From assembly GCA_031375385.1 (NCBI GenBank), contig JANMHS010000012.1, forward strand, positions 1,691 to 65,690: a stretch of 64,000 nt of DNA. Direction: 5' to 3'. The notes below the pieces were generated by a model, which was given only the letters and a program-made list of their open reading frames with translations, searched no databases and was not told the origin of the DNA. Each line of letters begins with the position of its first letter. Position 1 is the first letter of the stretch. Both the position numbers and the translations under genes were made by a program. Shown here piece after piece: positions 1 to 64,000 of the stretch. This DNA comes from Synechococcales cyanobacterium OTE_70_metabat_200 (lineage in GTDB: Bacteria; Cyanobacteriota; Cyanobacteriia; Cyanobacteriales; Chamaesiphonaceae).

Positions 1-35
1 AATCAGATGTGCTGCAAGAGCTTATTCGTAAGCTC

Positions 36-69
36 AAAAATAAAAAGCCGTCCTAGAAGGACGGGGCTT
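36..69 (-). terminator. Intrinsic terminator of the STAND/WD40 gene
   Basis: Minus strand reads GCCCCGTCC-TTCTA-GGACGGC (plus 47..67; the stop codon 53..55 lies in the loop). It is followed by TTTTTATTTTT (plus A-run 36..46). Confidence 0.65.
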
Positions 70-3000
70 GAGTCCCATTTTCTCGGTCAATCGCCCCCAA
101 GACCCTCAGGGTAGCCAGCTGAGCATCGGCCAAGCCTTTGATATCATTGATTTTCATCCCCTCATAGGGACGCAGGGGTTTCCAGCTATGCAAACATGCA
201 GCGGTTTCCAGATCCCAGACCTTAATAATTTCATCGGAGCCACCGCTAAAAGCTACCAACTGTTCCGGCCCATGCTCGGATAACTGCACATTAACCACAT
301 CCAGGGCATAGACCAAACCCTGATGACCAGCCAGGGTCCGGATACATTCGCCAGTGGCCACATCCCAAACCTTCAGCACACTATCTAAACCACCACTGAC
401 GATCGCCAGATCATCCGGACTAAAGCAAGCCTTGAGAATTGGAGCTTGGTGGCCTACAAAGGTGCGCACGCATTCTCCCGTAGATACATTCCAGAGCTTC
501 AGGGTTTGGTCGTAGCTAGAGCTAACCAACCAATTACCATCGGAGCTAAAGTTCACGGACCAAACGCTATTGCCATGAGCCTGAATAGTTCTGCGGCATT
601 CACCGCTATGGCAATCCCAAAACTCGACTGTGCCATCGAAGCCGCTACTGGCCAACAGGTGACCATTGGGACTAAAAGCCACAGCTACCGCCGGACTGCT
701 CCGATCTGACAAGACTAGCAGACATTCCCCACTATCCACATCCCAGAGCTTCACGGTTCGATCGTAACTACTGCTAGCCAGCCACCGGCCATCGGGACTA
801 AAAGCGACCATCCAGACCCAACTTGTGTGGCCTTCGATGGTTTTCAGGCATTTTTCAGCTCGCCAATCCCACAGCTTAATCTTGTAATCGCTACTGCTAC
901 TGGCCAAGATTTGACCATTGGGGCTGAACTTAGTCGACCAGATGCGATTGCTATGCTCCCGGAGATGATAGACAATTTTGCCCGTATAGATATCCCAAAT
1001 ACGAATAGTAGTATCCTCATATCCACCTACCAAATATCGGCGATCCGGACTAACATCCAGCGACACCACCCCATTGGCATGACCGACAATCGTATTAATA
1101 CAGCGGCCCAAATCCAGGTCCCAAATTTTGGTGCTGTGGTCGTCACCACCGCTGCCAATCAGCTTGCCATCGGGATGAAAGGCTACGCTCCAGACCCGAT
1201 CGCGGTGACCCAACAGCGTCTTCAGGCATTTACCTGTTTTCACTTCCCAGAGCTTGATACTGCGATCGAAACTGCTGCTAGCTAGGTGCTGACCATCGGG
1301 ACTAAAGGCCAAGTCACTCACGGTCTGTTGGTGGCCGCGCAAAATATGTAGTGGCTGCGGATCCGACCTTTGGCCGAGCTGCGGACAGGGCCAAATTTTA
1401 ATGGTGCGATCATAACTACAGGTAGCAATCGATCGGCCATTGGGACTAAAGGCAACGGCTCTGACCCAGTTATCATGGGCCTGCCAACTAAAAAAGCATT
1501 CGCCCGTCGCCACATCCCAGAGCCGCACCATATTGTCTTCGCCACCACTGACCAGCGTCAGACCATCGGGACTGAAGCCGATCGACCAGACGCGACTATT
1601 ATGACCGGCCAGGGTAAATATTTCTGGATTACCATTGGGGTGAACTTGCCAGAGACGAATGGTATGGTCTTGGGAAGCAGTGGCTAGCACCCGACCATCG
1701 AGACTGAATGCTACCGTATTCACTGGTCGGCTGTGGCCGCTATAGAGGCACAGCAGCTCACCACTATGCACATCCCACAACCGGAGTAAATAGTCATCGC
1801 CCACGCTGGCTAGATATTGGCTATCTGGGCTAAAACTGATATCCCAGGCCCAATGCTGATGACCAGAACAACAGACCCTTTGTTCTACGGTTCCCACATC
1901 CCAAATTTGCACAACCCCTTTGTTATCACTGGTAGCCAAATTTTGGCCATCGGGGCTAAAGGCAATTCCTAAAATATCACCAAAGGTTTCCGTAAAAACA
2001 GTCTGGCTGAGGTGACTCCCCCGAAAATCCACATCATGGAGTAGGACATTACGCAGAAATGCCTGACGAATATTCAGGTGCGAAAAATCGCAGCTCGTCA
2101 AATCACTTTGGAGGTAGCACAACAAATTGATGATATTACCAACTCCATAGCCAGTATTAGCAGCATTTTGGTACCGAAAGGTGGAGAGCAGTTGGCGCAA
2201 ATATGCGACCATTTGAGACTGTCCGCCAAAGTGATTCAGCAACATTTCCACCAGGGGTTTCAGAATCAACTGGATCTGGGTTTCCCGCAGAAAGTCTTTA
2301 GTCTGAGCCTCGATCAAGGCATGGGATTTAAAAAAGATTAGTTCTCCCTGAATAATTTCCCTCACAATCTGCTGAATCAGCTGCTCGGTCATATATTCCA
2401 TAATCACGGGCTGTTGAGTCAAACCTCGCCGATCGGTTTCAATCAAGGAACGCTCGTGGAGAGTTTCCAGTGTTTCCAGCAGCTTGGCAGTACTGGTTGG
2501 CCCTAACAACTTGGCTTTCAGATTAGCTGGAGTGATACTTTCCCGATTGATCGCCAGCCAATACATAATCTGTTTCTGGAGAGTAGAAAGTCTCTCAAAC
2601 TGCTGATTTAATAGCTTCCAGAGATCACCAAAGACCACGCCTTGTTCTAGAAATGCCTGAATATCGCCGGAGAAAAGATTTTGAATCACAGTGGCGGCAA
2701 TTTTCACGGCCAAGGGATTACCGCTAAAGTAGTTCACCAGAGTCTGCTGTCGATCGGGAGCATCTTCTAGACCTTTGTCCTTGAGGATACATTGGGCTGA
2801 TTCGATCGACAGGCCCACTAGTTGCAGCGATCGCACAGGTAGATTGCTGCCTGCACGCAGGGTCAGACCATTAGGCTTTTCCCGCCCCGTCAAAATCAGA
2901 CAGCTTTGATGGCTTTCATCGGCAATGCGCTCCAGCATCTGACCATAAGCTTCATAGCCGGCTAGAAATTCACCGCTCCGGTCACCTGGCTCCAAAATGG

Positions 3001-3613
3001 ATTCTACGTTGTCTAATACCAATAAACAACGTCGCTCCCGCAGTTGCTGCATCAACAAAGCCAGGGAATTCTCTGGTCCTAGATCGCCACCGGTCAAAAC
3101 TGGTAGTATTTCGTCTAATAAAGCTTGGGGCGTGGGTGTTTGCCGCAGACTCCGCCAGATCATCACCTCAAACTGGCACCGCACCTCCTGGGAAATTCGC
3201 ACCGAGAGCGTGGTTTTGCCCATACCGCCAGAGCCAAATATTCCCACCAGCCGACAGCAATCGGTCAAAATCCACCGGCTCAGGGTTGTAAAGTCCTGTT
3301 CTCTGCCATAGAACTGCTGTACGTCGATCGCCTCACCCCAATCTACAATCTTTGCATCACAGCGAGACTGCATGATCGATCGCAGATTGCTTTTGGAAAT
3401 TTTTTCGCCAGTCAGCTCGGAAAAATATTTCCAGAGACTGGAAGCCACCTGCCTAATATAACCCGCATCATAGTCTAACTCTTCAGCTATTTTGTCGTAG
3501 GACTTTCGCTCCCAAACCCCCAACAACACCGTTTGCTGAACATCTTTGAGTTTAGGCTGTTTCTTGCTTTCTAGAAACTGTTCGATGGCACGGAGAGCTC
3601 TTTTTCCATCCAT
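53..3613 (-). CDS. STAND NTPase: N-terminal HTH-like domain, NACHT/NB-ARC P-loop, short pentapeptide-like segment, 14 WD40 repeats
   Basis: 1186 aa ORF. Walker A is GIFGSGGMGKTTLS and Walker B is LLVLDNVE. The N-terminus (DKIAEELDYDAGYIRQVASSL) resembles a sigma70-r4/LuxR-type HTH. Fourteen units of the form GH..V.S.AFSPDG..LAS.S.D.T.KLWDV can be counted, enough for two 7-bladed propellers. Confidence 0.9.
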   Translation of the reverse strand: MDGKRALRAIEQFLESKKQPKLKDVQQTVLLGVWERKSYDKIAEELDYDAGYIRQVASSLWKYFSELTGEKISKSNLRSIMQSRCDAKIVDWGEAIDVQQFYGREQDFTTLSRWILTDCCRLVGIFGSGGMGKTTLSVRISQEVRCQFEVMIWRSLRQTPTPQALLDEILPVLTGGDLGPENSLALLMQQLRERRCLLVLDNVESILEPGDRSGEFLAGYEAYGQMLERIADESHQSCLILTGREKPNGLTLRAGSNLPVRSLQLVGLSIESAQCILKDKGLEDAPDRQQTLVNYFSGNPLAVKIAATVIQNLFSGDIQAFLEQGVVFGDLWKLLNQQFERLSTLQKQIMYWLAINRESITPANLKAKLLGPTSTAKLLETLETLHERSLIETDRRGLTQQPVIMEYMTEQLIQQIVREIIQGELIFFKSHALIEAQTKDFLRETQIQLILKPLVEMLLNHFGGQSQMVAYLRQLLSTFRYQNAANTGYGVGNIINLLCYLQSDLTSCDFSHLNIRQAFLRNVLLHDVDFRGSHLSQTVFTETFGDILGIAFSPDGQNLATSDNKGVVQIWDVGTVEQRVCCSGHQHWAWDISFSPDSQYLASVGDDYLLRLWDVHSGELLCLYSGHSRPVNTVAFSLDGRVLATASQDHTIRLWQVHPNGNPEIFTLAGHNSRVWSIGFSPDGLTLVSGGEDNMVRLWDVATGECFFSWQAHDNWVRAVAFSPNGRSIATCSYDRTIKIWPCPQLGQRSDPQPLHILRGHQQTVSDLAFSPDGQHLASSSFDRSIKLWEVKTGKCLKTLLGHRDRVWSVAFHPDGKLIGSGGDDHSTKIWDLDLGRCINTIVGHANGVVSLDVSPDRRYLVGGYEDTTIRIWDIYTGKIVYHLREHSNRIWSTKFSPNGQILASSSSDYKIKLWDWRAEKCLKTIEGHTSWVWMVAFSPDGRWLASSSYDRTVKLWDVDSGECLLVLSDRSSPAVAVAFSPNGHLLASSGFDGTVEFWDCHSGECRRTIQAHGNSVWSVNFSSDGNWLVSSSYDQTLKLWNVSTGECVRTFVGHQAPILKACFSPDDLAIVSGGLDSVLKVWDVATGECIRTLAGHQGLVYALDVVNVQLSEHGPEQLVAFSGGSDEIIKVWDLETAACLHSWKPLRPYEGMKINDIKGLADAQLATLRVLGAIDRENGTQAPSF

Positions 3614-3702
3614 TATTGAAGCTTGATTAGTGGATGTGGCTCCTTAGTATACCGCGACTCCGGGCGCGTGATTCGTGGCCAAATCCATGGGCACTATCGG
3701 CA

Positions 3703-4854
3703 CTAGCTGGGCAAAATGCCACTGCGACTAAGGGTGCGGTCGATCTGCTCCAACAGGGCAAAGTCAGCAGCGGGCAACTGGCGACCTTTGGTCAGAAAGC
3801 CGAAAGCCTGTCGCCAGTCATCCCGATCGGCGGTGATGGGAGCCGCCAAGTGGCAGGAGATGATCGTCTGAAAATCCCAAGCTGCCACCCGTTCCACCCA
3901 AGCCAGGGTTTGGTCGGGACTACGATTCAAAATGAGCTGCTGTAAAATGGGGGCAACCAGGGGCCGACCTTCGTTGCAAATGGCCTGAAAAGATTGCTCC
4001 CATTGGTTTTGCCAGTGGAAGGGATAGAGACCAAAAAAGGCTCGGCGAGAGCGATCGGACGCGGAGCCAGCGGCCTGGAACATGGGCAGGGTACGAGCAA
4101 TCTCCAAACAGTCCGGTCGGAAATAGAAGGTAAAGAGTACGACTCGTTGCCAGCCCCGGCGGCGGTTCTCCAGGGTATCTATAATTTCTTGATCCCCGCG
4201 CTCCCGGGCGTGGAAAAGGAGGGGATAGGGATCGAGCTGGACGATCGGGGGCGGTTCTGAAGGCACGGAAACGATCACATCGGTGGTCAGCAGGATTTGG
4301 AACTCTCGATCGAACAGTGCCACCTCCGAGAACTTGCCGATCCCCAGATGAATGGGTTCTAGGATGGCTAGATCAAAGCGATCGCCAAAGGGATGTTGGT
4401 CTTCGGTTAAAACTTGAGTGCGCCCCCTGGGCAGTCCTAGCCAACTCAGCGGCAAGTTCAACGGAAAGCTCCACTGCTCCGGGGCCACATAGACAGTGGC
4501 GCTGGGATAGTGATGGGCAAAAGGCCCGACAAAGACCTTGTGTTCTAGGCCAGAAATGGTGGGCAGAATAATATGCCTAACATCTCCATACTGAGCCACT
4601 AGTTCATCCACTAGCTGTAAGCATTCGGGCGTGGGGGCGATCGGAGCGTAGATTAGCAATCCGCCAGTTTTCAGGCGCAGCACGGTCATGCGCAGGGGCG
4701 TGACCACATAGAGCACCCCTTGAATTTGCTCGCAGACCCACACCCACTCCGGGACAATGGCTTGGCGGAGGGTGCGGCGTTGGCCGTAGGGATAGAGGGG
4801 CACGGGCCACCACCAACGCCATTGCCAATCGGGGGATGAGACTGCGGACTCCAA
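3703..4854 (-). CDS. Conserved hypothetical protein, DUF4336-like
   Basis: 383 aa ORF with a W-rich N-terminus (WQWRWWWPVPLYPYGQRR) and an overall pattern recalled from the cyanobacterial/plant DUF4336 family. The family assignment is from memory only. Confidence 0.55.
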   Translation of the reverse strand: MESAVSSPDWQWRWWWPVPLYPYGQRRTLRQAIVPEWVWVCEQIQGVLYVVTPLRMTVLRLKTGGLLIYAPIAPTPECLQLVDELVAQYGDVRHIILPTISGLEHKVFVGPFAHHYPSATVYVAPEQWSFPLNLPLSWLGLPRGRTQVLTEDQHPFGDRFDLAILEPIHLGIGKFSEVALFDREFQILLTTDVIVSVPSEPPPIVQLDPYPLLFHARERGDQEIIDTLENRRRGWQRVVLFTFYFRPDCLEIARTLPMFQAAGSASDRSRRAFFGLYPFHWQNQWEQSFQAICNEGRPLVAPILQQLILNRSPDQTLAWVERVAAWDFQTIISCHLAAPITADRDDWRQAFGFLTKGRQLPAADFALLEQIDRTLSRSGILPS

Positions 4855-5026
4855 GATTTTTCTCCTCGGCTCTTACAATGCCTAGTTCATCCTACATTGC
4901 CGAGAGCCTGCAAAATATCCAACCTAGTGATTATTTTTATACCAACATTGGGCATATTTAATCTGTAGTTTCCAGTTTCTCAAGTCAGGCTCTTGGCAGT
5001 TCTGAACAAGGTACAAATTTAAATAT

Positions 5027-6238
5027 ATGAAGATTCAAGCTGGCGAAATCTTTATTGCTTTACAAACCATTCAAGATGAGAAGTTCACGGGCACCGCGAA
5101 CTTTGAGAGCTTGGCGGAAAATACGGAGCAGAGTTTTTCCGGTACTTTGCTCAATTCCGCCAAATACATCTTCGCCTTCCATGAAGGCTCGATCGTTTAC
5201 GTGGGCAAAAAGCTACCAACCCCCATGGAGTTTGCTAACTGGATGCGCAGCAAAATGAAGCTGCACCATCTAGAATCCACCCTGAATGTGGTGTCTTCCC
5301 GGATTAAAAATGAAAGCTCCCTACGCGAGCTACTGGATTTCATCTCGCGCTTTGGTCTGGTGCGTTGGGAAGACCTGGAAATGGTGATGCACAAAGAAAT
5401 TGCCATTATCATGGAGCAGCTCATGCTCTACCCCGGAGCTTTTGCCGACAAAATCAGCAGCAATGGCTTTGACCTATCCTATGGCGAAGATCGCCACGGC
5501 CTGAGCTTATTAAGCATCCGCAAAGCCCTGAACCAGCGCCAACAAATGTGGAAATCCTTAGCTCCCAACATCTCGCCGCAGACTACACCCCTATTGCGCC
5601 TGGAGGAATCGGATAAAATCACGCCTTCGGTGCTGCCCCATTTACAAAAATGGGCCAATGGCAAATTTAAGATCAAAGAAATTGCCACTACCTGCGGGGA
5701 AGACCCCTTGCAACTAGCCCAAGCTTATTTACTGTGGGCCGAGCAGGGCTGGATCGAACTACGCCAGGGCCAGACAGTACGATACGGGAGTACCCGTCCT
5801 GCGGGATCGGCTCCCACGGTGCTCCAAGTAGATAACCAGGTAGATCCGGGCGAAGATCGACGGCCGATCATTCTGAGCTTAGATGACAGCAAAATTGTGC
5901 AGACAATGATCAAAAAAGCCGTGGGCGATATCTACAACGTAGTGCTGGCGGAGAATGCCTTGGATGCCATGGAGATACTCAACCGCCAAAAGGTTTCCTT
6001 GATGCTGTTGGATGTGACCATGCCCGATGTGGATGGCTTAGAGCTATGCCGGAATATTCGGGCCATTAATAAATTCAAAGATTTGCCGATCGTGATGCTC
6101 ACAGCCAAAGATGGGCTGATCGACAAAATCAAGAGCCAGTTCGCCGGTTCCACCCACTACTTAACCAAGCCAGTCGATCGCGAAAAGCTATTACCCACGT
6201 TGGAAAAGTACATCTCTAAAGCCCCTGTTGCTAGATAG
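5027..6238 (+). CDS. PatA-type response regulator (PATAN/DUF4388 N-domain plus C-terminal REC), PilG/PixG/HmpA-like
   Basis: 403 aa. The C-terminal receiver reads ILSLDDS...LMLLDVTMPDVDGLELC...PIVMLTAKDG...YLTKP. A long N-terminal non-REC domain is typical of PatA-family regulators. It is the first gene of a che-like operon. Confidence 0.85.
   Translation: MKIQAGEIFIALQTIQDEKFTGTANFESLAENTEQSFSGTLLNSAKYIFAFHEGSIVYVGKKLPTPMEFANWMRSKMKLHHLESTLNVVSSRIKNESSLRELLDFISRFGLVRWEDLEMVMHKEIAIIMEQLMLYPGAFADKISSNGFDLSYGEDRHGLSLLSIRKALNQRQQMWKSLAPNISPQTTPLLRLEESDKITPSVLPHLQKWANGKFKIKEIATTCGEDPLQLAQAYLLWAEQGWIELRQGQTVRYGSTRPAGSAPTVLQVDNQVDPGEDRRPIILSLDDSKIVQTMIKKAVGDIYNVVLAENALDAMEILNRQKVSLMLLDVTMPDVDGLELCRNIRAINKFKDLPIVMLTAKDGLIDKIKSQFAGSTHYLTKPVDREKLLPTLEKYISKAPVAR
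5780..5808 (+). repeat. 29-bp dispersed intragenic element, copy 1
   Basis: CGATACGGGAGTACCCGTCCTGCGGGATC lies inside the PatA-type RR linker. The same element occurs reverse-complemented at 13630..13658 and 45623..45651. Confidence 0.8.
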
Positions 6239-6246
6239 CTCTACCT

Positions 6247-7281
6247 ATGAATTCTCAAACCTACTTGATTTGCCATTTGCAGCATCTGCAATACGCCATT
6301 CCCACCGACTTTGTCCGGGAAATCTTTCCTTTACCAGAGCTGCAAGCCCTGCCGGAGACCCCTGGTGATATCTTAGGCACCCTCGATCTGCATGGCACTT
6401 TGGTGCCGGTGCTGCATCTGGGCCAGCGGGTCAGCCGGGTCACGCCCCTTTGTACGGCGATCGATACGGTGGTGATGATGGCCACCGAGAAACAACGGGC
6501 CGGTTTGGTGGTCGATCGCGCCAGTGATGTGCTGGTAATTCCACCAGAATCTATCCAAAAAGACTTGGCCTTTGGTCGCCAAGGCCACACCAACCCGGCT
6601 TTCTTGAGCGGCATCGTCAATCTAGAGGGCCAGAACGTGATGGTGCTGAACCCCACGGCCTTGCTCTCCCTGGCCGATGAAGTGGCGGACTGGGTGTGGG
6701 CGGTGGAAAACAACAACGAATCCATGGACCCAGCAGTCCAGCACTCGACCACCGCCACTTTCTACGATCGCTATTTCCCCACGGCCACCCCGGCCCAGCG
6801 ACTGCTCTTGCAGTCCCGAGCTGCGGAGTTGCGATCGGTGTTTCAGGAAAGCGACGAGAGCCAGAAAATTCCCTTGGCCGTCTTTGACTTGGCCGGCGAA
6901 TACTTTGGCCTAGCCCTCTCCTTGGTGCGGGAATTTATTACCACCCAGAACATTCAACCAATGCCCTGCACCCCCCTGCGGATTATCGGCAACATGAATC
7001 TGCGCGGCGAAATCATGACCATGGTAGATCTGCGGCTGGCCCTGAACCTCCCCCGGCGGAAAGAACCCCACCAGCAAGCGGTGGTGGCTCAAATCGGCGA
7101 GGTGGTGGCCGGGATTTCGATCGACGAGCTGCACGATATCCTCTATCTGGATCCGGCGGCCCTCGATCCGGTGCCCGTGGCCAACAAAAACGGTCGGGGC
7201 ATCTATGTCCAAAGCACCACTCCTTACCGCGATCGGGTGCTGAACCTGCTCGACCTCCCCAAACTGTTGGAACTAGCCTAA
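6247..7281 (+). CDS. cheW: CheW-like coupling protein with two CheW domains
   Basis: 344 aa. Two tandem CheW-like segments are present (...YAIPTDFVREI...G.LDLHGTLVPVL... and ...LAVFDLAGEYFGL...GNMNLRGEIMTMVDL...). Its position lies between the RR and the MCP. Confidence 0.85.
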   Translation: MNSQTYLICHLQHLQYAIPTDFVREIFPLPELQALPETPGDILGTLDLHGTLVPVLHLGQRVSRVTPLCTAIDTVVMMATEKQRAGLVVDRASDVLVIPPESIQKDLAFGRQGHTNPAFLSGIVNLEGQNVMVLNPTALLSLADEVADWVWAVENNNESMDPAVQHSTTATFYDRYFPTATPAQRLLLQSRAAELRSVFQESDESQKIPLAVFDLAGEYFGLALSLVREFITTQNIQPMPCTPLRIIGNMNLRGEIMTMVDLRLALNLPRRKEPHQQAVVAQIGEVVAGISIDELHDILYLDPAALDPVPVANKNGRGIYVQSTTPYRDRVLNLLDLPKLLELA

Positions 7282-7323
7282 TTTAAACTTTCACCTCTAC
7301 CTTTTTTACGGAGTCTATCTACC

Positions 7324-8682
7324 ATGAAAATTACTACCAGCCTTAAATTAACTGTTGCCGGTTTGACAGGAATCGCCGTTTTTGGTGCTATCTCCGTACA
7401 GTCCGGGATTAACGCTTTGAAAGATGATACGAAAGTTGTAAACGCTACCGGTGTGATTCGGGGGAGTTCCCAACGGGTGGCAAAGCTAGAACTCGCCGGT
7501 ACTCCAGATAATGAGCTGATTTCAAAAATTGATAGCACCCTAGTGGGGTTAATTAAGGGCGATAGTGCCATGGGGATTACGGCTGCCGATAACAAAGAAT
7601 TTTTGGCATCTCTAAAAACCTTACAAACAGCTTGGAATAAACTAAAAAGTACGGTGATCGCTCACCGCAGCAATCCCAATCTAGCGAACCAATTGCTGGC
7701 CGACAGTGACAATTTGTATAACCTCGCCAACGAAGCGGTAACGGCAGCTGACAAAGCCGGTGGATCCAACGTAGACCGAGCAAAAAACATTGAGTATTTC
7801 GTGCTATTCACCAACTTATTGGCCTTGGGCTTTATTTTGTTGGTAACCCAGAGAATTGGTCGAGCATTGAATGACTCCACCACCAGTGTTGCTAGTACTT
7901 CCCAGAAAATTGCCGACACCGTAGAACTTCAGGAGCGGCTGCTCTCGGAACAGGCTGACTCCGTCCGCCAAACTACCACGACCATTGAAGAATTGGGTTC
8001 TTCTTCCATGCAATCGGCCATGAAGGCCGAAAACTCTGCCTCCGAAGCCCAAAAAGCCTTGAATCTATCAGAAACTGGTTCTGCCACAGTAGCTCGGACC
8101 ATCGACGGTATTATGGACTTACGGGCGAAGGTAGAAGAAATCGCCAGCAAGATTATGCAACTGAGCGAACAAACCGGTCAGATTGCGACGGTATCGGATC
8201 TGGTGGCCGACATTGCGAACCAAACCAACATGCTCTCTCTGAACGCCGCGGTAGAAGCCGCCCGCGCTGGCGAACAGGGCAAGGGTTTCGCGGTGGTAGC
8301 CGGGGAAGTACGGAAACTAGCCGATCAAAGTAAAAAGTCTGCGGAAAAAATCAACATCCTGATTGCAGAAATTCAAGCTTCCATTAACAACACCGTAATG
8401 GTGACCGACGAAGGCACCAAGACGGCGGCGAAGGGCATTAACCTAGCAGCAGATACCGCCGAAGCCTTCGCGGGGATTGAAAAAGCCATTAACTCCGTGT
8501 TTGCCAACACCCAAGATATCTCAATCAGCTCCAAGCGGCAGGCAATTACCGTACAGCAGGCCGTAGCAGCGATCAACGCCATCAACTTAGGCTCCCAAGA
8601 AACTGCTTCTGGAGTAGCCCAAGTAAAATCTGCGACCAACGACCTGGTAACCACCTCCAACCAACTGCAAGCGCTCGTTTAA
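7324..8682 (+). CDS. Methyl-accepting chemotaxis protein, PilJ/HmpD-like
   Basis: 452 aa with an N-terminal TM and a PilJ-type periplasmic segment ([15 protein letters not shown]), then a second TM. The conserved signalling hairpin is [39 protein letters not shown]. Confidence 0.9.
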
Positions 8683-8721
8683 CCGCCGCCCTTTGACCCC
8701 ACACCTGATGTGATAACGACT

Positions 8722-11238
8722 ATGTTCATTGAAGATGAAGAGCTGCGCAGTCTTTACGAAGTTGCCAGCACCGAACATATTGAGGCGATCGAAGCGGGAC
8801 TCCTGCAACTGGAAAAAAATCCCACCGATCGATCGCCCCTGAAAGCCCTACTGCGGGAGGCCCATTCCCTGAAAGGCGATTCCCGGATGCTGGGGGTCAT
8901 TGCCGCCGAGCAGGTGGTGCATCAGATGGAAGACATCCTGATGGCCATCGATCGAGCGGATCTGGAAGTGACTCCGGAACTCTGCGATCAGCTCTATCTA
9001 GGCTTAGATGCTGTAAATAAAATTGCGCAGGAGGCGATCGGCGGGCCACCTGCCAACCTCGATCTAGCTGCGGTGGTTGCTGTGATCCGAGGCAATTATC
9101 AGCCACCAGAAATTCCGGCAGATCTGTCCACCCCAGAACCGGAAAGTAATTACGATCCCGGTGAAATCAGCGGCTTCTTAGGCGAGCTAGATTTCAGCGC
9201 CCTGGTCGGGGCTAGCCCTGGCTCAGACAAGATGGATTTTGGTAGTTACTTAGCCACAGCTACTGCCGAGACTGCCGATCATAGCGATCTAGATTTCAGT
9301 GATACTCTAGCGACTACCACCGAGTCCTTCGATCATAGCGATCTAGATTTCAGCAATGCTCTCGCAGCTACCACTGAATCCTTCAGAGATCATGGTGACG
9401 ACGATACCCTAGATCTGCCAAAATTCTCTCTTCCCGCCGAGGAAAGCTCGGCGGCTGGAGCGATGCAGGATCTGTCTTTCCTGCAAACAGTAACCACAAA
9501 GCCAGTCAATTTGGACTTGGTAGCTCCGGCTCAGCCCGAGCCAGCTCCCGCTGACAACTTTGAAATTTCTACAATCAAAGTAGAAGCCAGTCGCCTAGAG
9601 CGATTGACCATTCAGGCCGACGAACTATCCGTAGCCAAATTGCGGATTTCCCAAGGCCAAGAAGAGCTGATAGCGCTCTACCGCCGCTGGGAAGAATGGA
9701 GCCGCCAACTGCCCAGCGATGACCCTCAGGTGCAGCAATTCGGTCAAATTCTGAACCGCATGCGCCTGAACGCCGCAGAAGATACCACCCGTCTGCTGGC
9801 CGTTGCCAACGAGTTGGAAAGTGGCATTCGGCAGATGCGGATGTTACCGCTTCAGAGTGTTTTTGCCGTATTCCCTCGGATGGTGCGAGATCTGGCGCGG
9901 CAACAGAACAAGGGCATTGATTTTACGATCGAAGGCGGCGAAATCCTCGCCGATAAACAGATCCTAGAAGCCCTCAAGGATCCGCTGAATCATATTCTAC
10001 GCAACGCGATCGACCATGGCATCGAACCGATCTCCGAGCGCGGAGCCAAGCCCCCGATGGCCAAGCTGCGCCTACGCGGGATCCAACGCGGTAACCAAAT
10101 CGAGATTCAGGTGATCGACGATGGTCGGGGTCTCGACCTTGATGCAATTCGGATGACCGCTTTGCGGCGGGGACTCCATACGCCCGCCGAACTCGCTCAA
10201 ATGAACGAGGAGCAGACCAAATCCTTGATTTTTGCGGCGGGCTTCTCCACCCGCACTACCATTACGGAAATCTCTGGACGGGGCGTGGGCTTGGACGTAG
10301 CCCGTACCAACATCGAAAAAATCAAGGGGACTGTCCGGATCGAGTCCTTGCCCGACCAAGGCTGTACCTTCCGGATCCTGCTGAACAACAGTTTAGCCAC
10401 CGTCGATGCCCTGATTATGCGGGTGGATCGCTTGCCCTACGCTATGCCGATCGACAACATCGAAACCATGCAATTTATCACTCGCTCCGAGATCTTTACG
10501 CTCGATGGCAAGCTGGCAGTACATTGGCAAGACCAAAGCGTTTCTCTGATCTGGCTGGCCGATCTGCTGGAACTCAATTGGCAAGCCCCCAATACCAGTG
10601 CAGCGATCGCAAAACTGCGCTCCCAAATTCCCTGCGTTTTTGTAAAGATTGATGGCCAATATTTGGGCATCCTGGTAGATGAGCTGCTGGAACAACAACA
10701 AATTGTAGTGAAGGCTCCGAACAAGCTCGTCCAAAATGTCCGCAACATCTCGGGAGCCAGTATTTTAGGCAATGGCGAAATCTGTATGGTGCTGAACCTG
10801 CTGGAAATTTTCCAGACGGCCAGCGGCCAACCAGCTAAAACTATTGCACCGATCCTGGTTACGGACCGACCGGCCAATCGGATCTTGCTGGTAGAAGATT
10901 CCATTCCGATTCGCACTCAGGTGCAACGGATTCTAGTCGGTGCAGGCTATGAGGTAACCACCGCTGTGGATGGTGCCGATGGCCTCGGTCAGCTCATGGC
11001 TGGCAGCTTCGATGCGGTGGTTTCCGATATCGAAATGCCCAATCTCTCGGGTCTGGAAATGACCGGTGAGATTCGCCAACGGCCCGAGTATCAAGACCTC
11101 CCAATTGTCTTGGTCAGTACGCTGGCTGGGCCAGAACACCGCCAACGCGGCATGTCGATCGGCGCTAGTGCCTATCTTTCTAAAGGAGACTTCGACCAGT
11201 CTCTACTCTTGCAAACCCTTTCCCAACTCATTAAGTAA
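8722..11238 (+). CDS. cheA: Hybrid CheA histidine kinase (Hpt, acidic linker, dimerisation/HATPase, CheW, REC)
   Basis: Motifs seen are Hpt (REAHSLKGDSRMLG), the G1 box (DDGRGLD), the G2 box (GRGVGLDVAR), a CheW-like domain and a C-terminal REC (ILLVEDS...VVSDIEMPNLSGLE). The ORF track starts at GTG 8710; the first ATG is at 8722. Confidence 0.9.
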   Translation: MFIEDEELRSLYEVASTEHIEAIEAGLLQLEKNPTDRSPLKALLREAHSLKGDSRMLGVIAAEQVVHQMEDILMAIDRADLEVTPELCDQLYLGLDAVNKIAQEAIGGPPANLDLAAVVAVIRGNYQPPEIPADLSTPEPESNYDPGEISGFLGELDFSALVGASPGSDKMDFGSYLATATAETADHSDLDFSDTLATTTESFDHSDLDFSNALAATTESFRDHGDDDTLDLPKFSLPAEESSAAGAMQDLSFLQTVTTKPVNLDLVAPAQPEPAPADNFEISTIKVEASRLERLTIQADELSVAKLRISQGQEELIALYRRWEEWSRQLPSDDPQVQQFGQILNRMRLNAAEDTTRLLAVANELESGIRQMRMLPLQSVFAVFPRMVRDLARQQNKGIDFTIEGGEILADKQILEALKDPLNHILRNAIDHGIEPISERGAKPPMAKLRLRGIQRGNQIEIQVIDDGRGLDLDAIRMTALRRGLHTPAELAQMNEEQTKSLIFAAGFSTRTTITEISGRGVGLDVARTNIEKIKGTVRIESLPDQGCTFRILLNNSLATVDALIMRVDRLPYAMPIDNIETMQFITRSEIFTLDGKLAVHWQDQSVSLIWLADLLELNWQAPNTSAAIAKLRSQIPCVFVKIDGQYLGILVDELLEQQQIVVKAPNKLVQNVRNISGASILGNGEICMVLNLLEIFQTASGQPAKTIAPILVTDRPANRILLVEDSIPIRTQVQRILVGAGYEVTTAVDGADGLGQLMAGSFDAVVSDIEMPNLSGLEMTGEIRQRPEYQDLPIVLVSTLAGPEHRQRGMSIGASAYLSKGDFDQSLLLQTLSQLIK
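9277..9384 (+). repeat. Tandem 2 x 54 bp in-frame duplication inside cheA
   Basis: GATCATAGCGATCTAGATTTCAG... occurs twice back to back (9277..9330 and 9331..9384), encoding DHSDLDFS.(T/A)LA.TTESF twice. Confidence 0.85.
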
Positions 11239-11241
11239 GCC

Positions 11242-11652
11242 ATGAACCCCATCAAAGTTGTTTTAGTCGAAGATTCTATTGTTGCCCTAGAAGTTTTGGA
11301 GCGCTTGCTCAATTCCGCGCCAGAAATCGATGTGGTCGGTACGGCCCGCGATGGCGCAGAAGCTCTGAACGTGATCGATCGCACCAATCCCGATGTAATT
11401 TGCACCGATTTGGTGATGCCCAACATGGATGGTTTGGAATTCACCCAAAAGCTGACTGCCAAGCGTTCCATTCCGGTACTGGTGATCAGCAACAGCGTTC
11501 ATCCCACCGACATGGATAATATTTATAACCTCATGAAGGCTGGCGCTGCGGACTTTTTCCCCAAGCCCAACAGCGGTTCGGCTACGGACTACGAAAAGCT
11601 AAAGAGCACCTTGGTCACCAAGATCAAAGTCTTGAATTCCAAGAAGCGCTAA
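11242..11652 (+). CDS. Stand-alone receiver protein resembling the CheB N-terminal REC domain
   Basis: 136 aa: KVVLVEDSIVALEVLERLL...IDVVGTARDGAEAL...PDVICTDLVMPNMDGLEF...PVLVIS...AGAADFFPKP. No methylesterase domain follows. It starts 3 nt after the cheA stop. Confidence 0.85.
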   Translation: MNPIKVVLVEDSIVALEVLERLLNSAPEIDVVGTARDGAEALNVIDRTNPDVICTDLVMPNMDGLEFTQKLTAKRSIPVLVISNSVHPTDMDNIYNLMKAGAADFFPKPNSGSATDYEKLKSTLVTKIKVLNSKKR

Positions 11653-11660
11653 TAGCAATA

Positions 11661-11706
11661 AAAAAAGCAGAAAGCTGGTCAGAGAAATATCTCTGACCAG
11701 CTTTTT
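11661..11706. terminator. Bidirectional intrinsic terminator
   Basis: A perfect 13-bp stem (AGCTGGTCAGAGA / TCTCTGACCAGCT, 11673..11702) has a 4-nt loop, an A-run on its 5-prime side and a T-run on its 3-prime side. It lies between the convergent REC gene (+) and tRNA-His (-). Confidence 0.8.
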
Positions 11707-11716
11707 GGTTCCTGAG

Positions 11717-11790
11717 GGCGGATGACGGGGTTCGAACCCGCGAATGGTGGCACCACAAGCCACTGCCTTAACCACTTGGCGACACCCGCC
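11717..11790 (-). tRNA. trnH: tRNA-His (anticodon GTG) with genome-encoded G-1
   Basis: The reverse complement folds by hand into a cloverleaf. The anticodon stem is GTGGC/GCCAC with loop TTGTGGT (anticodon GTG). The T arm is GCGGG-TTCGAAC-CCCGT. The acceptor is GCGGGTG/CATCCGC with an extra 5-prime G pairing to C73. No CCA is encoded. Confidence 0.9.
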
Positions 11791-11906
11791 ACGGATTGAT
11801 ATCTTACCTCAAGGTGAACTACCATGGCAAGGCGATCGACAATCTTCTTTGGAAATCCACTGCCGCGTCAATATCAGCGATGTAAGATGGAAGGAGGTGT
11901 GGAATT

Positions 11907-12305
11907 GTGAATTTGAATATGCAGAAATGGCAAAGCGTAACACTCGGGGCGAGTTTGGGTCTGGCGATCGGCGGATTGGCCATGGCTTTCACCAATCCTG
12001 GCCCCCAGCGGTATGAAGACTTCGTAGTGAGTCAACTTAAGAACCGGCTGCAAGCAGAATGCAGTCAAGCAGGTAGCAGCTTATTGGGAGCTTTGGCCAA
12101 TACCACCTGCCGCACCATGACTGCGATGGGCGAACCCTACATTAGTCAGACGCTGAAGCCATTGGTATCTGCTGGCACCAAGCGTTACGACTGCTTACTG
12201 TTCAGTATCTATGTCACCGATTTATCCATTCCGCAGCTCAGCTTTTCCGGGCGGGTAGAGAGCATTGGAGCCTTTAATTCCTTTTTGATTTATCGCTTGC
12301 CTTAG
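11907..12305 (+). CDS. Small membrane protein, hypothetical (possibly DUF4359)
   Basis: 132 aa ORF with an N-terminal hydrophobic helix (VTLGASLGLAIGGLAMAF). The family guess is from memory only. Confidence 0.5.
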   Translation: MNLNMQKWQSVTLGASLGLAIGGLAMAFTNPGPQRYEDFVVSQLKNRLQAECSQAGSSLLGALANTTCRTMTAMGEPYISQTLKPLVSAGTKRYDCLLFSIYVTDLSIPQLSFSGRVESIGAFNSFLIYRLP

Positions 12306-12384
12306 CTATTTACAGAATAAGACATAGACAGGGATCGGTGTTCACTAATCTCTACTATCGTACCCACAGACAAGATGAGAATAT

Positions 12385-12954
12385 CTATTTGCCTAAATTC
12401 TTCTTCAAGCGCAACAGCTCTTCCTCGGTCTCCCATTTCAAGAACTCTGCCTCTAGCGGATCGCTGCGGTCGGGCCGGCTAGTTTCGTTACTCCAAGGGA
12501 TCGAAGGCTTTTCCCAGACCTTATTGCTGGCGGAGGTAGCTTTCATTTCCGCTGCTTTTTTTTGCAACTCGGTGCGGCGGACTTTAATGGTTTCGATCAG
12601 CTCAGTAGCCTGAGCCTGGCGTTCTTTGATGCCTTGCATCTTACCCCAGAGCTGATTGCCCTGGCGCAGCAGCCCATCCATCCGTTCCTGGGCTGCCGCA
12701 GCCAAATCCGTACGGCCCGCTGCCTGGGCTTTGGCTATGCGATCGTGCCAGCCCTTAATCTCTTGGCCGGTGCTCAGCACCTCCGCCTGGAGCTGTTTTT
12801 CTTGCTGGCGCAGATCTAGCAATAGGCTCGTGGAATCCATCTCCTGTTGTTGGAGCTGTTCCTCCAGCACCTGGATTTGCAGGTGCGGATTTTTGCTCAT
12901 GAAGTCGTCTAGCTGGGTTTCCAAAAACCGCTTCATGTCATCGAATAGTCCCAT
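12385..12954 (-). CDS. Coiled-coil protein, cyanobacterial TIGR04376-like
   Basis: 189 aa. The N-terminus MGLFDDMKRFLETQLDDFMSKNPHLQIQVLEEQL and a Q/E-rich coiled coil match my recollection of this conserved cyanobacterial family. Confidence 0.6.
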   Translation of the reverse strand: MGLFDDMKRFLETQLDDFMSKNPHLQIQVLEEQLQQQEMDSTSLLLDLRQQEKQLQAEVLSTGQEIKGWHDRIAKAQAAGRTDLAAAAQERMDGLLRQGNQLWGKMQGIKERQAQATELIETIKVRRTELQKKAAEMKATSASNKVWEKPSIPWSNETSRPDRSDPLEAEFLKWETEEELLRLKKNLGK

Positions 12955-12987
12955 TGCCCGGTTTCTCCTAAATTAGTTGGCGGCGTT

Positions 12988-13060
12988 GCCCTCACCCCGC
13001 CAGATCCTTCGGCTCTGGCCCCCCTCTCCCAAGCTTGGGAGAGGGGTTGGGGGTGAGGGC
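12988..13060. repeat. REP-like nested palindromic element
   Basis: The outer arms are GCCCTCACCC (12988..12997) and GGGTGAGGGC (13051..13060). The inner palindrome is CCCCTCTCCCAAGCTTGGGAGAGGGG (13021..13046). A related copy lies at 25866..25919. Confidence 0.8.
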
Positions 13061-13062
13061 AA

Positions 13063-13920
13063 TTACAGCTTGTCGTTAAGCTTGAGGCTGCGGCTTTCAC
13101 CATTCCGCTTGAGGATCACTTCGTTGTCCACAGTATTGATCACATTGGTGACGATCCAGCCGCTGTTGGCAACTTGGTCGCCACCCTTGAACTGTTGGAC
13201 TTGACCACCAATCATAAACTCCACGATCGGTGGGTTGCCCGGCACGATTTTGACTAAAGTCGCATCGATGGCGGGGGCGGGGCTACCGATCGCCGCTGGA
13301 GCAGCGCCAGTAGTGGCTGAAGGTGGATTGGGAATGGAAACTTGGGTGCCACCAGTACTGGCCACCGAGTTGTTGCTATCGATCTTGGTCAGAGAGTTAC
13401 GCAGATATTCGGAGAACTTCACATCGGAATTGTTGCTGAGGACGATCGGCGATTCTCCTCGGCCCAAGGCCGTCAGGTCGATCTTACCTTGGCTTTGCAG
13501 CCACCACAGGCCACCCCCGAGGCAGACAGCCAGACCACCACCCACGGCCAACCATTTGGGCCAGCGGCGAGTCGCTGGCGCCTGGGGTGCGGCGGGTTGA
13601 GCGGGGGGCAAAGCTGCTCCTGGCGAGGTGATCCCGCCGGACGGGTACTCCCGTATCGGGCGCTGGGCTGGAGCAGCTTGCTCCGGCAGACCCTGGGGAA
13701 CTGGCTGACGATTGGATTCTAAGTTATGGGGAGCTTTAGTGGCGGCATTCAACTTAGGAGGCTGCTGTTCTTGCAGATCGCCGCTCAGGAGGTCTTCAAT
13801 TTCCGAAAATAGACCATCCATGACCCGATCGGCATGTTGGCCAACCACTTTAGAAATGCTTTTGGGGCTGTCGGAGCCGTTGTTAGAATTTTGGGTCATG
13901 ATGTGGTAGATACTTTGCAA
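13063..13920 (-). CDS. Pro/Ala-rich single-pass membrane protein, hypothetical
   Basis: 285 aa ORF with one TM (WLAVGGGLAVCLGGGLWWL) and a low-complexity N-terminal half. It lies directly downstream of the Ser/Thr kinase on the same strand. The start is uncertain (the MTQNS Met at 13899 is possible). Confidence 0.6.
   Translation of the reverse strand: MQSIYHIMTQNSNNGSDSPKSISKVVGQHADRVMDGLFSEIEDLLSGDLQEQQPPKLNAATKAPHNLESNRQPVPQGLPEQAAPAQRPIREYPSGGITSPGAALPPAQPAAPQAPATRRWPKWLAVGGGLAVCLGGGLWWLQSQGKIDLTALGRGESPIVLSNNSDVKFSEYLRNSLTKIDSNNSVASTGGTQVSIPNPPSATTGAAPAAIGSPAPAIDATLVKIVPGNPPIVEFMIGGQVQQFKGGDQVANSGWIVTNVINTVDNEVILKRNGESRSLKLNDKL
13630..13658 (-). repeat. 29-bp dispersed intragenic element, copy 2
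   Basis: The reverse complement reads CGATACGGGAGTACCCGTCCGGCGGGATC. It is translated as PIREYPSGG within the 285 aa ORF. Confidence 0.8.
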
Positions 13921-13961
13921 TCCTCTCCCAAATGGTAGCGGAGATCTGGGTGCCTTGCTGG

Positions 13962-15503
13962 TTAATTTTTGCCTCCGGCATCAATTTTAAAGGTACCGAT
14001 CGAGGCCATGGCCGTTTGTAAATGCTGGTAATAGTCTGTGGCTGGAGCCTGGTACTGCACGATGTGAGCGCGCCCAGCGGCCACCGTCCAGATCTCTAGG
14101 TTCTTGACTTCTTTGCCCTCGATCAGACCGCTATAGGTCACCACATAGGCCGGTCGATCGGCCAGCTTGCTGTTGCCCGCCTCTAGGATCTTGGCATTGG
14201 GCAAGAATTTTTTGATTTCGGCGATCGACTGTTCCGTATAGGTACTCAAAGTAGTGGTGGGAGGTAGCTCTTCTACGCGCAGCGAAATCTGGGCGCGCTG
14301 GCCGCCACTGCTGGCCGGACTAAAAAAAGTGGCCCGCTCGCCGGTCAATAGATCCGGAGTTTCTTGCTTTTCCCATTGGGGATCGTAGGCAATCTGGAGA
14401 CCATCGGCCTGGTGGGTGAGCCAGCTGCCGGGAGCCACCAGGGCCGAATTGGCTTCTACGGATTGGCCAGATGGTTCTGGCTGACTGGCCGTTCTCGGTG
14501 TCGGTGCAGCCACTGGCTCGCTAACCATCGGCAATATTTTAGGAATTGCCAAACCCAGCATCAAAGCTCCCGCCGCCGCCCCAAAAATCAAGTGGGGGCG
14601 CAGGTTATCCCAGTGGCTGGGCTGTTGCCGGATGGTAACGAATTTCGCCAGGTCTTCCAGCACTTCCCGCGCTAACTGGTAACGATTGCGGTAATCCGGG
14701 CGCACCATCCGATCGATGATTTCCACCAGTTTCAGGTTGGCATCGGTCAGGTGCCGCCAAGCTAGTTCGTAGGTTTCGGGGTGCCGCTCGATCGGAAAAG
14801 TACCAGTCAATGCCTGGATGGCAATTACCCCGAGAGCATAGATATCGGTGTTGAACTGGGGGTTTTCGTCTTCTTGCTCGAAGGGGATATAGCCGGGAGT
14901 ACCCACCAGTTCTAGGGGCCGATCATCCACGGGCTGCTGCCAAATGCTGGCTTTGTCTTTGGCTCCGCTACAGCCCAATAGCACAAACTTGCCATCCCGC
15001 CAGCGACGCATCCAGTTGGCCGGGTTAATGTCTTGGTGAATAAAGTTCTGGTGGTGCAAAAATTCCAGGGTGCCCAAGGTATCTTGCAACAGCTCGATCA
15101 CCTGGGCTTGGCTCCAAGGCTGGCCCGGTTTCAGTTCCTGGCCGAGCAGTTCGCCATCAATGTATTCCTGCACCAGATAGAAATTTTCGCCATCCACCAG
15201 CTGGGCCAGAACCGTGGGGATCCGATCGTGCTGGCCCAGGCGATATAGCACTTCCACCTGTTCGTCGAAGCTCTTGGCGATCAGGGCCAGGGGATTGGCA
15301 GCCCGATTCGCCAGCGAGGATGCTACCCGACCGAACTGAAAGCAAAAGCGCTTCACCACGCAGTCCGGACGACCAGGCAAATCTTTGCTTTTGGCCAGAT
15401 AGGTTTCCCCAAATCGACCAAGTCCTAGAAACTTGGTGATGTCGTAGTGGGCATGAATCTTACTGCCTTGCATAGGTGTGAGCTGTGACGCTGACAGCAT
15501 CAA
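13962..15503 (-). CDS. Ser/Thr protein kinase with TM and an extracytoplasmic C-terminal domain
   Basis: 513 aa. The Hanks kinase motifs are the catalytic loop IHQDINPANWM and the activation segment GTPGYIPFEQ, followed by a TM (LIFGAAAGALMLGLAIPKIL). The C-terminal roughly 170 aa is a globular domain, possibly PsbP/DUF1795-like. Confidence 0.85.
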   Translation of the reverse strand: MMLSASQLTPMQGSKIHAHYDITKFLGLGRFGETYLAKSKDLPGRPDCVVKRFCFQFGRVASSLANRAANPLALIAKSFDEQVEVLYRLGQHDRIPTVLAQLVDGENFYLVQEYIDGELLGQELKPGQPWSQAQVIELLQDTLGTLEFLHHQNFIHQDINPANWMRRWRDGKFVLLGCSGAKDKASIWQQPVDDRPLELVGTPGYIPFEQEDENPQFNTDIYALGVIAIQALTGTFPIERHPETYELAWRHLTDANLKLVEIIDRMVRPDYRNRYQLAREVLEDLAKFVTIRQQPSHWDNLRPHLIFGAAAGALMLGLAIPKILPMVSEPVAAPTPRTASQPEPSGQSVEANSALVAPGSWLTHQADGLQIAYDPQWEKQETPDLLTGERATFFSPASSGGQRAQISLRVEELPPTTTLSTYTEQSIAEIKKFLPNAKILEAGNSKLADRPAYVVTYSGLIEGKEVKNLEIWTVAAGRAHIVQYQAPATDYYQHLQTAMASIGTFKIDAGGKN

Positions 15504-15705
15504 AGAAGAAATAGGAAAAAGCGGGGTTCTGAACTTTACGATAATTGATAGATGTATTCTATTGACAGGATGAAATTGCCGATCTTCTGGTGATGTTGGC
15601 CGCCATTGGCAAACACCATCACCAATCTGTTATCTCCATTATCTTCGTAGTCAATGCTAGCTTCACCGCTGGCTAAGATAGAAAGAACCAGTTACCATCT
15701 AGGCC

Positions 15706-16185
15706 ATGCAGCCGACTTTTACTTTTTTTAGGATGCCCCAACCCTGGGCCAAAATTGCGGTAATACCGATTTGGAGCACTCTGCTGTTCCCCGGTACGGG
15801 AGCGCTGGCGGCCAGGGAGCGCAAATTTTTCTGCGATACCAGCGGTTCAGTGCCGGTGACCTTGGTCAAAACCAGTCGAGGCAATATTCCGATGATTCGC
15901 TGGGTGAAGAAGACTTTCAATGGTTTTGGTTACAATCCGGTACAGCGTTGCCGCGAAACTTCCCTCCGTCTGACAATTTTTCACGATAGTGGCAGGCTGA
16001 AATCTATGCGCAGCGGTACTACCAATGGCTATCCGGTGCTCTGTGTAGATGGTGGGGTAGAGGGCAGTCCCTGCGAGCGCCAGCATGTGCTGCTGACTTT
16101 CGATCGGGGTGTGGATCCCAATGCGATCGGTCGGCAATTAATAGATCTGCGCAGACGAGCTCAAAAAGGGGCGATCGATCTCTGA
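15706..16185 (+). CDS. COP23 (circadian oscillating protein 23) family protein
   Basis: 159 aa with a signal-like N-terminus. The motif FFCDTSGSVPVTLVKTSRGNIPMIRWVKKTFNGFGYNPVQRC is characteristic of the COP23 domain. Confidence 0.7.
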   Translation: MQPTFTFFRMPQPWAKIAVIPIWSTLLFPGTGALAARERKFFCDTSGSVPVTLVKTSRGNIPMIRWVKKTFNGFGYNPVQRCRETSLRLTIFHDSGRLKSMRSGTTNGYPVLCVDGGVEGSPCERQHVLLTFDRGVDPNAIGRQLIDLRRRAQKGAIDL

Positions 16186-16446
16186 ATCTATTTCTAAAAA
16201 ATGCCGCTATTTGACTGCTCTCAGGCCCAAAAACCGATCGCTATAATGAATGAAAGGCGTTAGCTAGGAAATTTTTGTCTTCAGAATATCAAATCACGTT
16301 CGCAGTCGTAACCTTGCAGCTCAGTTAGCTATTAGCAAACTTAGCTGTTAGCAAACATTTGAGAGCGCGGACACATTGGTATCAAACGCCTCCAGAATTC
16401 CTAGGCCGTTAGTTCACTAAAATTGCGCAGATTGGGCGCGCCATAA

Positions 16447-18990
16447 ATGTTGGATACCATTACTCGTCAGCTTGAAACAAGCTCCCAGATTACCAGAATC
16501 AAAAAGTTGCTGTTCTGTGTCTGCTATAGTCGCTGGAGTAAAGATGCCGAAGCCATGTCTAGCAAAGAACTTCAACAGTGTCTGCAAATGCTTTGCGATC
16601 TGCACCCAACCTTGGTGGAATTCAAGCATGCTCTCTATCAGATGGTCATTCGGCTGAACCATAGTAGCGAGTATTATACGGTGGCTAATGCTATCTGCGA
16701 TCAGGTGGAACCACTTTATGCTGAGGCAGCAGCAATCGGAGCAGAGCCGATGCTCGTTCCGGAGGAAATCACCACCGCTAAAACTTTGGAGATACCAGAA
16801 TCAACTACCGTTGGCGGCTCCGAACACAATTCCGATCCCAATGAAGATCGCCGAACTCGCTCTATTTATTTCAAAATTCAGGCCCCCAGCTTACAGCAGG
16901 CCCGAGTGGTCTGCGAAATCTCGTTGGAAGGACGGAAGCAGGCTCAAACCACCGTTAGTCTACCCCTCCAAATTATTCGCGACTATGCCAATTGGCAGAC
17001 CGCATATCGCCGCCTAAACAGCTTACCACAGTTAGCTCTAGTCGGAAAAGGCCAAGAGCCAGCCCCAGCACAGATCGATGAATGTCTGAAGGCTACGGAA
17101 GAACTGGTAGCGAAGCTCCATGACTGGTGCCAAGATTGTCAGCTAATTCAGGAACAAATTCAGCGCCTAGTGCCAGCGGCTGCTCCCTTGAAAGTGTTAG
17201 TCAGTAGCGATCTACCTTCATTGCTGAAGCTGCCCTGGAATCTTTGCCTGCAATCTTTACTGGCAGCCTATCCCCAAGCGGAGACGGTCATTCAATTAAC
17301 CCCACCCGCTCCAGCTCACCAAGTACAGGTAGCTGTGGTGCTGGCCAGTGGGGCGGGTATTGATGGCGAAAAATCCCAAGCTTATTTAGAGGCGCTACCG
17401 GAAACCCATTGCCAAATGCTCCTGGAATCTTCGCCCCACCAAGTGTTAGCGGCGATCGGCCAAACCGGCAGTGTAGTGGCTATTAGTAGTTATATTTCTG
17501 GCTATGGTAGTCGGGAGCGGGTGCTGGTGAATGCCAACGATAGTTTGCCGATCGCTGATCTCCAACAGGCCCTGCGCCGAGCGGTAGAACGCGGTCTCCA
17601 GTTACTGGTTTGGAATGGCGGTGATGGCCTAGAAATGGCCGCGCTGTTAGCGGAGACAGGGGTGCCCTATATTTTGGTGACCAGGGAACCACTGCCCGAT
17701 CGAGTAGTGAATGAGCTATTGAAACTGACCATGAAGCTCATGGCCGATGGCCAGTCTTTGCCTTTGGCCGTGAAAGCGGCGCGCGCCAGACTGCAAGAAA
17801 TAGAGCGGGTGTTTCCGGCAGCGAGCTGGTTGCCATTGCTCTGCCAAACGGGCAATCCGGAACGGGATTTGCAATGGTCCGATCTAGGAGCGCTGCCGCC
17901 GGTAGCCCCCTTGGAGCAGTCCGTGCCGCCAGTTGATGTGCTAGGTCCGGTAACAGATAGTCACCGTTTATCTCCAGAAACGGTGTCTGCGGATTTAAGG
18001 TCTGCTGGTGAGCTGGCCCCTTCACCACCGGAATTGCCTATGTCTCCACCGATTCAGCCGCCCAGCAGTATCGAAATTCCACCGAATATCGATTACGATA
18101 CGATGTCCTTAGATCGCTGTTTGACCGGATACTACAGTGAGGTAAATGCCCTAGCCATTAGCACCGATGGCAAGCTGATTTTCAGCGGCCATGGCGATCT
18201 GGGCTGCAAAGATAATAATGTCAAGGTCTGGCTGCTGGGCAGCGGCGAACTATTACAAGATCTGGTGGGCCATCGGGATGCGGTGCGAGCATTGGTGACC
18301 CAACCAAATCCCCATCAATTCTGGAGCGCCGGGTCCGATGGTCAGTTGCTCTCTTGGGATGTGACAAACAGCCGCGTGACACCTTTTGGCGCCCCGATCG
18401 CCGGTGGAGTCGGCGCGCTGCTCTCGATCGGCAATGGTCGCTATGGGGTCAGTGGCAGCGGCCAGGGCATCATTCAGCTCTGGGATATCGAAAAAAACCG
18501 ACTGCTCCGCTCTTGGTCTACGGATGATGCCATTAGTGCGCTGGCGGTGGATCGATCGGAACAGCTATTGGTCAGCGCCGGTGAGTCGGAGCTATTGCTC
18601 TGGGATCTAGCGCGGGGCCAGCGACTCCATCAGCTACAGGGCCACAGTGGGGCCGTGCGGGCCGTGGCCATTTCGGCGGCTGGAGATTTGGTGATCAGTG
18701 CGGGGGTCGATCGCACGATTCGGATCTGGGATGTGGCTACGGGAGATCTATTGCAGGTGCTGGTGGGCCACGATCGGCAAATCAATTGTTTGGCCCTGAC
18801 TCCCGATGGTCGATCGATTATCACTGGTAGCGATGATAAGACCGTGAAGGTCTGGCGCATGACCGATGGCAGTTTGGTAAATAATCTCTTCGGCCACAAC
18901 AGTCCGATCCTAGCTTTGGCCATTGACCAAGCTGGCAAATTCCTGGTTACCGGTGGCTATGGCGAAATCCGTATCTGGGAAATCGAATAA
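16447..18990 (+). CDS. WD40-repeat protein with a large uncharacterised N-terminal region
   Basis: 847 aa. Seven WD40 units occupy the last roughly 300 aa (e.g. LQGHSGAVRAVAISAAGDLVISAGVDRTIRIWDV). A Pro-rich linker precedes them. I could not assign the first roughly 480 aa to a family and saw no P-loop. Confidence 0.85.
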   Translation: MLDTITRQLETSSQITRIKKLLFCVCYSRWSKDAEAMSSKELQQCLQMLCDLHPTLVEFKHALYQMVIRLNHSSEYYTVANAICDQVEPLYAEAAAIGAEPMLVPEEITTAKTLEIPESTTVGGSEHNSDPNEDRRTRSIYFKIQAPSLQQARVVCEISLEGRKQAQTTVSLPLQIIRDYANWQTAYRRLNSLPQLALVGKGQEPAPAQIDECLKATEELVAKLHDWCQDCQLIQEQIQRLVPAAAPLKVLVSSDLPSLLKLPWNLCLQSLLAAYPQAETVIQLTPPAPAHQVQVAVVLASGAGIDGEKSQAYLEALPETHCQMLLESSPHQVLAAIGQTGSVVAISSYISGYGSRERVLVNANDSLPIADLQQALRRAVERGLQLLVWNGGDGLEMAALLAETGVPYILVTREPLPDRVVNELLKLTMKLMADGQSLPLAVKAARARLQEIERVFPAASWLPLLCQTGNPERDLQWSDLGALPPVAPLEQSVPPVDVLGPVTDSHRLSPETVSADLRSAGELAPSPPELPMSPPIQPPSSIEIPPNIDYDTMSLDRCLTGYYSEVNALAISTDGKLIFSGHGDLGCKDNNVKVWLLGSGELLQDLVGHRDAVRALVTQPNPHQFWSAGSDGQLLSWDVTNSRVTPFGAPIAGGVGALLSIGNGRYGVSGSGQGIIQLWDIEKNRLLRSWSTDDAISALAVDRSEQLLVSAGESELLLWDLARGQRLHQLQGHSGAVRAVAISAAGDLVISAGVDRTIRIWDVATGDLLQVLVGHDRQINCLALTPDGRSIITGSDDKTVKVWRMTDGSLVNNLFGHNSPILALAIDQAGKFLVTGGYGEIRIWEIE

Positions 18991-19042
18991 CTCAGGCCGT
19001 TTCCATGAAAAAATATCCCAAAGATGTTTAAGGATTTGCATT

Positions 19043-19090
19043 GAATCCATTGGGTAGGGGCACGTCGCCACGTGCCCTACCAATGGATTC
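19043..19090. repeat. Imperfect 48-bp palindrome with a CACGT core
   Basis: GAATCCATTGGGTAGGGGCACGT-CGCC-ACGTGCCCTACCAATGGATTC has two 1-nt bulges. It shares the core GTAGGGGCACGT..ACGTGCCC(C)TAC with 19160..19223. Confidence 0.85.
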
Positions 19091-19159
19091 CAAGATCTCA
19101 ATGTCTCTAATATTCACGCCAGAGGTCAATGAAACAATGGCTCTGGTGACAAAACACGG

Positions 19160-19223
19160 TTCCAATGATCCCAAAGGGTAGGGGCACGTGTCCACGTGCC
19201 CCTACCCTTTGGGATCATTGGAA
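19160..19223. repeat. Perfect 64-bp palindrome (31-bp arms, 2-nt loop)
   Basis: I paired TTCCAATGATCCCAAAGGGTAGGGGCACGTG-TC-CACGTGCCCCTACCCTTTGGGATCATTGGAA base by base and found no mismatch. It lies between the convergent WD40 (+) and FGGY kinase (-) genes. Confidence 0.9.
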
Positions 19224-19305
19224 TTTGACCTTCATAGGAAATTTTATTTCTGGAAACCGCCTCAGATCTTGCCCCATGTCTGAAAGGCCCCTCCACCCCC
19301 TAGGG

Positions 19306-20544
19306 CTAGGGGGACAATATTCCCCAGCGGGCCAGGAGCGCCGTACCGTAGGCAGCTTCATCTTGGGCGGCAGGGATGACTGTTACACCCAGATGGCGCT
19401 GGCGAATTTTTTGCCAAGTTAAGTTCTGGGCTCCGCCACCGGCACTGTAGACCTTAGTGACTGGATTTGCCCCCAGTTGCTGGAGGCGATCGAATCCCTG
19501 CCGCTCGATGCGAGCCATGCCCTCCAGTAAGCCCTGCAAAAAATCCGAGTCCGCAGCTGGCCGAGGGGCTAACTGGGGTGGCAGCTGGGGATCGTTAGTG
19601 GGGAATCGCTCGCCCGCTTTGAGTAATGGGTAATAGCGAAGATCTCCAGGTCGATCAGGGTCAATCCGCTCGCTCAAGGCCTGGAGTTCTTCATCCGTAA
19701 AAAAGTGGTGGAGAACTGCGCCGCCGCTATTGGAGGCTCCGCCCGCCAGCCACAGGTCGCCCCAGCGATGGCTGTAAACGCCGCTGGCCGAGTCGTTGAT
19801 GGGTCGATCGCACAGCAGTTTCAGGACCAAGGTGGAACCGAGGGAAGTCACCGCTTCACCGATTTCCGTTGCGCCCGCCGCTGCAAAGGCCCCAATACTA
19901 TCGGTCGTTCCGGCACAGACCAAGCAATCCGCCCCAAAACCAATCCACTCGGGGAGCAAGGAGCCGATCAGGGCACCCGGTGCCCGCACTGCCGGTAACA
20001 AATCTTGATAGGCACCCGTCGCCAACCAATCTGGATAGGCTAAAGCCTGGGGGTCGTAGCCCAGCTTCAGCGCATTGTGATAGTCACTCAGGCCCCAGTG
20101 ACCATGGAGCAAAGCGGCCAGCCAGTCCGCTTGGTGCAGCAAATAGCGGGCCGCTCCAAAATAGGGCTGCTGGGAGTACCAGAGGAGCTTGGCTAAACTG
20201 GAGGTGGCACAGATCGTCCCATGCCCCGCTGGGGCGATCTGTCGTAACCGATCTAGCATCGCCCCGCCCCGATTGTCGTTGTACATGAGGGCAGGGCCGA
20301 GGGGTTGGCCTCGATCGTCACAGAGTAGTACCGTACCAGAGGTACCATCGATGGCAATCCGATCGATCTGGCTTTTGGTTGCTGCCGGAATCTGGTCTAG
20401 CAGTTGGGCTAGGATTGCCGCCCACCGGTGCGGATCTGGCTGCCTGTTGGGCAACCTAGTAGTCCAGCGGATATTACGATCGTTGTCGATCGCTACCGCT
20501 CTAGCACCAGATGTGCCAAAATCTATTCCCAGAGACAACTTCAT
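19306..20544 (-). CDS. FGGY-family carbohydrate kinase (xylulokinase/ribulokinase-like)
   Basis: 412 aa. The N-terminal phosphate-1 motif is LGIDFGTSGARAV, with an actin-fold ATPase layout and a C-terminal GGGAQN motif. Confidence 0.8.
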   Translation of the reverse strand: MKLSLGIDFGTSGARAVAIDNDRNIRWTTRLPNRQPDPHRWAAILAQLLDQIPAATKSQIDRIAIDGTSGTVLLCDDRGQPLGPALMYNDNRGGAMLDRLRQIAPAGHGTICATSSLAKLLWYSQQPYFGAARYLLHQADWLAALLHGHWGLSDYHNALKLGYDPQALAYPDWLATGAYQDLLPAVRAPGALIGSLLPEWIGFGADCLVCAGTTDSIGAFAAAGATEIGEAVTSLGSTLVLKLLCDRPINDSASGVYSHRWGDLWLAGGASNSGGAVLHHFFTDEELQALSERIDPDRPGDLRYYPLLKAGERFPTNDPQLPPQLAPRPAADSDFLQGLLEGMARIERQGFDRLQQLGANPVTKVYSAGGGAQNLTWQKIRQRHLGVTVIPAAQDEAAYGTALLARWGILSP

Positions 20545-20550
20545 CGTTTA

Positions 20551-20566
20551 TGTATCCAATGTCACA
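20551..20566 (+). promoter_or_regulatory. Candidate NtcA-type site upstream of glnB (imperfect)
   Basis: TGTA-TCCAATGT-CACA compared with the consensus TGTA-N8-TACA. It lies 84 nt upstream of the glnB ATG. I could not find a clean TAN3T -10 box at the expected spacing. Confidence 0.3.
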
Positions 20567-20628
20567 AAAATCCTACTGATAAGAGTGATACAAAACTTGC
20601 AGCCCCTACTAGCGAAATTTTAAAATAG

Positions 20629-20988
<360 letters not shown>

Positions 20989-21011
20989 CTTGGACGATCG
21001 GGGCCGCTCTG

Positions 21012-21048
21012 GAGCACCTGCACTTCTGTAGCGGAAGTGTAGGTGCTC
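21012..21048. terminator. Stem-loop between convergent glnB and the ABC ATPase gene
   Basis: GAGCACCTGCACTTC-TGTAGCG-GAAGTGTAGGTGCTC forms a 15-bp stem with one G.U-type mismatch. There is no clear U-tract, so terminator function is uncertain. Confidence 0.4.
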
Positions 21049-21080
21049 TCGCGTAGGGAAGAGCCTACCTAGACCATCTC

Positions 21081-21839
21081 TCAACCAATCGCCACCTCAT
21101 TCACCTGATCTGGAGTCAAATGGGGATAAATTACCTGACCATCCCGAAACCAGACAATCCGCCGGGTTTGGCGAGCCACATCTGGCTCGTGGGTCACCAT
21201 CACGATCGTGATGCCACTCTCATTCAGTTGCGTAAAGATATTCATTACTTCCTGGGTGGTCTTAGAATCCAGCGCTCCCGTCGGCTCGTCGGCTAACAAC
21301 AGCACTGGCTCCCCGACGATCGCGCGGGCGATCGCCACTCGTTGTTGTTGGCCGCCCGAAAGCTGATTGGGCCGGTTGTTGCGGCGATTCGTTAATCCCA
21401 CCCGCTCCAGCGCCGCCGCCGCCCGCTCCGTCCGCTCCTTGGCCGGAATGCCGGCATAGATCAAGGGCAGCATCACATTCTCCATCGCCGTAGATTGGGG
21501 CAAGAGATGGAATTGCTGAAAGACAAAGCCCAACTTGCGATTACGAATATGAGCCAAATTGTCATCGGGCTGGGTCGAAACATCCAGTTTATCGAGGTAG
21601 TAGCGGCCACTGGTGGGGCGATCAAGACAACCAATAATGTTCATGGCTGAAGATTTGCCAGAGCCAGATGGACCCATGATCGAGCAATATTCTCCTTCGG
21701 CGATGATCAGATTCACGTCATCCAAAGCGTTGACGAGGGTATCGCCCATGCCATAGCGTTTGCAAACCGCTTCCATCCGAATAATCACTGGCTCCGTCGG
21801 ACTATCTTGGATGGGGGCGGTGGTTGAGGTAGTGAGCAT
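21081..21839 (-). CDS. ABC transporter ATP-binding protein, DevA/MacB-ATPase type
   Basis: 252 aa. Walker A is GPSGSGKSS, the signature motif is LSGGQQQRVAIARA and Walker B is LLLADEPTGALD. Confidence 0.9.
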   Translation of the reverse strand: MLTTSTTAPIQDSPTEPVIIRMEAVCKRYGMGDTLVNALDDVNLIIAEGEYCSIMGPSGSGKSSAMNIIGCLDRPTSGRYYLDKLDVSTQPDDNLAHIRNRKLGFVFQQFHLLPQSTAMENVMLPLIYAGIPAKERTERAAAALERVGLTNRRNNRPNQLSGGQQQRVAIARAIVGEPVLLLADEPTGALDSKTTQEVMNIFTQLNESGITIVMVTHEPDVARQTRRIVWFRDGQVIYPHLTPDQVNEVAIG

Positions 21840-22169
21840 GGCGATCGGGGTTGGGGATAAAAGATTTGCGGGAAGAATTCCTCAATACGGAACAAAAAGC
21901 TAGAAGAATTGGATGGAACAGGTTGGATGGAAGTTACTAGGAACTATCCCACTTTGTGCTATGAACCAGGTTAACCTAATTTCTCAAGCCTTGAGCCCAG
22001 ATCTGAGCTAGCCTCCAGAGCAACATTCCTGGCTCTTCTCTAGATGCACGGCTTTTTGTGCAGATCGATGAAATAACCTTGGCTGATACTGGTACTTTTG
22101 GGAGTTACAATGGGGAAGTGTCACTTTGGTAGTATTGAGTCAGTTGTGTCTGCTTAGAATCTTTAGGTA

Positions 22170-22754
22170 GTGAATATGTCGATCTCCCTTTTGCCCGTTC
22201 CTACCATCAGTCCTGAAGAGTATTTGGCTTTAGAGATAGAGTCAGAGACTCGTAATGAATATCGAAATGGAGAAATTGTCCCGATGACCGGTGGTACCCC
22301 TGCTCATAACAAGCTGGCAAGTGCTTTGAATGCTTTGCTGTGGTTTGCTCTCCGGGATCAGCCTTTGAATTTGTTTATGACTGACCAACGGTTATGGATT
22401 CCGACAGCTAATATCCATACCTACCCAGATATCATGGTGACCAGAGATCCGCTGGTGTTTCAGGCTGGACGGCGTGATACGGTAATGAACCCGGTGTTTG
22501 TGGCAGAGGTGTTATCGGATTCAACGAAGGCTTATGACCGCACTGATAAGTTTGCGGCTTATCGGACGATCGCCGGATTTGCAGAGTATTTATTGATCGA
22601 TCAAGCTAAGGTTGGTGTGGAACACTATGTAAAGCAGTCTGAAAACCAATGGCTGTTTGCTAGTTACGATCGCCTAGATGTTCAGTTGGTTTTGACGTCT
22701 CTGGAGACACAAGTTTCCTTGGCCGATCTGTACAGTACTATAGATTTTACATAG
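22170..22754 (+). CDS. Uma2-family (DUF820) endonuclease
   Basis: 194 aa: SPEEYLALE...NEYRNGEIVPMTGGTPAHN...PDIMV...VAEVLSDST...DRTDKFAAYRTIAGFAEYLLIDQ. This is the typical restriction-endonuclease-like Uma2 pattern. Confidence 0.85.
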   Translation: MNMSISLLPVPTISPEEYLALEIESETRNEYRNGEIVPMTGGTPAHNKLASALNALLWFALRDQPLNLFMTDQRLWIPTANIHTYPDIMVTRDPLVFQAGRRDTVMNPVFVAEVLSDSTKAYDRTDKFAAYRTIAGFAEYLLIDQAKVGVEHYVKQSENQWLFASYDRLDVQLVLTSLETQVSLADLYSTIDFT

Positions 22755-22784
22755 AGTCGAACTATTTGATAAGGCAGTAATAAC

Positions 22785-23252
22785 ATGGCAAAGCTAGGAT
22801 TAAAGCAAATCAAAAAACTGGATCAAGGGAAAAATATCTCCCATAGCAAAAAAGGGGATGCTCCCCAATGTGGTTTATGCGGCAAAACCAAAAACTTAAC
22901 CAAGACAGAATGTTGTAACAACTGGATTTGCGATGATGAAGACCAATATCGGGTGTTTTCCTTCGCTCGGAATAGCTGCCATCGCAACCATCGACGACTG
23001 ACCCTCTGCGGTGGGCATTACAGCGAAGAGCACAGCGATCAGTGGCAAGATTGTCAAGAGTGCCGAGGTGCATTTGAAACCGAGATGTATGTTTATTTCG
23101 GGACAAATGATTACAACTTTGAAAAACTACCGAACCCGCCCAAATATGCGCCTACCCGGTGTATAGAATGCAAACGGGTAATTAAATTAGGCACTGATGG
23201 TTATACCTACGACTCAAATGGCTATACCTGCGAGAAATGCAGCCCCAATTAA
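22785..23252 (+). CDS. Cys-rich (multi CxxC) hypothetical protein
   Basis: 155 aa ORF with CGLCGK, CCNNWIC, CHRNH..LCGGH, CQECRG, CIECK and CEKC motifs. No family was recognised. Confidence 0.55.
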   Translation: MAKLGLKQIKKLDQGKNISHSKKGDAPQCGLCGKTKNLTKTECCNNWICDDEDQYRVFSFARNSCHRNHRRLTLCGGHYSEEHSDQWQDCQECRGAFETEMYVYFGTNDYNFEKLPNPPKYAPTRCIECKRVIKLGTDGYTYDSNGYTCEKCSPN

Positions 23253-23332
23253 TTGATCCTATGCACTCTCAATTGATCGACCAAAGTTCTAACATGAGCA
23301 AGGTTTTGTTACATCAGGCTGGGCAAGAATGG

Positions 23333-24019
23333 CTAAACACTTCCACCCGGGCGATTGAGCGGTTTTCCATTTCGGTTGAAACAGACCGTAGCCGTTCCAG
23401 GAAATGATTCAATCAGTTCTCTTTTGACATCAGGGTGATTTTCAAACACAGTCATCCACACCGAGAAAAATCCATAGCCCTTTGCTACCTCCAGCACAAG
23501 TTCTCTGGCCTCTTTCGTCTGCCCCGATTTTTCAAGATTTTCTCTGCATCTTTCGGCGGCTTTCCAGATCTCTTCCCGATCCCGCCAGCGTTTGTCTCTG
23601 CGGGCTGGTTGCGTCCCGCTGGCCGCTGGATGTCTTTGTAAACCTACCAAATCCAATAATGTCTGTGCTTTCGATTGCTGAGTGGTATTCAGCCCATTGG
23701 CTAGGATGACAAATCCGCCCCTAGTGTAACAGATTGAGAGAAACGTATTATCCCGATCGGGCCATAAAGAATCATTAATTCCAATATCTTGAGCACCTTT
23801 AACTGAATTGCAGTTAGTGCAGCCCAACAGGAAATTAGTCCATGTTGTTTTTAGCTCTGGATGCAAACTTTTGGGCAACACATGCTCGACAGCTAAACCA
23901 ATGGGGATATGGCGTTCGCAATAGCTACAGTATTTTCCCAGCTATGCGGTCAAATCTTCAATGGCATCCTCATATTGTGGATAGCTGCGCGGTGCTAATC
24001 CCCTGTCTAATGGCCTCAT
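23333..24019 (-). pseudogene. PtuB/TIGR02646-like HNH endonuclease gene interrupted by an in-frame TAG
   Basis: The ATG at 24019..24017 overlaps the upstream TGA (ATGA). The reading frame gives MRPLDRGLAPRSYPQYEDAIEDLTA, then TAG (23944..23942), then LGKYCSYCERHIPIGLAVEHVLPKSLHPELKTTWTNFLLGCTNCNSVKG... The longest intact ORF (23333..23881, GTG start) lacks the CxxC and the catalytic His. Confidence 0.75.
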
Positions 24020-25797
24020 TCAGCTTCTTGCTCCTTGGCTTTGGCCATTGCTTCCAATTTCAGGAAAGCTGTTAAGCCTGGATCATCGGAGAATGGTTCT
24101 AGTGCTTGCCGATAATTGGCTTCGGCAGTTAACAATTCATCAGAATCAGCAGCCTCTTGGTTTTGGAGGAGGGCAAAATATTGCTCTGTAGCCTGGGCTA
24201 GCTGTTGAGCTTTCAGGCTTTGTTGAGGCATATCTACCAATTGAATGTCTTCGGCAATGTCTTCGATCGACTGATTTGCATATTGCAGCGGTTGGGAATC
24301 TTCAACATCAAGGCTTCTCAGCTCCCCTGGACTAATAGATTGAATGATGAAGGGAGAATGGGATGTACACACAAATTGAATAGCGGGAAACATGGTTTTA
24401 AGGTCATTTACAACTCGGCGCTGCCATTTGGGATGGAGGTGAACATCTAATTCATCAATTAGCACCAAGCCTGGTGTTTTCTGTAGGACTTGGGGTAAGG
24501 TTTGATAATCCAGCTCTGATTCCTCAGCCAAAAAAGCAAAATTCTGAGTGACCATTTTAATCGCAATATCTGCAATCAACGCCACCATCATTTTTTGTCC
24601 AGCGCTCAGGCTACTAAAGGGCAGAGCCTGACCATCAATCAACAGCATGATCTCTAGGCGATCGGGGTCAAACCAAAGATTACTGGCTTCGGGAATGCAG
24701 CGCAGAATCGCAAACTTCACAACCTTATAGGCCATACGCATTTCACCATGACGGTTCAGGGCGGCGATCGCCTCTCTATGAAACCAATTTTGCAGATCAC
24801 CAATCCGAATTCGTTCGGCCAAGCAATCATAGAAGGCATCCCAGCGACGAGCAGGTTCATTGGCTAACTTGGTTTTTCTGTCCCGACTATTTGATGGTAA
24901 CCAAGCTCTACCGGCTCCATAGTAAGCAATAATTGGAAACCAAGATTTTTCTCCTATTCGATCTTGCTCAAAGAGTCGAGCAACTATTTGCATTACTTGT
25001 TTACTGTCGGAATTGGATGTTCTGGAACCTTTCAAAGAAATTTTTCGCTGCCAACTGACAGTCTCAGTCCCAATAACACCGGTGGCGCTAACTTCAACTG
25101 GCTTGCAATCGGCGAGTCGGAAAGAATCGATGGTTTCGATCGTCTCAGCCCGGATCTCATGGGGCAGAATATTGCGCCCACTGCTGGCCAGAGTTGTATC
25201 AGGATAATCAATCAACCAAATTCCAGCAGCAACAGCCAAAGCATCTAATACTGTGGTTTTGCCTGTTCCATTATTACCCACCAATAACGTAAATTGCGGG
25301 CAGAAGTCGAAGGTGCATTCTGGGAATTTTTTGAAGTTTCTGATTTCTAGCCGATCTATTCTGAATTCATTAATAGTTGTGATCGCCTGCGCACGTTTTC
25401 CACTCAGTAAGCGATATAGTTGATCATAGTCACGAGGAAATAGAATTGCTTGGCGATCTCGTAAAATCCTTGGCAAATATAATATATCTCTCCGTGCAAA
25501 TGCAATCGGAATGATTTTATCGCTTCTGGGGTTTTCATAGAGTTTTCGATTTATCATTTCTTCTCTTAAGAACCCAAGATCCCGAGACGCTTTTTGGCGG
25601 ACAACCACTAAGACAAAATCCGCACTGTCAATTTGTTCCGAGATCCATACTTCCCAGTTTGTACCTAGAGGAATCGATTGCTCCTCAATGCAATCGATTC
25701 CATCTGCTGTCAATCGATCAACCAAAGCTTCAACACGATCAATGTGTTCAGCAGAATCATGGCTATAGCTAATGAAAACAGTTGGAGAACGGGACAT
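24016..25797 (-). CDS. TIR-domain / ABC-type (AAA_15/AAA_21, PtuA-like) ATPase fusion protein
   Basis: The N-terminal roughly 140 aa is TIR-like (VFISYSHDSAEHIDRVEALVDRLTADGIDC...WEVWISEQIDSADFVLVVV). ATPase motifs are FRIDRLEIRNFKKF, Walker A GNNGTGKTT, the signature-like LSAGQKMMVALIADIA, Walker B LVLIDELDVHLHP and the H-loop CTSHSPFII. The start at 25797 is preferred because AAGAGG lies 5 nt upstream; the ORF track start is 25827. Confidence 0.8.
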   Translation of the reverse strand: MSRSPTVFISYSHDSAEHIDRVEALVDRLTADGIDCIEEQSIPLGTNWEVWISEQIDSADFVLVVVRQKASRDLGFLREEMINRKLYENPRSDKIIPIAFARRDILYLPRILRDRQAILFPRDYDQLYRLLSGKRAQAITTINEFRIDRLEIRNFKKFPECTFDFCPQFTLLVGNNGTGKTTVLDALAVAAGIWLIDYPDTTLASSGRNILPHEIRAETIETIDSFRLADCKPVEVSATGVIGTETVSWQRKISLKGSRTSNSDSKQVMQIVARLFEQDRIGEKSWFPIIAYYGAGRAWLPSNSRDRKTKLANEPARRWDAFYDCLAERIRIGDLQNWFHREAIAALNRHGEMRMAYKVVKFAILRCIPEASNLWFDPDRLEIMLLIDGQALPFSSLSAGQKMMVALIADIAIKMVTQNFAFLAEESELDYQTLPQVLQKTPGLVLIDELDVHLHPKWQRRVVNDLKTMFPAIQFVCTSHSPFIIQSISPGELRSLDVEDSQPLQYANQSIEDIAEDIQLVDMPQQSLKAQQLAQATEQYFALLQNQEAADSDELLTAEANYRQALEPFSDDPGLTAFLKLEAMAKAKEQEAE

Positions 25798-25865
25798 GGA
25801 TGCCTCTTGGCGTTTATCGGAAAACAATGGTAGTCAAGAGAATGATACAACAGCAATTACAAATT

Positions 25866-25919
25866 GCCCTCATCCCCCAACCCCCTCTCCCAGAATTGGG
25901 AGAAGGCTGGGGTGAGGGC
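25866..25919. repeat. REP-like nested palindromic element, second copy
   Basis: GCCCTCATCCCCCAACCCCCTCTCCCAGAATTGGGAGAAGGCTGGGGTGAGGGC has the same outer arms and inner CTCTCCCA..TGGGAGA core as 12988..13060. It lies between the permease stop and the TIR gene start. Confidence 0.75.
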
Positions 25920-25952
25920 CAGCCAATGTCGCACCCCTCTAGATCGAGAACC

Positions 25953-27197
25953 CTAAACACTGCGCAAAGCCACGATCGGATCCAGCTGCGCTGCTCGCTT
26001 CGCCGGAACCACTCCAAAAAATAGACCGATCGCCCCCGATACGGTCACCGCCAGCACGATCGAGGCCGGTGCTACCACCGCCGGCAAAGGGGTCACTGCG
26101 CCTACGACCAACACCGCCCCCACACCAATCAACGTACCAATCACACCCCCGGCGGCGGACAAAATCACCGACTCAATAATGAACTGCCCTTGAATATCCC
26201 CTTGAGTGGCCCCGATCGCCTTGCGCAGACCGATTTCCTGCGTCCGTTCGGTGACCGATACCAACATAATATTCATCACCCCAATGCCCCCAACCAAGAG
26301 CGAGATACCAGCGATCGCACCTAATAACAAAGTCAATGCACCCGTAATCGTCCCCACAATTTGCAAGGCATCTTTCTGATTCCGCACCGTGAAATCATCA
26401 TCATTCACAATCTTATGCCGTCTGCGCAACAGATTAGTAATCTGAAATTCCGCCGCCCCAATACTATCAGCATCCTTGGCCGCAACCGAAATAAAGGAAA
26501 CTTCTTGACCAAAAGGCGAACTGCGCCCAATCAACCGCCGACTCATGGTCGTCAACGGTACATAGGCGACATCATCCTGATTGCTGCCAAAGGAAGAACC
26601 CTTAGCACCCATGATCCCAATCACCTCAAAAGAAGTATTCTTAATCCGAATCTTGCTGCCCAATGGTTCTCGGCCCTCAAATAGCTTCTCCGCCAAGTCC
26701 GGCCCTAGTACCACCACCTGACTGCCATTCTTAACATCCTTATCATTAAAAAATCGACCTTTGGTCACCTCAAAGCTGCGCACGGTCAGAAAACTGGGGG
26801 TGGTACCGGCCACCTGAGAAGTGCTGTTCTTGTTTTCGTAATTAATTGGCTGGCTAGATTGCAGCTGGGGCGAGACGGCGGCCACACTAGGCACCTGCCG
26901 AGCGATCGCCTGGGCATCGGCACTTACCAATGTCCGAGGTAGCCCCAGCCGGTTTTGTTGGCTATTCGGGCCGCCGGGCAGAATGAATAGAGTATTAGGA
27001 CCCAGAGATTTGAATTGTTCTTCGGCCAGCTTTTGGGTGCCCTGACCAATACCCACCATCGCAATCACCGAAGCATTGCCAATGATAATCCCCAGCATGG
27101 TGAGACCACTGCGCAGCTTATTTGCCAAAAGAGTGGAGGTGGCCATCTTTAGGCTTTCTGCCAGGTCTATGCCGCTTCTTCTTTTGGACTTGGCCAT
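25953..27197 (-). CDS. ABC transporter permease, FtsX/MacB-type (DevC-like)
   Basis: It has an N-terminal TM, a large periplasmic domain and a C-terminal FtsX 3-TM bundle (..RTQEIGLRKAIGATQGDIQGQFIIESV..). The ATG at 27197 lies 1 nt after the upstream gene's stop. The ORF track start 27245 would overlap that gene by 47 nt. Confidence 0.85.
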   Translation of the reverse strand: MAKSKRRSGIDLAESLKMATSTLLANKLRSGLTMLGIIIGNASVIAMVGIGQGTQKLAEEQFKSLGPNTLFILPGGPNSQQNRLGLPRTLVSADAQAIARQVPSVAAVSPQLQSSQPINYENKNSTSQVAGTTPSFLTVRSFEVTKGRFFNDKDVKNGSQVVVLGPDLAEKLFEGREPLGSKIRIKNTSFEVIGIMGAKGSSFGSNQDDVAYVPLTTMSRRLIGRSSPFGQEVSFISVAAKDADSIGAAEFQITNLLRRRHKIVNDDDFTVRNQKDALQIVGTITGALTLLLGAIAGISLLVGGIGVMNIMLVSVTERTQEIGLRKAIGATQGDIQGQFIIESVILSAAGGVIGTLIGVGAVLVVGAVTPLPAVVAPASIVLAVTVSGAIGLFFGVVPAKRAAQLDPIVALRSV

Positions 27198-27198
27198 C

Positions 27199-28833
27199 CT
27201 ATTTCTCCTTATCTTTATTAAGTTTGAAACCTTTTGGTGTATCAATAAACACCCGATCGCCGGACTTGATGCCGTTGGTGATTTGGGTTTTGTCCTTCAC
27301 CGAAAAGCCCAGAGACACTTCCCGAAACTCTGGCTGGCTATCCTTATTGGGCACCAGCACCCCATCTTTGCCCTTATCGCGGACGATCGCTACCGTAGGT
27401 ACCATCAAGGCCGTGGGCACTTGTTCGCCCACAAAAGCAACGTTAACATTCATTCCCGATTTTAGCTTGCCGTTGCCATCGTCATTGATGATCAGTCGCA
27501 CATCGAAAGCAGTCACATTCTGCTCCACCACTGCTTCGGGGGCGACAATCTTGACGGAGCCTTTGAACTTTTGGTCGGGATAGGCATCAGCAGAAATTTC
27601 GACATTTTGGCCCACGCGCACCTTGCCGATATCCACTTCGGGCACTTTGGCTTTAACTTCCAGATCCTTGGCGATCGCCACAATCGAAGTAGAAGTGGCC
27701 TGCCCTTCCTTAGAAGCAGTAGTAGTGGGTGTCACAAAAGCACCCACGCTGGCATAGCGCTGGGTAATAATCCCATCGAAAGGAGCCACGATCGCCGTAT
27801 CCCGGATTTGGACTTGGATGGCTCGGAGTCTGGCTTGGGCCGAGTCCAAAGCAGCGGCCAATTGGGCAATTTCCTCGGGTCTGGCACCGTTCTTGACCTG
27901 TTGCAGGGCCACCTGGGCCTGACGCACATCGGCTGCGGCTTTTTGGGTATCTTCTACCCGGCTGCCGGATCTTTGCTGCTGCAAATTCTGCTCCACTTCG
28001 GCCACCACTGCGCGGCGCTGGGCAATTTCCTGGGTGGAGTTATTGCGCACTTGCTGGACACGCTGCCTGGCTTCTAGATAGTTGGCACTAGTGGTTTGAT
28101 AGTCGGCGGTGGCTTCATCCAAACGGTCTTGGGCAACCGCTCCTTCCCTAAGCAGCTTGGTGTAGCGCTCCAAGCGAGTTTTGGAGAGTCGTAACCTAGC
28201 AGTGGCCGCAGCCAGTTGGGCTTCGGCTTGCTTGATTTGCTCCGGCCCGATCGACAAGGACAAGTTCAGATTAGCTTGGGCCGAGTCCAGTTTGGCTTGG
28301 ACTTGCTTAATTTCTTCGACTCGATTGCCATTGCGCGAGCGATCCAAGGTAGCCTGGGCCGCATCCAGCTTGGCTTGGGACTGGTCGATGTCCTCTGGCC
28401 GACTGCCGTTTTTGAGTTTGGCCAGGTTGGCCTGGGCTTGGCGGACGTTGGCCTGGGCCTCTAGGAGTTGGGCTTGCAGCTCGGCATTTTCCATCTGGGC
28501 AATTTTTTGTCCTTGCTGCACCACATCGCCCTGTTCCACAAAGACCTGAGCCACCCGCCCGGAGTTTTTGGGGCTGAGGTTGACCGTCTGGCCGGGCAGC
28601 ACCGACCCGTTGGCCGAAATTTTCAAGGTGACATCTTCGGCCTTGGCCACCACGGTCAGCTTGTTGAGATCGACTTTGCCAGCAGATTGGAGGCCACTAA
28701 AAGCATAGGCACCTAGACCCACGAGGCTGAGAGCACCGATTGCCAAAGCTGCAAACAGCGGCAGGCGATTTTTGGATTTCACAATGGGCAATGAGTCTTC
28801 CATACACTGGGGCGCTAACAAGCGCGTAGCCAC
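27199..28833 (-). CDS. HlyD-family periplasmic adaptor (DevB-like)
   Basis: 544 aa with an N-terminal TM, a lipoyl/barrel segment and a very long Q/A-rich coiled-coil hairpin (AQANLAKLKNGSRPEDIDQSQAKLDAAQATL... repeated). The C-terminal beta-barrel contains VVAPFDGIITQR. Confidence 0.85.
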   Translation of the reverse strand: MATRLLAPQCMEDSLPIVKSKNRLPLFAALAIGALSLVGLGAYAFSGLQSAGKVDLNKLTVVAKAEDVTLKISANGSVLPGQTVNLSPKNSGRVAQVFVEQGDVVQQGQKIAQMENAELQAQLLEAQANVRQAQANLAKLKNGSRPEDIDQSQAKLDAAQATLDRSRNGNRVEEIKQVQAKLDSAQANLNLSLSIGPEQIKQAEAQLAAATARLRLSKTRLERYTKLLREGAVAQDRLDEATADYQTTSANYLEARQRVQQVRNNSTQEIAQRRAVVAEVEQNLQQQRSGSRVEDTQKAAADVRQAQVALQQVKNGARPEEIAQLAAALDSAQARLRAIQVQIRDTAIVAPFDGIITQRYASVGAFVTPTTTASKEGQATSTSIVAIAKDLEVKAKVPEVDIGKVRVGQNVEISADAYPDQKFKGSVKIVAPEAVVEQNVTAFDVRLIINDDGNGKLKSGMNVNVAFVGEQVPTALMVPTVAIVRDKGKDGVLVPNKDSQPEFREVSLGFSVKDKTQITNGIKSGDRVFIDTPKGFKLNKDKEK

Positions 28834-29039
28834 TAAAAACCGCTCGTTGTCGATCGCAGTGAGATTTAGCGGTGGTATACCTTTACTTTACGTACTGTAA
28901 CAAAGATACCCAAGCTCTTGGCAGATACTGATTACCGAAATGTATGCCAAGATATCTTCCCAGCTGCAAAAGGTGCCAAGGACTAGGAGCGCAACTTGGA
29001 TTAATTGGGGGCGAGAAATCTTCCCCCGCCCCAGGGATC

Positions 29040-29465
29040 CTAACGACGGCCAGCAGGTTGTTGGCCATTGGATTGCTGCATGGATTGAATGTTGGCTTTG
29101 ATCTGTTTGATCTGGGCCGGAGTCAACACGCCCTCAATTTCCGCATTAGCAGAAGAAATAATCTGTTGGAATTGAGTCTTTTGGGTAGGGGTCAGTTGCA
29201 CTGAGCCAGCACCGCTTTTGCGCATGGTTTCTTTTTGGGCCGGAGATAACAGAGAGACCATTTTGTTGTTCATTCTGGTCTGGATGGCTCCAATCTTGGC
29301 GCGTTGCTCAGGAGAGAAAGTTACACCGCGCAAGAGGGGGCTGCTGCTGGTACTGCTGCCACTATTAGCTGTAGCGGGAGCCACAGCAGGCTTGCTCCAG
29401 GCAGGCTGACCGATCGCGCCGACGGTCAAGATACTAAGGGTTAAGATGCTGAGTAAAATTTTCAT
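29040..29465 (-). CDS. Periplasmic Spy/CpxP-like protein (LTxxQ-type repeats)
   Basis: A signal peptide (MKILLSILTLSILTVGAIG) is followed by the repeated motifs FSPEQRAKI, LSPAQKETM, LTPTQKTQF and LTPAQIKQI. The start is taken at the MKILL Met. Confidence 0.6.
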   Translation of the reverse strand: MKILLSILTLSILTVGAIGQPAWSKPAVAPATANSGSSTSSSPLLRGVTFSPEQRAKIGAIQTRMNNKMVSLLSPAQKETMRKSGAGSVQLTPTQKTQFQQIISSANAEIEGVLTPAQIKQIKANIQSMQQSNGQQPAGRR

Positions 29466-29622
29466 GGTAAGACCTTTTCGAATGGTTTCTAGCTGGTGAG
29501 TACCATACCCACTTTTTGCTTGGACGTACAAATACCCACCTAGTTCCGCTGGCCGATGTTAGAATTAGCCGCGAAGGGTTGTGAAGTCCTTTCCCAAACA
29601 TCCTACCTAAACTTAAAATACT

Positions 29623-30489
29623 GTGGCCAAAAAATTTGCACTTTCCTTGGTTTTCCTGCTTGGTGGAATGGCGCTCAATGCTCCGATCGCCAATTCTCAG
29701 GCGCTTTTACCTTATGTGCCACAGCCAGAAAAAAATGATTTTAAGAAAGAGGCCGATCGACTCTTCAAAAGTGCCATTGCTCTAACCCAGTTGCAACAGT
29801 TCGATTTAGCTATTCCCCGCGCATTATTGGCCAGCCAACTAGCTCCCGAGCGGTCGGATATTTTACTGCTGCTGGGCCAGCTCTATCTCCAGACCCAAAA
29901 GACCGACAAGAGCATTGAGACTCTCCAAAAAGCGCAGTCCCTAAGCAGCAGCAATGCAGATATATTGCTTTCTTTGGGCACGGCGCTGTTCCAGAAGGGC
30001 GACTACAACGGCTCGGTGCAAAAGTTACAGGCCGGACTGAAGCTGAAGCCAACCAGTCTCTCTGGTTTGTTCGATCTGGGCAATGCCTATTACCGCCTGC
30101 GCCGCTATGCGGAGGCGATCGCTACCTACAAGCAAGCGGTGAAGCAGAAGGCGGATTTCTGGCCCGCTCTGAATAATATTGGCTTAATTATCTATGAAAC
30201 CGGCAATCTCAACGAGGCCATTAAGTATTGGCAACAGGCGATCGGCATCGATAAGAAGGCCGCAGAACCACAGTTGGCTTTGGCAGTGGCGCTGTTCCAG
30301 CAGGGTAAGCAGGAGGAAGCCTATCGACTAGGAGTAGCAGCTTTGCGGAATGATAGTCGCTATGGCAGTTTGGAATACCTGAAGGAAAATCTGTGGGGCG
30401 AGAAGCTGATGACCGATACGACCAAGTTCCTGAAAACACCTCGCATTCGGGCTGCTCTAACGCTGGGAGACACACCTGGAGCGCGCTAA
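29623..30489 (+). CDS. TPR-repeat protein, secreted or periplasmic
   Basis: 288 aa with a signal-like N-terminus and several 34-aa TPR units (e.g. LGNAYYRLRRYAEAIATYKQAVKQKADFWPALNNIG). Confidence 0.8.
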   Translation: MAKKFALSLVFLLGGMALNAPIANSQALLPYVPQPEKNDFKKEADRLFKSAIALTQLQQFDLAIPRALLASQLAPERSDILLLLGQLYLQTQKTDKSIETLQKAQSLSSSNADILLSLGTALFQKGDYNGSVQKLQAGLKLKPTSLSGLFDLGNAYYRLRRYAEAIATYKQAVKQKADFWPALNNIGLIIYETGNLNEAIKYWQQAIGIDKKAAEPQLALAVALFQQGKQEEAYRLGVAALRNDSRYGSLEYLKENLWGEKLMTDTTKFLKTPRIRAALTLGDTPGAR

Positions 30490-30568
30490 AGCTCACTTTA
30501 CACGGGCGGATTAATCTGGCGCAAGGGAATCCAAAATCCGCTGTGTACTGGTTCCCCCCACCTACCAA

Positions 30569-31213
30569 TCACGTAGAGCGTGGGGCCGCTGCGGAGGCAG
30601 CTGACAATTGGGGTCTTAGTAGTAAATAGACCAAGGCCCCCAGTAGGGGCACCAAACATACTACTAAGAGATTAGCTTTGGCACCACGGCGCTGGGCATC
30701 ATCTTTTGCGAGCACCGCAAACAGCAACCACAGCATCACAAAATCGATGCTCATTACATGGATAAACCGCTCCGATCGCCACTGCTGAACAAAAGCCCCC
30801 CAATCACCTTGGGTAATGCCATAGGTCAATAGGATGACCGAGCCGAGGATCAGGGCGATCGCCAGCCAGCGACTGTCCAAAATCTTGAGCAAAGGCTTAG
30901 TTGGCAAAGCACTCTCGGCCCGAGGTTTGCGCAAAGCTAAATAGGGCAAAATGGCAAAGGCTCCCACTCCAAAAGAAGCCCCACAGAACCAACCCGGCTG
31001 GAACCGCTCGGATTGCTCGAAAAGCATGACGGCCCCATAGGCCATGGGCCAAATCCCCATTAAATTAAACAGGGCAATGACGATCGGATTGATGTCCGTC
31101 CATTGACCGGTCGAAAGATTCACGATCAGCTGCCAAGTAGTGGGGCTATCTGCCGGAGCCAATAGAAAAGCGTAGGCGACAAAAGCCACCCAGATCGGCC
31201 AAAAAATTAGCAT
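30569..31213 (-). CDS. Integral membrane protein, hypothetical
   Basis: 214 aa with about 6 predicted hydrophobic helices. It lies immediately downstream of hrcA, separated by 4 nt. Confidence 0.6.
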   Translation of the reverse strand: MLIFWPIWVAFVAYAFLLAPADSPTTWQLIVNLSTGQWTDINPIVIALFNLMGIWPMAYGAVMLFEQSERFQPGWFCGASFGVGAFAILPYLALRKPRAESALPTKPLLKILDSRWLAIALILGSVILLTYGITQGDWGAFVQQWRSERFIHVMSIDFVMLWLLFAVLAKDDAQRRGAKANLLVVCLVPLLGALVYLLLRPQLSAASAAAPRST

Positions 31214-31217
31214 AGAA

Positions 31218-32297
31218 TCACGATGAAGTGGATGGAGAAAAAGCCTCGGCCAAATAGTCGGCGGTGGCTTGGACTAAGGGAATCACATTTTCGTAGAGCA
31301 TCCGCTTGGGCCCCAACAGGCTGACGCTGCCGATCGACTGGCCATGGGAGCAGTAACTACTAGAAACCAGCGTACAGATATGCATCGGCTCCCAAGTATT
31401 CTCCGCTCCAATCCGGATCGAGATCCGCGAGCCACCGGGTGCCAGACTGCCCAATCTTGCCGGTGCGGTGCCATCGGCCACTATTAGTTGCCAAATCTGC
31501 TCCGGCTCCGCCTCCAACAATTGCAGCAGCGTCTTCACTTGAGCCAGTTCCGAAAACTCCGGTTGGCGCAACACTTCAGAAAAACCACGCATCATCACCT
31601 GGGTGCGCGGACGCTGTTGCACCGTGGCCAAAGTGCTTTTTAGCACCGACACATAGCGCTGCAGCTGGGGGCCCACAAAGCTCCAATCTAGCCCCTCCAG
31701 CGCCTGGAGGGAATGATGATAGATATGGTGTTCTAGTAACCCAGATAGTACTCGCAATTCATCTTGTACCTGATCGATGTCCAGCTCCGTCGGGGGCAAA
31801 TCTAGGATGAGCGATTGGGTTTGGTTGGCATCGAAGACCACCACCACCATCAGACGATTGTCTGACATGGCCATTAACTGAAGATAGCGAATGGTCAAAT
31901 CTTGGGCCGTCGGTGGCGTGACGATCGCAATGTAACCACTGAGGGTCGCCAAGATCTGGGCCGCACCGCGCAGCAGTGCTTCCAGGCTCCACTTTTCCCA
32001 ATCTAGCTGGCTGGAAAGCTGCTGCTCCACTTGCTGACCAGCAACCGGATCCGGGCGCAGCAATTGGTCTACGTACATCCGGTAGCCCGAATCCGAAGGT
32101 ATCCGACCGGCGGAAGTATGGGGCTGATAGAGCAGTCCGGCCTTTTCCATCAAGCTAAAGCTATTGCGGATGGTCGCCGGACTAATTTTTAGATCATATT
32201 CATCTACCAGCGCCTTAGAACCCACCGGCTCGGCGGTAGTAATGTAGTGCCGGATGGTCGCCCAGAGAATTTTTTGCTGTCGTGGATTTAGGTTCAT
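31218..32297 (-). CDS. hrcA: Heat-inducible transcription repressor HrcA
   Basis: 359 aa: RQQKILWATIRHYITTAEPVGSKALVDEYDLKISPATIRNSFSLMEKAGLLYQPHTSAGRIPSDSGYRMYVD. This is the canonical HrcA N-terminal wHTH. Confidence 0.92.
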   Translation of the reverse strand: MNLNPRQQKILWATIRHYITTAEPVGSKALVDEYDLKISPATIRNSFSLMEKAGLLYQPHTSAGRIPSDSGYRMYVDQLLRPDPVAGQQVEQQLSSQLDWEKWSLEALLRGAAQILATLSGYIAIVTPPTAQDLTIRYLQLMAMSDNRLMVVVVFDANQTQSLILDLPPTELDIDQVQDELRVLSGLLEHHIYHHSLQALEGLDWSFVGPQLQRYVSVLKSTLATVQQRPRTQVMMRGFSEVLRQPEFSELAQVKTLLQLLEAEPEQIWQLIVADGTAPARLGSLAPGGSRISIRIGAENTWEPMHICTLVSSSYCSHGQSIGSVSLLGPKRMLYENVIPLVQATADYLAEAFSPSTSS

Positions 32298-32422
32298 TTC
32301 GGGTCAAGCAGCCCAACTACACGGCAGGCCAGCAAAAAGGATTTAGAAAAAGACAATTTTGTCCAATTATGAAACTAAAAGTTAATTTTCGGGTATCAAG
32401 CGTAACAATTTCTTAACGGATT

Positions 32423-32767
32423 CTAATATTGGGGCACCGATCGATCCACCAATTGGGCATAGGCAGAAATTCCTCCAATTACATTGTGCAGGTTAACAAA
32501 ACCCTGACTGGCCAACCATCCACACATCTGGGCCGAACGCATCCCATGGTGGCAGAGCACAATGGTCTCTAAAGTTGGGTCGAGGCGTTGCAGAATATCC
32601 TCAGACCACTGCTCGTATTCGCTTAAGGGTAAATTGACGAATCCGGGCAGGCTGGCGAGCGCCAATTCCTGAGGCTCACGCACATCTACCAACTGGCGGT
32701 GATCAACATCTGCCATCCGCGTGGCTAGCTCAGTTACACTGATCTCATCAAAGGGCCCATTGGTCAT
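32423..32767 (-). CDS. Rhodanese-domain protein
   Basis: 114 aa. The active-site loop is VLCHHGMRSAQ and the context LVDVREPQE is typical of single-domain sulfurtransferases. Confidence 0.85.
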   Translation of the reverse strand: MTNGPFDEISVTELATRMADVDHRQLVDVREPQELALASLPGFVNLPLSEYEQWSEDILQRLDPTLETIVLCHHGMRSAQMCGWLASQGFVNLHNVIGGISAYAQLVDRSVPQY

Positions 32768-32920
32768 GGCGGCGCTCGGCTGTCCTATAAGTTTCCAAAT
32801 TCTATCCCATTGACAGCCCTGCTGCTGGAACTTTCTGGATCCACAACCAGACCATGAATCCAGAGGCGCTCAATACCTCACTAATTTTCAACCGCGTCAA
32901 ACCAGTTTGGTTTTTCCATC

Positions 32921-33382
32921 ATGTTGCTGAAAAAATTATCTGTCCTAGCCCTACTGTTGCCCCTCGTGGCTCTGCCAGCCTTGGCCCAGAACAGCACTCC
33001 CCTTCAACTATCTTTGGGCTTTGCCCGTCAGGATGGGGTGGTCAATGGTTCCACCAGTGGTAGCTATTCGCTCAGCACTATTGCCAAGTTCGATCGAGAA
33101 AAAAATCCTTGCTTGGGCTACTCTTCTTCGAGCGCCGACCATGTGGTTAACCTGACCCAAGGCTTTCCGAAGCTAACTTTCCAAGTTAATAGCCGGGGGA
33201 AGGACACCACTTTGTTGATCAAAACTCCCGATGGCCAAGTGCTTTGTGGCGACGATACTGGCAATAAAAAGGATGCCAGCATTAGCACCACCAATCTACC
33301 GCCTGGTAAATACGAAGTCTGGGTGGGCAGCATGGAACCTAACAAACGTTGGGGCTACAGCTTGACCATGAGCGAAAAATAG
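32921..33382 (+). CDS. Secreted hypothetical protein
   Basis: 153 aa ORF with a signal peptide (MLLKKLSVLALLLPLVALPALA). No family was recognised. Confidence 0.55.
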   Translation: MLLKKLSVLALLLPLVALPALAQNSTPLQLSLGFARQDGVVNGSTSGSYSLSTIAKFDREKNPCLGYSSSSADHVVNLTQGFPKLTFQVNSRGKDTTLLIKTPDGQVLCGDDTGNKKDASISTTNLPPGKYEVWVGSMEPNKRWGYSLTMSEK

Positions 33383-33427
33383 AGTCAAACCCTCCAATCC
33401 GATCCGATCGATCCGATCGCCAACAAG

Positions 33428-33469
33428 AAAAATATGGACTTTACCGAACTGCGGGAGTCCATATTTTTG
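33428..33469 (+). terminator. Intrinsic terminator
   Basis: AAAAATATGGACT ... AGTCCATATTTTT forms 13-bp arms around a 15-nt loop and runs into a T-tract. It lies 46 nt after the stop of the 153 aa gene. Confidence 0.6.
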
Positions 33470-33528
33470 TGACTGGGGAGATTACCCTGCTTCCCTAAGC
33501 GGGTCGTAAATCGCTAAAATAAGGGCTG

Positions 33529-34290
33529 GTGAAATTCCAAAATAGGTTTAAAAACGTGTTGTCTAATCTGGTAGCAGACTTTCGCATTATTTTCGATCGA
33601 GATCCCGCCGCCCGCAATTGGTTGGAGGTGGTTTTCTGCTATCCCGGCTTGCAAGCTCTGGTAGCTCATCGCTTTGCCCATTTGCTCTACCGGCTGCGCC
33701 TGCCCTTTATCCCCCGCTTACTCTCCCATATCGCCCGTGGATTGACGGGTATTGAGATTCACCCCGGTGCCCGGATTGGGAAGGGCGTGTTTATCGATCA
33801 CGGCATGGGCGTGGTAATCGGAGAAACGGCAATCGTCGGTGACTATGCGCTGATCTATCAAGGAGTCACCCTCGGTGGTACTGGCAAAGAAACCGGCAAG
33901 CGCCACCCCACCGTGGGCCGCAATGTAGTGGTCGGGGCCGGTGCGAAGGTCCTTGGCAACTTACAAATTGGTGACAATGTCCGGATTGGGGCTGGTTCGG
34001 TGGTGCTGCGCGATGTACCTTCGGACTGTACAGTGGTAGGAGTGCCGGGCCGAATTATTTATAAATCTGGGGTGAAGATTAATCCCCTAGAACACAACAG
34101 CCTACCGGACTCGGAAGCGGAAGTGATTCGGGCCTTGCTCGATCGGATTGAGGCTCTGGAAAGCCAGATGCGTCAGCTCTCACCATCCGTGGCGAGAAAC
34201 TCCGAAGCTGTCTCGGCCCTGACCACACCGACCACTTGCCAACTCCAAGACAAGGCAATCCGCCAGTTTCTGGATGGTTCTGGCATCTAA
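33529..34290 (+). CDS. cysE: Serine O-acetyltransferase
   Basis: 253 aa: GIEIHPGARIGKGVFIDHGMGVVIGETAIVGDYALIYQGVTLGGTG...KRHPTVGRNVVVGAGAKVLG. This is the left-handed beta-helix plus SATase core. The start codon is uncertain; the ORF track start is GTG. Confidence 0.92.
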   Translation: MKFQNRFKNVLSNLVADFRIIFDRDPAARNWLEVVFCYPGLQALVAHRFAHLLYRLRLPFIPRLLSHIARGLTGIEIHPGARIGKGVFIDHGMGVVIGETAIVGDYALIYQGVTLGGTGKETGKRHPTVGRNVVVGAGAKVLGNLQIGDNVRIGAGSVVLRDVPSDCTVVGVPGRIIYKSGVKINPLEHNSLPDSEAEVIRALLDRIEALESQMRQLSPSVARNSEAVSALTTPTTCQLQDKAIRQFLDGSGI

Positions 34291-34396
34291 GATCGAGTTG
34301 CATTCGCAGTCATCACCGGAAAGCTCAGTCAGCTACTGATTAGTAGATGAAAAACATCGTTGTGACCTAGAAGAAAAAGTAAATCAAGTATCTGCT

Positions 34397-35092
34397 ATGG
34401 ATGATCACAACGAACTTCAGCAGCGGTTAACCCAGCTAGAGCAAGATCTTCGGGGGCGTGCTTTGCATATCCAGAAGGCCGCGATCGATGAGCTAGCTAC
34501 GCTGCCAGGGTCATTCGTAGTGCCAATGCTAGCCCGCCTGCTCCAATCCACAGATTTTTTGCACCGGCGGGTGGCCGCCATGGGACTGAAGAAACACCAA
34601 ACTGAGGAAGCCTTTCAACTGCTGGCTAAAGCTTTGGCAGAGGAGCAAGATACCAGTGTGGTGGCCGAGGTAGCCGATTGTATCTTTGAATTTGGGCCGA
34701 GGGCGATTCCCCTACTACTGGAGGCTTTTCAGCCAACGGGGCGGTGGTTGTTGCGCCATACGATCATCGCCGTGTTTCTGGATAGCCAGTGTGATTCAGA
34801 ACTGCTGGCCGTAGCTCGGCTAGCTTTGGCAGACACGGTGCAGTCCGTCCAGGAAGTAGCAATTATGGGTCTCGGCCAGCTATTGCAATCACCAGTGCAA
34901 CGGTCAGCTCTGGAGTTACTGGCGGCTCTTTGTACAGACCCAGAGTGGCAGAAACGGATGTGGGCGGCCAGTGCGCTCAAAAATCTGCAAAATTCAGATA
35001 CCAAGGTTTTGATTGCTCAGTTGCAGCAGGACAAACATTTCAAAGTGGTAGCAGTGGCTTTGGCCGTGGCCGATCACTGGGCTAGTAGTTAG
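34397..35092 (+). CDS. HEAT-repeat (PBS-lyase-type) protein
   Basis: 231 aa, all-helical, with repeated units of the form ..RR.AA.(A/G)L...(e.g. FLHRRVAAMGLKK, EWQKRMWAASALKNL). Confidence 0.65.
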   Translation: MDDHNELQQRLTQLEQDLRGRALHIQKAAIDELATLPGSFVVPMLARLLQSTDFLHRRVAAMGLKKHQTEEAFQLLAKALAEEQDTSVVAEVADCIFEFGPRAIPLLLEAFQPTGRWLLRHTIIAVFLDSQCDSELLAVARLALADTVQSVQEVAIMGLGQLLQSPVQRSALELLAALCTDPEWQKRMWAASALKNLQNSDTKVLIAQLQQDKHFKVVAVALAVADHWASS

Positions 35093-36006
35093 TTGTCCGC
35101 AAAAACAGGCGCTAGCTCTACCGGCTCCGTACTATGGAAATGACGGTAGTCGATGAATCGATCGCCGTTGGGCTGGGGCACCACAATATCCACAAACCTG
35201 CGGTCGAACAAAATTTCATGGGTGGCATAGGTATGACGGGCACTGATCGTATAGGCCACCGCATCGTCAATGCCGACGATCGACACCTGGATTTGGGCAT
35301 TGACCGTCTGGAGCGATGATTCGTCATATCCCCAGAGCAAACTTTGGTCATCAATTTGGTGCATAGCCGTCCAAGTGAGGCTGAGAGCGGGAGTGCGGTT
35401 GCGCACCATCTTGAGTTCCTTGACTAGCCGCATCCGCTGGCCTTCGAGAGTCACTTCATCGATCAACAAATAAACCTGGAGCTGGGCCTCAATAATCGTA
35501 TTGCGGCGCTCGTTGGCAATCCGAAACATCAGGGTGGGGATACCATTGTAGGGAGCAATCACCACCTGGTGGCTGAACAGTACTCGGGCTTTGGGATGGG
35601 AGAAGCGGGCATAGGCCAAGCCAGTGACCATAGCAATCAGCAAGAGACTGACGATCGATTCTAAGGTGACCACAAAATTGGCATAGAAGGTGTTGGGATG
35701 GATCACGCCATAGCCGATCGAGGCCAAAGTCTGGACGCTGAAAAAGAAGTAGTCCGCAAAATTTCCCGGTCGCGCTCCTGTCAAGCAGTTGCCACCCAAC
35801 AGATAGGCAGAGGCAAAGAAGCAATTGATCAGGAAATAGGCCAGCACAATGATGCCTACGAAGCCCAGCCACGGAATGGTCAAAAACAAATGAAAGGGAT
35901 CCCGCCAGTAACTATACCAAGCACCCATCCCAGGAATCTCGAACTTGCCATCACGGTTTTTGATTTGGACTAGTTGTGGACGGCGAAAGGGTTTTTTGAC
36001 TGCCAT
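35089..36006 (-). CDS. Inward-rectifier-type potassium channel (KirBac-like)
   Basis: 305 aa. It has a slide helix, two TMs flanking the selectivity filter TLASIGYG, and a C-terminal Ig-like cytoplasmic domain (TLMFRIANERRN..IEAQLQVYL). Confidence 0.85.
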   Translation of the reverse strand: MAVKKPFRRPQLVQIKNRDGKFEIPGMGAWYSYWRDPFHLFLTIPWLGFVGIIVLAYFLINCFFASAYLLGGNCLTGARPGNFADYFFFSVQTLASIGYGVIHPNTFYANFVVTLESIVSLLLIAMVTGLAYARFSHPKARVLFSHQVVIAPYNGIPTLMFRIANERRNTIIEAQLQVYLLIDEVTLEGQRMRLVKELKMVRNRTPALSLTWTAMHQIDDQSLLWGYDESSLQTVNAQIQVSIVGIDDAVAYTISARHTYATHEILFDRRFVDIVVPQPNGDRFIDYRHFHSTEPVELAPVFADN

Positions 36007-36067
36007 TATCCGATCGAGGAATACAAAGACTGCTCTAAGCTAACATGGAAGCTTCTTTCGATCGCGT

Positions 36068-37060
36068 TTGCAATACTACCGCTTAGCTATGAATCAGGAT
36101 TTGTCCGCGACCGTTGATGATGATATTGAACTGGTGGAGCTATGGGCTACAAATAATGGAGCCGGGGTCCGCTTGGATGCTTGGTTGGCGGAGCAACTAC
36201 CGGACTTTTCTCGATCGCGCTTGCAGAAACTGATCGAGCTGGGTCAAGTGTTGGTGGATGGTCAGCCTCGGGATAAGAAATACAAGCTCCAAGGCACCGA
36301 GCAGCTCTCGGTGCGGATACCACCGCCCCAACCCTTGGATCTGGTGCCCGAGAATATTCCCCTAGATATTCTCTATGAAGATGAGCAAATGCTGATTCTG
36401 AATAAGGCGGCGGGGATGGTGGTACATCCTTCGGCAGGCCATGAGACGGGAACCCTAGTTCATGCGCTGCTAGCCCATTGTCCGCTGTCGGCGATCGGTG
36501 GGGTCCAGCGACCCGGCATCGTCCATCGGCTCGATCGGGATACTACGGGGGTGATGGTGGTGGCCAAGACGGATTTTGCCCATCAACACTTGCAGGCCCA
36601 GATTCAATCGAAGGTGGCGCGGCGAGAATATTTGGGGGTGGTCAGCGGTGCGCCCCAGCAACCGGAGGGAATTGTCGATCTGCCGATCGGGCGGCATCCG
36701 ATCGATCGCCAAAAACAAAGCATCCTGCCGATCGAGGCCGGTGGTCGATCGGCCCAGACTCATTGGCAGGTGCTAGAAAGGCTGGGTGATTTTACGCTGG
36801 TAAAGTTTCGGCTAGCGACGGGGCGCACCCACCAGATTCGAGTACATAGTACTCGCCTGGGTTATCCGATCGTCGGCGATCCGCTCTATGGCAATGCCCG
36901 CTCGATCAAGGTCAATTTGCCAGGACAGGCCCTGCACGCTTGGCAGCTAGAGCTGACCCATCCGCTGTCTGGAGGACAAATAGTGGCAGAAGCTCCTTTG
37001 CCGCCCCATTTTGAGAAACTGCTCGCCGTGCTGCGCAGTCGTCAGGGTCGTCATTGGTAA
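36068..37060 (+). CDS. rluD: RluD/RluA-family 23S rRNA pseudouridine synthase
   Basis: It has an S4 domain (RLDAWLAEQLPDFSRSRLQKLIELGQVLVDGQ) and the catalytic motif HRLDRDTTGVMVVAK. The start is uncertain; an ATG at 36089 is possible. Confidence 0.9.
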   Translation: MQYYRLAMNQDLSATVDDDIELVELWATNNGAGVRLDAWLAEQLPDFSRSRLQKLIELGQVLVDGQPRDKKYKLQGTEQLSVRIPPPQPLDLVPENIPLDILYEDEQMLILNKAAGMVVHPSAGHETGTLVHALLAHCPLSAIGGVQRPGIVHRLDRDTTGVMVVAKTDFAHQHLQAQIQSKVARREYLGVVSGAPQQPEGIVDLPIGRHPIDRQKQSILPIEAGGRSAQTHWQVLERLGDFTLVKFRLATGRTHQIRVHSTRLGYPIVGDPLYGNARSIKVNLPGQALHAWQLELTHPLSGGQIVAEAPLPPHFEKLLAVLRSRQGRHW

Positions 37061-37072
37061 CTACCCCTATGG

Positions 37073-37459
37073 CTAGTTCTTGCAGTTTTCTAGAGCAGCC
37101 GTGAGTTTTGCTGCTTGCTCTGCCAAATCTCGGACGATCGGGTGGTCTGAGGTATAACGAGCTCGCTCTAGAACCAATTTACTTTGGACTGCTTGGAGTT
37201 TGGCGATCGCCTCTTGTTCGCAACGTTGTTGGCGCAGGCGCTGCTTTCTGCGGCTTTTAATAGTTCTGGCCTCGGTGGAGTCATTTTCCACCTGTACCTG
37301 GGTTTCCTGATTGTCACAGGCGATCAGGGTGCTCCCGATGGGGGCGATGAGTAGGAAGCAGATGACCCAGCGGCTGACCTGGAAAGTTTGGTTTGGCATG
37401 GCAATCGTCCACATTTTGTTCCTCTCCTCTATGATAGGTTTACTTTTGGTTCTGCGCAT
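37073..37459 (-). CDS. Hypothetical membrane-anchored coiled-coil protein
   Basis: 128 aa ORF with one hydrophobic segment (WVICFLLIAPIGSTLIAC) followed by a charged helical tail. No family was recognised. Confidence 0.45.
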   Translation of the reverse strand: MRRTKSKPIIEERNKMWTIAMPNQTFQVSRWVICFLLIAPIGSTLIACDNQETQVQVENDSTEARTIKSRRKQRLRQQRCEQEAIAKLQAVQSKLVLERARYTSDHPIVRDLAEQAAKLTAALENCKN

Positions 37460-37465
37460 TTTGCT

Positions 37466-38593
37466 ATGGCTTGGTTGAATTTACTGTCGATCGCCCTGAT
37501 GGTGGCCGGTTTAGTCTGGAGTAGTTGGTGGCTAGCCTTTAGTGGCTGTATGTTAGCCCTGGTGCTGTCGCTGCCGGTGATCGTGCGGGCCATCCAGCAG
37601 GAGTTTTTGGATTCTTTGAACCCGGCCCAGCGCCGTCAGGTAGCGGCGATCGTCACTACGCTAATTTCCTTGGTGGTGCTGGCGAAGATTACGGGCTTAG
37701 TGGAGGATATTGGTCGCTGGGCCAAGACTATTCCTTGGGATATTGCCGGGAGCTTGGCGGAATGGACCGGAGCCTTGGGCCAGGTGCTGATTGCAATTTT
37801 GGCAGTCTATATTGCTTGGCGGCAATATGTGATTTCGCGGGACTTGACGATCGAGCAGAACCGCCTCACCACCCAACAAAATGTGTTGACACAGCAACAG
37901 ACGATCGATACCTATTTCCAGGGCATTTCGGACTTGGCTTTGGATGACGAAGGATTTTTGGAAGATTGGCCCCAGGAGCAGGCCTTTGCGGTGGGACGGA
38001 CTGCGGCACTGATGAGCAGCGTAGATGCCAATGGTAAGGCAAAGGTGTTACGGTTCCTCTCCCAATCCAAGTTGCTCAGTCCCCTCAAGCGCGATCGGCG
38101 GTTAGGGCGACCAATGTTCGATGGGGATGGGGGCTATGCCGAAGATCGGGATGCTGGCTTGCGGGTGATCGATCTGGGGGTGATTTTGGCCGGGGCCGAC
38201 TTGGCTCATACGGATTTACGTTGGACAGATTTGAGCGATGCCAATATGATTCGGGCCAATCTGCGCGGTTGCGATTTGGTACGGGCCAATTTATCGCGCA
38301 CGATTCTGTATGGCGCGAATCTGAGCGGTGCGGATCTGAAGGGGACGATGTTCTTCTATGGCCAGGTAGCCACAGCTAGTCCACGCAGTAAGAGCGAAGT
38401 ATCTAACTACGAAATAGGTGCTTTTACAGGAGCCGTGGTGGAAAATGCGGATTTTAGTGGGGCGACCGAAATGAGCGAAGAACAACGATGTTATTGCTGC
38501 ATGTGGGGCGGCGAAAAAACGCGATCGACTGTGCCAGGGGGCTGTCAGGGCATCATCGATCGATTGGCTGAATCCAAAAAAACCAGCGCATAA
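37466..38593 (+). CDS. Membrane-anchored pentapeptide-repeat protein
   Basis: TM helices at the N-terminus are followed by ADLAHTDLRWTDLSDANMIRANLRGCDLVRANLSRTILYGANLSGADLKG. I prefer the ATG at 37466 because the track start 37388 overlaps the divergent gene. Confidence 0.8.
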   Translation: MAWLNLLSIALMVAGLVWSSWWLAFSGCMLALVLSLPVIVRAIQQEFLDSLNPAQRRQVAAIVTTLISLVVLAKITGLVEDIGRWAKTIPWDIAGSLAEWTGALGQVLIAILAVYIAWRQYVISRDLTIEQNRLTTQQNVLTQQQTIDTYFQGISDLALDDEGFLEDWPQEQAFAVGRTAALMSSVDANGKAKVLRFLSQSKLLSPLKRDRRLGRPMFDGDGGYAEDRDAGLRVIDLGVILAGADLAHTDLRWTDLSDANMIRANLRGCDLVRANLSRTILYGANLSGADLKGTMFFYGQVATASPRSKSEVSNYEIGAFTGAVVENADFSGATEMSEEQRCYCCMWGGEKTRSTVPGGCQGIIDRLAESKKTSA

Positions 38594-38760
38594 CTAAATT
38601 ACTCGTACCTTTCACCATTCGGATAGATTGAAACCCCTGTGCATACAGGCCGAGAAGAATGTCAAAGATTATGCTATCCTTCCCAATTGATTGGTAGGAG
38701 AGTAGACCGCAAGACATTTCTCACCAAAGATATAGAATTTTTATATTAATTGGCCGAGGA

Positions 38761-39480
38761 TTGCAGTTGAAAATCTTATTGGTAGAGGACGAGCCGGATT
38801 TGGGATTACTGCTGCAAAAAAACTTGACTCATCATCAATATGTGGTGGATTGGGCACAGGATGGTGAAAAAGCCTGGAATTTACTGACCTTTTCCCAAGC
38901 TAACTACAGTCTGGCGATCGTCGATTGGATGCTGCCCCGGATGTCTGGAGTGGAACTCTGCCAGCAAATCCGGGGTGCAGCCCAGACTATCCCCATTCTG
39001 ATGCTGACCGCCCGCGATCGGATGGAAGACAAGGTTCTCGGTCTGGACGCAGGAGCCGATGACTACCTGGTGAAGCCCTTCGGTCTGGAAGAACTCTTGG
39101 CCAGATTACGTGCCCTACAAAGGCGATCGAATGCTTTTCAACCGCCAAATTTACAGGTTAATGACTTGATTTTGGATTATGGCAACAATGCTTTGCGGAC
39201 TGCCGATACCAGATTAGGTTATCTGGCATCGGTGAATCTCAGTGCGAAAGAATTCCAACTAGTAGAATACTTTCTCCAACATCCCGGCCAGCTACTCAGT
39301 CATGACCAAATCCGCAATCGTGTCTGGGAAATGAATTCCGAAGCTTTTAGCAATATTATTGCGGCCCAGATTCGGTTAGTGCGTAAGAAAATGGCCGAAT
39401 TAGGTTACGAAAACTCGATCGAAACAGTGCGCGGTCTTGGCTATCGCTTTATTCCACCAATACAGCCCCATGCAGAGTAA
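38761..39480 (+). CDS. OmpR-family response regulator
   Basis: It has a REC domain (ILLVEDEPDLG...IVDWMLPRMSGVELC...LMLTARD) and a winged-helix output (LSAKEFQLVEYFLQHPGQLLSHDQI...VRGLGYRF). The track start is non-ATG (TTG). Confidence 0.88.
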   Translation: MQLKILLVEDEPDLGLLLQKNLTHHQYVVDWAQDGEKAWNLLTFSQANYSLAIVDWMLPRMSGVELCQQIRGAAQTIPILMLTARDRMEDKVLGLDAGADDYLVKPFGLEELLARLRALQRRSNAFQPPNLQVNDLILDYGNNALRTADTRLGYLASVNLSAKEFQLVEYFLQHPGQLLSHDQIRNRVWEMNSEAFSNIIAAQIRLVRKKMAELGYENSIETVRGLGYRFIPPIQPHAE

Positions 39481-40813
39481 TAAAGTTTTCAATCGCACCA
39501 GGATTCACTTGGCCACTTGCTATGGGATGGCCATCGGGTCGATCGTGTCCCTATCTGGCTATGCCATTCACTGCGTCATGACCCATGCTTTTGATAATGC
39601 ATTGCGGCAACAGCTAGCAACGGAAACCCAAGTGGATGCAGTCCATCACGCTCTCGAAGCAGTTCTGGTCACCCCAGGCGTGGTTGACCCGGAAGTTACC
39701 AAAATCCTCCCAGGCATTTGCTTCCAAGGCCAAGCTTGTCCACCCCTGACGACTAAGCACAATTCCCAGCTGCACCAACTTGCCAGTCAACAGAATTATT
39801 CCCTGAATTTGCTGAATAAACAGGGAGTATCATTGGCTAGCTTTGGTAATCATACGCCCCAGGACCATATGGCGATGATGGCCCAGAATGCTAGTCCGGC
39901 AACTTACAGTCGCAAGCTTGCGCTCGAAACTAAGCAGGGAGAGGATTGGGGCTATTTACAAGTCAGCCATGCTTTCCATCTATCCTATGAATATCACAAT
40001 GCACTCTGCTCAATTATGTTCTGGGGGGTGCCCTTACTGATTCTGTCGATCATTGCCACCAGTTGGTGGTTGGCCTGGATGGCCATGGAGCCAGTACGTC
40101 AATCCCATGAAAAAATGCAGCAATTCACTGCGGATGCGGCACATGAGCTGCGCACTCCACTCACTGTGGCTCGCACAGCTATCGAAAGTTCGATCGAGTC
40201 GCCGACTTTAGACCCAGAGATCAGTAACTATTTGCAAATAGTGCAGCGCCAAATCACCAATCTCAGTCGCTTATCTCAAGAGCTACTTTGGCTCTCTCGC
40301 TCGACTAGTGCAGAATGTAAGACGGAGCTGGAATCTTGTTGTATGAACGATTTAGTTAACGATTTGGGCGATGAATTATTTGCGCTAGCAATGGAGAAAA
40401 ATATCGACCTGCAAATCCATGTACCCAGCAATTCCATCTATGTAATTGGTTGTAGCGACCAGCTCTATCGGGCAATTGCGAATTTAATTGATAATGCTAT
40501 TCAATATACCGAACAGGCTGGGATCGTCAGAGTCACACTGAGTGCTCAGGAGCAGCGGGCGATAGTTACTGTGATAGATAACGGCATTGGGATGCTCCCC
40601 AAGGATTTATTCCGGATTTTTGATCGATTCTATCGAGTACAGAACGCTCGGAGTAGCTACCAGGGAGACGCTCAATCCAAGTATGCTAGCGGAACTGGAT
40701 TGGGTTTACCGATCGTCCAAGCCGTCGTTCAGTCCCACCGAGGAACTGTTCAGGTAAAAAGCCAAATTGGCAAAGGTAGTATATTCACGGTGCAACTACC
40801 CCTACAGCGCTAA
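39470..40813 (+). CDS. Sensor histidine kinase
   Basis: The H-box is FTADAAHELRTPLT, the N-box IDNAIQYT, G1 DNGIGM and G2 GTGLGLPIV. Two TMs flank a periplasmic domain. The ATG at 39470 overlaps the RR stop codon region. Confidence 0.88.
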   Translation: MQSNKVFNRTRIHLATCYGMAIGSIVSLSGYAIHCVMTHAFDNALRQQLATETQVDAVHHALEAVLVTPGVVDPEVTKILPGICFQGQACPPLTTKHNSQLHQLASQQNYSLNLLNKQGVSLASFGNHTPQDHMAMMAQNASPATYSRKLALETKQGEDWGYLQVSHAFHLSYEYHNALCSIMFWGVPLLILSIIATSWWLAWMAMEPVRQSHEKMQQFTADAAHELRTPLTVARTAIESSIESPTLDPEISNYLQIVQRQITNLSRLSQELLWLSRSTSAECKTELESCCMNDLVNDLGDELFALAMEKNIDLQIHVPSNSIYVIGCSDQLYRAIANLIDNAIQYTEQAGIVRVTLSAQEQRAIVTVIDNGIGMLPKDLFRIFDRFYRVQNARSSYQGDAQSKYASGTGLGLPIVQAVVQSHRGTVQVKSQIGKGSIFTVQLPLQR

Positions 40814-40956
40814 TTTGTGTAGACTGCTACACGTTTGAAAATATCTGGGGGAATAGCGGGCTGGAGTTCGGAGGCGATCGCTACGACGCTTTTGGCTTGA
40901 CTCTCGCCATCATCGTGGCCCGCTATGCTAAGGTGAGCAAAAATTCTCATTGCAGT

Positions 40957-42288
40957 ATGGCCACAACAACTTGGACCAACGCACAGGTGCTAGCCTTGGC
41001 TCCCGATGATAGCTCTATCAAAAGTGGTAAATCCTTGGCTAGTGCCAGTAAATGGCAAAACCTGGGAGCTAGCGACCAGGCGATCTGGGGCGAATGCCAA
41101 GGCAGCGGCAAGAATCCCTACCAATCCTCGATCGACCTGCAAGAAACAGCATTTAAGTGTAGCTGTCCCAGCCGCAAATTTCCCTGCAAGCATGGGCTGG
41201 GACTCTTACTGCTCTATGCCGACAAACCAGAGCTTTTTCCGGAATCCGTCAGTCCGGCCTGGGTCACCGAGTGGCTGTTCAAGCGTGAACAATCGGCCAC
41301 GAAAAAAACCGAGAAACAGCAGGCTCCCAGCGATCCCGCCGCCCAAGCCCAGCGCCAAGCAAAGCGGGAGCAGAAAATCACCGCTGGCTTGGGGGAACTC
41401 GATCGCTGGCTCCAAGACCTGATCAGCCAAGGGTTGGCAGAAATGCCCGCCAAGTCCTATGACTTTTGGGATGGGATGGCCGCCCGCATGGTGGATGCCC
41501 AAGCACCGGGGTTGGCCCGTCGCCTGCGGGAAGCTGCGGGTATTGCCAACAGTGGCGATCCCAACTGGGTGGCGACATTATTGACCGAATTGAGTAAGCT
41601 GCATTTGCTGGTGCGGGGCTATGATCGGCTCACCGAAATGCCCAGCGGTCTGCGATCGGAAGTACGGACGCAAGTGGGCTGGACGATCTCTCAGGATGAG
41701 TTGATAGACTTGGCGGCCCAGGGTGAGGCCGAGATGGTCGAGGGGGATTGGCTAGTGCTGGGCCAGACCATTACGGAAGAAGATGGCGGACTGCGTGCCC
41801 AGAGGATTTGGCTGTGGGGCCAGTCACGCTTTGCCCTGATTCTGAATTTTGTCTATCGTCAAGCGCCACTGGATCTGAGCTGGAAATCTGGGACAGTGGT
41901 GGCGGCTAAGTTGATTTTTTATCCAAGTAGCGCAACCCTGCGGGCGATTGCTATTAATCGCCAGGACAGTTCTGGGCCATTGCCAATGGGGGATACTAAT
42001 CTCAGCCAAGCCCTCCATCGCCATCACCAAGCAGCGATCGCCAATCCTTGGTTGGAAATATTTCCCTGTTTCTGTGCTGGAGTGATTCCCTATCGGCGGG
42101 ATGAAGAATGGTGGATTGTCGATCGGGCTGGCATCACAGTTCCTTTGCAGATCAAAGAACGCAGCGGCTGGCAATTGGCAGCCCTGAGCGGCGGTCTGCC
42201 AGTGGCACTCAGCGGCATCTGGAATAGCTATAATTTCAAGCCGCTAGGAAGCTGGGTGAACAATAGCTATTATGTGATCGGCGATTAA
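40957..42288 (+). CDS. SWIM zinc-finger protein
   Basis: The SWIM motif is CSCPSRKFPCKHGLGLLL. The overall layout matches the SWIM proteins that precede DUF5691 genes. The ATG at 40957 is preferred over the TTG at 40897. Confidence 0.75.
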   Translation: MATTTWTNAQVLALAPDDSSIKSGKSLASASKWQNLGASDQAIWGECQGSGKNPYQSSIDLQETAFKCSCPSRKFPCKHGLGLLLLYADKPELFPESVSPAWVTEWLFKREQSATKKTEKQQAPSDPAAQAQRQAKREQKITAGLGELDRWLQDLISQGLAEMPAKSYDFWDGMAARMVDAQAPGLARRLREAAGIANSGDPNWVATLLTELSKLHLLVRGYDRLTEMPSGLRSEVRTQVGWTISQDELIDLAAQGEAEMVEGDWLVLGQTITEEDGGLRAQRIWLWGQSRFALILNFVYRQAPLDLSWKSGTVVAAKLIFYPSSATLRAIAINRQDSSGPLPMGDTNLSQALHRHHQAAIANPWLEIFPCFCAGVIPYRRDEEWWIVDRAGITVPLQIKERSGWQLAALSGGLPVALSGIWNSYNFKPLGSWVNNSYYVIGD

Positions 42289-42429
42289 CTCAACCATCAG
42301 TTCATGCCTTCATGCTAAAGTTTATAAAGTTGGCAAAGTAAGTGAACCGGTTACAGAAGAGGAGATTGAGACTCACTATTTAGTGAAAGGTCAGCGTACA
42401 GTATCGTAATCACGAGAGGTTATTCCCTG

Positions 42430-43131
42430 ATGGTCAACTCAGTGCAAACTACAAATCGCCTTCCTACGAATGATGGGGGAGTTCTACAACTTCCCTTTGT
42501 TATTCTTCATAATGTCACATGGCAAACCTATCAGGCACTCCTTGCTGATATGGGAGAACACCGTTCTGCTCGCCTTGCCTACAATCACGGCACCCTGGAA
42601 ATTAAGATGCCATCAAAATTACACGAGCTGATAAATCGTCTATTAGAACGTATTATCACCACATTAACAGAAGAACTAGGGATGAATGTGCTGTCTCTTG
42701 GGTCAACAACCTTTGATTCTGAGGAGGTAGAACGAGGAGTTGAGCCAGATTCTTGTTTCTACATTCAAAATGCTGATCGAGTCAATCCCGAAGACAATGC
42801 TCCTCCACAAGATTTCCCACCTGATTTAGTGGTTGAAGTAGATATTACTAGTTCATCGCGGTCGCGCCTAAACATCTACAAGTCCATGGGTGTGCCAGAA
42901 ATCTGGCGTTATAATCGCAAGGGTTTGACAATCTTGCAATTGCATCAGGGAGAATATGTTGAGTGTAAATATAGCTTAACCTTTGAACTACTTTCAGTGG
43001 AAATCCTGGAAAATTTTCTGGAGCGTGGAAAGCAATCCAAGAACCATAATAATTTGATTAATGAACTACGTATCTGGTTACAAGATCAAAACATAGGGCC
43101 AAGACTGGCTGAAGGAGATGATTTAGAATGA
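42430..43131 (+). CDS. Uma2-family (DUF820) endonuclease
   Basis: 233 aa: ...WQTYQALLADMGEHRSARLAYNHGTLEIKMPSKLHE...PDLVVEVDITSSS...NIYKSMGVPEIWRY. Its stop overlaps the next gene's start (ATGA). Confidence 0.8.
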   Translation: MVNSVQTTNRLPTNDGGVLQLPFVILHNVTWQTYQALLADMGEHRSARLAYNHGTLEIKMPSKLHELINRLLERIITTLTEELGMNVLSLGSTTFDSEEVERGVEPDSCFYIQNADRVNPEDNAPPQDFPPDLVVEVDITSSSRSRLNIYKSMGVPEIWRYNRKGLTILQLHQGEYVECKYSLTFELLSVEILENFLERGKQSKNHNNLINELRIWLQDQNIGPRLAEGDDLE

Positions 43132-44711
43132 ATTCTTGGGAAACTTGTGTAGCTACGGCCCTGATAGGGGTGAATCGACAATTGCCGAATATTAATCCGC
43201 CCCATCCAGCGACCGAGAGCTACCATGCACAGCTGCAGGCTCAGCCACCGGGCACCCAGTTGTTATCGATCGCCAGCCTATTATCGGCCTATCAAAAAGC
43301 CGGTCACCAGCTCGCGACCGGTCAATCTCAACTGGCCCCGGCGGCTCCCCAAGATCTACCGCCCTGCGAGGATCGGGCTGCTGATTACTGTCAAGCAGTA
43401 TTGGTGGAGCGAGGGACTACCCAGAGCCGTCAACTGTTGCCGGAATTGCTGGAATTACTGGGCCAGGCCAATCGATCGGTTCCCTACCAACTATTGCCTG
43501 CGCTGCTGGACTGGGGGCACAGCGAACCCGTTTTGCGATCGGCGATCCTGCCAATCTTGGGCAATCGTGGTCGGTGGCTGGCCGACCAAAATCCTCGCTG
43601 GGCCTATGGGCGGGCGGCAGGGGACATGCCCAACGATCTGGCCGCCCGTCAGGAGCAATGGGAGAATGGCCATCTCAACGAGCGGCTGGCAGCCCTCCAA
43701 GCTTGGCGAAGAGAGCAGCCCAATGAGGCTCGGCAAGCTCTGGGTCAGTGTTGGAATCAAGAAAAGGCTGGCGATCGCCAGAGCTATTTAGCAGTGCTAG
43801 AGATCGGATTGAGCCAAGAGGACGAGGAATTTCTGGAAAAGGCTTTGTCCGATCGGGCCGTTGGGGTACGTCAGAAGGCGGCCAGTCTGTTGGGCCAGTT
43901 TCCCAGCCGCTACCGCCGCCGGATCGGTCAAATTGCGGTGCAGTGGCTGCATATTGAGGCTGGAGAACAGGGTTGTCGGGCGCAGGTAACCCTGCCGAAG
44001 ACGGTGCAGCCCGAATGGCTGGAAGAGGGCTTGAGCGATCAACCGCCCCAGGATAGTTTGTTGGTGACCGATGTGCCTAGCTGGCTGTTGTTGCAGGTTC
44101 TGATTTCGACGGATTTATATCGGTGGGGAACAGATTTGGATGTGACCCCAGAATCGTTGATTCGGGCAGTGTTGAATCTGCGCCATCACAATGTACTGAT
44201 TCTGAGCGGTTGGGTAACGGCGGCGATTCAGCAGCAGCGCTTGGATTGGATGCGGGCTTTGCTGGATGCGGGGGGGAATTTGTTGCCGGAGGCAGATCTG
44301 TTGAAGTTGTTGGCAGCTTTGCCGAATAATAAGGAACGAGAGCATTATTTGCTGCGTTTATTGAGGGTCGATCGACCCTCGGCGGAAGTGGAGCGATCGA
44401 TATTGCTCTTGCTAATTAATTTTTCAATGGTCTGGAGTGAGGAGCTGAGCCAAGTTGTCGTTCAGAAAATCGGTGGCTATCTACGGCGCGGTGGCGACCG
44501 TTGGCAGGCCGGAGATGAAGACTATCACCGGCTATGCTTAGAAGCGGGCTACCAACTCCATCAAAACCTATTACCGGCGATGGTAGAACTGCGTGCCCAC
44601 TTCCAAGAAACCAAAATTCGCCATCAGCAGCCCCTGGATAAATGCATCGAAATTCTGGAATTCTGTAGTGCAATGCGGCTAGCCTTCCTCGATGCCCTGC
44701 CTAGCTGCTAG
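43128..44711 (+). CDS. DUF5691-like protein (usual partner of the SWIM protein)
   Basis: 527 aa helical/HEAT-like protein (..ERLAALQAWRREQPNEARQAL..AVGVRQKAASLL..). The family call comes from recollection of the SWIM-DUF5691 gene pair. Confidence 0.55.
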   Translation: MNSWETCVATALIGVNRQLPNINPPHPATESYHAQLQAQPPGTQLLSIASLLSAYQKAGHQLATGQSQLAPAAPQDLPPCEDRAADYCQAVLVERGTTQSRQLLPELLELLGQANRSVPYQLLPALLDWGHSEPVLRSAILPILGNRGRWLADQNPRWAYGRAAGDMPNDLAARQEQWENGHLNERLAALQAWRREQPNEARQALGQCWNQEKAGDRQSYLAVLEIGLSQEDEEFLEKALSDRAVGVRQKAASLLGQFPSRYRRRIGQIAVQWLHIEAGEQGCRAQVTLPKTVQPEWLEEGLSDQPPQDSLLVTDVPSWLLLQVLISTDLYRWGTDLDVTPESLIRAVLNLRHHNVLILSGWVTAAIQQQRLDWMRALLDAGGNLLPEADLLKLLAALPNNKEREHYLLRLLRVDRPSAEVERSILLLLINFSMVWSEELSQVVVQKIGGYLRRGGDRWQAGDEDYHRLCLEAGYQLHQNLLPAMVELRAHFQETKIRHQQPLDKCIEILEFCSAMRLAFLDALPSC

Positions 44712-45745
44712 CAATTTCTGGCCGCAGTCCACCGCCATTTTTGGAGATTAGTCCGGCGGCTAATAATATTACGAATAATGTTCACCCGCCGATAGCCATT
44801 GAGCTGAGGTGTATAGCGATCGACCACATCATAATTAATTTTCAACGACTCTTGGCGGTGTTGTTGCAAAAAACAATGCTCATTGCTATCTATTAAAAAA
44901 GTTTTTTCGCCCCCGGCTGTGCGGATCTTTGCATAGAAGTAATCACCTTCTACTAAGCCAATAAATCTACCGGTGATAGCCTGTGAGGCAAAAACTTGGT
45001 CGGGAAATATCTGGGTACTTTGCGCAAGTGGGCTGGGTGGCGAATCACTTAGAAATTCCTGTAATACCTTGTCATCATAAGTATAGTAAATTCGATTGTA
45101 CTGATACTTCTTTGCTGGCAATTCAAAGCCGGGAGGTGATTCGCGGTATAGGTCACGATTGAAGCGAAAAGTGGTTTTATTGCCTTCTTGGGCAACCAAT
45201 ACATGGGGCAAGATACTTTGTTTTACCAGATTTACTGGTAAATGGCCCACGGCTTTCATCATGTTTTGCCGAAAGGAAAAAACCTGAACCCCAGCAAAAT
45301 CATCGAAGTTTTCCTCAGCCAGAATCATTAGTGAACCTTGCTGGGGATGTCGATAAAATTTGGGCTTTATCCCCCAAATCTCCATGCTGCCAGTGGATTT
45401 AAAGCGAACCCCCGACACCCCATTGTTGGTTTCGATTAAAAATAATCGCAAGCCATAGGCAGCAGAAGTGGTCTCTTTGCCGATCGCCACACACAGAGTT
45501 TTGGCGACTACGGCACAATTATGGGCGTTATCAATATTGCGCTGATCATCCATCAGGGCATTCTCGATATTGAGTTGTGCTAAATTGACTTTGATGCGAA
45601 CTGGCTTAATTTCTTGGTAAGCGATCCCGTAGGACGGGTACTCCCGTATCGGCTGCACCTCGGCCAACACCGGTGGCATCGCCAAGTATCCAAATAGAAC
45701 GATGCACCAGCTCCCGGATTGTCCCACTAGAGTCTTGAACTTCAT
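44708..45745 (-). CDS. Secreted hypothetical protein
   Basis: A signal peptide begins at MKFKTLVGQSGSWCIVLFGYLAMPPVLA. No family was recognised. Its stop shares the CTAG tetranucleotide (44708..44711) with the convergent gene's stop. Confidence 0.55.
   Translation of the reverse strand: MKFKTLVGQSGSWCIVLFGYLAMPPVLAEVQPIREYPSYGIAYQEIKPVRIKVNLAQLNIENALMDDQRNIDNAHNCAVVAKTLCVAIGKETTSAAYGLRLFLIETNNGVSGVRFKSTGSMEIWGIKPKFYRHPQQGSLMILAEENFDDFAGVQVFSFRQNMMKAVGHLPVNLVKQSILPHVLVAQEGNKTTFRFNRDLYRESPPGFELPAKKYQYNRIYYTYDDKVLQEFLSDSPPSPLAQSTQIFPDQVFASQAITGRFIGLVEGDYFYAKIRTAGGEKTFLIDSNEHCFLQQHRQESLKINYDVVDRYTPQLNGYRRVNIIRNIISRRTNLQKWRWTAARNC
45623..45651 (-). repeat. 29-bp dispersed intragenic element, copy 3
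   Basis: The reverse complement reads CGATACGGGAGTACCCGTCCTACGGGATC. It is translated as PIREYPSYG just after the predicted signal peptide. Confidence 0.8.
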
Positions 45746-45812
45746 AATTGGTCGGAAATATTTTAGCGCTATGATAGCATCACGCACCAAACTTGCCAGA
45801 CATAGTTTTCAT

Positions 45813-46472
45813 TCAACTATCACCGCCAACTTTTGCACTGGCCGGATCATCGAACAGGATCCGGCGTAAACCTTGGGCCAACTCCGTCACCCCATCCCAA
45901 TTACTGCGTCGCACCAGCTCTAGTGGAAACAGCGAGCTGCCCAGACCCACCCCGATCGCCCCAGCAGCCAGAAACCCCCGCGCATTCTCCAAGCTCACCC
46001 CCCCAGTAGGAATCAACGGAATCCCCGCCAGCGGCTCCCGCAGCGCCTGGAGGTAAGCTACCCCCCCTACACAATTCACCGGAAACACCTTCACACTCGC
46101 CGCCCCCGCCTGCCAAGCAGCCACAATTTCCGTCGGCGACAAAGCCCCCGGAATCATCGGCAGATCGATCGCCCGCGACCGTGCCAACAAATCCTGATCC
46201 AAATGGGGACTAAACATAAACTGCGCACCACTGCTAGCCGCCGCCTGCCAATCGGCCAAAGTCAAAATTGTCCCCGTCCCGATCGCACAGTTCGGCAACT
46301 CCCCTCGCAGCCGCTCGATCAACTCCCAAGCCCGCTCCGTATCTGCCGTAATCTCAATTAACCCCATACCCCCCGCCGCCACCGCCCGCGCCATCCCATA
46401 GCCCTGGGCAAAAGTATGGCCCCGCACCACCGCGATCGCCCGTTCCGCCCTAATCCGCTCCAACCAATTCAC
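45813..46472 (-). CDS. eda: KDPG/KHG aldolase
   Basis: 219 aa: AIAVVRG..G...[13 protein letters not shown]...IGTGTILT...[10 protein letters not shown]...[23 protein letters not shown]...IPTGGVS. This is the class I Eda pattern. Confidence 0.88.
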
Positions 46473-47242
46473 GAGGGAAACCTGCCTGTCCTTACTTCCT
46501 GCTGGTATTCATGCACCGCATTGGTGATAATCGATCGCAGATCCACATAAGTTTTGGCAAAGGGTGGTCGCCGTTCCGTCAAACCCAACAGATCCGCCGT
46601 CACCAGCACCTGACCGTCGCAGTGGACTCCAGCCCCAATCCCGATCGTCGGAATCTTCAGCTGCCCAGTGATTTCCTGGGCCAGATCGGCCGGGATATGT
46701 TCCAGCACGATCGCAAAAGCCCCAGCTCCCTCCAGTGCCAAAGCTTCGTCTAAAATGCGCTCTCGATCGGCCACTTCCTTTCCCTGTTGCCGAAAGCCCA
46801 ATTGTTTGACGGACTGGGGTGTCAGACCCACATGACCCATCACCGGAATCCCCATTTCCACCAACCGCGCCACGGTCTTGACCATGCGCGGATAGCCACC
46901 TTCCAGCTTGACCGCCGCAGCTCCCGTCTCTTGGATCACCCGGCCAGCAGAGGCGATCGCCGTGGCTATACTCGGTTGGTAACTCAAAAAAGGTAAATCT
47001 ACCACTAACAGGGCATTCTTGACTCCACGCTGCACCGATTGGGCGTGGTGAATTGTGGCATCCAATGTCAACGGCAGAGTGCTGTCATAGCCGAGGGCCA
47101 CCATCGCTAAGGAATCGCCGACTAGGATGATATCGACTCCGGCTTGGTCTAAGAGTTGGGCGATCGGATAGTCCCAAGCCGTAAGAACGGTGATCGGTTG
47201 TTTGGATTGCTTATATTGCTGGAGTTGGCGCAGGTTGGGCAT
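46469..47242 (-). CDS. panB: 3-methyl-2-oxobutanoate hydroxymethyltransferase
   Basis: 257 aa: [47 protein letters not shown]...V.RG....LVVDLPF.SY...KLEGG...[14 protein letters not shown]. Confidence 0.93.
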
Positions 47243-47306
47243 TGGGTAGCTGGGAGTTCGAGCAGTTGCAGTGGAATTCCATCTTATTCCAACGCTAGCA
47301 TAGCTG

Positions 47307-48452
47307 CTACTGACGCACCGTCGTCAATCCTTCCTTGGCAGCCCAGAGGCTGAGGTCTTGGCGGCTGAGGGCAGCGGCCATCAGATCGGGGAAGCGATCG
47401 GGTGTACAGGCAAAGGCCGGACTGCCGAGCGCAGCAAAGAAGCTGGCGTTTTCGCGATCGAAGCAGGGCGCGCCATCGTCATTCAGGGCTAACAAAGTAA
47501 TTAGCTGGACACCGGAAGCTGCGATCGCGGCGGCGCGTTTGCGCATTTCCGCTTGATTGCCACCTTCATAGAGGTCGCTAATGAGCACCATGATCGTTTC
47601 TTGGGGTTGGCGGACTAGACCTTGGCAATAGCTGAGGGCCCGGTGAATATCGGTGCCACCGCCGAGCTGAGTCCCGAAGAGCACATCCACGGGGTCTTGG
47701 AGCATTTCGGTCAGGTCTACTACTGCGGTGTCAAAAACCACCATCTGGGTTTTGACGGCAGGGATGCTAGCCAGCACCGCAGCAAAAATGCTGGCATAGA
47801 TCACCGAGGTAGCCATGGAGCCGCTTTGGTCCACACAGAGGATGATATTTTTGAGGGCCGATCGGCGACGGCCATAGCCAATCCGCGTCTCAGGGATAAT
47901 GGTGCGGTAGGCGGGTTGGTAATGGCGCAAGTTGGCCCGGATGGTGCGGTTCCAGTCGATTTCCGTGTGGCGCGGGCGACGGTTGCGGGTCGATCGATTT
48001 AGGCTGCCGCTCACGGCTTGCTGCATGGGGTTCTGGAGTTTGCGCAGGAGTTCTGCGACCACTTTGCCCACCACCAACCGCGCCGTTTCCTTAGTGATAG
48101 CTGGCATCACGTTACTCAGAGACAGAAGATTGGCCACTAGATGCACGTCGGCTTCCACGGCCTGCAGCATCTCTGGCTCTAGGAGCATCTGTTGTAAATT
48201 CAGGCGCTCTAGGGCATCCTGTTGCATCACCCGCACGACAGAGCTGGGAAAGTAGTTGCGGATATCGCCTAGCCAGCGGGCGATCTTGGGGGCAGAGCGA
48301 GCGAGGTTGCCTTGGCGGTTGCCCTGATCCTGTTCGTAGAGAGCCGCCAGGGCCTGTTCCATCCGCTGCTCATCTGTGGATAGTTCCGCTGTACAGCCGC
48401 TAGCTCCCCCTAAAATTAGTCGCCAGCGTTTTAATCGATCGGTATCGCTCAT
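47307..48452 (-). CDS. VWA-domain protein (CoxE-like; usual member of SWIM/DUF5691/MoxR-type clusters)
   Basis: The MIDAS-type motif is [10 protein letters not shown], with a C-terminal vWA fold. The start is set at [10 protein letters not shown] (48452) because homology with the duplicated fragment at 50956..51083 ends exactly at this ATG. The ORF track start is 48527. Confidence 0.75.
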
Positions 48453-48650
48453 CAGGAAAGCTCGACAATTTAGAAACTCCATCTCTAATGCCTCCGGCAG
48501 GCTATGCCAACAGAGTGGAGAGGACAAAAAATTTACTAAAAATTATCCCATCCTGGAACCAGATTAACCTGATTCGTGAAACCTTGCACCCCCATCTGAG
48601 CTAGCATGGTTCCAGAATTCCGTTCCTGGCCATTCAGTAGTTCGGTCACC

Positions 48651-50789
48651 ATGCTAGAAAAAACCAACCAAAAACCATTATCTATTTTACTAATCAGTAT
48701 TCACGGACTGATTCGCAGCTATGATCTGGAGTTAGGTCGTGATGCCGATACAGGCGGACAAACCAAATACGTAGTGGAACTGGCTAAAGCTCTCGCCAAA
48801 CAACCAAATGTAGAATGTGTTAATTTAGTCACACGGCAAATCATTGATGATACGGTCAGTCCCGATTACAGGGCTGCAACTGAGGCCCTCAGCGATAATT
48901 CTCAAATAGTACGGATCGCAGCGGGGCCTAATGCTTATATCCCCAAGGAAGAATTATGGGGGCATCTGGATGGTTTTACCGATCGGTTACTTACTTGGTT
49001 ACATACTCAATCTCGCTTACCCGATATTCTGCATAGTCATTATGCAGATGCTGGTTATGTCGGGGTACGCTTGTCCCATTTAACCGGATTACCCCTCGTT
49101 CATACGGGTCATTCGCTCGGACGTGACAAGTTCCGCAGATTGCTGGCTCTGGGGATGGCAATGGAGCAAATTGAGGAACGCTACCATATGCTCCAGCGGA
49201 TTAGTGCCGAAGAAAACACCTTAAGTACAGCTGAGCTGGTAATCACCAGCACTTTCAATGAAATTGAAGATCAATACAAATTATATGACTATTATACGCC
49301 CGAGAAAATGGCAGTCATTCCACCAGGAACCGATTTAGACCAGTTTCATCCACCTGTCGGCGAGGCCGAAGATATCGACTTTCAAGAAACATTGGCCAAG
49401 TTTCTGTTCGACCCGGACAAACCAATTATCTTGGCTTTATCCCGACCAGATGAGCGAAAAAACATTGTGTCACTTCTGGAGGCATATGGCCAATCTTCTC
49501 GATTGCAAAAATTAGCAAATTTAGTGATTATTGCAGGTAATCGCGATGATATTCGCGAACTAAATGAAGGTGCCCAAAGTGTTTTAACTGAACTATTGTT
49601 AGTAATCGATCGCTATGATCTGTATGGGCGGGTGGCACTTCCCAAACATCACAAATCCAGTGAAGTAGCAGATATTTATAGGTTAGCGTCGGCATCCAGA
49701 GGGGTGTTTGTCAATCCGGCTCTGACTGAACCGTTTGGGTTGACTTTGTTAGAAGCCGCAGCAAGTGGATTACCATTGGTAGCGACGGAGAATGGTGGCC
49801 CGGTAGATATTATTGGCAATTGCCAGAATGGTTTATTAATTGATCCATTAGATGAACAGACAATTACAACAGCATTATTAACTATTCTTGAAGATGCGAC
49901 GCTGTGGCAGCAATTCTCAGGAAACGGCTTAACAAATGTTGCTAAGTTCTATTCCTGGGATGCTCATGCTAAATCTTATTTACAAAAAGTCCAGTCCTTG
50001 ATATTACGGCAGATACCATCACCTACGCCAGCAGCATCACCTAAAGCCGGACAATATCGACGACGGGCACTATTTACAGCGCTCGACAATACCCTATTAG
50101 GTGATAATGAGGGCTTGGAGCAGTTTGTGCAAGTTGCCCGTCAAGAGCAGCGCAAGTTCTTGTTTGGTATCGCTACGGGGCGGCGGTTAGATTCAGCCCT
50201 GAAAATCTTCAAACATCATGATATTCCCAACCCAGATGTGCTGATTACTAGCCTAGGTACAGAGATTTATTACCTTCCCGAATTGGGAGCCGATGTTGCT
50301 TGGAAAAATCATATTGATCGAGGCTGGACTCCGAAAGTTTTGCACCGGATTATTGACCCGCTGCCTGGTTTGAAACTGCAACCGAAGAGAGAACAAAGTC
50401 AGTTTAAAATTTCTTATTATTACGATGCCAATGTCGCACCCTCCTTAGAAGAAATTTTGACTATCTTGCGGCAACAGGAAATATCAGTCAACACTACTCT
50501 CTCCTTCGGTCAATATCTCGACTTTGTGCCTTCTAGAGCATCCAAAGGTCTGGCCTTACGCTATGTTGCTAGACAGTGGAACATTCCTTTAGAGCGGTTG
50601 TTAGTAAATGGTGGTTCTGGTGGAGATGAAGACATGCTCAGAGGTGACACCCTTGGTGTGGTCGTGGCAAATCGCCATCACGAAGAATTATCGATGTTGA
50701 CTGATACGGAGCGGGTTTATTTCGCAGAAGGTGCCCACGCTTGGGGCATCTTAGAAGCGATCAAACACTATGATTTTTTTAATTTATGA
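48651..50789 (+). CDS. sps: Sucrose-phosphate synthase (GT-B glycosyltransferase domain plus SPP-like HAD domain)
   Basis: The N-terminal part reads LLISIHGLIRSYDLELGRDADTGGQTKYVVELAKAL...GHSLGR...EPFGLTLLEAAASGLPLVATENGGPVDI. The C-terminal HAD-IIB-like domain reads ALFTALDNTLLG...GGSGGDEDM. An alternative ATG lies at 48606. Confidence 0.9.
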   Translation: MLEKTNQKPLSILLISIHGLIRSYDLELGRDADTGGQTKYVVELAKALAKQPNVECVNLVTRQIIDDTVSPDYRAATEALSDNSQIVRIAAGPNAYIPKEELWGHLDGFTDRLLTWLHTQSRLPDILHSHYADAGYVGVRLSHLTGLPLVHTGHSLGRDKFRRLLALGMAMEQIEERYHMLQRISAEENTLSTAELVITSTFNEIEDQYKLYDYYTPEKMAVIPPGTDLDQFHPPVGEAEDIDFQETLAKFLFDPDKPIILALSRPDERKNIVSLLEAYGQSSRLQKLANLVIIAGNRDDIRELNEGAQSVLTELLLVIDRYDLYGRVALPKHHKSSEVADIYRLASASRGVFVNPALTEPFGLTLLEAAASGLPLVATENGGPVDIIGNCQNGLLIDPLDEQTITTALLTILEDATLWQQFSGNGLTNVAKFYSWDAHAKSYLQKVQSLILRQIPSPTPAASPKAGQYRRRALFTALDNTLLGDNEGLEQFVQVARQEQRKFLFGIATGRRLDSALKIFKHHDIPNPDVLITSLGTEIYYLPELGADVAWKNHIDRGWTPKVLHRIIDPLPGLKLQPKREQSQFKISYYYDANVAPSLEEILTILRQQEISVNTTLSFGQYLDFVPSRASKGLALRYVARQWNIPLERLLVNGGSGGDEDMLRGDTLGVVVANRHHEELSMLTDTERVYFAEGAHAWGILEAIKHYDFFNL

Positions 50790-50842
50790 TTCAAAAATTC
50801 ATAGCTGGCAAAGTTAGTACACCTAGGAGCATGACAAATCCA

Positions 50843-50910
50843 TTAAGATTCCGGACTAGTCGCAGGGCCTGTTGCATTAGGCTGGGTCTTCGCTTCCGCA
50901 ACAGGGCCTT
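50843..50910 (-). pseudogene. Fragment homologous to the 3-prime end of the 529 aa membrane-protein gene (53776..)
   Basis: It encodes ...GPVAEAKTQPNATGPATSPES*, compared with the real C-terminus ...PVAEAESRLSEQTKPNVSGPATSPEA*. The shared DNA is TTCCGGACTAGTCGC.GGGCCTG...CATTAGGCT.GGTCT. Confidence 0.75.
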
Positions 50911-50955
50911 TGGATATGTCAAAAACTACCATGACCGCAGGGATGGCGATCACCA

Positions 50956-51083
50956 TGATCCTGTTCGTAGAGGACCGCCAGGGCTTGTTCCATCCGCTGC
51001 TCGTCCGTGGATAGTTCCGCTGTACAGCCACTAGCTCCTCCTAAAATTAGTCGCCAGCGTTTTAGGCGATCAGTATCGCTCAT
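50956..51083 (-). pseudogene. Fragment homologous to the first 43 codons of the VWA gene (48325..48452)
   Basis: My base-by-base alignment gives 118/128 identical. It encodes [42 protein letters not shown], compared with ...ALAALYEQD in the intact gene. Homology stops at the ATG. Confidence 0.85.
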
Positions 51084-51144
51084 CTCAGATCCACCCCAAA
51101 AGCCCTCCGATTCCAGGTCTTTTCGGAAAGCCTTGGGCGACACG

Positions 51145-51175
51145 GCTGACAAAATTCACTTTTGTCAGCTTCTTT
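51145..51175 (+). terminator. Hairpin with T-rich tail
   Basis: GCTGACAAAA-TTCAC-TTTTGTCAGC forms a perfect 10-bp stem, followed by TTCTTT. Confidence 0.4.
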
Positions 51176-51337
51176 CCACTGAATTGAGATTGCAGTCTTA
51201 CACCCCGCCTTACCCTCAGCGTAGAGCCTCGAACACGAGTTTAAAGATCTAATGGTACAATAGGAGATATCGGCAGAGCTTCTCAATACGAGGATTGATC
51301 TCAGCCACCTTGGAATCTCCAGATCGTTGAAAATACT

Positions 51338-52759
51338 ATGCGCTTACAAAGAGTTCAAGTCCCTAACTTCCGAGTCCTCAAAGACATTGATATCACCTTT
51401 GAGCAGCATCGCATTCCGCAGATTTTTCCGTTAGCTAGCCAGAATGGTGGTGGCAAAAGCACTCTATTACAACTGATTTTCGCACTATTGGCTGATGGTG
51501 GTGATAAAGCTGGACTTATTGAGAATCTCTTGCTCAACTCCGAAAGAAAGATTTTCATTAATAGCTCTAAGTTGTCAACTATCGAATTAGTAGACAACGG
51601 AAATCTCGTCAAGCTCGATTTTGAATTCTACGACAACATCACTCTCCATGATAACTTTTTAGTTGAATTAAATAAAAATGCAGAAGCGAGTCAAATAAAC
51701 AAACTCAGAGAAAATGGAATCAATAGATATAGTAATATAGTTGATTCACTAGTAAATGACACTCTAAGATTAGAAAAAGAGATAGAAGATCACAAGCAGA
51801 GACTAGAATCAGAACAGAGGACTAATCCGTTAGCACCCAATATGCCACGAGGAGTCCTCCAGGATATCCTCAATAATCAATCACCAGGACAGCTAATAGA
51901 ATCAATCAAACAACGTATCAACAGTTTCCAGGCAAAGCTGCAAAGTCTACAAAGAGAAATTGAGTTGTCTCGTGACCTTTTGAGCAAAGCAAAGACAATG
52001 CTTTTGTCTCAAGGTATCCATATCATCTATTCTAAAGATGGCATGAACTTGGTCTGCAAAAGCACCAGCCACAATCAGGATTGCGATCTTATTGATTCCC
52101 TAAAGAAGACTTCGGAGCATGTATTCATGGCTGCGCCTAGTAGTCAAGTTTTCTTGTTCCTCCCTCCAGAAGATTTGGCTTTACTATTCAAAGGAACAAA
52201 CGAATATTACAATGCTCTAACAAAAAAGCAAGAAGCCATTAAGAATTTATTTCTATATGAATTCTCGATGGTAAAAGTTTTGACTGATGCTTTCGGCAAG
52301 GCATTCGAGAATGATAGAGCACAAGCCATTAAGAGTGGCGGAACCTATGGTACTGAATTCGCATCACTCCTTGATGACCTAAAGAATTTTTTCCATGGAA
52401 AAACCATTCAGCCATCTGAGGATTTATCTCGAATAATTATTGGGCAACGAGATAGCAATGACCAGGAGGTAGAACTTAATCCAATTGACTTGAGTCATGG
52501 GGAGCTGAGACGACTAGCTTTCTATGCATGGCTAAAAACCAACAAGATCAAAAATTCTATTGTATTGATAGATGAAATAGAAATTGGGATGCATCCTGAT
52601 TGGCAATATCAAATTGTTCGAGATCTCGAAACTTGGGAGCCAAGTAATCAATATATTCTGGCGACCCATTCCTATGAAGTTTGCAGTGCCCTTAGCCCTG
52701 CCCATGTCAAAGAAATTGAACCGAAGCTATTGAAACCTGAGCTTCAGAAGGCTCAATAG
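51338..52759 (+). CDS. ABC-type ATPase with coiled-coil insertion, AriA (PARIS)-like
   Basis: 473 aa: LQRVQVPNFRVLKDIDITF, Walker A SQNGGGKSTLL, a central heptad-rich region of about 120 aa (..RLEKEIEDHKQRLESEQ..QAKLQSLQREIELSRDLL..), the signature-like LSHGELRRLAFYAWL, Walker B IVLIDEIEIGMHPDWQ and the H-loop LATHSYEV. Confidence 0.7.
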   Translation: MRLQRVQVPNFRVLKDIDITFEQHRIPQIFPLASQNGGGKSTLLQLIFALLADGGDKAGLIENLLLNSERKIFINSSKLSTIELVDNGNLVKLDFEFYDNITLHDNFLVELNKNAEASQINKLRENGINRYSNIVDSLVNDTLRLEKEIEDHKQRLESEQRTNPLAPNMPRGVLQDILNNQSPGQLIESIKQRINSFQAKLQSLQREIELSRDLLSKAKTMLLSQGIHIIYSKDGMNLVCKSTSHNQDCDLIDSLKKTSEHVFMAAPSSQVFLFLPPEDLALLFKGTNEYYNALTKKQEAIKNLFLYEFSMVKVLTDAFGKAFENDRAQAIKSGGTYGTEFASLLDDLKNFFHGKTIQPSEDLSRIIIGQRDSNDQEVELNPIDLSHGELRRLAFYAWLKTNKIKNSIVLIDEIEIGMHPDWQYQIVRDLETWEPSNQYILATHSYEVCSALSPAHVKEIEPKLLKPELQKAQ

Positions 52760-52764
52760 CGATC

Positions 52765-53739
52765 ATGGATATCGAACAGCACTGCTTCAAGATCATTCAA
52801 TCACCTCGGATTCGCGATCGCATTATTATTCTATGCGAAGGTGACACCCTTGATCCTACTAGATTATCTCCCTCTGCCTATGCCAAAAACGAACATCTAC
52901 CCGATGCAAACTTTTACAAAGCCTGTCTGACACAACAATGGAGAAATCGGCTCCCTATTTTTGTCAACTCAGGTAGCCGATCGCAAGTCATCCAAACCTA
53001 CCAATCCATCACAGAAATTCATTCGCAGAATCCCGGAATCTCATATCTCACCCCGGACAAAGTCTTTGCACTCTTGGATATCGATTTGCAATCCGAAGAT
53101 CTGAGCGGTTACCTATTCGCTAGCATTGACGAAGCTTTCCAGGATTTATTTACCCATGGTCGGGTCAACATCGATCGCATCAAAGACCACAAAATCTGGT
53201 TTACAGGCTTCATTCACAAAGAAGCCTATTTCTTAGCTCCAGAGCTTCAGGAATTCTTCAATGACTTGAAAAGTGTCAGCCATGATGAAAACTGTGCCTA
53301 TCAAAATAACCCCTTGGATTTAAATGATATTTATCAACACATAGCCCAAGACATCAGCAAAGACAAAGATCTTGCCAATACCAGAAATTGGCCTCGGGCT
53401 AAAGATCGCATCAGGCATTGCAATGGGCTGGAACTCGATAGCCCAGAAAGACTACAACAATCTTGGCAAACTCAATGGTCAAAAGCAATACAAGATCCTG
53501 ATCGATTGCATCAACTCATTTATGCCTTGCTCTCCATCCGCAAAGCCAAACCCTACTGGGAGCAAATTCATCCAGGGGATGAACCATCAACAGAAAACTG
53601 CGAGGAAGATTGGCGATCGTTCCGAGAAGGTATTGCCCTAAAAATCGGTCGCCAATTTTACTCTCGTCAAGAAGGGAAGCCCCATCAGCACTTAGCTTGC
53701 TTTTTCAACTATCTCTATCAGCTAGAGCATGGTCAATAA
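52765..53739 (+). CDS. DUF4435/TOPRIM-like protein, AriB (PARIS)-like
   Basis: 324 aa starting 5 nt after the ATPase stop. The N-terminal TOPRIM-type Glu motif is IIILCEGDT, followed by PDANFYK, FVNSGSRSQV and the acidic motif ALLDIDLQ. This is the order expected for DUF4435. Confidence 0.6.
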   Translation: MDIEQHCFKIIQSPRIRDRIIILCEGDTLDPTRLSPSAYAKNEHLPDANFYKACLTQQWRNRLPIFVNSGSRSQVIQTYQSITEIHSQNPGISYLTPDKVFALLDIDLQSEDLSGYLFASIDEAFQDLFTHGRVNIDRIKDHKIWFTGFIHKEAYFLAPELQEFFNDLKSVSHDENCAYQNNPLDLNDIYQHIAQDISKDKDLANTRNWPRAKDRIRHCNGLELDSPERLQQSWQTQWSKAIQDPDRLHQLIYALLSIRKAKPYWEQIHPGDEPSTENCEEDWRSFREGIALKIGRQFYSRQEGKPHQHLACFFNYLYQLEHGQ

Positions 53740-53775
53740 TCTGGAATTTTCGACATAGGAGAAGAGCAGGTTAGT

Positions 53776-55365
53776 CTACGCTTCCGGACTAGTCGCCGGG
53801 CCTGACACATTAGGCTTGGTCTGTTCGGAGAGTCGCGATTCCGCCTCCGCTACCGGGCGATTCTCATAGTGAGAGGCTCCAGCCAGGTCAGCCCCATCCA
53901 ACAAGGGTTGCTCTGGCTGGATCTCCTGAGCCAGCTTAATCCGGCGAGTCCGGCCATACCAGCGCGGCGTAGCCAACCAGCCGATCGACATCAACGCCGC
54001 CAGCCCAATGATCGGTCCCCGGTATTGGCCCAGCAACCCAAAAACCGGCAGCACCAAGCCCACTAGAGCAGCCAGCGCCACATTGGCTGCTACCTGCCGC
54101 TGACGAGCCAAACCAATCCCCATCACAATTACCAGAGCAGTCAAACCCAACCACAGAGTTTGGGGAGTCAGATAAGGCAACACATAATCCGTGCGCATCA
54201 ACCGACTGCCATAGGTTAGGGCCGAAATCAAGGCCAAGAAGACTCCCGCGCTAGCCGTCATGTCCCGCAAGCCCAAAGGCATCGCCATGAGCAACAGGGC
54301 CAGCCACCAGAGCCAGAGCGCCGGAGCGATCGACAACAATCCAGGCAAAATACCCGCTTGCGGATCGGCCACCATCTTAGTGCCAGCCCCAAAGGGCCGA
54401 TCGACCGCAGCATTATCCCCAAAGACCCAAGTCAGCACCCTATTGCTACCCTTGTTCTCCACCTGAGTCGGCATCAGGCTCCCAATGCCATCCACATTCT
54501 TCAGGTTAGTCTCGATCGCCAATTGCAGTTTAGAAAGCAGTTGGCCCTGAGTGCGATAGAGCCAGCGGGGCGAACCTTGCCCCCGATAGTTGACCTGAAT
54601 TTGGCCCGTAGCACCGGGTGCTAGGGTGAGCGGGAAATTGTAATCGCTGCCCTGTTGGGGCAAGATCCGTTGGCCATCCTTTTGCACCGTAAAGTTTTCC
54701 ACCACCCCCAGACCTTGGGGTGGACGCATTTGCAAGAGTAGAGTGCTGTTGGCCGCAGCGCTAGCCGTATTCTTGATTTGATAATTACCGGCAAAGTCAA
54801 TCTCCGCCAGATTCCTGTTCTCAGTGGCAATCATCTTCAGGCGCAGGTTAGAAGCACTGGGCAACATGATTTTCTTCACGGCCTTGCTGTCTTGGACTTT
54901 CACTAACTTGCCATCGAGCTGGGTGTTGTAGCTATAGGGTTCCGTAGCCGTGTACTCAATTTGGGGAGCAGCCTGCTCGATCGCGCTAGTGACCACCGGG
55001 CCACCAAATCTAGTCTGTTCCCAAACTTGGTAACGATTAGCCAAGGTACCACAGCAGAGGAACAGTCCGACGCTGAGGATAGCAATGAGAGCAGCAGTTT
55101 GCAGCAGTTGCAGCAGCTCCGTATAGCGAATCGTCCAGCGATCGAGCACGACCACTGCAGAAACTTGCTTGGGCTTGAGGCCAAAATTGATCAAGGCCAA
55201 GGCCATGCCTAGGCCGATCACCAGCAGAGCCAATACCACCAGCCCCAGGCCGAAGCTGCTGGCGATCGAAATCAGTTGGTTGGTTTGGGTGAGGTCTGGC
55301 AACTTTGGCAGACTGATGGCTGGCAAAGCCAGAGACCAAACTCTAGCGGTAAATACAATTGGCAT
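53776..55365 (-). CDS. Polytopic membrane protein with a large extracytoplasmic domain, hypothetical
   Basis: 529 aa ORF with N-terminal TMs, a soluble middle region of about 230 aa and several C-terminal TMs. No family was recognised. Confidence 0.6.
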   Translation of the reverse strand: MPIVFTARVWSLALPAISLPKLPDLTQTNQLISIASSFGLGLVVLALLVIGLGMALALINFGLKPKQVSAVVVLDRWTIRYTELLQLLQTAALIAILSVGLFLCCGTLANRYQVWEQTRFGGPVVTSAIEQAAPQIEYTATEPYSYNTQLDGKLVKVQDSKAVKKIMLPSASNLRLKMIATENRNLAEIDFAGNYQIKNTASAAANSTLLLQMRPPQGLGVVENFTVQKDGQRILPQQGSDYNFPLTLAPGATGQIQVNYRGQGSPRWLYRTQGQLLSKLQLAIETNLKNVDGIGSLMPTQVENKGSNRVLTWVFGDNAAVDRPFGAGTKMVADPQAGILPGLLSIAPALWLWWLALLLMAMPLGLRDMTASAGVFLALISALTYGSRLMRTDYVLPYLTPQTLWLGLTALVIVMGIGLARQRQVAANVALAALVGLVLPVFGLLGQYRGPIIGLAALMSIGWLATPRWYGRTRRIKLAQEIQPEQPLLDGADLAGASHYENRPVAEAESRLSEQTKPNVSGPATSPEA

Positions 55366-55435
55366 AACTAATTTACAAAATTCGCTGTTTGTTTGGAAAA
55401 ATAGGATCTAGGTAACCACAAAGTTCTACAAGAAC

Positions 55436-56272
55436 TTAATCGATGGTCGTAATATGATAACTGCCAAAAGACTTAATTTTCTCTACACAAGTCGTCAGCT
55501 CTTGTACAACCTCCGCTAGGAGCGGCTCGCTGCCATTAGCTTCGATATCCACAAAGAATAGATATTCCCCCAGAGAGCGCTTCGTAGGTCGGGATTCGAT
55601 CCGGCTAAGATTGATATTACGGCGGGCAAACTGCTCCAAGGCGGCCAGGAGTGCACCGGGCCGATTGGCCGGCAGGGTAAAAACCAGCGATGTATGGGTA
55701 CCAATGGTGGCCGGTGGGTAGCCCAGAACTAAGAAGCGCGTTTGGTTGTCTGGTTGGTCGCCGATCGGGCCAGCCAAGACCGGCAATCCGTAAAGCTGGG
55801 CAGCACGGGGTGAAGAAATGGCCGCTGCCTTGGGCAGCTCGCCTAGGTGGGCCAGAATTTCCGTGGTGGAGTTAGTGGAAATCCGTTGGGCCTCTGGCAG
55901 GTGCCGATCGAGCCACCATTGGCATTGACCAAGAGCTTGGGGATGGGAATAGACCTTTTGGATTTGGCTGAAATCCTGGGCTAAGGTGACTAACTGGTGC
56001 TCGATCGACAATACCAATGCGCGCTGAATCTGCAAATCTTGAGTGGATCGCCAGAGACTATCGAGGGTAGTGTTCACACTGCCTTCTAGGGAATTTTCCA
56101 CCGGCACTACGGCCAGATCTACTTGACCCGCTTCTAGGGCCTCGATCGCTTGGGGAATAGTGGGATAGGGACACAGCTCAGCATCCAGCTGAGTGGATTC
56201 TATGTAGGCGATGGTGGCAGTCTCTGCATAGGTGCCAGCGGGGCCGAGATGAGCAATTGTCAAAGAAGCCAT
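55436..56272 (-). CDS. pheA: Prephenate dehydratase
   Basis: It has a PDT domain (IAHLGPAGTYAE...VPVENSLEGSV) and a C-terminal ACT domain (TSLVFTLPANRPGALLAALEQFARRNINLSRIESRP). The start is set at MASLTIAHLG. Confidence 0.9.
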   Translation of the reverse strand: MASLTIAHLGPAGTYAETATIAYIESTQLDAELCPYPTIPQAIEALEAGQVDLAVVPVENSLEGSVNTTLDSLWRSTQDLQIQRALVLSIEHQLVTLAQDFSQIQKVYSHPQALGQCQWWLDRHLPEAQRISTNSTTEILAHLGELPKAAAISSPRAAQLYGLPVLAGPIGDQPDNQTRFLVLGYPPATIGTHTSLVFTLPANRPGALLAALEQFARRNINLSRIESRPTKRSLGEYLFFVDIEANGSEPLLAEVVQELTTCVEKIKSFGSYHITTID

Positions 56273-56394
56273 AATTTTAAAATGGTAGTCTAGAATACTA
56301 TCATAGCTGGTCATTGGCTATTCGGCGCTGTTCAGAGCACTGACGATTGGGTTAAAATAGTCAGCAGACCGATCGGAGATCCCGCACCGCGAAC

Positions 56395-56970
56395 ATGCAA
56401 GTCGAATTCATTGCCCACCAGTCTTTAGAATTGACCGTAGCCGAGCATGGAGTGCCCATTAGTCACTATCTGCGCCAACCCCGCAGGTTGGTCAATGCCC
56501 TGGTCGATCCCAGCCAGATCGAGTATTTGGGCGAACAGCTCTTTTGTCTGAAGATGCGCCCCATTAATTTTCTCCACATTACACTACAGCCCATGGTACA
56601 GATGCAAGTCTGGGCAGAGACCGATGGCACCCTCTATATCCGTTCCACCGCCTGCGAAATTCGGGGTGTGGACTACATTGATCGACGCTTTCATCTGGAT
56701 TTAGTGGGTAAGCTAGTACCAACCAGTGTGCTGGGGAAATCTGATCTGCAAGGTCGGGCCGATCTGAGCGTGCAGGTAGATCTGCCACCGGCCTTTTGGT
56801 TTACGCCCAAGCCAATCCTAGAGGCCGCTGGTAATGGTTTACTCCGCAGTGTTTTGATGACGGTGAAGCAAAGACTGACCCACCAGCTACTAGTAGACTA
56901 TAGCCAGTGGGCGCAAAACATTTCTCAACCGGATTTAGCAGCCGAAGCCCCACTCCACAAGCCAGTCTGA
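56395..56970 (+). CDS. DUF1997-family protein
   Basis: 191 aa. The pattern ...VPISHYLRQPRRLVNAL.DPSQIE.LG...F.L.MRP..F..... matches the family conserved in cyanobacteria and plastids. The assignment is from memory. Confidence 0.6.
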   Translation: MQVEFIAHQSLELTVAEHGVPISHYLRQPRRLVNALVDPSQIEYLGEQLFCLKMRPINFLHITLQPMVQMQVWAETDGTLYIRSTACEIRGVDYIDRRFHLDLVGKLVPTSVLGKSDLQGRADLSVQVDLPPAFWFTPKPILEAAGNGLLRSVLMTVKQRLTHQLLVDYSQWAQNISQPDLAAEAPLHKPV

Positions 56971-57023
56971 GCTACGGATACTGACGAACTTAGATTTATC
57001 CCGAGGAGCTAATCTCAACCCTT

Positions 57024-57506
57024 ATGAAAGAACCCAAAGATAAAAGTATTTCTTACCTTTTCTGGATCGCTGGTTGCGTGGGTTGCTGTGGTCTGCAACG
57101 CATTTATTTGGGTCGCTATTTTACAGGGGTGCTGTATCTAGCGACTGGTGGCTGCCTGGGCATCGGTCAGTTGCTGGACTTGTTCCTGATCCCAGGAATG
57201 GTAGATGAAGAGAACCTGAAGTATCTGGCGCTCAGCGGTGGAGTTGGTTATGGGCCTTCTTTCCAAGGTCAGAATCCCATAGTAATGGTTAATCGAGTCC
57301 AACTTCCGGCGCGGACAGAATCAATGGAAGTTTCCATTTTACGGATCTGCCGCGATCGAGGCGAAGCCACCCTTAGTGACTGCGTGATCGATACCGGTGC
57401 AGAGATCAAAGAGGTCAAGGCGGTAATCCGTAATCTGATCCATGAAGATCTTCTGCAAATCCACAATCGTGATTCTGACGGCTCTGTGGTCTACAAGGCT
57501 GTTTAG
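57024..57506 (+). CDS. TM2-domain protein
   Basis: YLFWIAGCVGCCGLQRIYLGRYFTGVLYLATGGCLGIGQLLDLFLIPGMV is a classic TM2 two-helix motif. Confidence 0.8.
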   Translation: MKEPKDKSISYLFWIAGCVGCCGLQRIYLGRYFTGVLYLATGGCLGIGQLLDLFLIPGMVDEENLKYLALSGGVGYGPSFQGQNPIVMVNRVQLPARTESMEVSILRICRDRGEATLSDCVIDTGAEIKEVKAVIRNLIHEDLLQIHNRDSDGSVVYKAV

Positions 57507-57610
57507 AAGCGGGCTGTGGTTGTTTTGGTGCTCGCTCCAGAATGTGTCACAATAGGGGCGCTGTCCAAGCAGCCCAGATAATATTTAGTTCGCCAAACCA
57601 GGGGTAAACT

Positions 57611-58408
57611 TTGCGCAAGTCCCATCCTGCCGGTCGCAGCCGCAACGCGGCTCAGTCTGTAGATGATATTCCGATCGCCCAGCGCGATCGCTTCACCCCA
57701 GCGGTCACCACCATGACCGGCCTGCGTCGCCAGCGGAACCACATGGCGCGGGCCATGTTTCTCACCCTGGGAATTGCGCTGTCATCCTTAGTAGCCCTAG
57801 CTTTCTTCTACTTTAGTCGCGGGCCAGAGTCGAACAATCTCGTAGCCAGCAGCAATGGAGCGGTGGCGACCGTTGAGGATAGCGGTGCGGTGTTAGGGCA
57901 TTTCCGCTACGCAGAAGCTCCCGCTCCGGAACTGAAGTCCATTGGGGGCAGCTTCAAGCTGCGATCGACGGCGGCCAATAAGTTCCAGGCCATGGTCACG
58001 GCGGCTCGATCGGCTGGGGTGAACATCACTACGATTTCGGCTTTTCGCTCGGTGGCCGAGCAACAGCACTTATTTTTTGATGTGAAGGCCGAACGAGCAC
58101 AGGTGACGACGAAGCGGGCCGAAGTCAGCGCGCCGCCTCACCACAGCGAGCACCATACGGGCTATGCGGTAGACTTGGGCGATGGCAATGCCCCGAAAGC
58201 CAATTTGAACCGGGGCTTCGACCAGACAGCGGCCTACAAATGGCTACAGGCCAATGGAGCCCGCTATAGCTTCGAGCTATCTTTTCCCCAAGACAATGCC
58301 CAGGGGGTCAGCTACGAGCCGTGGCACTGGCGCTACGTGGGTGACAGCAATAGTTTGGAAACTTTTTATAAGGCCCGCAAAAATCAACCTTCAGCCAACC
58401 CTCAATGA
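57611..58408 (+). CDS. D-alanyl-D-alanine carboxypeptidase, VanY/peptidase M15B family
   Basis: The motifs are SAFRSVAEQQHLF, SEHHTGYAVDL and EPWHWRYVG (Zn ligands H-D-H). The start is uncertain; internal Mets at the TM segment are possible. Confidence 0.85.
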   Translation: MRKSHPAGRSRNAAQSVDDIPIAQRDRFTPAVTTMTGLRRQRNHMARAMFLTLGIALSSLVALAFFYFSRGPESNNLVASSNGAVATVEDSGAVLGHFRYAEAPAPELKSIGGSFKLRSTAANKFQAMVTAARSAGVNITTISAFRSVAEQQHLFFDVKAERAQVTTKRAEVSAPPHHSEHHTGYAVDLGDGNAPKANLNRGFDQTAAYKWLQANGARYSFELSFPQDNAQGVSYEPWHWRYVGDSNSLETFYKARKNQPSANPQ

Positions 58409-58414
58409 TTTCTT

Positions 58415-59092
58415 ATGTCTTCGCCCAACCCCAGTAAAGACATTGCGCTCAATATTGTGGCACTGTCAGTGTTTACTATATCCATCACTAGTTTGGTAGG
58501 GCCATTGGTGAATGTTTCGCCGCTGCTGCCTTCGGGGTTCTTGTTTGGATTATTAGTGCTGACTTGCTTGGACAGCTTTTATTACCAGAGTCGGGGTGCA
58601 GATTTGGTGGTGGATTCGATCGCCCGACGGAATCCAGCCTACGTACGGCGGGTGGTTTACCACGAGGCCGGACATTTCCTGGTGGCCCAATTAGGGCAGA
58701 TCCCGGTGACGGGCTATGCCTTGAGTGCTTGGGAGGCTTGGCAGCAGGGGCAAACCGGGCGCGGCGGCGTGGCTTTTGTACCCCCACCAGATGTACTGAC
58801 GGCCAGCCAACTGGATGCCTATTGCATGGTCTGGATGGCCGGGGTGGCAGCAGAGCAATTAATCTATGGAGATAGTCAGGGCGGATCGGATGATCGGCTG
58901 AAGTTACGGGGCATGTTAAAACTAGCGGGCTTCGATGTGGCCGGTCGGCGACGGGCCGAAGATATGGCTCTGATCAAGGCCAAACAACAGTTGGTAGCCC
59001 ATCGCCCGATCCTAGATGCCCTGGCGACTGCCTTAGAAGACCGCAAATCGATCGAGCAATGCCGTCAACTAATTGTCCATGACCGACTTTAA
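58415..59092 (+). CDS. Membrane protein with an FtsH-like M41 metalloprotease domain and no AAA module
   Basis: 225 aa with two N-terminal TMs and the HEXXH site VVYHEAGHFLVA, followed by ..AGVAAEQLIYG....GGSDDR. Confidence 0.65.
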   Translation: MSSPNPSKDIALNIVALSVFTISITSLVGPLVNVSPLLPSGFLFGLLVLTCLDSFYYQSRGADLVVDSIARRNPAYVRRVVYHEAGHFLVAQLGQIPVTGYALSAWEAWQQGQTGRGGVAFVPPPDVLTASQLDAYCMVWMAGVAAEQLIYGDSQGGSDDRLKLRGMLKLAGFDVAGRRRAEDMALIKAKQQLVAHRPILDALATALEDRKSIEQCRQLIVHDRL

Positions 59093-60662
59093 TCCCCGCC
59101 AAGTCTTTTTTTCCTACCTTCGTGCCCAGGCTCCCAAGCTAGATCCTAAGCTCTTTCGGGCCCTGGAGAACAGTTTGGATGGATGCAATTGGGACGATCC
59201 CCAGAATGCTTGGGAATGGAATAATTTGGCGGTGGCGGCTTTGGTGGAGGCCGAGAACAGTACTAATAGCCTGACTCGCGGTCTCTACATCGAAATGGCT
59301 TTTAATGCTTTGCATAGTGGAGTAGAGCTGGGCGACTATCCTCTTTGCCAAGCTCACTTGGCTTTGTTATATAACAGCTTAGGAGATTTTGAAACTGCTG
59401 CTGACTTGGCTTTCAATTGTCTATTAGAGACTTTGCATCCTACCTATACGGATAGTGAGGCACCCCAGGGAATTATTTATCTACCCCAGACCCAAAGTGG
59501 TGAAGACCTAGGGGAGCAGCGTCGGTCATATTTGCTCCAGATTCTCGGTCAGGAAAATGGTTATTGGCAGGCGCTCTATTTGTTAGGAGAAGCCCTTTGC
59601 CGTACCCAGTTGATCGTAGACAATCCCCATGGGCTGAGACTGTTGCATTTATTGGTGCAAATGTTGCCCAGTAGCTTTCAGGGGAATTTACACCTGGGAA
59701 TCCACTCGATCGGTTTGCAGGAATTAGAGGGTTTACTATATTTGCATCGCGCTCAAGAGCTGGTCTTGGATGCTCCAATGGCTCTCCATGCTCTGTATCT
59801 GGCCTATGAGGAGCTGGAAAATCCGGCAGCCAGCCAGCATTGGCTGGAAACGGCTCGGGATTACGGCGCACAGCGGGCCGATCGGCGACCTTGGCAATGG
59901 ACTAGTTTGGTGGAGGATACGGGGTTTACCTGCGTGCCTTTCGATGGAGGGGTAATGGCGATCGAACCCAGTCTGCGCAGCTTGAGTACCCGCTCCCTGT
60001 TGACTACGGGAGATTGGTACGAGCAGGAGTTGGAGCTGTGGCGGCAGGAAATGGAGCCGGGAATGACCGCGATCGATGTGGGGGCTAGTGTGGGTGTTTT
60101 TGCACTCAGTGCAGCTCAACGGGTGGGCAAGACGGGCCGGGTCATTGCGATCGAACCTAGTAGTTTCCATGTGGCTTGCTTGAAGGAGAGCGCCCAGTTG
60201 AATGGCTATGATTGGCTAGAGGTCTTTGGCGGAGCGGCGAGCGATCAACTGGGCCAGATGAATCTCTATCTCCAATCCCCGGCGGAGTTCCATCAAGTGC
60301 TGGGGGTGGGTATCGAGCAGCCCGATTGGGCCGGGGAAGTGGAGACGGTGCGGGCTTTTAAGCTAGATGCTTTGATTGCCCAGAGCAATCTGCAACGGCT
60401 GGATTTTTTAAAGGTGTCGGTAGTAGGTCATGAATTGGCGGTGCTGCGGGGCTGTCAGCGGTCGATCGAGATTTTTCATCCGCAGATTTTCTATCAAAAT
60501 TTGTTTAATGGAGAACCAAATATTGAGGTGGCCGATTTCCTTACTGGTTTGGGTTATGAGCTGTTTCGATATCGTCCCTATGTGCGGGAGCTGGTCCCGA
60601 TCGGGAATGCGGAAGATCTGAACAGCGTAGTTAAGGCGATCGCCAGACCTCCCATGATTTAG
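59073..60662 (+). CDS. FkbM-family methyltransferase with an N-terminal helical (TPR-like) domain
   Basis: The C-terminal SAM-binding motif is AIDVGASVGVFALSAAQRVGKTGRVIAIEP, followed by ..LDFLKVSVVGHELAVLRG. The N-terminal roughly 280 aa is helical. Confidence 0.75.
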   Translation: MSMTDFNPRQVFFSYLRAQAPKLDPKLFRALENSLDGCNWDDPQNAWEWNNLAVAALVEAENSTNSLTRGLYIEMAFNALHSGVELGDYPLCQAHLALLYNSLGDFETAADLAFNCLLETLHPTYTDSEAPQGIIYLPQTQSGEDLGEQRRSYLLQILGQENGYWQALYLLGEALCRTQLIVDNPHGLRLLHLLVQMLPSSFQGNLHLGIHSIGLQELEGLLYLHRAQELVLDAPMALHALYLAYEELENPAASQHWLETARDYGAQRADRRPWQWTSLVEDTGFTCVPFDGGVMAIEPSLRSLSTRSLLTTGDWYEQELELWRQEMEPGMTAIDVGASVGVFALSAAQRVGKTGRVIAIEPSSFHVACLKESAQLNGYDWLEVFGGAASDQLGQMNLYLQSPAEFHQVLGVGIEQPDWAGEVETVRAFKLDALIAQSNLQRLDFLKVSVVGHELAVLRGCQRSIEIFHPQIFYQNLFNGEPNIEVADFLTGLGYELFRYRPYVRELVPIGNAEDLNSVVKAIARPPMI

Positions 60663-60759
60663 TGATTTCATAATCTCAACTTAACCTTTCGCTAATAATA
60701 TAGGCAATGGTGGCTGGAAATAATTGCGAGAAAATTGTTAAACCGCTGGCTTACATCGG

Positions 60760-61452
60760 ATGTTAGGCTGTGGCAATTTTGCTCAGTGGTTTCCAATAAT
60801 TTTAATCATTTGTATGTTTAATAAATTTGATCGGGTCGATCGGGCCGAAAATTCCGGGTCTTGGATGAATTTCATGCGGCCATCGGTAATTGTGGCTCTT
60901 GGGTTGCACGCGCTGCTCCTACTGATTCCAATCTCCGGCAGCCAGACAACCACCGATAATGCTCAGAAGGCCGACCAACCAAAAGTAACGGAAAGTCCTG
61001 TAGCAGCCATTCCCAGTGAATCCGTACCGAGTCCCTCAGCATCCCTGCCGGGGCCATCACCGACGGTTACGGCCAGTGCAAAGCTTTCCCCCAGCCCTTC
61101 CCCGGCTGCATCCACTTCATCTTCATCGCCATCCCCATCGGCTACCAATAAGCCAGAGCTGAAAGTTCTACCAAAGGCAATTCCTAGTGTCATCAAGTCC
61201 GGGACTAAAACTACCTCGCCTAGCCCCACGGCCACGACTAGCCCTAAAAATACCTCAGCCGGTCCTAGTAGTACGACTCAGCCTGCCACCATTTCACCCA
61301 GTCCCCAGGAAAAGTCTCTATCGGCAACCGCTGCACCCAGCCCCAGCGAGTCGCCATCTGCGTCACCAACAACTTCACCTAGCGCCAGTGAGTCGCCATC
61401 TGCGTCACCAACAACCTCGCCCCAGCCCAGCAAAAAGACTAAACGCAAATAA
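60760..61452 (+). CDS. Pro/Ser/Thr-rich membrane-anchored protein
   Basis: It has one TM (PSVIVALGLHALLLLIPI) followed by a PST-rich low-complexity tail of about 170 aa. The tail contains a 42-nt tandem duplication (61348..61373 and 61390..61415). The start is uncertain. Confidence 0.5.
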   Translation: MLGCGNFAQWFPIILIICMFNKFDRVDRAENSGSWMNFMRPSVIVALGLHALLLLIPISGSQTTTDNAQKADQPKVTESPVAAIPSESVPSPSASLPGPSPTVTASAKLSPSPSPAASTSSSSPSPSATNKPELKVLPKAIPSVIKSGTKTTSPSPTATTSPKNTSAGPSSTTQPATISPSPQEKSLSATAAPSPSESPSASPTTSPSASESPSASPTTSPQPSKKTKRK

Positions 61453-61497
61453 TCGATCGCACATCCTCATAAATCGATCAAACAATTTTTACTGTTT

Positions 61498-61788
61498 CTA
61501 ATAAACATGGTCATGAGTGCCAACATCAATCAAAACAATGGCCTCTAGATCGGTATTGACATCCTCAACTTTTTCGATGGAAAAAACAATTCTACAGTCG
61601 TAGCCACAAGAACATGCTCGCGTGCCAGCTAACTTTCCAACTAGTTTATGTGTTTCTAATTCAGGTGCGAAAACATCCAATTGCATCTGGAGTAAAGTTT
61701 CTTCAATACGCTGTTGAAGCTCGGGGTTTCTTTTTGCAAATTTCCGAAATGCTCTTTGGAATTTGGGGGTCAGAACTAGCTCTCTCAT
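61498..61788 (-). CDS. RelE/YafQ-family type II toxin
   Basis: 96 aa: ...PKFQRAFRKFAKRNPELQQRIEETL......HKL.G.L.G.RACS.GYDCRIVF.......VLIDVGTHDHVY. It overlaps the upstream gene by 4 nt. Confidence 0.8.
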   Translation of the reverse strand: MRELVLTPKFQRAFRKFAKRNPELQQRIEETLLQMQLDVFAPELETHKLVGKLAGTRACSCGYDCRIVFSIEKVEDVNTDLEAIVLIDVGTHDHVY

Positions 61789-62015
61789 TCGTCTAGGTCG
61801 TTATGAAGAGAGTGGCGAAGCTCAGCAATGACAGCCTCGGCAGATTGGGACTTTAGTTTGCCCGCTTTGAAAGCAGCGATCGATTCTTTGGCATCTTTGG
61901 CAATTTCATCTCGGCTGGCTTCGATATGTCGCTGGCGCAAGATTTCGATTAATAATTCTTGCTGATCTAGGGAAAGTTGCATGACTGTTTCTAATGCCAG
62001 ATCGAGTGTGGTCAT
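61785..62015 (-). CDS. Putative cognate antitoxin
   Basis: It is a small helical acidic protein. The ATG at 62015 is preceded by GGTGA 5 nt upstream, and its stop overlaps the toxin start (ATGA-type overlap). The ORF track start is 62087. Confidence 0.6.
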   Translation of the reverse strand: MTTLDLALETVMQLSLDQQELLIEILRQRHIEASRDEIAKDAKESIAAFKAGKLKSQSAEAVIAELRHSLHNDLDE

Positions 62016-62286
62016 AATATCACCTAGGCGGGCTAACATATTGCGATCAATTACATCTATTTTATCATTTTCCTGGGATTTGATCAACCGCTCTTACACA
62101 TGTGACGCCAGTGCATTCAGTAAATCGGTCTGTTACCCAAATTTCCTCGAAAATAGTTCCCAGAACCTGCTCTCATCAATGAAAAACGTTATTCCAAAAG
62201 AGCTGCACCCTTCTTGATTCTATCGAGCACAGCGAAAGCCACATCAAAATGCTTATCCAATAGCAGCAACGTTTCATTATTCATAA

Positions 62287-63738
62287 CTATTTTCCTGATT
62301 GAGCCAGTAAAGCCTGACCCCTAGGCGTCAAACGATACTTTTGCAACCGACTATTCGGCTTCTCTGGAATCGTGTACTCAATGAGTTGCTTACTCAATAG
62401 CTCCTTAATCGATCGATTTACAGCCCCGGATACACCATCATGCCCCAGCGCCCGCGCAATCTCAGCTCGCTGCAACGGCTGCTTGACCAGCGCCAGCAGA
62501 ACACCCTTAGACGTTTCTGACTCTAGCCCCGACTCTAGCCCCGACTCTAGCCCCACTGCATCGACTTGTGCCTTTATCCGACTCACCACCACATGTTCCG
62601 CCAGGAAAATCGTCACCCTGACCCTCAATCCCAACTCCACAATCTGCGGCGCTGGCAAACCCAACTCCTCCGCTTCGCGGAAAATTCGACGGATGCCACT
62701 GCCCCATTGCTCAATTAGCTCCAGCTCCCGAAACACCCGCGCAATCACTGGATTCCGAATTTTAGAAATACCCTGCTTCATATCCTCGATCGTCATCCCC
62801 GGCAACAAAATCCCCGGATTTTCTACCTCAATTCGGTCATCAAAAAAAGCCACCCGAATCGGCGCTCCCTGCTGAGAATAATCACTATGCACCAAAGCAT
62901 TAATCACCACCTCCCGCAAAATCCCCAACGGAATACTCCAAACATCCCGGCGGCGAATCTCCGAGAAATCTGCGCCACGCATCGCATGTTTCTTGAGAAA
63001 CAACATAATGCTATCCACCATCTGGGGCAAAGCGTCATAGAGTTCAATATGATCAAAAATCGCCGCCTTATCTTTACCCACAAAACGTCCACACTGCACC
63101 CAAGCATCGGGTAAATGAAACTCGCGATTTTTCCCAAATAAAACCATGGCTCCCTTAGTTGGCACTAGCTTCCCTTGATCTGGACATAATAACCGCAGTG
63201 TCAAAAGCCCCTGCTGATTTAATTCTCGCCGATCGCCAAAACACTTTTGAGCCACAGCCAGATCCAGATCGGACTCCGCTACATCTGGCATCGGCATGGC
63301 ATCAAAGGAAATCCCTTGACTTGATCGCCGCAATTCCCCAATCAACTCCCGATCAGCCTGCCGATTAGAAGAACCCAGTCGCACATATACACCGTTTTCC
63401 GCACCTTCTGATCGCAAGTAATGAGGCCGAGAATTGCTTAGGTAAACCTCAATAATCAAGAGTGTCTGACCCTGGATTGTCACCATTTCTATATTTGGCA
63501 CCAAGCGGGGAGCGATTGAATCCGCAATCAAGCTTCCCAACCGCTCCTCTTCATCCAGTGGTGATTCTACCCCCAGAGGCTTCCTGGTCTGGTCATCTAC
63601 CCCCACGAATATTTTGCCCCCGGTGGTATTAGCAAAGGCCACCAAGGTTTTCAGCAAATTCTTAGGCGATGATAGATCGCGTTTGAACTCGATCGTTTTG
63701 CCTTCATTTAGATTCAGTATATTAGACATATTTTCCAT
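62287..63738 (-). CDS. AlbA_2 (Schlafen-like divergent AAA) / HATPase_c_4 / wHTH protein
   Basis: The N-terminal part reads EGKTIEFKRDLSSPKNLLKTLVAFANTTGGKIFVGVDD. The central part reads REVVINALVHSDY...PIRVAFFDDRIEVENPG, and a wHTH lies at the C-terminus. The start is set at MENMSNIL (63738). Confidence 0.7.
   Translation of the reverse strand: MENMSNILNLNEGKTIEFKRDLSSPKNLLKTLVAFANTTGGKIFVGVDDQTRKPLGVESPLDEEERLGSLIADSIAPRLVPNIEMVTIQGQTLLIIEVYLSNSRPHYLRSEGAENGVYVRLGSSNRQADRELIGELRRSSQGISFDAMPMPDVAESDLDLAVAQKCFGDRRELNQQGLLTLRLLCPDQGKLVPTKGAMVLFGKNREFHLPDAWVQCGRFVGKDKAAIFDHIELYDALPQMVDSIMLFLKKHAMRGADFSEIRRRDVWSIPLGILREVVINALVHSDYSQQGAPIRVAFFDDRIEVENPGILLPGMTIEDMKQGISKIRNPVIARVFRELELIEQWGSGIRRIFREAEELGLPAPQIVELGLRVRVTIFLAEHVVVSRIKAQVDAVGLESGLESGLESETSKGVLLALVKQPLQRAEIARALGHDGVSGAVNRSIKELLSKQLIEYTIPEKPNSRLQKYRLTPRGQALLAQSGK
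62519..62554. repeat. 3 x 12-bp perfect tandem repeat inside a CDS
   Basis: GACTCTAGCCCC occurs three times, encoding GLESGLESGLES in the linker before the C-terminal wHTH. Confidence 0.9.
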
Positions 63739-64000
63739 GGTCTGACAGTGACCGTACTTGGAGCCAGTTTGTTGCTGCCGATCGCGAGTTTGCTTGCCTG
63801 GTAGCAGGATTAATGGAGAGCTCCTAACTCCAACTATTCCACATCTTCGGGTAACTTCTTGTTTGCGAACCACTTTAGTGATTTTTTGCTTAATTTGTCT
63901 TGGCTACTAGCTTGGATAATACTATGCCTAGGTGCTGCCGAACTTGGCGTTCAAAGTCAGCTTCGTTTTGAAATTTCCAATACAAGCCTTCAGCCGGAAA

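What the first reader, a model, noticed from the sequence alone, without database searches (positions are those of the whole stretch)
24016..25797. TIR domain fused to a Septu PtuA-like ABC ATPase: candidate uncharacterised defence architecture
The sequence has an N-terminal roughly 140 aa TIR-like fold signature (VFISYSHDS...WEVWISEQIDSADFVLVVV). It is joined to an SMC/ABC-type ATPase with Walker A GNNGTGKTT, signature LSAGQ, Walker B LIDELDVHLHP and an H-loop SHSP. This is followed by a translationally coupled HNH gene. From established knowledge, an AAA_15/21 ATPase plus a TIGR02646-type HNH is the Septu (PtuA-PtuB) module, also used by type I-A retrons. TIR domains are NAD-consuming or signal-generating effectors in Thoeris, CBASS, Pycsar-like and Avs systems. 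By inference, a PtuA that carries its own TIR would have two effectors, or a TIR replacing the (here disrupted) nuclease. I do not recognise this as a canonical Septu subtype. It sits in an obvious insertion.
Basis: partly seen in the sequence, partly recalled or inferred. Interest (0 to 1): 0.78.

Follow-up and report, generated by a model that had tools for sequence, protein, structure and literature searches.

The report
Septu defence ATPase with added SEFIR domain
This is a known two-gene anti-phage module (Septu: PtuA ATPase plus PtuB nuclease) whose ATPase has gained a rare extra TIR-like (SEFIR) domain, but in this genome that domain looks degenerate and the nuclease gene carries a stop codon, so the copy is probably impaired.

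Summary
Window 24016-25797 (-) encodes a 593-aa protein with a TIR-superfamily domain (res 1-133), a ~12-aa linker and a full-length PtuA ABC ATPase (res 146-593, all motifs intact). Its stop overlaps (ATGA) the start of a PtuB HNH gene (23333-24019) that has one in-frame TAG at codon 26, where relatives have CAG.

- **Domain type:** the N-terminal domain is specifically a bacterial SEFIR domain, the family reported to deplete NAD+ in the bSEFIR system.
- **Rarity:** the fusion occurs in 14 protein clusters in a 5.8-billion-protein collection and in 1-2 of 185,579 species genomes. It is absent from the plasmid and phage collections, and I found no paper describing it.
- **Location:** in all 8 loci examined the pair sits directly downstream of the permease gene of a devBCA-type exporter operon in Synechococcales-like cyanobacteria. 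It is not in a defence island.
- **Two branches:** one keeps the SEFIR hallmark motif GxGxxWE (dN/dS ~0.2). The window's branch has lost about 40% of hallmark residues and evolves under relaxed constraint (dN/dS ~0.5), while the ATPase stays at 0.06.

Verdict: a new architectural variant of Septu, plausibly dual-effector in its ancestral form. Here the SEFIR domain is probably vestigial and PtuB is freshly broken. Interest is moderate.

The parts
24016..25797 (-). SEFIR-PtuA fusion gene (593 aa, ATG at 25797, TGA at 24016-24018)
   Evidence: ORF. Pfam TIR_2, SEFIR, AAA_15, AAA_21 and SMC_N. PADLOC PtuA E 6e-111 and bSEFIR E 9e-26. An identical protein, P0001, exists in the public collection.
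25399..25797 (-). N-terminal SEFIR (TIR-superfamily) domain, residues 1-133; degenerate form
   Evidence: Profile against PDB: BcSEFIR 5Y8E E 3e-24 and Act1 SEFIR E 1e-13. AF2 pLDDT 81.6 with a beta-alpha TIR topology. Foldseek hits to TIR and SEFIR structures. Only 35 of 62 family-conserved columns are kept, and the G-loop and W are lost.
25555..25572 (-). FLREEM (res 76-81): the site where the family has GxGxxWEG. W is replaced, and R78, E79 and E80 occupy the place of the conserved Glu
   Evidence: Three alignments put R78 in the Glu column; one MAFFT run puts E79 there. pLDDT dips to 61 in res 71-80.
25363..25398 (-). Linker between SEFIR and the ATPase (res 134-145)
   Evidence: pLDDT below 50 in both models. 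Its length varies among homologues, 12 to about 60 aa.
24016..25362 (-). PtuA ABC-ATPase core plus C-terminal extension (res 146-593)
   Evidence: Aligns to E. coli Septu PtuA 8EE4 residues 2-372, E 1.8e-30. Walker A 25252-25278, signature 24595-24609, Walker B 24445-24468, H-loop 24352-24366. dN/dS 0.05-0.14.
23333..24019 (-). ptuB (HNH nuclease) pseudogene or nonsense allele, 228 codons, start overlapping the ptuA stop (ATGA 24016-24019)
   Evidence: Translation. PADLOC PtuB PDLC00315 E 1.5e-58. TIGR02646 E 2e-8, below its cut-off. Orthologues are intact at 228 aa in L002, L003, L085, L086 and L005.
23942..23944 (-). In-frame TAG, codon 26 of ptuB; CAG (Gln) in relatives
   Evidence: DNA alignment with L002 and L003. 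The same TAG appears in an independent Logan assembly, L001. The next in-frame start listed (GTG, 23881) lies after C31/C34 and after His46, the first His of the HNH motif.
25953..28833 (-). Upstream flank: devB-like membrane-fusion gene (27199-28833) and devC-like MacB/FtsX permease gene (25953-27197)
   Evidence: Pfam HlyD_D23/HlyD_3 and MacB_PCD+FtsX. The same genes lie upstream of the fusion in L002, L003, L088 and L005.
21081..21839 (-). Downstream flank: devA-like ABC transporter ATPase gene
   Evidence: Pfam ABC_tran E 7e-33. It follows PtuB directly in L002 and L088.
22170..23252 (+). Extra cargo inside the insertion: Uma2-family endonuclease (22170-22754) and a Cys-rich 155-aa protein (22785-23252). 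Not a conserved part of the system
   Evidence: Uma2 Pfam E 2e-32 and PADLOC PDC-S03. The Cys-rich gene is 86% identical in L086 but absent from L002 and L088.

Best explanation
The locus is a type I Septu module (PtuA ABC ATPase plus PtuB HNH nuclease) in which PtuA has gained an N-terminal SEFIR domain on a flexible linker. SEFIR is a branch of the TIR superfamily.

**Shown**
- The domain identities and the translational coupling of the two genes.
- The rarity of the fusion and its confinement to one cyanobacterial lineage.
- Its fixed position between devC and devA.
- The single nonsense codon in ptuB.
- The loss of SEFIR hallmark residues and relaxed constraint in the window's sub-branch, while the ATPase stays strongly constrained.

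**Inferred mechanism for the ancestral form (sub-branch A: P0008-P0014)**
PtuA oligomerises as in E. coli Septu, a hexamer that holds PtuB through PtuA's C-terminal extension and regulates it through ATP. The SEFIR domains hang off the N-terminal ATPase heads. On activation by infection they are brought together and hydrolyse NAD+. This matches how the same SEFIR type is used at the N-terminus of NB-ARC/NACHT STAND NTPases and in bSEFIR. The system would then have two effectors: DNA nicking and NAD+ depletion.

**Inferred state in this window (sub-branch B)**
The SEFIR domain is a vestigial, probably NADase-dead fold, and PtuB was the working effector. A recent C-to-T change (CAG to TAG, codon 26) removes the first CxxC pair and the HNH histidine from any downstream product. 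This particular copy is therefore most likely a recently inactivated Septu, retaining only an intact ATPase.
For: **Identity**
- PADLOC PtuA E 6e-111 over its full length and PtuB E 1.5e-58.
- The closest solved structure is 8EE4 Septu PtuA, E 1.8e-30, with window residue 146 aligned to chain residue 2.
- The SEFIR profile hits BcSEFIR at E 3e-24. The fold is supported.

**Known mechanisms used for the inference**
- SEFIR depletes NAD+ in bSEFIR (10.1101/2024.02.11.579819).
- Septu is a PtuA6:PtuB2 complex regulated by ATP.
- The PtuA N-terminus is a known site of lineage-specific additions: the Ec78 N-terminal extension binds the reverse transcriptase (PMC12819146).

**Typical SEFIR partners**
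- The closest SEFIR relatives are N-terminal modules of NB-ARC, NACHT and nSTAND NTPases.

**Degeneracy in the window's branch**
- The GKGxGVxWEG motif is at least 90% conserved in 149 family representatives.
- Sub-branch A keeps 49-57 of 62 conserved columns, sub-branch B keeps 27-38, and the window keeps 35.
- Amino-acid identity to the window protein is 55-64% in SEFIR against 89-93% in the ATPase.
- dN/dS is 0.40-0.61 for SEFIR in B, 0.18-0.23 for SEFIR in A, 0.05-0.14 for the ATPase and 0.15-0.30 for PtuB.

**Nonsense codon**
-.
Against: - No biochemical data exist for any SEFIR-PtuA protein.
- The catalytic residue of bacterial SEFIR NADases is not established in the papers I could read. 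The family Glu sits at W+1, whereas SARM1 E642 sits at W+4.
- The window protein has E79 and E80 right at this site, and one alignment places E79 in the family Glu column. Residual activity therefore cannot be excluded.
- A dN/dS of 0.5 is below 1, so the domain is still under some constraint and is not free-running junk.
- The TAG could be a strain polymorphism. Both assemblies that show it may derive from the same reads.
- The full-length AF2 model is poor (pLDDT 58.8), so nothing is known about SEFIR-ATPase contacts.
Confidence: 0.6

Rival explanations
1. The SEFIR domain was never an enzyme in these fusions. It is a protein-interaction or regulatory module, as eukaryotic SEFIR domains are. 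It would tune PtuA oligomerisation, sense a phage factor, or act as a decoy for phage anti-TIR/SEFIR inhibitors. PtuB is then the only effector. Fast evolution of the domain reflects an arms race rather than decay.
For: - Eukaryotic SEFIR domains and BcSEFIR were described as interaction domains, and bSEFIR defence needs a SEFIR-SEFIR contact residue.
- The domain is kept as an intact, confidently folding unit in all 14 clusters with dN/dS below 1.
- The N-terminal extension of Ec78 PtuA is a partner-binding element.
- Closely related hosts carry very different SEFIR alleles on similar ATPases: L002 and L088 have devA dS 0.11.
Against: - Sub-branch A retains the full GxGxxWE motif, shared at 90% or more with family members on STAND NTPases and under dN/dS about 0.2. 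This is what an active enzyme would show.
- The bacterial SEFIR family is reported as NAD+-depleting.
- No site-level test for positive selection was run.
Confidence: 0.22
2. The window's copy is a working system. The rewired SEFIR domain uses E79 or E80 and supplies the toxic activity. PtuB is dispensable, or the TAG is read through or is an error. In this reading the TIR-like domain really has taken over from the nuclease.
For: - E79 can be aligned with the family Glu.
- The SEFIR-PtuA ORF is intact in all 8 loci, while up to 3 carry PtuB lesions: the window's TAG; L087 with ATG changed to ATA and its 3' end replaced; L088 with a 1-bp loss.
- The ATPase dN/dS is 0.06.
Against: - The other sub-branch B proteins have V, G, A, G or S at the Glu column and no conserved acid nearby, so the branch as a whole has no conserved active site.
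- The W and the Gly-loop are gone.
- PtuB is intact and under purifying selection (dN/dS 0.15-0.3) in three sub-branch B loci.
- The L088 lesion lies in an A-run and may be a sequencing error.
- No suppressor tRNA is found in the window.
Confidence: 0.12
3. The module has been domesticated for a role linked to the devBCA-type exporter, such as regulation or quality control of the pump, rather than phage defence. This would explain its conserved co-oriented position inside the operon.
For: - The position and orientation are the same in all 8 loci, across hosts whose devC dS is 1.5-1.9.
- No sigma-70-like promoter was found between devC and ptuA on the coding strand.
Against: - Both proteins are full-length matches to Septu models.
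- The insert has foreign GC (0.45 against 0.54).
- In L003 devA no longer follows the insert.
- The dS of ptuA (about 0.5) is much lower than that of flanking devC (about 1.6) between the same genomes. This suggests the cassette moves between lineages by recombination rather than co-evolving with the pump.
- Lesions in ptuB are tolerated.
Confidence: 0.04

Closest known systems
Septu type I (PtuA-PtuB; Doron 2018; E. coli structures 8EE4/8EE7/8EEA, Li et al. 2024)
   Same: PtuA is a full-length ABC ATPase with Walker A, signature, Walker B and H-loop. The PtuB HNH gene lies immediately downstream with overlapping stop and start. The C-terminal extension, which binds PtuB in the solved systems, is conserved.
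   Different: PtuA carries an extra 145-residue SEFIR domain plus linker at its N-terminus, which no PADLOC PtuA model or solved PtuA contains. Here PtuB has a premature stop. The locus lies inside a transporter operon, not in a defence island.
bSEFIR single-gene defence system (Millman et al. 2022; PADLOC PDLC03957)
   Same: It has an N-terminal bacterial SEFIR domain (PADLOC bSEFIR E 9e-26 over res 1-138; BcSEFIR 5Y8E E 3e-24). In bSEFIR this domain type mediates NAD+ depletion.
   Different: Only positions 35-187 of the 412-position bSEFIR model are matched, and the C-terminal part is replaced by PtuA. In the window's branch the hallmark GxGxxWE motif and the DQY motif are degenerate.
Retron type I-A effector pair (Ec78/Eco7 PtuA-PtuB)
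   Same: It uses a PtuA/PtuB pair, and its PtuA also has a lineage-specific N-terminal extension that confers a new partnership (PMC12819146).
   Different: The 4-kb insert contains no reverse transcriptase gene; ncRNA was not searched for. NCBIfam retron PtuA scores 194.5 against a cut-off of 500, and retron PtuB 30.7 against 150. The extension here is a folded SEFIR domain rather than a helix.
SEFIR/TIR-NB-ARC or NACHT STAND (NLR-like, Avs-like) proteins
   Same: They have the same SEFIR subtype at the N-terminus of an oligomerising NTPase. This is the logic I infer for the ancestral fusion.
   Different: The NTPase here is an ABC/SMC-type PtuA, not a STAND. None of the 149 closest SEFIR family representatives has a PtuA-like ATPase.

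Membership tests
Septu (PtuA-PtuB) | PtuA: ABC-type ATPase matching PtuA models over the full length, with intact nucleotide-binding motifs | tested here: met
   PADLOC PDLC00278 E 6.4e-111, res 145-589 to model 1-435 of 436. 8EE4 PtuA E 1.8e-30. Motif coordinates.
Septu (PtuA-PtuB) | PtuB HNH nuclease gene adjacent to and co-oriented with ptuA | tested here: met
   ATGA overlap at 24016-24019. PADLOC PtuB PDLC00315 E 1.5e-58.
Septu (PtuA-PtuB) | PtuB open reading frame intact, with the CxxC...H...N...CxxC HNH core encoded in one product | tested here: not met
   TAG at codon 26 (23942-23944). The next start listed (GTG 23881) lies after C31, C34 and H46. The ORF is intact in 5 of 8 orthologous loci.
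Septu (PtuA-PtuB) | PtuA hexamer binding PtuB; ATP-regulated nuclease; anti-phage activity | not testable with these tools
   Known only for E. coli Septu, cited second-hand. The full-length AF2 model is too poor to use.
Retron type I-A | Reverse transcriptase and ncRNA next to PtuA/PtuB; PtuA and PtuB reach the NCBIfam equivalog cut-offs | tested here: not met
   The insert holds only ptuA, ptuB, Uma2 and a Cys-rich gene. NF041760 scores 194.5 against 500, and NF041761 scores 30.7 against 150. No Rfam search for ncRNA was run.
TIR superfamily (STIR clan) fold | Flavodoxin-like beta-alpha fold with structural matches to TIR/SEFIR domains | tested here: met
   AF2 pLDDT 81.6 with alternating strands and helices. 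Foldseek probability 1.0, TMq 0.6-0.75 to SPARTA TIR-APAZ, Act1 SEFIR, AbTir and SARM1. Pfam TIR_2 scores 52.4 bits against a cut-off of 28.
TIR NADases (SARM1/AbTir type) | Catalytic Glu in the WxxxE motif at the start of helix C | tested here: not met
The E642 column is hydrophobic in the family and is M81 in the window.
Bacterial SEFIR domain family | Sequence profile closer to SEFIR than to classical TIR | tested here: met
   The family profile hits BcSEFIR at E 3e-24 and Act1 SEFIR at E 1e-13, against 5e-4 or worse for TIRs. PADLOC bSEFIR E 9e-26. Caveat: for the window sequence alone, Pfam TIR_2 (9e-14) beats SEFIR (1.6e-6).
Bacterial SEFIR domain family | Hallmark motifs conserved at 90% or more: DQY, C-T-x-x-Y-x-x-R after strand C, and the Gly loop plus W-E-G (GKGxGVxWEG) | tested here: not met
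   The window keeps 35 of 62 conserved columns. DQY is replaced by EEQ, CT by VR, and Y, R, the G-loop, W and G are all lost. The Glu column holds R78 or E79 depending on the alignment. Sub-branch A relatives keep 49-57 of 62.
bSEFIR defence system (single gene) | SEFIR domain followed by the bSEFIR-specific C-terminal region | tested here: not met
   Only model positions 35-187 of 412 are matched. The remainder of the protein is PtuA.
SEFIR/TIR NADase activity | NAD+ hydrolysis on activation | not testable with these tools
   This needs an enzyme assay or metabolomics.

The most novel reading that the evidence does not exclude
SEFIR-PtuA is a working dual-effector Septu in which oligomerisation of an ABC ATPase, rather than a STAND NTPase, switches on a SEFIR NADase. 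This would be the first link between Septu and NAD+ depletion. In the window's branch the rewired SEFIR domain (E79/E80, no W or Gly-loop) would still be active or would have taken a new sensing role. That would make PtuB dispensable and explain why ptuB carries lesions in up to 3 of 8 loci while SEFIR-ptuA is always intact and its ATPase is under strong purifying selection.
Probability: 0.13. Interest if true: 0.7.

Novelty: new variant of a known kind. Interest (0 to 1): 0.45.

Why it matters
Septu is one of the most common bacterial defence systems, yet PtuA is known only as a regulator and scaffold for the PtuB nuclease. A PtuA that carries its own NAD+-depleting domain would show two things:

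- ABC-ATPase scaffolds can license TIR-superfamily effectors, as STAND/NLR scaffolds do.
- Septu can be wired for abortive infection by NAD+ depletion.

The lineage also offers a natural series for separating the contributions of the two effectors:

| State | SEFIR | PtuB | Loci |
|---|---|---|---|
| 1 | intact | intact | L003, L005 |
| 2 | degenerate | intact | L002, L085, L086 |
| 3 | degenerate | broken | window |

For this particular window the practical message is more modest. The copy is probably impaired, and any annotation pipeline would simply call it 'Septu', or miss it because of the ptuB stop.

Tried and rejected
- **Literature.** Seven full-text searches found no description of a TIR- or SEFIR-PtuA fusion. 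They also gave no statement of which residue is catalytic in bacterial SEFIR. The final Millman 2022 paper and Li 2024 are not held.
- **Mapping the catalytic Glu.** HMMER alignments to classical TIR structures stop before helix C. hhalign to SARM1 places the family Glu at W+1 rather than at E642. Alignments disagree on whether R78 or E79 of the window sits in the Glu column. I therefore report the Glu as ambiguous and rest the 'degenerate' claim on the whole set of 62 conserved columns.
- **Full-length AF2 model.** The alignment was too shallow and pLDDT was 58.8. I did not use it for a fold search.
- **Origin of the fusion.** I checked whether it arose by read-through from an upstream SEFIR gene. 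The nearest unfused PtuAs sit in unrelated contexts with no SEFIR gene upstream, so I rejected this.
- **Plasmid or phage carriage.** No record covers the SEFIR part.
- **Insertion boundaries.** I found no flanking direct or inverted repeats marking a mobile-element boundary, only short matches likely to be chance.
- **Amber suppression.** The window holds only a tRNA-His.
- **Organism name.** The window's own genome did not turn up among the GTDB species representatives scanned.
- **Excess of PtuB lesions.** I considered counting them as evidence that PtuB is dispensable. I downgraded this because the L088 lesion is a 1-bp loss in an A-run and L087 is a short metagenome contig.
Full report
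**1. What is in the sequence**

The minus strand of window 24016-25797 encodes a 593-aa protein. The mechanical ORF list gives a TTG start at 25827. All homologues begin at MSRSPTVFISY, which fixes the ATG at 25797.

Pfam finds TIR_2 (E 9e-14, res 7-127), SEFIR (1.6e-6) and the ABC/SMC-type ATPase families AAA_21, AAA_15, AAA_23 and SMC_N. PADLOC's PtuA model PDLC00278 matches res 145-589 end to end (model 1-435 of 436, E 6.4e-111). The bSEFIR model matches res 1-138 (E 8.7e-26).

The PtuA stop overlaps the start of the next gene as ATGA (24016-24019). That gene translates as a 228-codon PtuB HNH protein interrupted by one in-frame TAG at codon 26. The residual 182-aa ORF still scores E 1.5e-58 against PADLOC PtuB.

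**2. The N-terminal domain is a SEFIR domain**

- A profile of the domain family hits the bacterial SEFIR crystal structures 5Y8E and 5Y8F at E 3e-24 and human Act1 SEFIR at E 1.4e-13. Classical TIR domains (BtTir, PdTIR, AbTir, SARM1) reach only 5e-4 to 0.5.
- An AlphaFold2 model of res 1-144 has pLDDT 81.6 and the alternating strand-helix order of a TIR fold.
- Foldseek returns SPARTA TIR-APAZ, Act1 SEFIR, SARM1 and AbTir at TMq 0.6-0.75.

Bacterial SEFIR domains are reported to defend by NAD+ depletion (Millman 2022 as cited in 10.1101/2024.02.11.579819 and 10.64898/2026.09.04.749371).

The family is very large, with 14,432 representatives at 50% identity and E below 1e-3. Its closest members are N-terminal modules of NB-ARC, NACHT and nSTAND NTPases carrying WD40 or TPR arrays. 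None of the top 149 has a PtuA-like ATPase.

**3. The ATPase is a true Septu PtuA, and the SEFIR domain is a clean add-on**

The closest solved protein is E. coli Septu PtuA (8EE4, E 1.8e-30). Window residue 146 aligns to chain residue 2.

The nearest PtuAs without SEFIR are 64-69% identical over the ATPase and start exactly at MRIDRLEI. They sit in unrelated genomic contexts with no SEFIR gene upstream, so the fusion is a domain accretion and not a read-through of neighbouring genes.

The retron-type PtuA and PtuB equivalog models are far below their cut-offs. The insert encodes no reverse transcriptase.

**4. How rare it is and where it sits**

- In a search of about 5.8 billion protein clusters, only 14 clusters (P0001-P0014, 62-100% identical) combine the two parts.
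- In one genome per species for 185,579 species, only one MAG (Synechococcales GFS_11981, L005) has the full fusion. A second (L029) has it cut off at a contig end.
- No plasmid (72,556 records) or phage (50,697 records) carries it.
- Seven literature searches found no description.

The gene pair sits directly downstream of the MacB/FtsX permease gene of a devBCA-type exporter operon in the window, L001, L002, L003, L005, L085 and L088. L086 and L087 also have an ORF fragment just upstream, but no family hit is on record for it. The exporter's ABC ATPase gene follows directly in L002 and L088.

The insert has GC 0.451 against 0.54-0.55 for its flanks. It is an insertion, but an old, lineage-fixed one inside a housekeeping operon rather than part of a defence island.

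In the window it carries two extra opposite-strand genes, a Uma2 endonuclease and a Cys-rich 155-aa protein. These are absent from L002 and L088 and are not part of the system.

**5. Two sub-branches with different SEFIR states**

Alignments split the 14 proteins into branch A (P0008-P0014) and branch B (P0001-P0007, including the window).

The family hallmark GKGxGVxWEG is at least 90% conserved in 149 representatives. Branch A keeps it. Branch B has deleted the Gly loop, replaced the W, and holds R/V/G/A/G/E/S in the Glu column.

Conservation and selection by branch:

| Measure | Branch A | Branch B | Window |
|---|---|---|---|
| Family columns (≥80% conserved) kept, of 62 | 49-57 | 27-38 | 35 |
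| SEFIR dN/dS within the branch | 0.18-0.23 | 0.40-0.61 | – |

For comparison, dN/dS is 0.05-0.14 for the ATPase, 0.15-0.30 for PtuB and 0.03-0.08 for devC.

The window has also lost DQY, the C-T-x-x-Y-x-x-R stretch after strand C, and G122. Amino-acid identity between the window protein and its branch B relatives is 55-64% in SEFIR against 89-93% in the ATPase.

Whether the window keeps the Glu is ambiguous. Three alignments put R78 in that column and one puts E79 there. I could not establish from the literature which residue is catalytic in bacterial SEFIRs.

The safest statement is that the branch B SEFIR domain is a still-folding, partly constrained, but heavily degenerate version with no conserved acidic residue at the presumed active site.

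**6. State of PtuB**

The window's TAG corresponds to CAG in L002 and L003, and it appears identically in an independent Logan assembly. The next in-frame start codon lies after C31, C34 and His46, so any downstream product lacks the first zinc-binding pair and the HNH histidine.

PtuB is intact at 228 aa in L002, L003, L085, L086 and L005. L087 has ATG changed to ATA plus a replaced 3' end. L088 has a 1-bp loss in an A-run that may be a sequencing error. The lesions do not track the SEFIR branch.

**7. Mechanism**

Established for E. coli Septu, second-hand: a PtuA hexamer holds two PtuB through PtuA's C-terminal extensions, and ATP regulates DNA nicking.

My inference for the ancestral fusion is that the SEFIR domains, tethered to the N-terminal ATPase heads by a 12-60-aa disordered linker, are clustered on activation and deplete NAD+. 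This would give a two-effector Septu.

For the window I infer a vestigial SEFIR domain and a recently broken PtuB, so the copy is probably inactive. Rivals are:
- a non-catalytic regulatory or sensor SEFIR domain (0.22);
- a still-active rewired SEFIR domain that makes PtuB dispensable (0.12);
- domestication for the exporter (0.04).

**8. Unexplained observation**

The dS of ptuA between the window and L002 (about 0.5) is well below that of flanking devC (about 1.6). L002 and L088 have nearly identical devA (dS 0.11) yet carry different SEFIR branches. This points to exchange of the cassette, or of its 5' part, between lineages by recombination at the same locus. I did not map breakpoints.

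**9. Verdict**

This is a real, rare and apparently undescribed architectural variant of a well-known system. It is interesting mainly for its ancestral, motif-intact relatives. The copy in this window is the least promising member for function. Novelty: new variant of a known kind. Interest: 0.45.

Noticed in passing
window 51338-53739 (+): A second AAA_15/AAA_21 ABC ATPase (473 aa) gives only local matches to PtuA, AriA and HEC-01A models. It is followed 5 bp later by a 324-aa protein with no Pfam or PADLOC hit. The pair lies in the lowest-GC part of the window (0.41-0.42) and may be another two-gene defence pair with an unknown effector.
   Followed up: partly
window 21840-25952 versus L002, L088 and L003: The synonymous divergence of ptuA (dS about 0.5) is much lower than that of the adjacent devC (about 1.6) between the same genomes. 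Near-identical hosts (L002 and L088, devA dS 0.11) carry different SEFIR sub-branches. This suggests recombinational exchange of the cassette or its 5' end at a fixed locus.
   Followed up: partly
window 22785-23252 (+): A Cys-rich 155-aa protein with several CxxC pairs has no hit in Pfam, NCBIfam or PADLOC. It lies convergent to ptuB and is 86% identical in L086, but is absent from L002 and L088.
   Followed up: partly
window 22170-22754 (+): A Uma2-family putative endonuclease (Pfam E 2e-32) also matches the PADLOC candidate system PDC-S03. It is lineage-specific cargo in the same insertion.
   Followed up: no
L087 2190-2906 and L088 9914-10640: Further ptuB lesions occur in relatives. L087 has its start ATG changed to ATA and its 3' end replaced by unrelated sequence. 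L088 has a 1-bp loss in an A-run that truncates the last ~27 aa. SEFIR-ptuA is intact in all 8 loci. The lesions could be real decay or metagenome errors.
   Followed up: partly
L005 and L007 (MAG Synechococcales GFS_11981): The same MAG holds both a SEFIR-PtuA/PtuB pair and a second PtuA without SEFIR. The second PtuA appears truncated (108-aa ORF) and lies next to a different HNH type, beginning MRNIPKKTEP.
   Followed up: no
window 53-3613 (-) and 16447-18990 (+): Two large WD40-repeat proteins (1186 and 847 aa) have long N-terminal regions that were not characterised here. The closest SEFIR relatives elsewhere are fused to NB-ARC plus WD40, so NLR-like proteins may be abundant in this genome.
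   Followed up: no
window 24764-24771: One HIP1 palindrome (GCGATCGC) lies inside ptuA; the window holds 20 in total. This is consistent with long residence of the cassette in a cyanobacterial genome despite its low GC.
   Followed up: no

Follow-up and report, generated by a model that had tools for sequence, protein, structure and literature searches.

In ICE/CIME accretion, integrated elements are added in tandem at one att site. The locus described here resembles this in that two head-to-tail cargos occupy one slot with repeated flank sequence between them. However, an integrase and an att core are absent here, and the repeats are the coding ends of two genes. Another related class is the 'insertion with long target duplication' of restriction-modification gene complexes. 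These are bracketed by 30-400-bp direct repeats and were reported mostly from naturally competent species, including the cyanobacterium Microcystis (Nobusato et al. 2000, as summarised in Furuta et al. 2010, PMC2853133). Judged by this summary, defence genes without mobility genes between target direct repeats are a trait shared with the locus. In those complexes a single target is repeated in near-identical form, whereas here the repeats are alleles 10-15% diverged with a synonymous bias; in addition, two different flank segments are duplicated in a staggered manner and two cargos are stacked.

The third known process is homology-facilitated illegitimate recombination (HFIR) during natural transformation, in which one homologous end is combined with one illegitimate end and for which joints without homology are documented (PMC3240628). 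Three of four HFIR joints were reported without homology, thus microhomology of 3-10 bp is common but not universal (PMC3240628). HFIR is known in Acinetobacter baylyi, Streptococcus pneumoniae and Pseudomonas stutzeri (summarised in PMC3240628). Its canonical product is an insertion coupled to a deletion, without duplication of the anchor (PMC3240628). In E. coli experiments, a single crossover with re-circularised molecules was given as the cause of partial duplications at the homologous locus (PMC3240628). The locus would share with HFIR a homologous exchange plus an illegitimate joint in a competent bacterium, with no need for a mobility gene. In contrast to the canonical deletion of recipient DNA, a flank stub is duplicated here, the joint lying inside the putative anchor gene, and no net loss is visible; moreover, a 33-nt filler is found instead of 3-10 bp of microhomology. 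Additive recombination is already known as a process, and the locus is not a new kind of element.

Layout of the locus and its repeated gene ends

Read on the minus strand, an intact gene for a 529-aa protein (529) is followed by an AAA ATPase gene with its 324-aa partner, a 5' stub of a VWA gene (VWA') and a 33-nt filler. From the filler the order continues with a stub of the 529 tail (529'), sps and the intact VWA gene (Table 1). The original prediction had described this as L-cargo1-R' joined to L'-cargo2-R, and a repeat search reproduced this layout with two direct repeats. D1 (48313-48453 versus 50944-51084; 141 nt, 90% identity) has copies spaced 2631 nt apart and brackets, with 140 nt, the filler, 529' and sps. 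D2 (50844-50889 versus 53777-53822; 46 nt, 85%) brackets, with 41-68 nt, cargo 1, the VWA leader and VWA'. In a whole-genome self-BLAST no other pair like D1 was seen on the contig region; therefore, D1 does not belong to a dispersed repeat family. By our estimate, 39/46 matches at a fixed offset, as in D2, have a probability of about 1e-17 per offset; D2, too, is therefore not a product of chance.

Table 1. Features of the locus. Positions are those of the window, i.e. the whole stretch of 64,000 nucleotides which was analysed.
Feature	Position	Strand	Basis
Intact VWA_CoxE gene	47307..48452	-	Pfam PF05762
sps-VWA divergent intergenic region	48453..48605	.	VWA upstream alignment and blastn against relatives
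Cargo 2: sps, predicted bifunctional sucrose-phosphate synthase / phosphatase-like, 727 aa	48606..50789	+	TIGR02472, TIGR02471
529' stub: last ~22 codons and stop	50843..50910	-	Repeats and in-frame alignment
33-nt filler at putative illegitimate joint	50911..50943	.	Sequence; genome search
VWA' stub: codons 1-46, sister-lineage VWA allele	50944..51083	-	Codon-position differences, polarised changes
Conserved VWA leader, ~74 nt, stub copy only	51084..51157	-	Alignment to relatives
Cargo 1a: ABC-type AAA_15/AAA_21 ATPase, AriA/PtuA-like, 473 aa	51338..52759	+	Pfam, PADLOC
Cargo 1b: 324-aa partner, predicted remote AriB-like Toprim protein	52765..53739	+	Motifs, predicted fold, operon context
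Intact gene for 529-aa multi-pass membrane protein, family unassigned	53776..55365	-	No Pfam match; synteny

The intact VWA gene starts with the ATG at 48452, codes for 381 aa and is assigned to VWA_CoxE at an E of about 1e-51. Next in order are panB and a gene for KDPG aldolase, as in the relatives L129 and L130. The VWA orthologues are 96% (L127) and 92% (L128-L130) identical. A recount of the VWA fragment (48452..48325 versus 51083..50956) again gave 118/128 identities, and the protein was nearly unchanged as claimed (1/42 residues differs). The fragment is present as predicted, yet its homology extends beyond 50956 to nt 140 (50944). Similarly, the two window copies are indeed homologous from the ATG onwards, as had been proposed for this limit; compared with relatives, however, the stub copy alone has kept a conserved VWA leader upstream, which the intact gene lacks. 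The leader aligned to L127 (window 51157..50947; blastn 89% over 189 nt), and its motif was also present in L128, L130 and L043. In its place the intact gene has the sps-VWA intergenic region, for which alignment and blastn revealed no similarity to any relative.

The 529-aa protein had no match in a Pfam search. Its gene is located downstream of pheA (prephenate dehydratase), and orthologues (84% identical in L042, 80% in L043) have a conserved upstream synteny, pheA-DUF1997-TM2-VanY. The 529' stub has diverged from the intact tail and has a 6-codon deletion. The tails align with an 18-nt gap and in frame to the stop (PVAEA, gap and KTQPNATGPATSPES versus PVAEAESRLSEQTKPNVSGPATSPEA), i.e. at this side homology ends at the stop codon as anticipated. 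At the joint, VWA' breaks at codon 46/47 directly after the HIP1-like GTGATCGCC; the filler and the last ~22 codons of 529 follow. Microhomology was not found at this joint, where the filler lies instead, and a fuzzy genome search detected no second copy of the filler. Together with the end of VWA', the filler contains a terminator-like hairpin and T-run (50953-50921) which did not exceed chance; promoter and terminator scans likewise remained at chance level. Neither an Rfam family nor a tRNA was found at or near the site, nor a tyrosine integrase on the contig.

Could the tandem be an assembly chimera of two strains which co-exist in this metagenome-assembled genome? The genome is fragmented (141 contigs, 2.4% contamination), and both flanks would be common to strain variants which differ in their cargo. 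Yet a strain bubble would not yield truncated stubs joined by a unique filler, which is single-copy in the genome. Copies with a divergence of 10-15% would not be collapsed or mis-joined at usual k-mer sizes, and L128, an independent JGI contig, has a scar of the same kind (see below). A chimera is therefore very unlikely.

The two cargos

PARIS consists of the ABC ATPase AriA and the Toprim nuclease AriB (PMC9122126, PMC11464382, PMC12409363). Cargo 1 shares with it an operon of two genes in which that for the ATPase comes first, an ATPase of the AAA_15/21 type and a patchy distribution. The 473-aa ATPase (GC 36-43%) matched Pfam AAA_21 at 7e-15 and AAA_15 at 1e-12. PADLOC AriA models matched over the full length (1e-15 to 4e-14); different from PARIS, PtuA models scored higher, over the C-terminus. 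The pair was present in 25/401 cyanobacterial genomes, and in 25/25 an ATPase homologue was directly upstream of the 324-aa gene. The 324-aa partner itself has no Pfam or PADLOC match and thus differs from PARIS in lacking DUF4435 and a PADLOC AriB hit; 5/40 members of its family matched DUF4435 weakly (best E = 0.009). Shared with AriB are Toprim-like E-G and DxD motifs, which are invariant in the family (E25-G26 and D105xD107). An AF2 model had a pLDDT of 94.6, and its top two PDB matches in Foldseek were to AriB, 8v46_D (E = 0.015, prob 0.80) and 8ux9_A; both are weak, with a TM of ~0.30, which is a further difference from PARIS. A PDB sequence-profile search with the 324-aa family returned no AriB and nothing meaningful. 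From the motifs, the DUF4435 matches in the family and the weak fold matches we predict that cargo 1b codes for a Toprim protein remotely like AriB. Cargo 1 is predicted to be a PARIS-like anti-phage pair with remote likeness to AriA/AriB; the hallmark of PARIS is an anti-phage activity in which tRNA is cleaved once a phage trigger is sensed. The AriA/AriB-like character proposed for the pair is supported, as a remote likeness, by the AriA PADLOC matches and the weak AriB fold matches.

In cargo 2, the GT and SPP-like domains of sps exceeded the curated cut-offs (TIGR02472, 657.4 bits, cut-off 576; TIGR02471, 305.8 bits, cut-off 209.75), and by these models sps is predicted to be of the bifunctional SPS-SPP type. 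Its GC content is ~45%. An orthologue was absent from 11 same-genus genomes. The nearest relatives (79-81% aa identity) are in two genomes of a sister genus of lower GC, and homology to them is limited to the ORF. The two cargos, which lie in one gap between two core genes, are unrelated to each other; both are patchy, low in GC and accessory. That both are accessory had been predicted and agrees with the lack of sps in 11 congeners and the occurrence of the ATPase pair in 25/401 cyanobacterial genomes.

The slot in relatives and the origin of the VWA stub

In L043 the site is empty: the 529 stop is followed, after 35-44 nt, by the VWA ATG. In the other relatives the neighbours differ entirely. 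L042, L044, L045 and L046 carry other genes after 529, without VWA there; L127, L129 and L130 carry other genes before VWA, without 529 there. The species-representative genomes of the genus proved too distant: the identity of their 529 did not exceed 44%, and the two flank genes were on separate contigs. A scan of metagenome contigs with VWA gave only relatives of at most 76% identity. A single-cargo allele, i.e. sps or the ATPase pair alone, was not found at the slot among the relatives examined. The original prediction of a variable slot between 529 and VWA is therefore supported in part: the empty site in L043 agrees with it, but neither cargo stands alone there in any relative examined. 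None of these relatives has alternative cargos between the same flanks, and the two proposed cargo alleles are deduced from the tandem alone. When VWA was compared with L127-L130 and L043, and 529 with L042-L045, by sliding identity, a mosaic break was not seen; consequently, neither the anchor nor the direction of transfer is located.

The VWA' stub differs from the intact copy at 14 positions, distributed over codon positions as 2, 1 and 11 (P = 7e-4). When the changes were polarised with five outgroups, 7/8 of those on the stub branch were synonymous (P = 2e-4 to 4e-3). By these own-branch changes, the stub evolved as a working gene, under purifying selection, in another lineage. The foreign origin originally ascribed to the stub is thus supported by codon-position bias and polarised changes alike. 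These data also bear on a purely local history, in which 529 tail, spacer and VWA start (~250-290 nt) were duplicated in tandem in situ, received two cargo insertions and diverged locally. The intact copy and the stub are indeed close relatives: they have two derived sites in common, TGTACAG and GGAACT, which set them apart from every outgroup. However, a dead 5' stub should drift neutrally, and this is not what the stub branch displays. Moreover, three events are needed, and sps must have replaced a spacer copy exactly. We discarded this model on the synonymous bias and consider it most improbable.

Routes to the tandem and similar scars

As best reading, a single variable slot would have had two alternative alleles, which became fused in this locus. 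Tentatively, we suggest that sister-lineage DNA with a different cargo was added instead of swapped, entering as linear DNA with one homologous and one illegitimate end. The 529 and VWA genes would have been neighbours in the lineage of this genome and L043. In two sister lineages the gap may then have received foreign cargos of low GC, different in each: the AriA/AriB-like pair in one, where the VWA leader was kept, and sps in the other, where the leader was replaced. Subsequently, DNA would have passed from one of these lineages into the other, most likely linear and by natural transformation. One end of this DNA would have undergone homologous recombination in a flank gene, and the other would have formed the illegitimate joint within the recipient's own copy of this gene region. 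This would be an HFIR-type event with the illegitimate joint inside the anchor homology. In the product each flank gene would remain intact in one copy, with stubs of the VWA 5' end and the 529 3' end left between the cargos; the cell would have gained a second cargo and retained the first. The linear-DNA route and the single-event history are inferred. The genome contains competence genes, ComEC (PF03772, 194 bits) and DprA (PF02481, 247 bits); Ku was not found in it. Joints without homology documented elsewhere and the presence of competence genes speak for the HFIR-type reading, whereas the duplication of anchor sequence, the lack of microhomology at the joint and the lack of a single-cargo genome and of a mosaic break among the relatives examined speak against it. 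A net loss of recipient DNA is not visible at the locus; a replaced recipient segment, if any, would be masked by the donor homologue.

The same product would arise by Campbell-type integration, i.e. a single crossover with a ~2.63-kb circle closed at the joint of VWA codon 46, filler and 529 tail. Shared features are an insert between direct repeats of a homologous segment and the retention of both cargos. The topology fits exactly, including the D1 spacing of 2631 nt, and partial duplication of a locus is a documented signature of a single crossover with re-circularised DNA (PMC3240628). By direct counting the VWA repeat (D1) contains uninterrupted matches of 25 and 23 nt, and a crossover at about nt 55-77 fits the polarised changes. 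Different from Campbell integration, signs of a circular vector or an integrase are absent and usable homology is just 140 nt at 90%. Plasmid, phage or integrase genes were not seen nearby. In addition, transforming DNA enters single-stranded, and Ku for circularisation is absent. Which cargo could arrive this way is set by the observed order: an sps circle needs a crossover in the VWA 5' repeat, a PARIS-like circle one in the 529 tail repeat. The D2 copies (41-68 nt, 85-88% identical, 18-nt indel, longest exact run ~15 nt) are too poor for the latter. Campbell integration is thus workable, marginally, only in the VWA repeat, and sps, not the PARIS-like pair, would be the incoming unit. Campbell capture of the PARIS-like locus, as originally proposed, requires a crossover which is implausible for RecA and is thus unlikely. 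The relative L128 argues further for a route independent of short homology. There, the other end of VWA is followed by an island and then by a 104-nt VWA 3' stub, 82% identical, with differences of 3, 1 and 15 by codon position. At 82% over 104 nt and exact runs of at most 17 nt it is too diverged for a short-homology crossover. The linear route explains this scar better, and we regard a Campbell circle as somewhat unlikely.

Cyanobacteria are commonly polyploid, and an allelic replacement made by transformation segregates slowly. Possibly, therefore, unequal exchange took place between chromosome copies in a polyploid cell which was transiently heterozygous after allelic replacement, or one allele was duplicated in tandem and one of the copies was then replaced. 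The joint, with its staggered L...R' L'...R order, has the form of a tandem-duplication joint, both cargos are retained, and polyploidy with slow segregation, a property of the group and not this organism's own ploidy, would suit. However, two events plus selection for an unstable intermediate are required, and by sequence this model equals the linear-entry explanation. We consider it decidedly unlikely.

Stubs at other gene ends were compared. In this genome C113 is the same type of scar, with differences of 1, 0 and 7. C25, C94 and C37 are gene-end stubs without synonymous bias. Third-position bias was absent at C25, C92, C130, C94, C24, C37 and C106; these are perhaps stubs which decayed long ago, or genuine local duplications. 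Two candidates were rejected as gene-end stubs: C42, a dispersed palindromic mini-repeat which runs past the stop, and C61, tandem paralogues. The cargos at C113, C25, C94 and C37 include a YhgA/Rpn-like gene and a Schlafen/AlbA_2 gene. With L128 and at least four ends in this genome (C113, C25, C94, C37), an integrase-free 'stack, don't swap' import might be a recurrent route by which accessory and defence islands of these cyanobacteria grow at gene ends, a proposal which we rate as rather unlikely. DNA arriving from sister lineages would carry a gene end of its own and displace the resident end as a stub, and alternative cargos would pile up in tandem. HIP1-like sites may favour such joints, or recombination-promoting nucleases may aid them.

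The locus is a natural scar which records how a second accessory unit was gained while the first was kept and neither neighbour gene was broken. The joint can be read to the base, a relative has the empty site and the synonymous bias marks the stub as an imported allele. This ties the locus to HFIR and to the little-studied class of 'insertion with long target duplication'. If recurrence at gene ends is true, it would help to explain how defence islands grow in competent bacteria without integrases at these sites.

Layout and cargos of the tandem locus

A repeat search of the window, which belongs to contig C19 of the genome, returned two direct repeats: D1 from the 5' end of the VWA_CoxE gene (VWA; 141 nt, 90% identity) and D2 from the 3' end of the gene for a 529-aa membrane protein (529; 46 nt, 85%, extendable across an 18-nt gap). 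The tandem layout of two cargos between copies of the same flank genes, as originally described, is real. The reported 118/128 identities between intact VWA and its stub, i.e. truncated copy, with one residue changed, were exact on recount. In the whole genome D1 belonged to no dispersed family and the 33-nt filler had no second copy. GC was 36-48% in both cargos versus 55-60% in the flanks.

Features of the tandem locus and gene-end stubs elsewhere
Feature	Position	Strand	Remarks
VWA_CoxE gene, intact	47307..48452	minus	
sps	48606..50789	plus	cargo 2
529-type gene stub	50910..50843	minus	final ~22 codons
Filler	50911..50943		33 nt
VWA stub	51083..50944	minus	codons 1-46
VWA leader	51084..51157		~74 nt, upstream of stub ATG
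AAA_15/AAA_21 ATPase	51338..52759	plus	cargo 1
324-aa protein	52765..53739	plus	cargo 1
529-aa membrane protein gene, intact	53776..55365	minus	then pheA
Scar at other end of VWA, relative L128 (JGI 3300079090)	L128:1231-1334 and 4720-4823		104-nt VWA 3'-end stub
Thioredoxin-like gene, 232-aa ORF, then stub	C113:100819-102429		94.6% identity, differences at codon positions 1, 2, 3: 1, 0, 7
Gene-3'-end stub	C25:14305-16553		cargo: Schlafen/AlbA_2 + HATPase_c_4 gene
Gene-3'-end stub	C94:65225-66589		cargo: YhgA/Transposase_31-like gene
Gene-3'-end stub	C37:197626-199903		

The sps product scored above the curated cut-offs for SPS and SPP-like domains. It had no orthologue in 11 congeners; the nearest matches (79-81% identical) were in two lower-GC genomes of a sister genus, with homology limited to the ORF. 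The 324-aa protein had no Pfam or PADLOC match. Its family comprises 109 proteins with invariant E-G and DxD motifs, and 5 of 40 members matched DUF4435 weakly. When its confident structural model (pLDDT 94.6) was compared with the PDB, AriB chains from two PARIS structures ranked first and second, both with weak scores (E = 0.015 and 0.074, TM ~0.30). The ATPase gene was immediately upstream in 25/25 genomes, and the pair occurred in 25 of 401 cyanobacterial genomes. Several lines point to a remote AriA/AriB-like pair, which current models do not recognise as a member.

The VWA stub breaks directly after GTGATCGCC (50944-50952), and at this position a relative with an empty site carries a perfect HIP1 palindrome, GCGATCGC (L043, ~9240); HIP1-like sites may mark the joint. 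On the minus strand VWA stub end and filler form a terminator-like hairpin with a T-run (50953-50921), in a scan that overall was not above chance. It could stop transcription from the orphaned VWA leader. Separately, a 360-aa ORF of 43-45% GC directly follows the KDPG aldolase gene (44708-45790, minus); it had no Pfam or NCBIfam match and may be another foreign insert.

The flank genes in relatives

The species representatives of the genus were too distant for comparison (529 at most 44% identical, 529 and VWA on separate contigs). Closer relatives were drawn from a large protein collection. L043, a Logan assembly (529 80% and VWA 90% at the amino acid level, 80.6% nt identity across 6 kb of common upstream synteny), has an empty site, with 35-44 nt between the stop of 529 and the start of VWA. 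Of the alleles anticipated at this locus only the empty one was encountered; among the relatives compared no genome carried sps or the ATPase pair alone between the two flank genes. After 529 others have an unrelated convergent ORF (L042), GT2 and L-PSP (L044, L046) or other genes (L045); before VWA they have a 181-aa ORF and a radical-SAM gene (L127), small ORFs and GH57 (L129) or Transglut_core2 (L130). The two genes are therefore neighbours only in a particular lineage, and the 529/VWA junction, where synteny breaks, can be empty.

VWA is variable on both sides, because L168 has CbiQ/CbiN after it and L127, the closest VWA relative (96% aa), has a block of ~8 kb in place of panB (L127:5745-13957; two small ORFs, an 899-aa ORF, an AAA_22 protein, GmrSD_N and an AAA_15/DUF3696 ATPase). 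The VWA neighbours of L130 (AKR-MlaE-Transglut_core2) and the 529 neighbours of L044 and L046 (GT2, L-PSP, GidA) sit elsewhere in our genome (C78:19291-21917 and C117:50831-53604). Hence the adjacency common to it and L043 is the product of an older rearrangement.

Origin of the VWA stub and its leader

Stub and intact VWA differ at 14 of 140 nt, 2, 1 and 11 at codon positions 1, 2 and 3 (P = 7e-4 against even spread). Polarised with five outgroups, 8 changes fell on the stub's own branch, 7 of them synonymous (P = 2e-4 with the 23% expected for random substitutions here; P = 4e-3 under a generous 35%). This bears out the proposed divergence under selection: for essentially all of it the stub, judged by its substitutions, belonged to a functional gene of a different lineage. 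That lineage was a close sister, since at two sites both copies carry a derived state that sets them apart from all outgroups. Duplication in situ with later drift is disfavoured by the same bias and is hardly credible.

The leader upstream of the stub ATG is conserved with that of L127 (local alignment 51157..50947; blastn 89% over 189 nt), and its core motif is present also in L128, L130 and L043. Upstream of the intact VWA neither upstream alignment nor blastn matched the relatives; this copy has lost the leader. The leader matched no Rfam family and may be a regulatory 5' region. Because it was kept only at the stub, one parental allele would have combined the defence pair with the ancestral VWA leader; in the other, sps would have adjoined the start codon of VWA.

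Routes to the scar and its recurrence

All models need one illegitimate joint (VWA nt 140/filler/529 tail) and one homologous exchange; comparison with relatives revealed no mosaic break along 529 or VWA. We tentatively favour, at somewhat less than even confidence, linear DNA in a route of the type of homology-facilitated illegitimate recombination (HFIR). A long homologous anchor would lie in 529 or VWA, and the illegitimate joint would fall within the anchor gene's resident copy. The product equals that of Campbell integration and is independent of short, diverged homology. The biology fits, as ComEC and DprA are present, Ku is absent, contig C19 has no tyrosine integrase and the site no tRNA. 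The canonical HFIR product is an insertion with a deletion (PMC3240628).

Campbell integration of a circle, the original interpretation, is possible but rather unlikely. In E. coli, single crossovers with re-circularised molecules gave partial duplications of the homologous locus, which supports the general idea (PMC3240628). An sps circle would have to recombine within the VWA repeat (140 nt at 90%, with uninterrupted matches of 25 and 23 nt). A circle with the defence pair would, for the observed order, need the 529 tail repeat (41-68 nt, 85-88%, an indel, longest exact run ~15 nt). In a Campbell event the captured cargo would therefore have been sps rather than the PARIS-like locus. The original observation is confirmed, its interpretation partly supported and refined. 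Unequal exchange between heteroallelic chromosome copies appears improbable.

In L128 the order after intact VWA is GmrSD_N, an AAA_15/AAA_21/DUF3696 ATPase, a 296-aa ORF, the VWA stub, a DUF5615/DUF433 pair and panB. This stub ends at its own stop and is 82% identical (3, 1 and 15 differences by codon position), too diverged for a short-homology crossover; the linear route explains this scar also. The independent scar, the diverged copies and the unique filler make an assembly chimera very unlikely. Self-comparison of our whole genome turned up further diverged gene-end copies 0.6-2.5 kb past the intact gene, in which similarity ends at the stop codon. Among them are the 3'-end stubs on C113, C25, C94 and C37, at 0.9-2.1 kb from the intact gene end. 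Synonymous bias was seen in C113 alone; the remaining stubs may have a greater age or a genuinely local origin.

PMC2853133 describes 'insertion with long target duplication', in which defence genes without mobility genes lie between flanking repeats of 30-400 bp, mostly in competent species, Microcystis included. The scar is an instance of an already known kind of recombination scar.
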